Of a stretch of DNA of 28,582 nucleotides, positions 1 to 28,582 are shown piece by piece (position 1 is the stretch's first letter; each line of letters opens with the position of its first letter). The stretch is from Anthoceros angustus. Taxonomy: Eukaryota > Plantae > Anthocerotophyta. The notes beneath the pieces are model-generated. The model was not told the origin of the DNA and did no database searches. It saw only the letters and a list, made by a program, of their open reading frames with translations. The stretch covers positions 1 to 28,582 of the forward strand of contig VJWM01000374.1 in the NCBI GenBank assembly GCA_010909165.1, written 5' to 3'. Made by a program: the position numbers and the translations under genes.

Positions 1-384
1 CCGTCCTTAGTCTCCTCCTGGGGTTGTCTCTCCCACCACCCCAACCGCCCTCCAGGGTATACTACCGGACCCCGGCTCCTTCATCCTCGCCAGCCTCCGG
101 CCCCGACTCCCATCAGCCTCCGCCCCACGGCACTGACCCCTTAGTCCGGGCATCACCGGCGAGTGGCTCACCACGGTAGTCCGGCAGACTCACTGGTAGG
201 CTGGTCACCCCACCGTGGTAGGTTGACCCCTGTGAGGGTGGGCTTCCTCCTGCCTCCTCCGCGCCACCTTCTACCTTTGGCGCCACGCCTTCCTCGACTC
301 TCGATTCCTGAGTCCATTTCACCGATGGCCTCATCAAACGGAGGCCTCCGCTGCACCTCAGCTCCTTTCTCATCATCATGAGGA

Positions 385-524
385 TGTCTTTCTTAGCACA
401 TAGCGGTATGGCATCTTTCTCTCGTGTATGTGTCATCCTATCCTACACCTTGCTCATATGCTTATTCAGGGACAATCATGCAAGCTTTATTTCACTCAAG
501 TGAGGTTAGTTCACCCCAAATGGC
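385..524 (-). repeat. Terminal repeat B2 (3' end of element 1)
   Basis: 400-524 (ATAGCGGTATGGCAT...TTCACCCCAAATGGC) is a direct repeat of 1032-1158; 385-399 carries the TGTC terminus. Confidence 0.85.
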
Positions 525-1020
525 AAAACGCGTTGATAATCCTCCCAAGCACTCTCATGAAATGCGAAGCCAGCAATCGCTTTCGTTGAGACCTTAGGGC
601 AACCTCGCCGACACTCCTCTATCCTGTGCTCACACTCGCCACCCCAGCGGAGTCAGAGCTGCCCTCTCTCGAGGCAAACATCAGCAATCCGCCGCGCACT
701 GCGGATTGCTGCCCCTTAAAACCACCACCGCTTTCGGCGAACGCGAATCGATCACGGGTAAGGCGGACGTGGCGCCCGCCCAATCCTTGACGACACGTGA
801 CGGCCAGATCACCGAACCCCGACCGACGCCGTGACCGTGCCGCGATCATCAACCCCGCCAAGCCTGCGGTGACCGCGATCACTGGCGCTTCATGCTCTTA
901 TGCGAACATGCCGTGGCTCCACCTATGACTATACACATGCTGCTCCACATGCCATCATGCCTATCACCACACACATGCATCCTTTCTCCTACGCCCATAT
1001 CCACAGCGATATGCCATGAC
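525..1020 (-). repeat. LTR-like repeat A2 of element 1
   Basis: Direct repeat of 9185-9672. It is near-identical over the CTTCATGCTCTTATGCGAACATG...GATATGCC block (~888-1015 vs ~9541-9658) and more indel-rich elsewhere. Confidence 0.85.
679..721 (-). promoter_or_regulatory. Putative promoter in repeat A: TATA-like TTTTAA ~26-31 nt upstream of a conserved GGATTGCTGATG motif, with a 10-bp inverted repeat
   Basis: AGCAATCCGC (683-692) / GCGGATTGCT (701-710) form a perfect stem. The equivalent site in element 2 has TATAAA at 24269-24274 and GGATTGTTGATG at 24234-24245. The transcription start is inferred. Confidence 0.5.
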
Positions 1021-1031
1021 GGCGCGCGAAG

Positions 1032-1158
1032 ATAGCGGTATGGCATTTCTCTCGTGTATGTGTCATCCTATCCTACACCTTGCTCATATGCGCTTTATTC
1101 GGACAATCATGCAAGCTTTATTTCACCCCAAGTGAGGTTAGGTTCACCCCAAAATAGC
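1032..1158 (-). repeat. Internal repeat B1 of element 1
   Basis: Direct repeat of 400-524, lying between the extra ORF stop (1209) and A2. Confidence 0.85.
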
Positions 1159-1208
1159 CCCCAAAGTCGGCCACAATTGATCTTTGGTTGTGTGACGCTT
1201 TGGACACT

Positions 1209-2045
1209 TCAAATACCATAAAAGCGCCGGTAAAACCGTCTGAACATACCGTCACGCAGCTGAGGCTCTGAGGGTTTGTCATGTTGTAACCCTCCTGTTG
1301 CCAATAGGGCCGCCACTCGCCGCTCCTCGGGATCAAAATATTCATCAACCTGTGCCTTGCCTAATCGCTGCCGCTCCCTAGCGCGATGTCGAGCCAATAG
1401 TTCTTCCTCCTCATCACTGTCCAGCTCGGTCTTGACCCTGGGAAGTTGTGGCCCATTTAATCCGTTTACATAATATTGCTTTTCAAGTACCTGCCCGCAG
1501 AAATCCCCACATTGCTATTAAGGAGATACCAACATTCAGACGTTGGTTCGTCCCACTCTAACACTCCCGTCCTCAAACATGCAAACACCACAGCAGAAAG
1601 CCACAGGAGGTAGGGATGGCATCTGGCCCGCTCTTTCCGATGGGTATGAGCCATACCTTTAAAATTGCGCCGTCTGGCTTCTCTTCTTGCCGATACATGA
1701 GGAAGCCTTCCTTGGGCGATGATCGAAAACTTGGTGCATAAGCGGATGATGCTCCGGTTGCGAAAGGCATACAATAAGCGGGTCCACCACAGTTTTGTTC
1801 ATGCCCGACTGCGAGTTCAAAAGGTCCTTGTGATCATAGGAAAATTCTCCACCGGACATGTCTCATGATGCGATTCCACATATAACAAGAGGCTTGCAAT
1901 TCGAGAAAGGTTTCCGGCGTTCGAGCTTGCGGTTGATACTTGCGTACCAGCAGGTTGCGCCACTTGTCCTCCACGGTCGGTGCAGAAATTGAGGCTGCTG
2001 TGAGCCATCCTGCGGCGAGTCACACATGTGGACCTCCAAATCCAT
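1209..2045 (-). CDS. Conserved extra ORF of unknown function in the env-like position (~280 aa, frameshifted)
   Basis: Stitched from ORF-track fragments 1863-2045, 1817-2095, 1659-1859, 1573-1770, 1466-1774 and 1209-1397. It aligns with 24747-25578 of element 2 (EDKW..LVRKY, ETFLELQA.LLYVESHHETC, YDH[KR]DL, TGVLEWDE, NVGI, YVNG, EEEL.ARHRA, MFRRFYRRFYGI*). The start codon is uncertain. Confidence 0.7.
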
Positions 2046-2644
2046 GTCAACCCCGACAACGCCGCCCTACACTTGCACTTGTGTTTGGCCCTCAATGCTT
2101 CATAATCAAACTAGGGCAACTCGCCCCACCTCCGACTTCCGTAGCGTGATGGCGTCCGTCGTGGATGCCCCCACGACTCCGATTTCTCAGCAGTGCAATT
2201 GGTGCTGTACAACCCTACATCACCTCCTCAGATGCCCCTTTCTTAAGGCACCGTGATTACCACCAATCGGTTCAAGTGCACAAGTACACACCCGATTGTC
2301 AGAGGGCGCCTCTATGGCCTCCTCCGCGCCAGCAAAGAGGTATGCCCGTGCGGGCCTCCGTGGCCCGAGCACCTCAGCCAACACCGCACCTCCTTCACCC
2401 TACGTGCTGCCGCCTCGTGCACGCCGGTACAAGGCTGCTGGTTAATGTGAGACCATCTTGTATTCCTCGTGGCGTCTGCCACTCCTTCGCTTCCAAACCC
2501 CGCGCCCGCTATCGTGGCGTGTCGGTGCTTGTGTGTAACACACATGGGTTTTCATGCCATTTTGCCCTATGGCGCGTGTCGGCTTCGCGGAGGCGGTTTT
2601 AGGCGAGCCATTGCCGCCCCCAGCCATTTCTTGATCGCTGAACA

Positions 2645-2775
2645 TCACCGATGGCATTCCACGCCATCGGTATCACCGTGAGGCGGGGGCAAACCACGCA
2701 TGGTACCCTCGGTTACATTTGTCACAAACAACATCACCGGATCCGTGATGTGGCCACGATTCCAAGATAAATCAA
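2645..2775 (-). CDS. PHD finger C-terminal to integrase (frameshifted)
   Basis: Alternative frame reads VVCDKCNRGYHAW, followed by PPP..VIP.G.ECHR. This is the C4-H-C3 PHD pattern, and element 2 has the same domain at the same position. Confidence 0.7.
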
Positions 2776-2799
2776 GCGGAGGCTGCCGGGCTGGTTGAG

Positions 2800-3860
2800 T
2801 CACAGTGTCTAGGTTGGGCAAATGACATGGTGCTAAGTGGCGCATGTGCTCCTTGCACCGTCGCCCGTCCTGGCCCTCCAGCTCAATCACCCCTTGTTCA
2901 CCCACACTTACCACTCGTAAGATTAATCGTCCGGTGCTTACATCCAACGTACTCGACGGTCGGTGTTGTAGATACACAAAGTCCCCTTCTTCGAATTTTC
3001 TTGCTTTGGGCTTCCATGATCCTCCGCGTGGCGTGCCGGAGTTGGTCTCGGTGTTGTCACGCTAGTTGTCCATAGCCATTGGCATCACCCGCTGAAAAAG
3101 CTTCGCTCGCTCTTGCAACTCCGTGAGGCACTGCTCCGGACACTGTGCCCAATCCACCGGTCGAGAATAAGTGTCCGCCACAATATTTGGCATCACGGCA
3201 TTCCGTCCGAACATGATGTAGTACGGACTGAAGTTGCCCAGCGCTGCCTGTACGCTGATCCTGTACCCCAATGCCACGTATGGCAGTAACTCATCCCAAC
3301 ACTCGGGTTCGATCTCAGTGCAATACTTGCGGAGAGAGTCCTTGAAAGTTTGCACCAACCGCTCGGCCAACCCGTCAGCTTGAGGGTGGTCTCGGGAGGT
3401 GCGGCGATGATCTATCGACTTGATCCAACGGTGTTTGAAATTCACCTCGGCTTCGTTGCCTTGGTCCGTCAACACTTAGCGGCTCCCATATCGGCTACAC
3501 ACTGCGAAATGTCCTTGCAGTATACTTGGAGCTTCTAATCGGCAGAAAGGCCAATTCCACCCATTTCGAGAAGTGCTCTATCATCAACATGCAATGCTTG
3601 TTACCTTGCCTAGTTGTGGGTAGTTCGGGCATCAAATCGACAGACCACCTGAAAAACAATCCTCTGATGGGCAGCGAGTGCAACACCACGTCCTGGCTGT
3701 TGAACCTTGCTTTCACCGCATCACAGGCAGCGCATCGCGATACCACCTGCTCCACATCAGCATACATGCCAGACCAAAAGTATGCGGTTTTCAGCATGTG
3801 ATGCGTTCGCTTCACACCAAAGTGTCAGCATCTTGTGCACCTTGGTCACCAATGGTTTCC
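2800..3860 (-). CDS. pol: Retroviral-type DDE integrase (HHCC zinc domain, core, C-terminal part; frameshifted)
   Basis: HFGVKRTHHMLKTAYFWSGMYADVEQVVSRCAACD, WSVDLM, EHFSKWVE, LTDQGNE, HPQADGLAERLVQTFK, WDELLPYVALGYR, SPYYIMFGR. Confidence 0.95.
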
Positions 3861-4129
3861 TTTCTTCCACGGGTGGCACCTCTTTGTTGATCCCTCGATC
3901 GACTATGAGCACCTTACCATCCTTGTACGCATAGCGAGCAATTCTTCAGCTTTTGGAGAGATACTTCATCCAAATCAGGCACATATCCGTCTCTCAGTGA
4001 ATGGCGTGTTCGAGCTTCCATATGTCTCGAGTCCCTTCCGATGGTTCTGTCGTTCTCTTCTATAGCCATCATGCGAGCACATCTTGGCCTATTCGAGTCT
4101 TGTCGTGATGGTGTCGCCGCCCACACGGG

Positions 4130-4540
4130 TTCTGCGAGCCCATCCGCATTGAGATGCACTTTTCCTGCCCGATGCACAATCTGCATATCATATTCTGACA
4201 ACAACAAGGCCCATCTGGCGAGCTTCCCGCTCAGCTTCATGTTAGTCATTAGCCAGTGCAGGGGTTGATGGTCTGTGACCAGCTGAAAGCTTCGACCAAA
4301 TAGTACACTCTAAAGTGCAGGACCGCCCACACGGCAGCGAGACATTCTCCTTCATAAGACGAGTAGTTGGCCTCTGCGGTGTTGTTCGATCTACTTGCAT
4401 ATGCCACGACCCTCTCTCTTCCTTCCTCATCCGCCTGTGCGAGCACGGCCCCTATGCCTACTGCACTCCAGTCCGTATACAAAACGAAGGGCCTTTCGAA
4501 GTTGGGCCTTCTAAGCATTGGCCTTTCTGCCAGCTGCTCT
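4130..4540 (-). CDS. pol: RNase H domain (Ty3/gypsy type)
   Basis: PFVLYTDWSAVGIGAVLAQ, VVAYASRS, NYSSYEGECLAAVWAVLHFRVY, KLARWALLLSEYDMQIVHRAGKVHLNADGL. Confidence 0.95.
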
Positions 4541-4599
4541 TTTAGCTCCTGCCATGCTTGCTCTGCTCCTGCCCCCAGTGCCAATGGACATCTTTTTTA

Positions 4600-5260
4600 A
4601 GCAACTCATACAACGGCTTGCAGGTGCCGCTCATGTTTCTTATGAACCGGCGATAATAGTTCACTAGCCCTGTGAATGCCCTCGTGGCCACATCCTTGGG
4701 TCTAGGCATGAGATTCCTTGCACCTTGGGTGTGGCAACACTCCTCGGTACAATTTGTGCCCCAAGTAGTCGATCTCTCGGTAGCAAATTTGCATTTTCTT
4801 GGATGGGCTTTCGGCGGTTGTGTTTGTAACATCTCCAAGTGCTCAAGGTGTTCTTCCAAACTATCGCTGAACACCAGGATGTCATCGATGTAGCACTTGA
4901 CAAACGCCAGTCCTTGCAGCTCCAAGTCTGCTACCCGTTGAAAATATATGGACGCGTTCTTTAATCCGAATGGCATGGTCTCCCATTCCCATAACTGCTC
5001 CTTGCCCCAAAATGCCGTCTTACACCTGTCTTTCTCCTCAATCACAATCTGGTTGAATCCAGACCGAAAGTCAAGTGTGGTGAAGTATTTGGCTTCGCCG
5101 ATGGCGTCAAAGATCTCGTCAGGGGTAGGCATGGGATACCGTTCCATGGGCGTTATCTCATTCAGGGCTCGATAATCCCCACACATTCTCCTGTCCTTCC
5201 ATTCCCCGTGTTCATCCTTTTTGAGCGGAAGCACAGTGGCTGCAGCATATTGCGAGGTTG
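4600..5260 (-). CDS. pol: Reverse transcriptase (Ty3/gypsy type)
   Basis: ORF 4542-5318: RMCGDYRALN, YFTTLDFRSGFNQI, KTAF, MPFGLKNA, catalytic YIDD (4881-4892), FTGLVNYYRRFI. Confidence 0.97.
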
Positions 5261-5677
5261 ACTTCCTGATCGACCAGCCTCTGCCAGCTCCTGGCACCGT
5301 TTGTCCACGATGTCCCACTCCATGGGGCTCAACTTATGTCTTCGTCGGAACACGGTTCATCGGTGGTGGTGGTGATCTTGAACTTGATGCGATCATATCG
5401 CCCCAATTCGGCCCAACTGAACGCAAAGGTACCTCGGTTTCTGAGTAGCATTTCCGAATCTTTTGCTGCTCAGCCGGTTGCAGCTCTTCACATATTTGCC
5501 ACTCATCGTCCGGACTTGCGTGGTTCTCTTCCGGTAGCAAAGGGGCAGCCACTGCTGTATGAACGGCTCGCTCTGGCTTCTCGCGTGAGGATCAGATCTA
5601 TCTTTGTCGTCACATATGAGCAGACGCTCCCTGCTGTCCTTTTGACACATGGCCAGCTGTATGGCCAACCCTGTAGT

Positions 5678-6564
5678 CAGCAACCATTGCATACAAGTGA
5701 TATCAAAGGCTTGCCCGATCAATCTGCACCGGAAAGATTGACACGCGGTGCCTGCACCATATCCCATGGCCCGCTCTCGTTCGGTCACCGTGGGCTCCCC
5801 AACTTCATTTCCCTCGCTGTCGCACCATGCCTCCTCCTCCTTTCCTGAACGCATAGGATTGGATGGTCTTGACAAGCGTGGGCCAGGCCCTTCTTGGCTT
5901 TCCAACCACATTCACCGGGTAATGAGGCAGTTTGTCCCTCTTACGCACTTGTTGTGAACATCGCCCAGGCTCCAGGATGTCATCTACACAACGCTGTTCT
6001 GGTACCGTCAACTGCCGGTGATGCCTCAGGTTGGTCACACTACCCACATTGGTCCAGAAACTTCGTACCCGGTGTGCATATGAGCCGGTTTGCACAGCAT
6101 CGACAATGAACTCTTCTCCCAGCCAACCTCTGAGTTGCGCATATTGTCTTCTCACACACTCGCGCTTGTCAAAAGCACCACACACATTTTCAAGCAGCAG
6201 GGGGTTGGTCTTACACTTCACCGCAGGATCGAATGACCTCCGCCAGTTCCATGCCATTGCAGGCCACGCCCAGCTTGGGAGAAGGTCTTGCACTCCCATC
6301 CTGCGATCAACATGTCTCCGTACCAATGACCCCAGGCGCCGGCTTACCCACGGTCGGATGTCCGCGGGCCTTTGCTCACGCGACCTTTAATGGCTTCCCT
6401 GCTCAACAAAGTGGGGTTCTCCTTTGTAGCGAATGATCCTGGCCTTAGCCACCGCGCGTCCTTTCATCCAGCTCGACACACGTGTACTTCACGGTGAATA
6501 CCACTTCTTAGTGCGCTTCCAACCACTGCGATCCCGTCGAGCACAGTTCCATCAAGTGAATGCC
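5678..6564 (-). CDS. C5 cytosine DNA methyltransferase domain, DNMT3-like, embedded in pol between protease and RT (frameshifted)
   Basis: Motifs in canonical order: I GIHLMELC..G (~6564-6530), II VKYTCVELDE, III ADIR, IV DMLIAGWECKTFSQAG (Cys at 6290-6292), VI LLLENV (6183-6191), VIII DAVQTGSYAHRVRSFWTN, IX EPTVTERERAMGY, X RCRLIGQAFDITCMQWLL. Motifs VIII-X resemble DNMT3 (DAKEVSAAHRARYFWGN; TEMERVFGF; RQRLLGRSWSVPVIRHLF). Confidence 0.88.
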
Positions 6565-6849
6565 TCGTCCATCCGCTGCCCATTGAATCACCTTGTTGTT
6601 GATTCGCAGCCTAGCCGGGTTCAAGGCCGGCATCTTCGGCAGGCTCTTCTCCGGACATAAGCGGGTCGCCGGCATTAGAGGTCCCTCGTCGGTGTCTTCG
6701 CATCACCGCCCTGCTGTGGAGTTCTTTTGATACACAGGCGGGCACTTACCTCACGACCCTCACCGTGACTCTTCCCTCATTAATTCCTCGGTCTCTTCCC
6801 AAACTTGGCTCTATGGCGCTTCCCTCTGCGTGTCGACCACCGCGATGTC

Positions 6850-7240
6850 TTTGCTGGTTCCTCGGCTCTTTTCATGCTAAGTGGAATCCTGGCCATGTGC
6901 GAGAAATCCCCATCTCTCCACCGAGGTCGGTAGAATGCCACTGAATGTAGTGGATCCACCCCCATCGCCGGTCCATGCGTGGCGTCAGCTCCGAGTAGCA
7001 CATCATAGTTGCTGGCACTTGATACCAGGCAATGAACCTCAATGACCGAAGCATCCTTGGTGCCTGGTTTGAACTCTATGCGGATGGGGTCTCGAGTGAT
7101 CCCCATTACTTGTTCTTTGGTGCGCCCGGCGTAGTGATCGCACCTCAGGGGCTTCAACTTTGTCCCCATACGGTGGAGTGCCTTACACTTTCGGGCACCA
7201 AGCAACTTGGATCCGCACTTTTATGTCTACCGGCACATTC
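6850..7240 (-). CDS. pol: Retropepsin-like aspartic protease (frameshifted)
   Basis: The C-terminal hydrophobic-Gly motif NYDVLLG is in ORF 6780-7205. A degenerate active-site region (VD..ADP) lies near 7215-7235. Position between gag and RT fits. Confidence 0.65.
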
Positions 7241-7699
7241 GAGGGCGAACCCATTCCGTGACACGGTTGTCCACCTTAGCGACTCCCCTTTGCCTCACCG
7301 GTGGCTTCGGATGTTCACCACACAAGCTAGTGAGCCCGGACACCACCTCGACTCCGGCATATGCTTTCTTCATCCAATCCTGCATTGCCGACCTGAATGT
7401 TTGTGGCTTGACTCCCAGCTCGCGCAAGCTGACCATGGGCACATCCAACGCTTTGTCCAACAACTCTATGTCCGGCGACTTCCTTTCTGGGGGTTTGAAG
7501 ACTTCGTGATCTTCCAGTTGTCTAAAGGACGCGGGCATTTTGAGTTGATTCCTAGCCCCGGCCCCCTTTCTCTTGATACCCTCTCCCATGTCAAGGTGAT
7601 TTTTCATACCGGTGTTTACCCCCATGGTCATTAGTGCGTACACCTCCTGATCTGAATCGTACTCTTCACAAGTGGCATTCGCGACTCCTGGTGTGCTGG

Positions 7700-8760
7700 C
7701 ATTCATGGCCAACTGCTCCTGGAGGCGATGCACCTCACTAAGCAGTGCCTTCCGAGTATAGTTCATTGATGATTTCATCTTATCACCCTGCCGATCCCCA
7801 ACTCCTTTGGGCTTGAGTTGGGTGACCTTGCCAAGCCGTGTGGCCCATTACAGCCTGAGTCACGGTTCCTTCTCCTTCGCTCCACCACTCGATACCACTT
7901 TCGGATGCTGCATGCGCACCTCCACCGGAACACTTCATCATGGCCTTGGCATTCACGCCTTTATTGTGCGTTCCCTAATAGAGCCTCTCGGTTATGCTCC
8001 CTTGTCCATTGAGCGGTCCTCCCATGCGCCTTGTGGGCATTCGCAGCATGCTGATGCCCTTTGACGAGATTGTGCTCTTCCCAATATGCACTAGTCACGG
8101 CATCCCCTTTCATGACCCTCTCTGCCATTTCATAGGCCTGATCCAGCTCATAATCCGCACCATGCATCATGTGCAGAAAGTTGGCAATCACTCTTCTCTC
8201 TTCCCGGGAGGCGGCTATGTAGATTTGGGCGGCTTCCCGCATCGTCTTTACGCGAGTGTCCTTTACCAATTGCCTCAATCTTAGATACGCCGACCTGAGT
8301 GGTTCATTGGGCTTGATGACGAATCTCGACAACTCCTGGATTTTCTCTATGGAGGACACTGGGAACATTTCCGCGAACTTGTTGAACATCTCATCCACCA
8401 AAAACGTAATGGCGGCCTTGCGTCTGCTGGATGAGCGTCCCTCTTAGTCTCCTTTAGCGTCCTTTTGGCTCACATGCACCGTGCCAAGGGACCGTGCATC
8501 TTGAGAATAATCAGTCCTTACAATCAGCATGGAGTGCTTCTCGGCCAAGAAGTGCTCATTTTCCTCAAGGCCATCTCGGAGTGAACTCCGATTTGTACTT
8601 GAGGACCATCATCAATCGTCCCAGATTTCTCTTGAAGTCAATAGCGACATCTGTAGTCGTGAAGACGTCATTTTACTAGGTGCTGGCTCATATTCCATCC
8701 TGATCTCTCCACCGCTGTCTTCAAATGCGATGGAGCGAATGGGGCTTCTACTCCACTCAA
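7700..8760 (-). CDS. gag: gag-like capsid protein (frameshifted; boundaries approximate)
   Basis: ORF 7961-8401 (KIQELSRFVIKPNEPLRSAYLRLRQLV...YELDQAYEMAERV) has the retrotransposon Gag pattern L..F.Q..NE....Y..R...L and lies 5' of the protease. Confidence 0.7.
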
Positions 8761-9181
8761 ACTGACCGGCGCTCCTGCGACCCAAGGAATGTTGGGCTGG
8801 GGCTCTGGCGCTTCACCGGGGTGCTTTCGTTTTATCCAACACGTAGAATACCATCACCGTGTCAATCTCGCCCCCTGCGTGACACTATATGGCATTCGTC
8901 CAAAGTTAGTGTTGGTCCCGCCGTTAGTCGATCCGCCGGCCAGCCAATTTATCCACCACTTCTTCCTCCCGGCCTTTACGGGTAAGAAGGTTCTATCTCG
9001 CCAAGAGGCCCCGCTAACTCTGATGGAGCGGCAGCATAAAACAGCGAATAATCCACGATGCTCTGCAAAGCCCACCACCGCTTGGGCTTGGCATCCGTGG
9101 GCCCCCACGGCTCGTCGATGGTGATAAGGCGCTCATGGTCTCACTATGGGTGGTCGTATGTCGGGGACTCGGGATTGCTAA

Positions 9182-9672
9182 TGTAAAACGCGGTCGGTAA
9201 TCCTCCCAAGCACTCTCATAAAATGCGGCTTGCGTATCGCTTTCGTGAGACCTTGGGCCTCGCCGACACTCCTCTATCCCAAGCTCACACTGCCACCCCA
9301 ACGGGAGCTGTATGGCTGCCCTCTCTACTGGGCAAACATCAGCAATCCGCCTCGCATCGCCAGTTCGCCGCCCTCAAAACACCTACACCTTTCGGGCGCA
9401 TCGATCACGGTGACGGACGTAGCCTCTATCCCGGTTGACACCGTGACCGCGCCGCGATCACCGAACCGACCGGCGTGGCCGTGACTGCGTGATCCACGAA
9501 CCCGGTAGCGCCCGTGACCGTACCCGCGATTACCGCTGCGCTTCATGCTCTTATGCGAACATGCCGTGGCTCCACCTATGACTATTCACATGCTGCTCCA
9601 CATGCCATCACCACACACATGCATCCTTTCTCTTACGCCCATATCCACAGCGATATGCCAGTTGCCATGACA
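9182..9672 (-). repeat. LTR-like repeat A1 (5' end of element 1)
   Basis: Direct repeat of 525-1020, bounded by TG (9182) and GACA (9672). No copy of repeat B lies on either side. Confidence 0.85.
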
Positions 9673-10200
9673 AGGACCCAATGTCCTCCTCTTGGCCAAA
9701 CGCAAGATCTCATTGTTGGCCTTCAAAATTCTTTTGTGGAGGTGGGCCCCCAAGCTATGATATTGCATTTGGAGATCATCAATCTCCGTGGGCCACTCTC
9801 CATCTTCACACCTACCTTTGGCGTCCTTGAGGTGGCTTCAATTCCCCCACCTTGACATGGAGGGTCACATTCTCTCCCTGCTGTTTGGCTAGCCAATTTT
9901 ACTGAAGGGCATAATCAGCCCAAACCTTCGTCCTTACTTACCAGCATTCTATGTACCACTTTCTTGTGGTACTCCTCTTCCTGGGACCTTTTCCTTCCAA
10001 GTCCTCTATTAGTTGAGCAAGCCCTTCCCTCTCCGCTTGCCAAGCATCTTTCCGCTCCGGCTCCGGTCTGAGTCTCTTGGGGTAGGTCGCCTTAGCTCGA
10101 AAAGGAAGTTGTGGCGCCCAAAGCGCACTTTGCACCTTTGGATGGTCCGCCACTGGCCACACAACCCTAGATTTTGTGCATCATTCACAAAATCCTAATC
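9673..10200 (-). pseudogene. Host sequence interrupted by element 1 (continues at 384 leftwards); probable decayed retroelement accessory ORF
   Basis: Removing element 1 and one AGGA joins ...KANNEILRLAKRRTLGP to HDDEKGAEVQRRPPFDEAIGEMDSG... in frame. There is weak resemblance to ORFs at 28123-28563. Confidence 0.4.
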
Positions 10201-10886
10201 GATCTATAATACCTATTTTCCTACTCTGCCTAATTAATCTCTTGCTAATTACTCTTATATATTTATCCTCTATTGATGAGCATATATGGATATCCCCTTT
10301 ATTCTAAGTTTCCTTTGGCGAGATTTTGTCCCACATGATGATCGCCCGTACGTAGTGCTCCTTACTCGGGCTACGGCGTGTGTACACTACGTGAGTCTCG
10401 GCCTACCAACCTTCGGGTGCCCATACAAATGGGTCGCTTGACCCGTTTTTCCTCACAGGATATCCTTTTTGCCTTCTAACAATATTCCACGCTCTAGTTC
10501 AAGATCAAGTTTCCTCGCATGTTCCTCTTCAATCGGTCTTAGCCAAAAAATCAAACTTGTTCTCTCGCCGCTTTGGTGGTTGCCCAAACTTTATTGCTCC
10601 ACATATGTTGTAAGCAGATTTTTTTCGTTGTAAAGCTCGTCTTGAGACGTCCGTCACCTTGGGAAGCACAAGACGGCAAGGCAAACATTTTTGAACCGAA
10701 TCGACGTGGTGCTATTGTGGGAGGCACACGTGGAGGCACACTATGTGCCCGGAGAGCGCCCTCGAGGTTAAGTGTGATGAGATGAGCCCGCGTCGAGACG
10801 CCGCGTGATGAGACAAGCCCGCTCCAACTCGCCCGCAGCCCAAGGGTTGTTAGTGCCATCCCGAGCCTGCTCCAATCTCCGTGTCC

Positions 10887-11073
10887 GCCGATCAAGTGGA
10901 CGGCGAAGATGAGCACAAGATGTCCATGACTTCTTTGCAACGGGCTGGTTTGCAGCAGAAAGGACCTAGCGATGGAGGTTGCCGATCAAGTGGATGGCGA
11001 AGATGAGCATGAGACGTCCGTGACTTCTTCCGCAGAGGGCTGGTTTGCATCATTAGAGGACGCGATGGAGGTT
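10887..11073. repeat. Two tandem copies of a ~94-bp unit
   Basis: GCCGATCAAGTGGA(C/T)GGCGAAGATGAGCA...GATGGAGGTT starts at 10887 and 10981. Confidence 0.85.
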
Positions 11074-12500
11074 ACTAGGAGGACTTGCTCGCAAGAGGTC
11101 GCCTTACGAAGTTCCAACCGAGCATGAGAGTCATAGTGCTTCGGATTACTCGCATCGAAGGCGCTTTGAGACCGAGATACGGACTTTAGTGCCTTCTCCA
11201 CCTTCCCTTGCCTCATACTCGAGGTGGACATTGATGAATTTGTCAATCAATCCGATGAGGGGATGTCCTACGAGTCATTTTCGAGGCCACCGCTGAATAT
11301 ATTTGAGCGGGTTTTGGATGGAGTTTGGCGGAGGAACGTGAACATTTTAGGGAGCTCAAGGAAGCATTGGAGAGGGAAGCAAAGGAGAGGGAAGTCTCAA
11401 GAATCGCCTTGGAGTCTCGGCTGGCATGGCAAAAGCTTGGAGATGTTGTGAAGGAATTGTGTGTAGCGTGGGACCGCTATGGGCGAGTCTGTGGCAAGGA
11501 GCCTTTGGGATATGGGTGTCGCTTATTGTTGCATTGTGTAATAAGCGTGTTCCTAATCCCGAGATGATTCACGACGGTTCATGGGTTTTCGATTTCAAAG
11601 TGTCACGTTATGTTGAATGAGATAATCGAACTGCATCACATGTGTGTCGCCATTTCTTCTACTCGATCGCAAAACAAGCATCACAATAACCTAATGGCTT
11701 GTTAAGGACATTGTTATGAATCTTCCTTCCCGCCTTCACCCTTTGAAGTAGTCTCGCCTCCTTGAGTGGACCCAAGAGACGCGCTTCTTCATCTCCGACG
11801 TCCGCAGTACATTGCTTTCTCCTCCGCAGGATCGGTGATGGCTTACTCCGCCATAGACCACGACGGACTCAGATCCGCCCAAGCATGCGTATGCTCCGAT
11901 GGTGTGGCGCTCATCCCAACTTTCTCCTTCCTCCGCAGATGGCTTGGAGGCACGCTTTGGTTTCCTTGCTTCGCTTGGTTCTCTTGGTGTGCTCTGGCCA
12001 TTGCACAACCATACTTGCGCCCGCTCCGGTCTTCATTACGAGGCGCGTTATCGCTTGGATGACGGTGAAGGCGCAAGTTCAAGCTTGGCGAGAGGTAGCG
12101 GATGGATTGCCATCGCTAGCTACGGGCCGTGTGAGTGCTCGAGCGGTGGGTAGCCTAAATCCATATTAGAAAGTCCACATGTTGGATTCATACCATGCCA
12201 CTTGACACGTGGATGTAACCCGTCTATAAATGCAATTTACAATGTATGCTTGCTTGTATACACATGCTTGGATACGTATGCTTGAACACACACGCTTGAA
12301 TACGACTATAGTGGCACACATGGCTCACTAGTAGAATAAGTCATTTACAACGCGTCCATAACGTGCTTTACAACGCATGAGGTTGTAAAGCACATTTTGG
12401 ACGTTGTAATATGTGCTCAAAAATATACCGTATTGGTATACCGTATCCATATATGGTATACCATATCCGATATGGTAATAGGCACATACATGCACCGTGT

Positions 12501-12730
12501 GGCTCACCAAGCAAGAAATTGGGCTCGCCGTGAGGCTCGCCAAGCAAAGAATCTGGGCTCGCCAGGCTCGCCAAGCAAGAAATTGGGCTCACCGTGAGGC
12601 TCGCCAAGGTTGAATTGGGCTGTGAGGCTCGCTGTGCTGCTCATGGATTGGGCTGGATTGGCTCACCATGGGGCTTGCCAGGATGCTGTGGATTGGGCCA
12701 GGATTTCTGAGCAGGGGCTCGCCAAGCAAG
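12501..12730. repeat. Short GGCTCGCC(AAGCAAG) repeat cluster near the CACTA left end
   Basis: Repeated GGCTCGCCAAGCAAGAAATTGGGCTC(G/A)CCGTGA-like units. Confidence 0.75.
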
Positions 12731-12875
12731 GGATCAGTCTCGCTGTGGATCGGGCTCGGATTGCTAAGTAGGTGATCGGGATTGCTGCTATCTGCCTCGA
12801 AATCAAGCACCATGAAGGAGAAAGGACTCTGAATGAGTGAGTGGCCATTATCCTCTTAGGTCAGACCTGGTTGCC

Positions 12876-13305
12876 CAAGTCTTGATGGGAGTAGCAGCCC
12901 AATTCTTCCCAATTGCTATGTGCAACCAAGTCTCGATGGCAATAGCAGCATAATTCTCCCCAATTCTTTTTGGAATTTGTGCTATGTGGAGCCAAGTCTC
13001 GATGGAAGTAACTCAATTCTTCCCAATTCTTTCCGGAATTTGTGCTATGTGGAGTCAAGTCTCGATGGAAGACTCAATTCTTCCCAATTCTTTGGAAGTT
13101 GTGCTATGTGCAACCAAGTCTCGATGGTAGTAGCAGCACAATTCTCCCCAATTCTTTCTAGAATTTGTGCTATGTGCAACCAAGTCTCGATGGCAATAGC
13201 AGCACAATTCTCCCCAATTCTTTCTGGAATTTGTGCTATGTGGAGTCAAGTCTCGATGGAAGTAGCAGCTCAATTCTTCCCAATTCTTTTGGAATTTGTG
13301 CTATG
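12876..13305. repeat. Minisatellite, 7 copies of a ~50-66-bp unit
   Basis: Unit (C/T)CAAGTCTCGATGG..TAGCAGC.CAATTCT.CCCAATTCTTT..GGAATTTGTGCTATGTG starts near 12876, 12926, 12992, 13055, 13114, 13180 and 13246. Confidence 0.9.
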
Positions 13306-13461
13306 TGTGTGTCTGTGGATATAATTAGTCTAATATGTATGTGGCTGTGTGCTAGGTTTTCTAGTGTGGGCGGCAAGGATTACACAATCCTGTTGGTCTC
13401 TTGCTGTTGTTTGCCACAAAATCCAGCATTGGAAGGACACACTCTTGTGGACAGACTCATC

Positions 13462-16400
13462 ATGCCAGGAGGTGGCCGTAAGCGTGCTCGACCAATGGTT
13501 CAGTATGCTTTTGAGAAATGTAATTGTAAACTGTAAGGGCAAAGGACGGGGAATCAAGTCCGTATTCATGAGCATACGGAATATATCGAGGCGGAGGGAG
13601 GCGCAAGTTCGGAAGAAACCCGCATTACAAGTGAAGACTCACCGTGACGGCAAGCGTATATGACGTGAGTTTCTAACCCCTTTGGTTAAGTATTTGAGAT
13701 GTATATTGAGTTTCTAACCACTATTTCGTGATACATTCAAGGTATATCATATTTAATATTAATATATATATTTATATTTATTTAGTATATGCATGCCTTT
13801 TAAATGTGCATGATGTGTCATTGATGCATGATGGTTTCGTAAGTTAAACTGTATGGTATGTAGTTTGTACTTATGATGATTATTTTTGTATAGTTGGCGT
13901 AACTTCCTATAGAGGACCATGTTAGCACTCTTGATCCCGATGATCGATGATGAACGCACTGTGGACACATGTCTCTGCAGTAGGAAAAATTTGGGTGGAA
14001 AGGAGAGTCACGTGGACCTTTCCTTGAACACCCTTACCACGAGGGAGAGGATGCAAACTCTCATGATGCTTGTGTTATACAAGCGTCTTCTCAAAGGTGT
14101 ATATCCCAAGGAGTGGGGAATGTGGGAGGAGGGGCCATTCCTATTAACAAACCATTTCCATATTGGGGTCGGATAGTGAAGGAGGCAACAAATCCAATAA
14201 TGGGGTTGGGTTTGTTTGCCTTGGAAAAATAAGTGTTAGTAGAAAGGCGGCGTTCCATTATTTGTGTTTGGTGGTCCCATGTATACACGTAGTTTAACAA
14301 GATTGGAGTATGTGAGATTGCGAGTTTCAAAAAATATGCCTTAACTTTCAAGATGTAGGCGTAAGAAGCTTACGTCACCTATAGTGTACTTGGATGGGCA
14401 TGTGGCATATGGGAATGTGGCGGGTTACATTAATAGCGATAAACAAGGTAAGCTCTAGGAGGAAGACGATGGGCATGAGCTATTGCATCATAGCCACATG
14501 ATGTGGGTGTGCACTTGGGCGGTGGACCATTGAAGCGGTGAGGAGTTGTTTGTTGAGTACAATTGGTTTGACCCAAATTATGCGATAGCAAGAATAAAGG
14601 CTAAAGGCGTGAGTATGCACATACTAAAGAGTATGTGCAAAGAGAGTGGAAGAAGATGAAGGCAAAGTTAATGCATGAAGACAAAGTGCGGATGCGGAGG
14701 AGTATGTAGATCTGCAGAATATGCAAAAGGGAATGGGAAAAGATGAAGGCAAAGTTGATGAAAGAGGATGTAGATTTAGAGTAGTATTTGCATGACATGT
14801 CTTTGAATGATGTGAATATTAGTTTTTCCTCATCGTGTTTGAAGTTTGAACATAGTTTATCTAGGTGATTGATATCCTTTAGAGATCATGGTCAAGCTAG
14901 CCTATAATAAAGTATTATTTATTTTATTTTATTTTATTTTATTTTCATAACATGTTATGTATGTTTGCTCAAAAATTCTAGGTTGAAGGGGAAAAATTCA
15001 TGGTGAATCCATGCATGAGGAAGAAAACGAATACATTCACCCTCATGAACAAGTGGCTATAGAGATGGTGGAGGCACTTGGTGGAGTAGCATTGCCATTT
15101 GACGAGGAAGAGGTAAATTCTTTGCCTAAGGAATTGAAGAGAATGCATACACCGCAACCACATCTTTATGGACCGGAGCCAAAACAAATTTGTCACATTT
15201 ACCTTATTATTGCTTAACGTCCGGAGGAGGCATTGTTGGTCGGATGCATCTGTGAATACTATGTTGGAATTAATAGGAGCTTAGGACTCCCGACAACAAG
15301 TTGCCCAAGAATAGAGCGAGATAAGAAAACTATTGAAGGATTTGGCCTGTCTTATAAATCTATACATGCTTGTCCAAATGATCCTATTATTTTCATGGCG
15401 AGCTGCTCCGCTAATGCTGCAAGTGTGGGGCAAATAGATACGAATACAAAGGGCAAAAAATACGTGAAGGTGTTGCGTTATTTCCCATTAATTCCTAGGT
15501 TGAAGCAAATGTTTAGGTGCAAGAAGCTAGCTAGTATGATGTCTTGGCATGCAACATTTAAGTCTAGTGATGGGATCATGAATACCATCGACGCCCAAGC
15601 GTGGAATATGTGGACCAAACATTTCCAGTTTGCTATGGAGACGCAATATTCGCTACTCGATGGGATTAACCCGTTTGGACACCAAGTTCTCAATATTCCA
15701 TTTGGCTACTTGTCAATTATAACTTGTTTCCATGGATGTCCATACGCAATGGACATATATTATTATCAATGATTATTCGGTCCGAAGCAAGTGAAAATGC
15801 GACATTTATTTCCGACCGCTTATTGAAGAGTTGAAGATATTGTGGGAAGAAGGCATAATAGTGGACGATATTTCACCTGGAGATGGGAATGCTCAAAAAC
15901 AATTTAGATTAAAAGCCTTATTGATGTGGACTATGCACGACTACCGTGATATACGGTCACTTCAAAGCTTCAAACCAAAGGGAAGCGCATGTCCAAAATG
16001 TTGGGATAAACTTGAAGCACGCAGATCACCACACACTAAAAAATGACGATGATAAAAATTCTAGAATGCACTTGCCAGAGGAACACAAGTTTAGAGTGGA
16101 AGAGAAGGACACATTTGATGGACGTGCTGTGACTGCAAGTGTTCTTCCGAGCGATGAACCTACAGCAACAGTTATCGTAAGAGAGAGTTTTTTACGGAAA
16201 ACCGCAACTAAGGCGACTGTTAGGCCTTGGGGTGTCACAAGCAATGAACCTTCAATTTTTTGGGAGCTTCCATATTGGGAGGTAGGTGTCGATCCCGTTT
16301 TTTTATCCTTCACTTTAATATATTATAAAATGATTATGCTTTTAGAACTTTGTAGCAATCGAATGCTTACAATTATCATCAATATGCATATGATGGCTGC

Positions 16401-18682
16401 AGTGTTGCTAATTAGACACTTGTTTGATATCATGCACATTGGAAAGAACGTTAGTGAACAAATTATGAGGCACATTTGTGGGGAGTTTGAAACCCTATGA
16501 GTCGAGAGATCTCGAACTATCAAATACCAAGGTGAATGGTGGCCCAAGGAGGCCCCAACCTAAACCCAAGCCCAAGGGTAGGGCTAGGGCCATGGGCCAT
16601 GGGCCATGGGCCATGGCAAGCCCCAAGCCAAGTATGGGCCTAGGCCTAGGCAATCAAGGAAAAGGAAGAGAGGACAAGATGATGCATTGATGAAGGAACG
16701 CGGTGCATACGGACTCCAAAGACCTTGGGTTCTTGGACATGGCACTAACTATTCTTATCCTAAAGCATTGGAGAAATTGAAGAGAAGGGTTTGCAACATC
16801 CGTATGCCCGGGTATGGGTCCAACTTGAAACGTTGTTTTAAGAAAGGGACACGAGAGACAATTTCACAAGTCCCATGATCATCATCATTTGTTATGTGAC
16901 ATATGGCCAATTGCCTTGAGAGGGTTGATACATCCACATGTGCATAAGGCTATATGTGATCTCAACTAATGCGTTGGCTTACCGCAAAAGAAATTGTGAA
17001 GGATGAGATTCTCGCTATGAAGGTCAAAATTGCGAGGTGATGTGCATTTTGAGAGAGAGTTTCCTACAACATTTCGACAAGCCGTCCATGTCATTATTCA
17101 TCCGTGCGAGGTTGAATTATGTGGGCCCACACGCTATCGTTGGATGTATTTTCTTGAACATATGAAAGTGCTAAAGAACCTTGTACGACAAAAAGCTCGA
17201 AGGAAGGAAGCATGGCTTTAGGATATCTAGCACAAGAGACAATGTTTTACTCTTGAATTCTTTGGAAATATCCATAATGCAGCTCCACGGATGTGGACAA
17301 TGAAAGAAGATGTTACTCAAAGTGGGAGTTGTTACAAGGATATGGAAAGATAAAGCGCCGATGTGGAAAGGAGTCAAGTGAGGAAAGTGATATTAGAGAA
17401 CTCGGAGTGGACTAAGCAATGGAAAGAAGTATATGATGACATCAAGATCGCCTTTTGTGGAGTGGTTAATCGATGAGGTGGAAGCATCTAAAAGGGAACG
17501 CATTAGAAATATATGGAAAGGAGGTGGTTGCACTTGTAAGAGGGCCATTTGAATCATGCGTTCTTATAGCATGATGTGGGCATATGGACATCATATCTTG
17601 GATCTTGAGGAAACAAACTTGTGATAGCATCATAACACAACTATATACATTTCTATGTATTGAAAACAGGTGACCGAACCCATTGCAGTAGCCTATGTTG
17701 GAACAAAGGAGAGGATTTATGAAGTTGATTTTGGAGTTACTACAAATATAAATGTGCTCAAGGTAAAGTGGTTCCACACCGGAATGAGGATAGGAGAGAT
17801 GACTCCACCGGTATGGTCATGTTGAATCCAAACAAAACGTTATCTCAAGAAAAGTCGAAAGACGAACCATTCGTTATGGTATCTCCGAAATTGGAGCAGA
17901 GCAAAATACCCAAAAATCTTGGAAACTTGTAGGTACAACATGTAGTAGAATGTGACGATTTTGATGGAAGACATGTCCATGAAGTGCTGGAATACAAGGA
18001 TGACATGGAAGACGAGGATATCGATAGAAGAAGTGGAAGATGATCATGAGCATATCGATGGAACTAGATATGTAGTGGAAGATAACGATGAAATGGAAGA
18101 TGAGGATATCGATGGAATATACGTTGTTGAAGATGACATGGAAGATGAAGATATTGATGGAAGACATGTAATCAAGACGTCGACATAGAAGATGAGGATA
18201 TTGATGAAAGACATGTAGTCGAAGATGAAGATGACATGGAAGATGAAGGAAGATGAAGAGGAAGATGATGGTGATAGTGATGATGAGGATGACAAGGAAG
18301 ATGCGGATGATGAGGAAGACGAGGATGCGGTAGAGAGGATATCGATGAAGAGACTACGGAAGATGAGGAGGGTAGCGAAAATGAAAAGGACATGGAATCA
18401 AAAGACGAGGACGCCGACAAGGAAGAAGAGGAAGATGAGGACAACAAGGAAGAAGAGGAAGATGTGGACGAAAGGGAAGATGAAGAGGAAAGTAAAGATG
18501 AGGATGATAAGGAAGATGAGGATGAAAGCAAAGATGAGGATGAAAGAAAAGATGAGGATGACAAGGAAGATGAGGATGAAAGCAAAGACGAGGATGACAA
18601 GGAAGATGAGGATGAAAGCAAAGATGAGGATGAAAGCAAAGACGAGGATGACAATAAAAAGATGAGGACAACAAATGAATGA
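13462..18682 (+). pseudogene. CACTA TnpD-like DDE transposase (Tnp2/Transposase_21, DUF4218- and DUF4216-like regions), spliced, frameshifted
   Basis: YKSIHACPND, VKVLRYFPLIPRLKQMF, LKALLMWTMHD, ACPKC, FWELPYWE, LLIRHLFDIMHIGKN, GYGSNL, EVELCGP.RYRWMYF.E.MKVLKNLVRQKAR. Likely GT-AG introns lie at 13665-13912, ending at 14981, and at ~16282-16402. The N-terminal start and acidic C-terminus are inferred. Confidence 0.88.
17950..18680 (+). repeat. Asp/Glu-rich low-complexity coding-like repeat (GAAGATGAGGATGA... units)
   Basis: ORF 18392-18682 is mostly D/E/K. Purine-rich tandem units follow the DUF4216-like region. Confidence 0.85.
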
Positions 18683-19129
18683 GCTTTTATAGATATCATC
18701 TTACGTACATCGATGAGGAATTGAGAATGAGCGATACGTCATGTATGCGGTGTTAGAAGGTTTTGAAATTTCAAAATGTGATACAATGCTTGGGGTTTGA
18801 GTTTGGTCTTAATTATAACATATACAAGGCTTGCTTATAATGTGTGAATTATTTTTACGATGGTGCGGGACTCGAACCATGAGCCCCTTATAATCGAACA
18901 TATATACTTCTAGTTCATTTCTGTCTGTAATGCCTTTGTCATTAAAGTGTTGATCTAGTTTCCTCCGGTACTTTTGCCAACGATAGCATGTACATCCTCG
19001 ACTATTCCCACAGCTTGTCCAGCCTTTCTTTGGATAGACAAAGATAGTCAAACCAAACCAAACCCAACCCAAGCAAATATTAGCCTTCCTCATAGCAAAC
19101 ATCCTTTCCCGAGCTTCGAGCTGGCCTTA

Positions 19130-19737
19130 TGAAAGGAAAGGGTACATAGACGTGGGACAAGGAAACAATGCAAAGACATACTTATCCTTGAAGTAATCTC
19201 CGTAGATATTCTGAAGGACTGGCCTTGAGCTTTCTGGCACATGCTCCTGCCCTTTGTTAGTAAGAAATGTAATGAGAGCATGAATTCCCTAGAGAAGTTT
19301 AATCACGAAGTAAATTCGGCCGGTGAGACGAGTGACTACTGCAGTATCCAGAATCTGACCAAGGCTAACTAGACGATTAGCAAACTATATGAAGGCATTA
19401 GAATTTCATATGGCCCACAAAAGGCGGAACCACCACCTCCCCATCAAAATCTAAACCCCCAATCTATTCACTAATATACGCTCATTCAAATACCCAGGAA
19501 GCCCGAACGTATGGGAACTCGAACGTATACGATGAGGCGGGACTCGAACTATGAGCCCCTTTTTGAACATACTCCCAATTGATTTGTGCACCTTAAAATG
19601 CCTTTGTCACTGTTGATCTAATTTCCTTGAGTACTTTTGCCAATGGTAGCAGCATGTAACCATGCCAAGCTATAGCTTGTCTAGCCTTTCTCTGGACAAA
19701 CAAAGATAATCAACCTTCCAAGATGAAACGTTAACCC
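19130..19737. repeat. ~600-bp module duplicated at 20560-21147, with a partial third copy at ~18855-19055
   Basis: Shared blocks include CAATGCAAAGACATACTTATCCTTGAAGTAATC, CCGGTGAGACGAGTGACTAC and GCCAAGCTATAGCTTGTCTAGCCTTTCTCTGGA. Confidence 0.9.
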
Positions 19738-19927
19738 CAACCTGTTTTAGTGAAAACCGCTCCCAAAATCACCCCTTGTGCCCCAATCTATTCAATACCA
19801 ATTGCAAGTAGCCTCCCTCGCATCAAACATCCCTTGTTGGCTCTATGCAAGGAAAAGGTAGCATCGCCTAGAAGAGACGAGCTCCAATATTGTGCAAGAG
19901 AATCGCCGGTTGCTCGACAAATATGAC

Positions 19928-20467
19928 CGCCATACAATGGCGCCCAGCACCTGACAATGTCTTGCTATACAATGGCGCCCAACGCCGACAATGGCTTGCC
20001 ATACAATGGCGCCTAACGCCCGAGAATGGCTTGCCATACAATGCCGGCGCACAACGCCCAACAATAATGGCGCCCAATTAACGCCCAACTATGGCGCCCA
20101 ATTAACACCCAACAATGGCGCCCAACGCACAACAATAATGGTGCCCAATTAACGCCCAACAATAATGGGACCCAACGCTCAACAATGGCGCCCAATTAAC
20201 GCCCAACAATGGCGCCCAATTAACGCCCAACAATGGTGCCCAATGCCCGACAATGGCTGGCCATACAATGGTGTCCAAATAACGTTCAACAATAGCGCCA
20301 ACAATAATGGCGCCCAATGCTCAACTATGACGCACAATTAACGCCCAATAATGGCGCCCAATGCTCAACTATGATGCACAATTAACGCCCAATAATGGCG
20401 CCCAACGCCCAACAATAATGGGACCCAACGCTCAACTATGGCGCAATTAACGCCCAAAATTGCGCCC
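19928..20467. repeat. GGCGCC-core satellite-like array, block 1
   Basis: Mixed units AATGGCGCCCAATTAACGCCCAAC, AATGGCTTGCCATAC and AATAATGGCGCCC. Confidence 0.92.
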
Positions 20468-21169
20468 AATACAATATGCCAAATTTAAAATACCCCACCT
20501 GCCTCCCCCGCCTTCCACCCCCATCAAAACTCTTCCTCGTTATCCCCGCCCCCACTTCCCTAAAGGAAAGAGTATGTAGTCGGAGAAAGCAACAATGCAA
20601 AGACATACTTATCCTTGAAGTAATCTTCGTAGATTTTCCGAGGAACCAGTCTAGAGCTTTCTGAAACATGCTATACTCTTTGCTAGTAAGAAATGTAATG
20701 AGGGCATGAATTTTCTAGAGAAGTTTAATCACAAAGTAAATTCGACCGGTGAGACGAGTGACTACGGATCCAATCTAGCCAAGGCTAACTAGATGATTAA
20801 AAGACTATATGGAAGCATTAGAACTTCATATGGCCCAAAAAGGCGGAACCGCCACCTCCCCATCAAAATCTAAACCCCAATCTATTTACTAATATACACC
20901 GATTCAAATTTCCAAGACGCAACGTGTGGGAACTCGAACATGTCGATGAGGCGGACTCGTACTATGAGTCCCTTTTCGAACATACTCCCAATTGATTTGT
21001 ACACCTTACAATGCCTTTGTCATCGTTGATCCAATTTCCATGGGTACTTTTGCCAATGGTAGCAAAGAGTAACCATGCCAAGCTATAGCTTGTCTAGCCT
21101 TTCTCTGGATAAACAAAGATAATCAACCTTCCAAGATGAAATGTTAACGTGCTTGCGACAAATATGATC

Positions 21170-22075
21170 GGCTATACAATGGTGCCCAACAATGGCGCCT
21201 AACAATGGCGCCAACGCCCAACAATGGCTTGTCATTCAATGGTGCCCAACGCCCAACAATAATGGCGCCCAATAATAATAATAATGGCGCCCAACAATGG
21301 CTTGTCATACAATGGCGCCAACAATGGCTTGCCATTCAAAGGTGCCCAACGCCCAACAATAATGGCGCCAATTAATGCCTAACTATGGCACCCAATTAAT
21401 GCCCAACAATGGCGCCCAACGCCCGACAATGGCTTGCCATTCGATGGTGCCCAACGCCCAACAATAATGGCGCCCAAATAACGCCTAACAATGGCGCCCA
21501 ATGCCCAATTATGGCGCCCAATTAACGCCCAACAATGGCGCCCAACGCCCGACAGTGGCTGGCCATAGAATGGTGCCCAAATAACACCCAATAATAATGG
21601 CGCCCAATGCCCAACAATGGCGCCCAATGCCCGACAATGGCTGGCCATACAATGGTGCCCAATAATAATAATGGCGCCTAACGCCCAACAATGGCCCAAT
21701 TAATGCCCAACAATGGCGCCTAACACCCAACAATGGCGCCTAACGCCTAACAATGGCGCCCAATTAACGCCCAACAATGGCGCTTAACGCCCAACTATGG
21801 CGCCAATTAACGCCAACAATGGCCAACACCCAACAATGGTACCAAATTAACGCCCAACAATGGCGCCCAATTAACGCCCAACAATGGCGCCTATTAATGC
21901 CCAACAATGGCGCCTACTAACGCCTAACAATGGCGCCTAATTAATGCCCAATAATGCCCAATTAACGCTAACAATGGCGCCTAACGCCCGACAATGGTGC
22001 CCAACGCCCAACAATGGCACCCAATTAACGCCTAACAGTGGCGCCCAACGCCCGACAATGGCTGGCCATACAATG
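21170..22075. repeat. GGCGCC-core satellite-like array, block 2
   Basis: Same unit types as block 1, longer array. Confidence 0.92.
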
Positions 22076-22388
22076 GCTCGAAAGGTAAGCATGTACGAAC
22101 ATGTACCATCGGGCAAGGCGCACTTGTGGGCATAGAGGTGGTACCGCTCACAATAAGAACACTAAAGAAAATGCTAAAGAGCGTGACGTACTAGTATTAG
22201 AGCACTAGCGGCCCCCCTCTCAACTTTTTCCCTCTCCATGCCAGACTGTGTGTAAGGGCTGGGATTAATGGAGTGCGAAGCCGAGTGGCACGCTCCATTT
22301 TGAATGGACGCGCTCATCATGCCCCCACAAAATAACCCCAATCAAATTTAAAATAGCCCTCCCCGCCTCACATTTTGAAGAAAAATGC

Positions 22389-23211
22389 TTTACAACGTAA
22401 TCTACAACAAGGGAATCACGTCATCAATCGTTGTAAATGGCCTCCTATCATATTTTTGTGATTAATAACAATAATAAAGAGTTTAAAAAATAAAGAACAC
22501 ATTTTGAGAAAATTACTTTACAACGTAATCTACAACAAGGAGCCATGTCATCAATCGTAAATGGCCTCCTATCATATTTTTGTGATTAATAATAATAATA
22601 AAGAGTTAAACAAATAAAGAACACATTTTGAGAAAAATGTTTTACAACGTAATCTACAACAAGGGAGCCATGTCATCAATCGCTGTTGTAAATGGCCTCC
22701 AATCATATTTTTGTGATTAATAATAATAATAAAGAGTTTTGAAGAAATAAAGAACAAATTTTGAGAAAAAGGCTTTTACAACGTAATCTACAACAAGGGA
22801 GCCACGTCATCGCATGCTGTTGTAAATGGCTTCCAATCATATTTTTGTGATTAATAATAATAACAAAGAGTTTTGAAGAAATAAAGAACAAATTTTGAGA
22901 AAAAGGCTTTTACAACGTAATCTACAACAAGGGAGCCACGTCATCGCATACTGTTGTAAATGGCTTCCAATCATATTTTTGTGATTAGTGATGTTAATAA
23001 AGATTTTTAGAAAAATAAAGATCAAATTTTGAAAAAAAGGCTTTTACAACGTAATCTACAACGTGCCAGCCATCAATCCGTTGTTGTAAATGAGCACCCA
23101 AAAGAGTGCCACATCATCCAACTAGAAACCCCGTTGTAAACCGAGTCTTAAAACTTGCCACATCAGCGAAACTCAAACCAATTTACAACGGAGGTGTTTA
23201 GACGTTGTAAA
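22389..23211. repeat. CACTA right subterminal tandem repeats (~124-134-bp unit) bearing inverted TTTACAACG/CGTTGTAAA motifs
   Basis: TTTACAACGTAATCTACAAC starts at 22389, 22517, 22641, 22775, 22909 and 23043. Further motif pairs occur at 23182 and 23203. Confidence 0.92.
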
Positions 23212-23264
23212 GATTGGGGGATTTGCAAAAGGGGTTTTGTAAAACACCCCTCTCCCTAGTAGTG

Positions 23265-23979
23265 ATAGCTTCAGCTGATTTTGGTACCAGTTGCATCTTG
23301 TGCTGCGCCTCTTCTCGGCCCTCCGTATGCTGGACAAACCCTAGCAACCGTTCCAATTGGCTTTCCTCATCAGTTAAATGTCCGTCCATCATGACTCGGA
23401 GCATCGGTACCTCAAATTCCACTGGCATAACCGGCGAATGCCCATAGGTTAAGTAATACGGAGTTCGTTGCGTGGTCACCTTCTCCGCCGTCTTGAAAGC
23501 CCACCGCAGCTGGTAGTATCCTATGCGCGTTAACCGTAAGCTTATTTAGGATGCGACAGATAAGTCCGTTGGTCTTCTCCGTTAACCCATTGGCCTTCGG
23601 GTTGTATGGTGCCGCCTTGCGATGAGTTATGCGAAATAGTCCGTCATTGCGTATCACATCATTGAGGAAATGAGTTCCCCTATCGCTACCAACCGCAGCG
23701 GACACCAGCAGGATGATGTTCTCATAGAGGAACTTGCCATCGTGCTTGTAGAGTCTGGCCCTTGTGTGCCTCCACCCACCGTGCGAGTCTGCTGCCAAGA
23801 TGTACCTCTTCGTGTGCTTCATCAGAGGTCAGTATCCAACGTCGATACCCATTTATTTTGAACGCTAGTGCCATTATGGGCACCAGCGGCCATTGGGTCG
23901 TTGGGGTAGGCTTCCCGATCCGCTGACAAGCATCACACCGCTTTAAAAACTTGTGCGTCTCCCCAAACATAGTGGGCCA
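23265..23979 (-). pseudogene. Integrase fragment of a different Ty3/gypsy family, cut by the CACTA end on the left and element 2 on the right
   Basis: WPTMFGETHKFLKRCDACQRIGKP, SDRGTHFLN, HRKAAPYNPKANGLTEKTN, TPYYLTYGHSPVMPVEFEVP. Confidence 0.9.
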
Positions 23980-24746
23980 TGTCGCGCCACAGCCGCATAG
24001 CAGGCATGGACATACATGTTATGTCATCAAAAAGTTTCAACCACTTCCTACGGGACTCCGTGACCCACACCCTTAACTATATGAGCTGTCACTACCTCCG
24101 TATCACAACGCTTGTCAATGGCAAAAATCCACTCCGTTTGTAATGGTTCTCCTCCTATACACACCCATTTACCGAATCACACACAAGATCTGTAAAACGC
24201 TTGGGATGCATGCATTTGTTCTCTTGAATCAGACATCAACAATCCGCTCCCAATGACGGATTGTTGGATTTATAGCCTACGCCGCGCGATCTTAATCACC
24301 GGCCCAAGAAGGCTGTGACCACGCCCGCACGCGCCGGAAGATCTTCGCCGCTGAGCCTTAATTACGCTTGTCCGTATTCTGATCGTATGGCTCATGTAGC
24401 CATGATGCCATCCTACCTCTATACTCATGCCATGCATCACGCCATCACATTCACAGTATTCGCATGCAGTCATGATTCATGCACCTCTTATCCCTACGCA
24501 CTTATATTGGACACACACACGTCATCACACCCAAACCCTACCTGCCTATCCATACCTCTACATGCCATGATACCGCCCGCCGCATGCATGGACGACATGT
24601 TATGTCATCAAAAGTTTCAACCACTTCCTCGGGACTCGTGACCCACACCCTTAACTACATGAGTTGTCACTTCACTGACGCCACAATGGCCCCGCCAAAG
24701 TTGCTGCTCAAGAACTGGTTGCGCTGTGTAGGCACCACTTTGGCAC

Positions 24747-25578
24747 TTATATGCCATAGAATCGTCGATAAAATCTCCGGAACATGCCCTAAGCTCGTGG
24801 CTCGACGGTTTGTCATGCTCCATTCTTCCGTATAACAACGCCACACGCCCGATCTTCCGGGTCAAAATACTCATCCACTGCGCTTTGCCCAACCGCACGC
24901 CTTTGCTCGATGTCGGGCCATGAGCTCCTCTTCTTCATCATCACCGCTGGGTTTCACTCTAGGCGTGCGCTCAAACCCATTCACATAATCTTGCGATGCA
25001 CCGAGCCCTAAGAAAATCCCCACATTGTCATTGACTGCATACCAAGATTCCAAAGTGGCCTCATCCCATTCCAACACTCCTGTGCAAGGCAAGCAAACAC
25101 CCTATAAAAAGCTCGTGGGTAACCAATGGCAAAACGCCCGCTTTCTCTCTATGTAAATGACTTAGCCACACTTTCGGACTTCTCGTCAATCACCGGCTTC
25201 TCCTTGTGCACATCGTGAACCCTTCGGCCAATGATCAAACACCGATGCATGACAGATGATGTTCCAATTTTCTAATGCCCCTCACAAGAACTCAGTCCAT
25301 ACGGCTTTGCCTGCTCATGCCCCTCGCTCGCCACCTCAAAAAGATCCCGATGATCATAAGGAAAACTTTCAATGTTGCAGGTCTCATGATGTGATTCTAC
25401 ATACAGCAAAAATGCTTGTAACTCCAGAAATGTCTCGGTCGTTCTCGGCTTGCCGGTGATATTTCCTTACCAAAGGCGTCTTCCATTTGTCTTCCCATGG
25501 TCTGTCTGAAAACTGTGGAACACTAGTGCTCATTCTGCGAAAACACGACTTGCAAGTGTGGTCCGCTTCCATATCCAT
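24747..25578 (-). pseudogene. Second copy of the conserved extra ORF (frameshifted)
   Basis: MDMEADHTCKSC...PWEDKWKTPLVRKY, ETFLELQAFLLYVESHHETCNIESFPYDHRDL, TGVLEWDEATLESWYAVNDNVGI, EEEELMARHRAK, ending MFRRFYRRFYGI*. Confidence 0.7.
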
Positions 25579-26410
25579 GTTAGCACTGTTAAGCCCAATG
25601 GGAATCCTTCACTTGATACTCTCACAATTGGAGGACGGATACCTTCAGTTGTTGGTCGAACAATCAAATGGATTGATTTGATTTTGAGATGACTGCTCAT
25701 TCCGACTCAAGCGAAAGTGTCAAGCTTGCCAATCAACACATGCCCGATTGAAATGAATCCCAACTTTGTCTCACGGCAAGTGGCTTGCCGCTTATGCAAA
25801 GAGATCATTATGCACGCTCCTTTGCTCGTGCCCGGATGCTTGGCGCCGCAAACACCCTAGCACTTGCTCTTCACGTCTCGCTTCCGTGGTATCTCCTCAC
25901 CGCTCTCACTTGAGTCGCAGGGTCCCTATCCACAACCTACAATACATATGCACCGCAACAACTGGATGATCACCGGCGCTCCAACTACATGATGCTCCAT
26001 GCTTTATTGCTCCTTCCCGCGCAATAATCGCTGTTGATGAACCGAATCAGCCGCCTTCCTTATTCCTCCACACGCGTGCCGCAATTGGCCTCCTCCCTGA
26101 CATGCACTGTGACAATTCACTGTCGCTTACCTTCCATGCACCGCCCACGATGATCGATGCACTCAACACCACCAATTTCCCCAAGCAAATCGCCGACCTT
26201 CTCCAAAGAACAATCCTCCTCCCCGCTAGTTCTTTGTTTACACTGTACTTCTCGCCTTGCCGCTACATCAGACGCCTCACACAACCCGGTATGTATTAAA
26301 TAAGTAACGGGCTTTTATAGGCCTACCTTCTTATTGACGCCTTCGACACCCACACCGTGAGTGCGTGCTTTACTTAGCCCCCATTTCCTTCGCCCTAACT
26401 TTTCCATTAT

Positions 26411-26546
26411 ACACTTGTGACAAATTCTCCTTCTCCGAATTGCCTTCAATGGTACGAAGACAAAAGACATGATGTCCTTGGTTGCATTGATCACATAATA
26501 GCATCGCTCAGATCGCTGATTTTGACCATGTATTCGCATGGCAGTC
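26411..26546 (-). pseudogene. PHD finger of element 2
   Basis: MLLCDQCNQGHHVFCL in one frame, then LKAI....ICHKC in the next. Confidence 0.75.
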
Positions 26547-26599
26547 AACAGTGGCTTCCATGCGCGTTGTATCAAGATCTGGCATGGGGCCGATGTCGA

Positions 26600-27260
26600 T
26601 GTGTTCCTTTGCATCGGCTACCATCTTGCCCTTCCAACTCGATGACCCCTTGCTCACCAACGCTCACCACTGCAAAATTAACTCCTGCGGCTCACGTCCA
26701 AAGTGCCGAAGGACGATGTTGAAGATACAAGTCACCTACTGAACTTCCGCCTTTGGCTTCCATGATCCTCCTCGTGAATGCGCCTCACCGATCTCTTGTT
26801 GCGATAGCGATTGTCCATTGCCATGGGTATCACTCGCTGTAACAACTTGGCCCTATTTCGTAACCTCGAGCAACATTCATTCACATTTTGTGTCCAATCC
26901 ATCGTTTGGAATACGTGTCACCACTATGTTGGGTAACACAAGATTCCCGCCAAACATGATATAATAAGGAGGTTGCTGTGGCCGCTCAGACATGATTCTC
27001 AGGCCCAAGGCAACATACGGTAGCAACTCATCCCAACAATTAGGCTCGACTGCGGCAAGATTTAAGAGCATCCTTGAAAGTTTGCACCAGCCTTTCGCCA
27101 AACCGTCATCCCTCGAGGATGGTCCCGGATGTGCGCCCTCGCGATCTATCAAACTCCGATCTAACAACGCTTGGAACTCACCGAATTCATTTCCTTGATC
27201 GCCAACATCTCCGCATGCCTTCCATACCCGGCCAAAACACAGCTGTAGGAAGCCCGTGCG
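26600..27260 (-). pseudogene. Integrase core and C-terminus of element 2
   Basis: DQGNEF, CWDELLPYVALG, PPYYIMFG, ELEGQDGSRCKEH; collinear with 2800-3500. Confidence 0.9.
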
Positions 27261-27781
27261 TGAGCGTGAAGTCCTCGAAGCCTCCTGCCTCACGCCCCCG
27301 AGTTCTCCGGGCCTGCCTACCGCTTTAACGTTTGCTCACGCCGATTTGAGCAAGGGTCCCTGCGCTCGTCCCCGCACACCACCACACGTTAGGGTCGTCA
27401 CGTGACTGGACCGCCTCTCGAGTCGTGCTTGCTGCTGACTCGGGACTCACGTTAGCAAGAAGACGCACAAGGGTCCTGCAAGGAAACGCGGGTGATCAAC
27501 ACAAGAGAAAGATACTTTACTAGAGCAACTTCGCCCCTCTTATACTACGCCCAAGGTCATGCCTTTATTACACTCCTATTCGAGCGGGTGGCACTCGGTG
27601 CCCCAATCACCGCCTACCATCTTCACGCCCCCTATCTCCGCTGGCCGGGCGGTGGGCCTGGGAATGCCCTTGGTTCCGCGCCGATGACCCCACCTTGCTC
27701 TGCTGCGGGCGCACCCAATCGGATGATCCGCGAGGCGGGACCCTTCCCTTCCCGAGACCTCGCGTTAGTCACGGTCCGACA
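27261..27781 (-). repeat. Possible LTR of another retroelement truncating element 2
   Basis: Minus strand starts TGTCGGACC (27781), with a purine-rich GGAGAGGAGGATGGTGG ~10 nt upstream and a TATAAG box near 27539-27544. No second copy is in the window and the left boundary is unresolved. Confidence 0.4.
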
Positions 27782-28582
27782 ACCGCGGTAACCACCATCC
27801 TCCTCTCCTGGCCTTCGAGTGGGTCCCCGCCTGTAGGGACCACTCTATTGACCGCCTCCCGAGCACGCCGGGAATCCTCTCCCGAGTCCGGACCTCGGGT
27901 CCGGCCTCGACTCCGGGTCCGATCGGAGTCGGTCTTATTTCCAGTCCGACCTCGTGGTCCGGCTCCCGGGTTCGGACCTCAAGGTCCGACTCCATACTGT
28001 GGTCCGGCCCTCAAGTCCGGACTTCAATCTTGACCCATCGTTAGGGGCCTGTCTCGCCACCGGCCCCTTCCCTCGGGTCCGGCTATCCTCCTCACCTCGG
28101 GCCCTTGTCCCTATCCTCCCCGTCATTGCGGCGGACTTACCTCAAGGTCACATGGCCGGCCCCGCCTCCTCGAGGCTCTTTCCACCGCTGCCTCATCACC
28201 AAACAAGGCCACCAAGGCCCCAGCGCTGTCCCCATGCCCTTCTTCCCCTTCCACTCCCTCTGACCCTTCCAGGTCCGGCCTGCAAGGGCACCAGAAGCTT
28301 CCAACGCCTTGAGGAGCTCGGCGTGGTAGTAGGCAAAATCCGAGTCGATTTGTTGGATTGCCTCCTCCACATGCGCCCGGAAAGCACCCGATACCCTTCG
28401 CCATAGGTGCTCTCCAGCTGATGTCCGGCTTGCCGTCCGCCTCCGCTGTGTCCTCGGATGTCTCCTCCTCTTTCTCCGAGACCTCCACTCCTCGTCCTCC
28501 TCTTAGAGGACTCCTCCTCCTCGGAATCCAGAACTCCTTCTTCTTCTTCTTCTTGCCCCCCACAGGTAGATTTCTTCTTCCT
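27782..28582 (-). other. GC-rich, low-complexity coding-like fragment (K/R/E/G/P-rich), probably the 3' internal region of that retroelement
   Basis: Overlapping open frames at 27765-28563 and GGTCCGGA-type short repeats; no recognised domain. Confidence 0.3.

Follow-up and report, generated by a model that had tools for sequence, protein, structure and literature searches.

How does a retrotransposon that encodes a DDE integrase come to carry split direct repeats, in the order A1–genes–B1–A2–B2, in place of two complete LTRs, and how could it replicate? Here, we address this question for element 1, which lies in a window of 28,582 nucleotides (the whole stretch analyzed; Anthoceros angustus, assembly GCA_010909165.1, contig VJWM01000374.1). 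We conclude that element 1 is very probably a broken Ty3/gypsy copy of a green-lineage group with a cytosine methyltransferase in pol, in which every integrated full-length copy has the layout A-genes-B-A-B. More tentatively, and with somewhat less than even confidence, we suggest that the integrated copy may derive from a canonical LTR–genes–LTR cDNA that was circularly permuted by opening at an internal palindrome. The explanation as a whole, identity and mechanism together, has in our view about an even chance of being right.

Repeats, ends, and target site of element 1

The repeats and ends of element 1 are as follows.

9672-385, minus strand: element 1, in the order TSD–A1–genes–B1–A2–B2–TSD
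9673..9676, minus strand: 5' copy of the TSD, TCCT on the sense strand; the 4 bases before TGTC, equal to 381-384
381..384, minus strand: 3' copy of the TSD, AGGA on the plus strand, as at 9673-9676; perfect 4-bp match
9182..9672, minus strand: A1 (5' repeat); starts TGTCATGG, ends TTTTACA; 83% identical to A2 overall (first ~170 nt ~98%; CpG-rich middle poorly conserved)
1032..1153, minus strand: B1 core, ~93% identical to the B2 core
1021..1031, minus strand: B1/A2 spacer, 11 nt, CTTCGCGCGCC; degenerate form of the relatives' palindrome GACAG/CTGTC
521..1020, minus strand: A2 (3' copy of A), from alignment with A1
385..520, minus strand: B2, including a 15-nt tail (399-385) ending GACA; two AATAAA motifs

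On the sense strand, element 1 starts with TGTC at 9672 and ends with GACA at 385. The earlier note had described the order A1...B1-A2-B2 and an integrated unit that includes B2. We recovered the same repeats, with the A2/B2 boundary now at 521/520 instead of 525/524, and the unit that spans A1 through B2 is flanked by the 4-bp TSD; for an end at the A2 boundary (521), the next bases are TTTG and there is no TSD. With one TSD copy removed, the flanks form a single open frame of 125 codons that spans the insertion site. The length and identity of the repeats are far beyond chance; a 4-bp TSD would by itself be weak evidence, and it is corroborated by those of relatives (see below).

Element 1 is an old, broken, and heavily mutated copy. 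A2 lacks the first T of TGTC, and the last 15 nt of B2 (399-385) have no counterpart after B1, where the 11-nt spacer (1031-1021) is found instead; the B2 tail GTGCTAAGAAAGACA is unrelated to CTTCGCGCGCC, the sequence 3' of the B1 core. No B sequence is present 3' of A1, which presumably holds the promoter, R, and U5.

Coding content of element 1

A Pfam search of element 1 matched RVT_1, RT_RNaseH_2, RT_RNaseH, and Integrase_H2C2, and comparison with relatives added remnants of a methyltransferase and of a PHD-finger ORF.

7964..8443, minus strand: possible gag remnant (Retrotrans_gag, E 0.21 only; not established)
5654..5936, minus strand: C-5 cytosine DNA methyltransferase domain, remnant only (tblastn query: DNMT ORF, PF00145, of relative L007; 35-38% identity, E 1e-10)
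4545..5333, minus strand: reverse transcriptase (RVT_1, E 3e-21)
3917..4596, minus strand: RNase H, in two frames (RT_RNaseH_2, E 4e-31; RT_RNaseH, E 1e-22 and 3e-9)
3065..3824, minus strand: integrase, H2C2 zinc finger and DDE core (Integrase_H2C2, E 7e-12; frameshift near 3498/3475)
2705..3004, minus strand: homolog of the relatives' PHD-finger ORF (44% identity to residues 1-103 of the L007 ORF)

The integrase core is 48-49% identical (E 3e-54) to the rve-annotated ORF of relative L004, with which its D, D, and E motifs (RWSVDL, LTDQGNE, and PQADGLAER) align, and no tyrosine recombinase was found; these results bear out the previous assignment to the DDE-integrase Ty3/gypsy elements. Pfam searches gave no methyltransferase domain match in the window pieces and no PHD finger match in the window. 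The PHD finger of L007 (PF00628) spans residues 82-126, of which the match in element 1 covers the start only. An intact relative of 2327 aa has zf-CCHC, DNMT, RT, RNase H, and rve domains.

The layout recurs in relatives

The window contains a second element, which repeats the 3' layout of element 1. In the retrotransposon next to it, the end of element 2 coincides exactly with the start of the Integrase_H2C2 match, at position 35 of the profile, indicating that element 2 was inserted into that retrotransposon.

23980..28582, minus strand: element 2, a diverged relative of element 1 (65-69% nucleotide identity), truncated at the window edge
~24671-24580, minus strand: B1'
24579-24573, minus strand: spacer
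24572-~24094, minus strand: A2'
~24093-23980, minus strand: B2', ending GACA
23201..23979, minus strand: integrase fragment of a different retrotransposon, host of the element 2 insertion

Outside the window, the layout recurs in at least 37 independent copies of a related metagenomic family, whose 3' arrangement, like that of relative L003, matches that of element 1. In a young copy from Closterium sp. NIES-68, A1 and A2 are 99.6% and B1 and B2 100% identical, and the TSD (GGTC) is perfect. A-only 5' ends were found in the window, L005, L007, L093, L100, L104, L107, and Closterium, and the TSDs of full-length L100 and L107 are perfect. TSDs of 4 bp likewise surround solo A·B units; they are perfect in 8 of 13 cases and match at three of four positions in 3 more. 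The A-only 5' ends, B-A-B 3' ends, and TSDs outside B2 that the earlier note proposed to look for are all seen among relatives. Of the four RT-anchored loci, three are A-genes-B, and L007, L010, and L013 are A-genes-B copies with proper GACA ends. The form A-B-A-genes-B was seen at none of seven A/PBS sites and in none of ~95 classified units containing A/B. Within one element, A1 and A2 are mutual closest relatives, as are B1 and B2, and no alignment columns are specific to B1 or B2, which argues that both copies are remade in each cycle. The RT of the window copy is only 58-63% identical to its nearest database relatives. Judged from these sequences, the layout is a heritable family trait and not an assembly artefact.

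A local accident (duplication during assembly, nesting of a solo LTR, or rearrangement of an ordinary element) might be suspected from the age, the heavy mutation, and the aberrant B1/A2 spacer of element 1. This reading, to which we assign a negligible probability, is refuted by the recurrence of the layout in element 2, in several assemblies (dozens of independent contigs), and in the Closterium copy with its near-identical repeats, all with TSDs outside B2; moreover, the layout has been published for Klebsormidium. Element 2, the metagenomic copies, and Closterium also exclude that B2 is an assembly duplication, a doubt raised in the earlier note.

Junctions and candidate priming signals

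In 66 units, the B/A junction reads GACA-NN-TGTC, and the ancestral NN is GC, giving a palindrome; in Closterium, the junction is GCGACAG/CTGTCGC. At the B1/A2 junction, the two terminal sequences meet head to head, each longer by one base, and the earlier idea that this single junction may store the information for both ends is reasonable. At the A2/B2 junction, the PBS-side end of A is joined exactly to the PPT-side start of B; the metagenome sample was picked via the A/B junction, and imprecise junctions are invisible in such a sample. There is precedent for the cutting of such palindromes by retroviral integrases, as those of PFV and HIV-1 cleave palindromic LTR-LTR junctions (PMC1180852, PMC1905944).

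Candidate signals for transcription and priming in element 1 are as follows.

9372..9379, minus strand: TATA-like motif in A1, TTTTGAGG; position inferred, 31 nt 5' to the primer-like motif
9337..9348, minus strand: candidate transcript 5' end and self-primer, GGATTGCTGATG; complementary to 9183-9172
9172..9183, minus strand: candidate self-priming PBS, CATTAGCAATCC; spans the A1 end
1154..1165, minus strand: G-rich tract, candidate polypurine tract, TTTGGGGGCTAT; just upstream of B1

The A2 position aligned to the TATA-like motif reads TTTTAAGG, and a CTATAAAT motif occupies the equivalent region of the A repeat in element 2. No TGG-type tRNA PBS is present at the candidate PBS site. The self-primer and PBS of element 1 pair over 8 nt exactly, or over 12 nt with one G·U pair, a match that is weak alone (73 of 500 shuffles equal it); in three related families, the pairing comprises 13, 11, and 11 nt, and none of 500 shuffles is as good. 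Primer and PBS sequences differ among these three families and their positions are the same, which points to covariation. We regard the site directly 3' of A1 as a candidate self-priming PBS in four families. In relatives, the position of the G-rich tract is occupied by G8-G9 or by a purine tract of 27 nt. No purine tract at the B1 end and no primer complement at the A2 start was found in the four families.

A proposed permuted provirus and its alternatives

We speculate that reverse transcription is canonical and Tf1-like, with a transcript that would begin in A ~30 nt past the TATA box and whose first 11-13 bases would fold back on the PBS after A1 to prime minus-strand synthesis; plus-strand synthesis would begin at the purine tract, located at B1 or a few bases upstream of it. 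With the PBS after A1 and the purine tract before B1, the canonical LTR would have the form B·A and the cDNA would be (B·A)-genes-(B·A). The sequences recognized by the integrase would lie inside this LTR and not at its ends, in the head-to-head palindrome …GACAG/CTGTC… at the B/A boundary. The exact A2/B2 junction would arise when end joining or template switching links the A end of the cDNA to its B start. The integrase would then open one palindrome, trim one base per 3' end, and insert with a 4-bp TSD, and the outcome would be a circularly permuted provirus with the left B shifted to the right end. Later B-B or A-A recombination would generate A-genes-B and solo A·B copies; alternatively, cuts at two palindromes might yield both directly. 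We infer all of these replication steps from DNA.

If a free circle carried two identical palindromes, opening at either one would be expected to give A-B-A-genes-B as often as A-genes-B-A-B, and because the former is unseen, a directional step is missing from the permutation model. RT-anchored copies are mostly A-genes-B, and either form may be the primary product. Also against the model, CTTCGCGCGCC and GTGCTAAGAAAGACA, which it predicts to be identical at insertion, are unrelated in element 1, and, taken alone, the self-primer pairing of the window copy is weak.

In an alternative that we consider unlikely, a transcript running from inside A1 to inside B2 would be completed by DIRS/PAT-like template switching, with its ends restored across the B1/A2 bridge template and with the DDE integrase opening a new B2/A1 palindrome in circular or full-length cDNA. 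The layout is identical to that of PAT, Ngaro, and SymbioDIRS elements (PMC5890265), the internal junction comprises the two ends together with the base that each loses at integration, B2 of element 1 has AATAAA signals, and A-genes-B-A-B would be the sole form since the newly made junction is cut. However, the PBS after A1 and the purine tract by B1 would have no role or a partial one, the inherited 5' part of the parental B2 would be expected to produce the B1- or B2-specific columns that were not found, and AATAAA is not a common trait of B in the other families. Less probable still, A-genes-B could be the transposing unit and A2-B2 another unit, with an internal deletion, that integrates together with it, head to tail, from concatemeric cDNA, e.g., one with three palindromes of which the first and third are cut. 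Such cDNA would account for precisely the three observed forms and for the absence of A-B-A-genes-B, and is in keeping with the properly ended A-genes-B copies and with the TSDs of the solo A·B units; yet A-genes-B has no 3' copy of R, leaving the first strand transfer unsupported, ordinary recombination between repeats makes the same forms, and no concatemer was observed.

The earlier note proposed that both strands are initiated at B1/A2: minus-strand synthesis would pass through B1 and then switch to B2, and plus-strand synthesis would begin at A2, making the linear cDNA ends direct products of reverse transcription. The head-to-head termini at this junction fit the proposal, as do integrated ends one base short of it, as for unprocessed cDNA ends. 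However, the conserved self-primer/PBS pair lies after A1 in four families and the G tract near B1 and not A2, no primer site is visible at the junction, and the jump from B1 to B2 is not forced by a template end; we consider this scheme very improbable.

Comparison with known systems

The author of the earlier note was aware of no integrase element with this layout. KnitGypsy-Dnmt3 from Klebsormidium nitens, which combines DIRS-like repeats with Gypsy domains, was described in 2018 (de Mendoza et al. 2018, Nat Commun 9:1341, PMC5890265, Fig. 4c) and has the same methyltransferase as the remnant in the window. It is the sole described example of the green-lineage group, and PMC5890265 gives no TSD, PBS, PPT, junction palindrome, or mechanism for it. 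The window holds a new member of this kind; the layout, which green-algal and plant-like elements of one lineage have in common, was noted a single time, in 2018. Element 1 resembles KnitGypsy-Dnmt3, whose host is a streptophyte alga, in its Gypsy-type pol, its Dnmt3-like methyltransferase (as a remnant), and the order A-coding-B-A-B; unlike KnitGypsy-Dnmt3, with which it was compared by description only, the window copy is degenerate and belongs to another family.

With PAT, Ngaro, and DIRS-type elements (including SymbioDIRS-Dnmt3), element 1 shares split direct repeats (A1-int-B1-A2-B2), as the earlier note recognized, and an internal junction holding both ends. Those elements have a tyrosine recombinase, no DDE integrase, and no TSD, whereas element 1 encodes a DDE integrase that includes an H2C2 finger and a Gypsy-type RNase H, and has TG…CA termini and 4-bp TSDs. 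TOC1 is another of the split-repeat tyrosine-recombinase retroelements.

Self-priming is known in Tf1, Sushi, and Tcn1, and Tcn1 is present in mosses and club-mosses (PMC6317226). Like these chromoviruses, element 1 is a Ty3/gypsy element without a tRNA PBS, and its putative transcript start is complementary to the sequence after the 5' repeat; the chromoviruses have ordinary paired LTRs and a chromodomain, whereas the relatives of the window element have a PHD finger and a DNMT instead. As in the 2-LTR circles of PFV and HIV-1, where the retroviral cut yields two processed ends, the ends recognized by the integrase would form a head-to-head palindrome. In retroviruses, this palindrome arises only after circularization and is a side route at best; in the present group, in contrast, every genomic copy contains it, with the purine tract on one side and the promoter on the other.

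RESULTS

Element 1 has A alone at its 5' end and B-A-B at its 3' end

Element 1, the degenerate Ty3/gypsy copy at 385-9672 on the minus strand, has TGTC…GACA termini and is flanked by the 4-bp target site duplication (TSD) TCCT, in keeping with the TG…CA termini and 4-6 bp TSDs of Ty3/gypsy elements; TSDs were also found in relatives. It is built from two repeat parts, A and B, of which A1 and B1 are the 5' copies and A2 and B2 the 3' copies.

Features of element 1, in 5' to 3' order of the minus strand
TCCT, first copy of the TSD
9672-9182, minus strand, A1, followed by the coding region
5936-5654, minus strand, remnant of a C-5 cytosine methyltransferase (DNMT; E 1e-10 against the DNMT ORF of the database relative L007)
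5333-4545, minus strand, RVT_1 (Pfam)
4596-3917, minus strand, RT_RNaseH_2 and RT_RNaseH (Pfam)
3824-3498, minus strand, Integrase_H2C2 (Pfam)
3004-2705, minus strand, region after the integrase homologous to the PHD-finger ORF of relatives (counterpart L007:12583-12978)
G-rich tract, minus strand
1153-1032, minus strand, B1
11-nt spacer, minus strand
1020-521, minus strand, A2
520-385, minus strand, B2
TCCT, second copy of the TSD

Instead of two complete matching end LTRs, element 1 thus has A alone at the 5' end and B-A-B at the 3' end, an asymmetry that is also seen in relatives. Identity between A1 and A2 is 83%; the first ~170 nt hardly differ, while the CpG-rich repetitive middle is poorly conserved. 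The cores of B1 and B2 are ~93% identical, and the last 15 nt of B2 are absent after B1, a detail missed in the earlier note. That the integrated unit includes B2, as claimed there, is borne out by the TCCT duplication, by the lack of a TSD if the element is instead ended at the A2 boundary, and by the flanks, which after removal of one TSD copy read through as one open 125-codon frame that fits these boundaries. No paralogous empty site was found within the window.

The coding region of element 1 is broken by many stops and frameshifts. Nevertheless, its pol domains follow the order RT-RNase H-integrase with a Gypsy-type RNase H. Pfam rve did not match the integrase pieces of element 1, because the integrase core is split; however, when aligned with an ORF that is annotated as rve in a relative, these pieces keep the D, D and E motifs (48-49% identity, E 3e-54), identifying a DDE integrase. 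A Phage_integrase match, which would indicate a tyrosine recombinase, was found by Pfam neither in any piece of the window nor in intact relatives. The methyltransferase remnant is positioned between protease and RT, and the DNMT is intact in the relatives L007, L135 and L136. No chromodomain matched at the integrase C-terminus of element 1; relatives have a PHD finger at that place, and the PHD-homologous region of element 1 sits where a chromodomain might be expected.

Element 2 and other features of the window

Element 2, a diverged relative on the same strand and 65-69% identical to element 1, extends from 23980 to the end of the window, with its 5' end falling outside. It has its own B-A-B and ends with GACA, and this end coincides exactly with the resumption of a foreign integrase zinc-finger domain at profile position 35. 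The host sequence (23201-23979, minus strand) is an integrase fragment of another LTR retrotransposon, likewise degenerate; element 2 interrupts its H2C2 zinc-finger region, which makes this a landscape of nested insertions.

Several repeat arrays lie elsewhere in the window. Satellite-like arrays of 20/24-nt units built on AATGGCGCCCAA(C/T) occupy 19940-22100 and are embedded in a ~1.4-kb duplication (19152-19735 versus 20579-21148, 84-93% identical); they contain the motif TGGCGCCCAAC, which we take to resemble a tRNA-Lys-type primer-binding site (PBS). At 17940-18700, tandem repeats of 9/18 nt (GAAGATGAGGAT-like) are rich in purines, show very high GC and AT skew and may encode an acidic Glu/Asp-rich repeat. 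Further tandem arrays lie at 22370-23090 (about six copies of a 134-nt unit) and 12910-13330 (about five copies of a 63-66-nt unit).

The A-genes-B-A-B layout is a lineage trait

We found no close copies of element 1's own family in protein databases; the closest relatives reach an RT identity of 58-63% at best, with named matches in Closterium, Calypogeia and Haematococcus. A metagenomic family with an RT 57% identical to that in the window has a polypurine tract (PPT) followed by B-A-B in its locus L003. Scanning for the A|B junction of this family returned >120 contigs, among which were at least 37 independent preB-B-A-B ends, four full-length copies, each with A alone at the 5' end, and ~13 independent solo A·B units. 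Eight perfect 4-bp TSDs were found at solo units and three more match at 3/4 bases; perfect TSDs also flank L100 and L107, both of them full-length. In Closterium sp. NIES-68, a young copy at L136:9765-17458 on BQMA01002100.1 reads GGTC, A1 … purine tract, B1, A2, B2, GGTC, with A1 and A2 99.6% and B1 and B2 100% identical. Together with element 2, these copies place the split repeats described in the earlier note on firmer ground than the sequence of one element could, and the A-genes-B-A-B layout is a trait of the lineage. The pattern anticipated there, of A only at the 5' end, B-A-B at the 3' end and a TSD outside B2, was recovered in the metagenomic family and Closterium, but three of the four loci reached via RT read A-genes-B. 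All copies reached in this way end with …CACGACA at the flank, and L007 lies within a satellite array that resumes on its far side.

Other relatives were less complete. The Calypogeia locus is a degraded fragment with no repeats, and the Logan contigs L001 and L004 are without element ends. L135 encodes an intact 2327-aa polyprotein on a contig without repeats that probably stops short at each end. In L001, the closest Logan relative, the gene caller put a DNA_methylase match (2640-3131) on the strand opposite RT; the copy is degenerate, and this placement may be an artefact of gene calling. Three metagenome contigs (L060, L089 and L094), probably one locus in three assemblies, each have two preB-B-A-B units ~2.1 kb apart in the same orientation, representing either a truncated element beside a complete 3' end or units arranged in tandem. 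In a subfamily (L022, L036, L037, L039, L044, L045, L058, L066, L083 and L099), 17-18 nt of the A end (…TTCAATTCTTTC(A/T)TTCATTCAAT) are duplicated immediately before the A|B junction.

The relative in Haematococcus lacustris (GCA_030144725.1; L137:19840-20700 and L138:9243-34122) has a PHD finger and no DNMT. Its PPT (G9) is followed by a 56-nt B, which meets A in the palindrome GTGACAG|CTGTCAC; no B2 was seen at these two loci. The copies are arrayed as A-int-B·A-int-B·A and meet an inverted copy head to head, with the join lying precisely where the PBS-side ends of A abut (…TTACATT|AATGTAA…).

Candidate primer sites bracket B·A, and a palindrome marks the B|A junction

In the L007, Closterium and Haematococcus families, A contains a motif that is a perfect complement of the sequence immediately 3' of the A end over 13, 11 and 11 nt, respectively, lengths reached by 0/500 shuffles in each family. 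This putative self-primer lies 126-177 nt before the A end and, where a TATA or TATA-like box is recognisable, ~30 nt after it; the transcript start used in this comparison is an inferred position. The self-primer and PBS sequences differ between the families, while the pairing is kept. Element 1, which has no TGG-type PBS, has a weak candidate self-priming PBS after A1: 8 exact nt, or 12 with one G·U, pair at the corresponding positions, a match that is weak alone and equalled by 73 of 500 shuffles. Its purine tract adjoins B1 and not A2; similarly, G8, G9 or a 27-nt purine tract is found in relatives at, or a few bases before, B1 and not before A2.

The B1|A2 junction reads GACA-NN-TGTC in 66 units, and its proposed role in defining both element ends holds up as a reasonable idea. 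The ancestral NN is GC, giving the palindrome GACAG|CTGTC, which extends to 14 bp in Closterium (GCGACAG|CTGTCGC). Integrated ends are without the central G and C, as though one base had been trimmed per 3' end. We rejected the idea that this variable 2-nt spacer is made de novo in each cycle, since its variants GT, AC and AT each differ from GC by transitions inside CAGCTG, a pattern consistent with the decay of methylated cytosines. At the A2|B2 junction, the PBS-side end of A is joined exactly to the PPT-side start of B; the lack of GT…AG boundaries led us to reject splicing as the source of this junction. We also rejected a general role for B as a terminator, as AATAAA occurs only in the window's B and not in that of the other families. 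The B1-B2 distance is 0.083 within an element versus 0.127 to other elements, no columns specific to B1 or to B2 were found, and A1 pairs likewise with A2 of its own element. This pairing argues that both copies are remade every cycle, like LTRs.

DISCUSSION

With a candidate PBS after A and a purine tract at B1, canonical reverse transcription would yield an LTR of the form B·A. Together, the B|A palindrome and the exact A2|B2 join would make the integrated copy a circular permutation of such a B·A-LTR structure. As a working model, we tentatively propose, as a possibility somewhat short of probable, that the provirus is the canonical cDNA circularly permuted: the cDNA would be opened at its internal B|A palindrome and its outer ends would be joined. 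The integrases of PFV and HIV-1 cleave palindromic LTR-LTR junctions (PMC1180852, PMC1905944). We speculate, with a little more doubt, that this lineage stores both integrase-recognition ends as a palindrome inside its reverse-transcription LTR and would therefore integrate obligatorily from end-joined or circular cDNA opened there, every provirus being a circular permutation.

The main difficulty of the working model is directionality. If a circle carries two identical palindromes, A-B-A-genes-B is expected as well; however, this form was seen at 0/7 A|PBS sites and in none of the ~95 classified A|B-containing units. Nor does the model account for the difference between B1 spacer and B2 tail in element 1, which is an old copy. 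A TSD on the Haematococcus inverted dimer would have proved ligation of cDNA ends; its outer flanks differ (ATGC versus GACT in L137 and L138), and the locus is a complex array. Alternatives are a DIRS-like bridging scheme, a cDNA carrying three palindromes, and a left LTR that is cut before the free ends are joined. The earlier note had suggested that both strands are primed at the B1|A2 junction; no primer sites were found there, and this scheme is not supported.

In textbook LTR retrotransposons, the integration ends are set by the primer sites of reverse transcription. Here, the two are out of register, with the candidate PBS and purine tract bracketing B·A and the integrase ends bracketing A…B. 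The lineage therefore offers a natural experiment on the formation of integrase substrates, and it is relevant to the long-running debate in retroviruses over whether cDNA that is circular or end-joined can serve as a productive intermediate. If the proposed route is true, the lineage would provide the first case of a retroelement that can integrate only by cutting an internal att palindrome, and would naturally bridge LTR and DIRS-type replication. On the practical side, LTR-finding software will mis-annotate A-genes-B-A-B elements because it expects paired LTRs and a TSD at the LTR edge, and dating by LTR divergence misleads unless A and B are treated separately. Because the group carries a DNA methyltransferase, joined in relatives by a PHD finger, its biology also touches on the epigenetic interplay between transposons and hosts.

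Element 1 shares the split direct repeats A1…B1-A2-B2 with DIRS, PAT and Ngaro elements. However, those elements encode a tyrosine recombinase and integrate without a TSD, whereas element 1 has a DDE integrase, and it and its relatives have 4-bp TSDs. The self-primer/PBS arrangement of the L007, Closterium and Haematococcus families resembles that of Tf1/Sushi/Tcn1, in which the transcript 5' end is complementary to a PBS directly after the 5' repeat (PMC6317226); Tf1/Sushi-type elements differ in having a chromodomain, while none matched here and relatives have a PHD finger. The closest counterpart is KnitGypsy-Dnmt3 of Klebsormidium nitens, described by de Mendoza et al. in 2018 with Gypsy domains and A-coding-B-A-B repeats (PMC5890265, Fig. 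4c). That figure legend overtakes the earlier note's statement that no integrase element with such a layout was known; no mechanism is given for the layout in that paper. In our literature searches, the name KnitGypsy-Dnmt3 was found in no other paper, and nothing else relevant was found on split direct repeats, integrase and Gypsy. Element 1 has the Gypsy pol domains, the A-coding-B-A-B repeats and, as a remnant only, the cytosine methyltransferase within pol. Based on this shared pol composition and repeat structure, matched to the published description and not to K. nitens sequence, element 1 is a further example of the KnitGypsy-Dnmt3 kind. To a layout known since 2018, our analysis adds its breadth across several hosts, streptophytes and other green algae, together with the anatomy of its cis elements and a testable mechanism.

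Follow-up and report, generated by a model that had tools for sequence, protein, structure and literature searches.

The window described here, the whole analysed stretch of 28,582 nt from Anthoceros angustus (contig VJWM01000374.1), contains two diverged Ty3/Gypsy elements on its minus strand. Behind the integrase-PHD part that closes pol, and ahead of the 3' repeats, both elements carry a sense open reading frame (ORF), and these two frames are homologous. We refer to them as ORF-X copy A (element 1) and copy B (element 2). The preliminary description had assigned such an ORF to the env position, and its location as a sense frame lying between pol and the 3' repeat is confirmed. Element 1 comprises the following features.

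385..9672, minus strand: element 1, of the Ty3/Gypsy-DNMT type; its ends are TG...CA, with TCCT as a candidate 4-bp target duplication (4 bp matching next to TG/CA)
9185..9660, minus strand: repeat A1 at the 5' end of element 1, matching 525-1016
5633..6368, minus strand: DNMT3-like C5 methyltransferase region upstream of the reverse transcriptase; 11 homologues, most with PF00145, the window piece itself being without a Pfam match
4133..5330, minus strand: reverse transcriptase and RNase H (PF00078, PF17919, PF17917)
2792..3824, minus strand: integrase with H2C2, core and C-terminal part (PF17921; tblastn of rve-bearing homologues)
2645..2790, minus strand: PHD finger at the end of pol, aligning to PF00628-bearing homologues and to element 2
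2046..2640, minus strand: spacer between PHD finger and ORF-X (spacer A), with a weak coding-like signal (z 2.4)
1209..2045, minus strand: ORF-X copy A, about 280 codons, frameshifted; ATG at 2045, TGA at 1211-1209
1032..1153, minus strand: repeat B1, 55 nt past the ORF-X stop, matching 400-520 with 1 substitution and 5 indels
525..1016, minus strand: repeat A2, matching A1
400..520, minus strand: repeat B2, matching B1

The 5' part of element 2 lies outside the window. Its remaining features are as follows.

26454..27272, minus strand: C-terminal half of the integrase and PHD finger of element 2
25579..26420, minus strand: spacer between PHD finger and ORF-X (spacer B), without coding-like signal (z -0.9)
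24747..25578, minus strand: ORF-X copy B, about 280 codons, frameshifted, with one in-frame stop; ATG at 25578, TAA at 24749-24747
24000..24671, minus strand: 3' repeat block of element 2 with B1' (24582-24671), the presumed A2' (24094-24570, weakly similar to A2) and B2' (24000-24093)

The Pfam domains of element 1 follow the Ty3/Gypsy order of reverse transcriptase (RT), RNase H and integrase. A C5 DNA methyltransferase (DNMT) domain is recognised within its pol through the homologues, and indels obscure the continuity of its frame with that of the RT. In an RT tree of 25 rows, from which loci without an RT match over 130 residues were left out (L041 among them), element 1 groups with locus L001, a Closterium protein and the entries P0017 and P0018 (support 97/97). 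Its repeats are arranged as A1...B1-A2-B2, which is an A...B-A-B layout; element 2 shows the 3' block only. A Gypsy element with a Dnmt3 in pol and DIRS-like repeats is known from Klebsormidium nitens as KnitGypsy-Dnmt3 (De Mendoza et al., PMC5890265), a name that our literature search located in one publication only. Since this element has been described with a DNMT in pol and A...B-A-B repeats, the frame of the host element is already known. As far as the accessible part of that description goes, element 1 resembles KnitGypsy-Dnmt3 in its Gypsy domain set, in the DNMT3-like domain inside pol and in the DIRS-like repeat arrangement. In contrast to element 1, the accessible text names neither a PHD finger nor an ORF behind pol, and the term 'PHD' is absent from three supplements of the paper. 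A description of a third ORF in Gypsy-DNMT3 elements was not found by a literature search that covered titles and the starts of abstracts, with subscription journals mostly outside its scope.

Some further observations concern the ends and the surroundings of the elements. There is 1 substitution between B1 and B2 (117 nt) but 66 between A1 and A2 (457 nt). Such a difference is odd within one insertion and suggests that the element is recombinant, that gene conversion took place or that the assembly is responsible. The B1/A2 junction is framed in both elements (1013-1044 and 24565-24591) by the short inverted repeat CCAT...ATGG, and the start of the A repeat, TCATGGCA, is common to both families. 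The segment 8450-9180, between repeat A1 and the ORF in gag position, is coding-like (z 3.8); gag may start further upstream. At 23201-24018 an integrase fragment of a third Gypsy element adjoins the 3' end of element 2 and is perhaps the target into which element 2 inserted. The regions 15200-18700 and 19900-23100, between elements 1 and 2, contain a transposase of the CACTA type (PF02992), a repeat tract that is acidic, and repeat arrays with units of 20-24 nt and of 134 nt.

The DNA of the two ORF-X copies is 65% identical over 779 nt (E 8e-19). Their local alignment scores 420, and the best of 200 shuffles scores 40. Their last 13 residues, GMFRRFYRRFYGI, are the same. Two ORFs with these limits, sharing peptide blocks and a C-terminus, had been proposed before, and this proposal is confirmed. 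Read through with an X for each break, the copies comprise 291 (A) and 286 (B) positions, and 154 of 246 aligned residues are identical, a figure that leans high because the read-through path was picked for similarity. Along this path copy A has 11 frame changes and copy B has 10 and the in-frame stop, neither copy is open, and in the middle fifth the frame is ambiguous. The excess of indels is not specific to ORF-X: 25 indels were counted over 601 nt between the two integrases, and the nearly identical B1/B2 repeats have 5 indels beside a single substitution. We infer that many of the frame breaks in ORF-X are sequencing errors.

Around the ORF the two elements were said to be largely unalignable. 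This is correct for the two spacers, which align neither as DNA (score reached by 99 of 200 shuffles) nor as protein, and for the B repeats of elements 1 and 2 (no alignment, 93 of 200 shuffles), but it does not apply to the A repeats, for which a weak alignment was obtained whose score none of 200 shuffles reached. The 55-75 nt past the stop also align slightly between the elements (2 of 200 shuffles). The distance from the ORF end to B1, previously given as about 50 nt, measures 55 nt for copy A and roughly 75 nt for copy B.

For the analysis of selection, pN/pS was calculated on 159 codons from gap-free blocks of at least 24 nt, and 1000 column shuffles were passed through the same best-frame procedure. 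ORF-X has a pN of 0.20, a pS of 0.81 and a pN/pS of 0.24; dS is not estimable, because the synonymous sites are saturated at this pS. The shuffles gave 0.65 ± 0.08 with a minimum of 0.44, and none of the 1000 was as low as ORF-X, whose halves are both constrained (0.27 and 0.22). The integrase of the same two elements served as a control and gave a pN of 0.16, a pS of 0.73 and a pN/pS of 0.22. Two non-coding controls were not significant (p 0.09 and 0.40). On the opposite strand of ORF-X the ratio is 0.44 (p 0.002), higher than on the pol strand, and we take this signal as a shadow of the sense frame. A frame-free test likewise finds that the mismatches cluster by codon phase (0.385 vs 0.313, p 0.0002). 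Purifying selection on a protein, as suggested by the preliminary description, is thus supported, and ORF-X is conserved almost as tightly as integrase. It is extremely improbable that the similarity is due to chance, to a passively carried fragment or to a conserved RNA structure. The closed frames of both copies would fit such an explanation, but the indel excess also hits pol and the repeats; moreover, the ratio below all 1000 shuffles, its lower value on the pol strand and the saturated synonymous sites argue for a selected protein.

In both copies the ATG has a purine at -3 and a G at +4 and is located exactly at the onset of homology. However, a separate start of ORF-X is not certain, since the +1 frame across the ATG also appears conserved for nine codons and spacer A is coding-like. 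ORF-X might instead belong to the pol polyprotein as its C-terminal domain, with a rapidly evolving linker between it and integrase-PHD; it would then be packaged with integrase and help to choose or mark target sites. The second conserved frame and the coding-like spacer A are compatible with this arrangement, the true frames could be masked by indel noise, and many pols of algal-type relatives continue for 250-590 residues beyond the PHD finger or the integrase end. On the other hand, spacer B lacks a coding signal, the spacers are unalignable as DNA or protein, and the well-placed ATG coincides with the homology onset in both copies. We consider a pol domain distinctly unlikely.

The shared motifs of ORF-X are H-x-C, YVESHHETC, YDH[KR]D, GHE and FDH. 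The first ~190 residues contain many shared aromatic, His, Cys and acidic residues, and the rest consists of an acidic-then-basic stretch and an Arg/aromatic end. Of the N-terminal His/Cys cluster noted earlier, H-x-C is present in both copies and the second Cys (HxCxxC) is read in copy B only. AlphaFold models of fragments have a pLDDT of 50 and 56 and place helices, with low confidence, at the acidic-basic stretch and at the C-terminus. The nuclear-signal pattern K[KR]x[KR] does not occur in either copy.

A transmembrane segment is expected above a hydropathy threshold of 1.6. The best 19-residue values on the in-frame path are 1.45 and 1.29, in line with the earlier statement that there is no obvious transmembrane segment; this statement has to be qualified for the ambiguous middle, which reaches 1.59 and 1.83 in other frames. 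Neither terminus contains a hydrophobic stretch. Judged from these sequence properties, ORF-X is unlikely to be an envelope. It resembles the env-like aORF-3S of Athila and Bagy2, as presented in the accessible text of PMC7264820, in position, orientation and conservation across families, but it has no clear transmembrane segment on the in-frame path and no Pfam match, and belongs to a different Gypsy lineage.

A rather unlikely alternative is an RNA or particle helper that, like retroviral accessory proteins, attaches to the genomic RNA or to the virus-like particle, or mediates nuclear entry of the integration complex. ORFs of this kind have been suggested to act as chaperones or in nuclear import (PMC7264820, accessible text), and the sense position between pol and the 3' repeat together with the Arg/aromatic C-terminus, identical in both copies, would suit them. 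The protein is, however, slightly acidic (K+R 36, D+E 42-44), its fragments matched no RNA-binding family, and the gene is missing from distant relatives.

That no known family is recognisable in ORF-X was borne out by searches of its fragments against Pfam, PHROGs, NCBIfam and PDB, in which nothing credible was found; the Pfam set included an 89-residue N-terminal read-through. None of the query fragments exceeded about 120 in-frame residues, and a remote homologue may therefore have escaped these searches. The C-terminal half was compared with a collection of 5.8 billion sequences (twice) and with 1.84 billion representatives, the N-terminal half only with Pfam, PHROGs, NCBIfam, PDB, the Atlas, viral contigs, phage records and, as an exact motif, metagenomes. 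Word-based searches of the 5.8-billion collection yielded no homologue among 494 candidates for the C-terminal piece and 4316 for an alignment of the C-terminal half. With HMMER the C-terminal piece gave one match among the 1.84 billion representatives, a bacterial amidase with four peptidoglycan-binding repeats, which was rejected because the score was summed across the repeats and no tblastn match to ORF-X was obtained. The charged helix gave matches below the cut-off to the TarS linker (E 0.005) and XPB (E 0.7), and two phage records found by tblastn, both of one phage (E 0.6), were taken as noise. The ESM Atlas contained no usable match for pieces of 45 and 97 aa, exact motif scans found no occurrence in viral contigs or metagenomes, and scans with ORF-X pieces left none confirmed among 600 stretches of prokaryote genomes and 5 stretches of viral contigs.

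Two kinds of hidden family membership deserve attention, namely a captured host enzyme, e.g. a 2-oxoglutarate/Fe dioxygenase, and a highly diverged member of the TRP28 or plant mobile domain families. The signature of 2-oxoglutarate/Fe dioxygenases such as TET and AlkB is an HxD...H motif on a double-stranded beta-helix fold. YDH[KR]D would provide the HxD, which is present in both copies, but no match to the family was found. TRP28 (PF04195) of Retand and the antisense gene23 of Grande are, according to the accessible parts of PMC11963269 and PMC7264820, conserved accessory genes in the interval between pol and the 3' LTR for which a nuclear regulatory role was proposed. The spacings P...L (9) and P...F (9) in ORF-X recall P25/L34 and P46/F55 of TRP28 (PMC11963269; compared by eye): both copies have the P and the L, copy A alone has the second P, copy B alone has the F, and G21 and N47 are absent. 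Structure has exposed concealed homologies of accessory transposable element (TE) proteins before, as stated in the accessible text of PMC13547354. Nevertheless, no ORF-X fragment, the 89-residue read-through included, matched PF04195, plant mobile domain/VANC or any other Pfam family. Furthermore, TRP28 ORFs are antisense and, in the accessible text of PMC11963269, reported from flowering plants only, whereas ORF-X is a sense frame with its strongest constraint on the pol strand. Membership in a hidden family of either kind therefore appears improbable.

Related loci were retrieved with an alignment of the DNMT. They comprise 59 metagenome loci and 1 from a viral collection, several of them near-duplicates, on contigs without visible insertion ends. 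A general co-occurrence of ORF-X with the DNMT, listed for checking in the preliminary description, is contradicted by these loci: a two-sequence ORF-X profile matched none of the 60, against 37 of 60 for an equally built integrase profile. The integrase end is visible in 35 loci, and 18 of these have at least 1.2 kb past the first stop downstream of the PHD finger or integrase end. In 34 of the 35 the DNMT is located in front of the integrase (in element 1 it lies upstream of the RT), so that these loci are distant; close relatives are hardly sampled. The absence of ORF-X from the 60 DNMT loci favours a swappable accessory cargo over a core end-processing factor.

Other sequences are found behind the integrase in these relatives. 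In many algal-type loci pol itself extends 250-590 residues beyond the PHD finger or integrase end. Fifteen aligned tails are interrelated by blastp (L011 in the first part only), and a profile built from the 15 found no match in the window, ORF-X included (best score -3.5 bits). A weak match to the N6-adenine methyltransferase family PF02086 (E 8e-4) was obtained in one of nine scanned tails (L012). The pols of the algal-type relatives L004, L012, L020, L025, L026, L029, L031, L033, L035, L036, L040, L049 and L053 end with a PHD finger, a presumably Tudor-like segment and a DAM-like domain (PF02086 matched weakly in L012 only), and the same relatives have their DNMT between RNase H and integrase, a dual-methylase layout. 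This layout differs from that of the EpiLTRs, which have a DNMT4-related enzyme and a chromodomain in the accessible text of bioRxiv 10.64898/2026.05.21.726589. ORF-X is dissimilar to the DAM-like tail and seems to represent a gene of its own. Directly behind pol, large sense ORFs were found in L009 (7959-10250), L010 (7338-8738), L012 (10376-11830), L024 (4105-7462) and L057 (2612-3277); none of them resembles ORF-X or could be credibly placed in a Pfam family, and the first one of L024 is 35% identical to that of L057. Locus L041, with the domain order of element 1, has no ATG ORF of more than 56 codons in 1339 nt past pol. A junction-like motif in L041 was rejected (score 24 against a mean of 26 over all loci). 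ORF-X is therefore not a general DNMT partner, and the position behind the PHD finger holds varying cargo.

These loci also bear on the possibility that ORF-X makes or processes the unusual ends, i.e. joins or opens the A...B-A-B repeat junction, at the position that the tyrosine recombinase occupies in DIRS-like elements. Both elements with ORF-X have B-A-B at the 3' end, the constraint is as strong as that of integrase, and the conserved His, Asp and Glu residues could be catalytic. Yet insertion is accounted for by the DDE-type integrase of element 1, its TG...CA ends and its candidate target duplication. The ORF-X fragments matched no family of recombinases or nucleases, and the search for a DIRS/Ngaro tyrosine recombinase found no phage-integrase family in Pfam, PHROGs, NCBIfam or PDB. 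KnitGypsy-Dnmt3 has the same layout with no extra ORF named in its accessible text (PMC5890265), and L041, whose repeat layout is not visible, lacks a comparable ORF behind pol. Hence, a role in end formation seems unlikely. The env, TRP28, tyrosine recombinase and DAM readings of ORF-X are not supported.

We tentatively favour, as a possibility rather than a probability, that ORF-X is lineage-restricted and encodes a likely soluble accessory protein, whose target would be the DNA or nucleic acid of the element itself, or chromatin. This proposal of function is based on the neighbouring DNMT and PHD finger, on the DAM-like cargo in relatives and on precedent. With regard to the latter, the accessible texts describe gene23 of Grande as nuclear (PMC7264820), predict DNA binding for TRP28 (PMC11963269) and identify an ORF of an orchid Gypsy element as an AlkB demethylase (PMC9289625). 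ORF-X would have its own start and be made from a spliced or internally started RNA, in agreement with the purine at -3 and the G at +4. About 190 residues may form a folded core that holds metal through the His/Cys/Asp motifs, and the identical Arg/aromatic C-terminal helix may contact nucleic acid or a partner. Together with the DNMT3-like domain and the PHD finger, ORF-X would then form a chromatin toolkit of the element, for which the algal relatives use a DAM-like domain instead, and the protein would likely keep the element active. Accessory TE proteins evolve faster than core ones, as stated in the accessible part of PMC13547354. The constraint on ORF-X is near that on integrase, a point that could count against the accessory reading and speak for a core role. 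A more specific proposal, which we regard as rather unlikely, is a new family of metal-dependent enzymes of plant retrotransposons that rewrites silencing marks on the copies of the element itself, together with DNMT3 and PHD finger, or joins and opens the repeat junction behind the DIRS-like ends of these elements with a DDE integrase.

Other Gypsy elements also gather epigenetic modules at the end of pol, as the DAM-LTR and EpiLTR elements do (bioRxiv 10.64898/2026.05.21.726589, accessible text). The orchid Gypsy AlkB ORF (PMC9289625) and the ORF3 enzymes of bdelloids (PMC5408684) are, in the accessible texts, further extra ORFs of LTR elements that encode enzymes and not envelopes; their domains are recognisable, and ORF-X has no recognisable domain. 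Conserved extra ORFs in plant LTR elements are thus already known, and ORF-X adds a strongly constrained one in an unusual element. Because extra ORFs without an assigned function are common in these elements, the surprise is limited as long as ORF-X has no recognised fold or activity. Gypsy-DNMT3 elements stand out by a methyltransferase of their own and by split ends. As ORF-X is constrained across saturated synonymous divergence, it must serve some need of the element, and it is a compact candidate for coping with host silencing or for building the ends.

What the first reader, a model, noticed from the sequence alone, without database searches (positions are those of the whole stretch)
5678..6564. 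Retrotransposon-borne DNMT3-like cytosine methyltransferase inside pol, with a GWEC catalytic loop
Seen: C5-MTase motifs I-IV, VI and VIII-X occur in order between protease and RT. The catalytic Cys, the ENV Glu and the RxR are all present, but motif IV reads AGWEC rather than the usual GxPC. Established: DNMT capture by retrotransposons, including Ty3/gypsy in charophyte algae, has been reported (de Mendoza et al. 2018), so the phenomenon itself is not new. The Pro-to-Glu motif IV and the combination with PHD, extra ORF and split repeats may be. Inference: the enzyme could be packaged in particles and methylate nascent cDNA or affect host methylation.
Basis: partly seen in the sequence, partly recalled or inferred. 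Interest (0 to 1): 0.82.

Follow-up and report, generated by a model that had tools for sequence, protein, structure and literature searches.

The report
Retrotransposon methyltransferase with Glu-Cys active site
A Gypsy-type jumping gene carries a DNMT3-like DNA methyltransferase domain between its protease and reverse transcriptase, a design already described in an alga; its odd glutamate before the catalytic cysteine is shared by about half of its relatives, so the enzyme is likely still active and would methylate the element's own new DNA copies.

Summary
The domain is real: a DNMT3-like methyltransferase (5669-6585, minus strand) between protease and RT of a Gypsy element with A-coding-B-A-B repeats, the layout published for KnitGypsy-Dnmt3 of Klebsormidium. 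The capture and split repeats are known, and this scan found such elements before on other DNA, including this genome. GWEC is no quirk of this copy: Glu precedes the catalytic Cys in 115 of 223 related domains (Pro in 99). The state changes 19-20 times on the tree (6 forced by strong branches). Glu domains keep the Cys, the ENV Glu and both motif VIII arginines (115 of 115) and are under purifying selection. Glu co-evolves with Ser/Thr at the motif V position, as in active DNMT5, but mainly in the other clade (DNMT after RNase H, named hosts chlorophytes), not in this copy's clade. I found no description of the Glu-Cys form; the paper's key supplementary alignment was unreadable. The copy's 34 breaks are mostly deletions with no stop codon, likely long-read error. 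Activity, host and fixation in true sister copies are untested. Verdict: new variant of a known kind.

The parts
5669..6585 (-). DNMT3-like C5 cytosine methyltransferase domain within pol; at least 9 frame breaks, no in-frame stop on the aligned path
   Evidence: family profile hits DNMT3A/B/C first in PDB; fold of an intact GWEC relative matches DNMT3A/B/C
6287..6307 (-). motif IV, IAGWECK, with Glu in place of the usual Pro before the catalytic Cys
   Evidence: sequence; same GWEC in intact relatives
9180..9660 (-). repeat A1, 5' end of the element
   Evidence: 79% to A2, 41 mismatches and 71 gap columns
7227..8500 (-). gag-like region, broken into several frames
   Evidence: weak match to the N-terminal part of relatives P0076/P0238 (E about 1e-6) and loci L019, L031; no Pfam hit
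6990..7220 (-). aspartic protease, C-terminal half readable; catalytic motif not readable
   Evidence: assignment by likeness to the relatives' protease region
4133..5500 (-). reverse transcriptase and RNase H
   Evidence: PF00078, PF17919, PF17917; read-through alignment
2860..3880 (-). integrase (H2C2 finger and core)
   Evidence: PF17921 E 7e-12, weak PF00665
2656..2753 (-). PHD finger remnant after the integrase; the first CxxC is not readable
   Evidence: profile score 82 against a maximum of 38 in 50 shuffles; clearer in the sister copy
1146..2063 (-). unidentified coding block of about 300 codons downstream of the PHD
   Evidence: shared with the sister copy (645 identical of 977 columns); mismatches periodic in threes, p 0.0005; no hit
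1032..1153 (-). repeat B1
519..1016 (-). repeat A2
400..520 (-). repeat B2, 3' end of the element
   Evidence: 1 mismatch and 9 gap columns against B1 in 126 columns
24678..27305 (-). partial, diverged sister element: integrase, PHD and the same downstream block; no DNMT part in the window
   Evidence: 66-68% DNA identity

Best explanation
This is a Gypsy retrotransposon of the KnitGypsy-Dnmt3 kind whose pol carries a DNMT3-like domain with a family-wide Glu-Cys motif IV; that domain is likely an active cytosine methyltransferase that would be packaged with Pol and would methylate the element's own cDNA before insertion. Shown: domain, position, repeats, family distribution, conservation of catalytic residues, purifying selection on Glu-type domains. 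Inferred: packaging (from the position in pol), activity of the Glu form (from conservation and from active enzymes that lack the Pro), CG as target (from DNMT3 kinship and the SymbioDIRS assays), and the benefit (new copies arrive already marked like host DNA). The residue before the Cys lines the SAM pocket, so Glu probably retunes cofactor binding rather than removing catalysis. The breaks in this copy are probably sequencing error, so the real copy may be young and nearly intact.
For: Cys in 223 of 223 domains; in Glu domains the motif VI Glu and both motif VIII Arg are kept in 115 of 115, as in Pro domains (99, 98 and 98 of 99). dN/dS 0.03-0.33 in 22 unsaturated Glu pairs, against 0.11-0.20 in 6 of 7 Pro pairs. 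PDB profile ranking DNMT3A/B/C E 3e-17 to 5e-12, DRM 4e-10, M.HhaI 3e-8; fold match TMq about 0.7 to DNMT3. DNMT and RT distances agree (Mantel r 0.8, 59 rows), so the domain travels with the element. Active enzymes without the Pro: DNMT5 (Ser, with Thr at the L100 site; 10.1101/2021.10.01.462825 section 17) and Pmt1 (PSCQ; PMC3526270 passages). Two SymbioDIRS-Dnmt3 domains methylate CG in yeast (PMC5890265). Error rather than decay: 0 stops with 9 breaks in the DNMT and 0 stops with 25 breaks (21 net deletions) in RT-integrase, against 75 stops and 8 frameshifts in 30 related loci.
Against: No assay of any Glu-Cys enzyme is known to me; KnitGypsy-Dnmt3 gave no methylation in yeast, and its motif IV is unknown to me. 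A paper predicts that a DRM3 with Cys but no Pro is inactive (PMC2965745). All Glu pairs used for dN/dS come from the other clade and from about four families; none from this copy's clade. The Ser/Thr partner is missing in 15 of 17 Glu members of this copy's clade. This copy has Lys after the Cys (3 of 115 Glu members do) and an unreadable motif V. The predicted model has pLDDT under 50 at residues 97-111, from the Cys onward, so it says nothing on Glu geometry. The decay control is biased against frameshifted copies by the way the loci were found and ranked.
Confidence: 0.55

Rival explanations
1. The Glu-Cys form is catalytically weak or dead and is kept as a DNA-binding or base-flipping module that coats or protects the cDNA.
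For: Pro is described as invariant; no activity of KnitGypsy-Dnmt3 in yeast; on the midpoint-rooted tree the fitted rate Glu-to-Pro is 0.34 and Pro-to-Glu sits at the lower bound, which could mean that Pro is the better state.
Against: All catalytic residues are invariant in 115 Glu domains, which pseudo-enzymes such as DRM3 and Dnmt3L do not show; SAM-pocket partners co-evolve with Glu.
Confidence: 0.2
2. The enzyme is active but works after integration, on host chromatin around the insertion site or on rival elements, tethered through the integrase PHD finger.
For: A PHD follows the integrase in this copy, its sister and many relatives.
Against: Some intact relatives with the same GWEC domain lack a PHD (P0012, P0013); a few molecules per particle suit cDNA better than host chromatin (inference); K. 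nitens has an ordinary plant-like methylome.
Confidence: 0.15
3. On the state of this copy: it is a truly decayed relic and the breaks are real small deletions.
For: Repeats A1 and A2 differ at 41 positions besides gaps; motif V and part of the IX-X linker are short by several codons; homopolymer runs are not depleted.
Against: No stop codon in about 1,200 aligned codons; B1 and B2 differ by 1 substitution and 9 gap columns; decayed relatives collect stops, not frameshifts.
Confidence: 0.25
4. The Glu weakens SAM binding so far that the enzyme mainly deaminates cytosine and mutates DNA.
For: Polar residues at these two sites are said to weaken SAM binding in DNMT5; deamination by C5-methyltransferases short of SAM is recalled, not from a call.
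Against: Glu-type elements are not more CpG-depleted than Pro-type ones (median C3pG1 0.56 in 25 loci against 0.46 in 17; confounded by host and near-copies); motif I Gly is kept in 102 of 102 Glu domains that cover it.
Confidence: 0.05

Closest known systems
KnitGypsy-Dnmt3 of Klebsormidium nitens (de Mendoza et al. 2018, PMC5890265; read parts 1, 3 and 4 of 7, passages, and a word search of 3 supplementary files; figures and the main supplementary PDF not seen)
   Same: Gypsy domain set, Dnmt3-like domain inside pol, DIRS-like repeat arrangement (A-coding-B-A-B is spelled out there for SymbioDIRS-Dnmt3 and called the same for KnitGypsy-Dnmt3), purifying selection on the domain.
   Different: The text mentions no PHD (0 occurrences), no Glu-Cys motif and no extra downstream coding block; it covers one species. 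Its motif IV and the place of the domain in pol are in figures I could not see, so the Glu form may already be on show there.
SymbioDIRS-Dnmt3 of Symbiodinium (same paper)
   Same: Dnmt3-type domain in the pol of an element with split repeats; shown to methylate CG in yeast.
   Different: DIRS elements with a tyrosine recombinase; this element has a retroviral-type integrase with an H2C2 finger.
EpiLTRs of Cymbomonas and Euglena (bioRxiv 10.64898/2026.05.21.726589; passages read, supplements closed)
   Same: LTR elements with a cytosine methyltransferase and a chromatin reader.
   Different: Their DNMT is sister to DNMT4, they carry a chromodomain and an adenine methyltransferase; the paper calls them distinct from streptophyte Gypsy-DNMT3.
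DNMT5 of Cryptococcus (10.1101/2021.10.01.462825, section 17 and passages) and Pmt1 of fission yeast (PMC3526270, passages)
   Same: Active C5 methyltransferases without the motif IV Pro; DNMT5 also has Thr where M.HhaI has L100.
   Different: Both have Ser, not Glu; DNMT5 is gated by an SNF2 ATPase and Pmt1 acts on tRNA; neither is DNMT3-like or carried by a transposon.

Membership tests
Gypsy-Dnmt3 (KnitGypsy-Dnmt3 kind) | Gypsy domain order PR-RT-RH-INT | tested here: met
   protease catalytic motif not readable in this copy
Gypsy-Dnmt3 (KnitGypsy-Dnmt3 kind) | Unrearranged Dnmt3-like domain inside pol | tested here: met
   motifs I to X in order; DNMT3 ranks above DRM and bacterial enzymes
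Gypsy-Dnmt3 (KnitGypsy-Dnmt3 kind) | DIRS-like split direct repeats, A-coding-B-A-B | tested here: met
   the same layout in related loci L019 and L031
Gypsy-Dnmt3 (KnitGypsy-Dnmt3 kind) | Same clade as the K. nitens sequences | not tested
   no protein named as Klebsormidium among the hits whose names were shown; the clade holds Closterium and Marchantia proteins
Gypsy-Dnmt3 (KnitGypsy-Dnmt3 kind) | Purifying selection on the domain across copies | tested here: inconclusive
   met in relatives; no second DNMT-bearing copy of this element was available
DNMT3 family | Branches inside Dnmt3 in a tree with host DNMTs | not tested
C5 cytosine methyltransferases (PF00145) | Catalytic Cys, motif VI Glu, motif VIII RxR | tested here: met
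   window; 115 of 115 Glu-type relatives
C5 cytosine methyltransferases (PF00145) | Pro-Cys dipeptide in motif IV | tested here: not met
   Glu-Cys here and in 115 of 223 relatives; known active exceptions have Ser
C5 cytosine methyltransferases (PF00145) | Methyl transfer from SAM to cytosine C5 | not testable with these tools
   needs an assay
DIRS/YR retrotransposons | Tyrosine recombinase as the integrating enzyme | tested here: not met
   retroviral-type integrase present; no recombinase hit among the pieces scanned, though the downstream block is unidentified
EpiLTR | Adenine methyltransferase and chromodomain beside the DNMT | tested here: not met
   PHD instead of chromodomain; the region after the PHD does not match the relatives' C-terminal profile (score 35, shuffles 34-49)

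The most novel reading that the evidence does not exclude
A large, old family of green-lineage Gypsy elements runs on a second active-site design of DNMT3: Glu-Cys in motif IV, paired with Ser/Thr in motif V and Arg/Lys in motif X. It was the family's ancestral state, reverted to Pro-Cys many times, and makes SAM binding switchable as in DNMT5, so that the enzyme fires only on the element's own cDNA inside the particle. This would explain why the isolated KnitGypsy-Dnmt3 domain was silent in yeast.
Probability: 0.25. Interest if true: 0.75.

Novelty: new variant of a known kind. Interest (0 to 1): 0.5.

Why it matters
The Pro-Cys dipeptide is used as a rule of thumb to call C5 methyltransferases alive or dead. 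A family in which half the members have Glu-Cys under purifying selection, with co-evolving cofactor-pocket residues, is a natural experiment on that rule and supplies intact Pro and Glu sister enzymes for a direct test. It also bears on an open point of the 2018 paper, whether Gypsy-borne Dnmt3 is active at all, and widens the family from one alga to Closterium, Marchantia and chlorophytes, with the domain at two different places in pol.

Tried and rejected
No whole genome is held for this window and no sequencing run was listed, so copy number, fixation of GWEC in sister copies, expression and read-level errors are untested; these blanks are not evidence. The in-window sister element has no DNMT part. 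The largest DNMT piece alone gave no PDB or Pfam hit. The idea that GWEC is a sequencing slip of this copy was rejected: intact relatives have it. A single origin of one state was rejected only in part: 19-20 changes, 6 forced by strong branches of a FastTree tree; no AU test was run. The independent-pairs test of covariation had 6 pairs and was not significant for any column shown (part of the output was cut). The three covarying columns were picked after a raw scan, so their p-values are not face value. A leaky stop after the DNMT, seen in six loci of the clade, was not found in this copy. No target-site duplication was evident; joining the flanks gives an open frame, which is weak evidence (one in three by chance). 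The downstream block found no relative. The host lineage could not be tested (atlas blank; nearest RT unnamed, 62%). CpG depletion does not separate Glu and Pro elements in a usable way. No complex prediction was run.

Full report
Observation. The minus strand holds one retrotransposon from about 9660 to 400. RT, RNase H and integrase pieces hit Pfam. Between the protease remnant and RT the C5-methyltransferase motifs lie in order over three frames. A frameshift-aware alignment to a profile of 30 relatives spans 6585-5669, scores 662 against 34-48 for 5 shuffles, and the read-through with X at breaks hits the family profile at E 8e-77. Motif IV reads IAGWECK. Pfam on the separate pieces is weak (none; E 0.31), but intact relatives pass the PF00145 cut-off.

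What the domain is. The largest piece found 7 relatives among 124 candidates, 38-48% identical; three of them read GWEC. A six-sequence profile (3 Glu, 3 Pro) ranks DNMT3A/B/C first in the PDB, then DRM, then M.HhaI. The predicted model of an intact GWEC domain (pLDDT 82.6) matches DNMT3 structures with TMq about 0.7. No tree with host DNMTs was made, so DNMT3-like rests on these rankings.

The family. The profile found 81 long proteins, 477 representatives at E up to 1e-30 of which 150 were listed, and 140 metagenome matches of which 80 were kept. Of 293 profile hits, 234 were near full length and 223 distinct. They form two groups: 34 relatives plus the window, with the DNMT before RT (support 99; named members Closterium and Marchantia polymorpha), and 189 mostly with the DNMT between RNase H and integrase and a PHD (named members Hariotina, Tetradesmus, and a Chrzof gene id that I recall as Chromochloris). 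One protein of the second group (P0004) has the domain before RT. An RT tree of the 59 rows that passed my filter splits the same way (11 and 48, support 98) and RT and DNMT distances correlate (r 0.8). The window's nearest RT is an unnamed protein at 62%. The host is not established here.

The Glu. Before the Cys, which is present in 223 of 223, stand Glu 115, Pro 99, Asp 4, Ser 4, Cys 1; proteins alone give Glu 90 and Pro 82 of 181 (the locus search pattern favoured these two residues). In the window's group it is 17 and 17. With the motif columns dropped the state changes 19 or 20 times, at least 6 forced by strong branches, against about 71 for shuffled labels. Glu domains keep motif VI Glu and both motif VIII Arg in 115 of 115. 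Among locus pairs over 60% identical, 22 unsaturated Glu pairs give dN/dS 0.03-0.33 (6 more are saturated) and 7 Pro pairs 0.11-0.20 with one at 0.93; the Glu pairs are few families, all from the other group.

Covariation. Glu goes with Ser/Thr 19 residues after the Cys (94 of 115 against 8 of 99 Pro) and with Arg/Lys after the motif X Gly (77 of 112 against 7 of 99). A Pagel-type test gives 49.9 and 42.9, above all 162 background columns (maximum 31.3, median 4.9). The columns were chosen after the raw scan, and the stricter independent-pairs test (6 pairs) was not significant. The link holds in the second group (92 of 98 Glu with Ser/Thr) but not in the window's group (15 of 17 Glu keep Leu). 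By offset, the first site is M.HhaI L100 (C81 plus 19); P80 and L100 are named as SAM-pocket residues that are Ser and Thr in active DNMT5 (10.1101/2021.10.01.462825, section 17). The second site is likely N304 of motif X, which lines the cofactor pocket (PMC3526304 passages; the mapping is from the recalled motif). Pmt1 is active with PSCQ (PMC3526270 passages). Against this, PMC2965745 (passages) treats the Pro as invariant and predicts a Cys without Pro to be inactive. On the midpoint-rooted tree the fitted Pro-to-Glu rate is at its lower bound and Glu-to-Pro is 0.34, which suggests Glu was ancestral; the root is not tested.

State of this copy. The DNMT path has 9 breaks (13 to 20 with cheaper penalties) and no stop; RT-integrase has 25 breaks, 21 of them net deletions, and no stop. 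Thirty of the 80 loci, aligned the same way, hold 75 stops and 8 frameshifts (biased against frameshifts by how they were found). The two B repeats differ by 1 substitution and 9 gap columns. This points to an error-rich long-read assembly, about 75% likely; no reads were available.

Surroundings. Repeats run A1 (9660-9180), coding, B1, A2, B2; loci L019 and L031 show the same and share GTCATG at the start of A. A PHD remnant follows the integrase, as in several relatives of the same group (P0232, L002, L009) but not all (P0012, P0013). A block at 2063-1146 is shared with a partial sister element at 27305-24678 and shows three-base periodicity of mismatches like the integrase control, unlike two repeat controls; it has no relative in any search tried.

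Mechanism. Most likely the domain is cut out of Gag-Pol, sits in the particle with RT and methylates the cDNA, probably at CG, so that new copies arrive marked. Position, conservation and selection are shown; packaging, activity, target and benefit are inferred. Rivals: a non-catalytic binding module (0.2), action on host chromatin through the PHD (0.15), a deaminase (0.05).

What is known. PMC5890265 (parts 1, 3, 4 of 7, passages, word search of 3 supplementary files) describes KnitGypsy-Dnmt3 with a Dnmt3 in pol and DIRS-like repeats, and found no activity in yeast, called inconclusive. Its main supplementary PDF, with the alignment of key residues, could not be read and may show the Glu. 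A 2026 preprint (passages) and PMC12344493 (passages) still place Gypsy-DNMT3 in streptophytes; PMC6338049 (passages) says such elements are absent from tracheophytes. Searches listed no description of a Glu-Cys motif, of the PHD-bearing form or of the chlorophyte group; most subscription papers are outside that library. The scan's own notes report such elements on other DNA of this genome and of others, and none holds the word GWEC; a sequence look-up found no look-alike.

Verdict. Observation confirmed; the element is a member of a known kind; the Glu-Cys active site, family-wide and co-evolving with SAM-pocket residues, is the new and testable part. Interest 0.5.

Noticed in passing
window 1146-2063 (-) and 24678-25595 (-): Unidentified coding block of about 300 codons behind the PHD, kept in two diverged elements, with no relative in Pfam, the protein collection, the atlas or the fetched loci.
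   Followed up: partly
P0048, P0099, P0109 and others of the RT-RH-DNMT-INT-PHD group, C-terminal part: The C-terminal profile of 108 proteins reads like an amino-methyltransferase fold (DPWAGTG, then VITSPP); strict patterns find both motifs in 3 and one motif in 12 of 108. These could be dual-methyltransferase elements distinct from EpiLTRs. Absent from the window.
   Followed up: partly
L001, L002, L003, L004, L009 (TAG) and L015 (TAA), end of the DNMT-bearing frame: A stop followed by CAA or CAG separates the DNMT from RT in the same frame, like a read-through signal. Not seen in the window copy; P0012 and P0013 read straight through.
   Followed up: partly
window 1016-1032 and 515-525; L019 14400-14898: A begins with (T)GTCATG and ends in CA like an LTR; the layout fits a two-LTR circle opened inside one LTR. 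No clear target-site duplication.
   Followed up: partly
P0004: DNMT lies before RT although its sequence groups with the after-RNase-H clade, so the domain moved at least twice.
   Followed up: no
window 15218-16878 (+): Broken CACTA-type transposase (PF02992 E 1.5e-13), followed by an acidic low-complexity frame at 18219-18682.
   Followed up: no
window 23198-24018 (-): Integrase fragments of another Gypsy element.
   Followed up: no
window 19923-22101, 12876-13330, 22374-23088, 19132-19735 with 20562-21148: Tandem arrays with 20/24-nt, 66-nt and 134-nt units, and a 600-nt duplication.
   Followed up: no
window 9672-9837 and 113-399 (-): The two flanks of the element join into one open frame of about 150 codons, possibly the interrupted gene of an older element.
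   Followed up: partly
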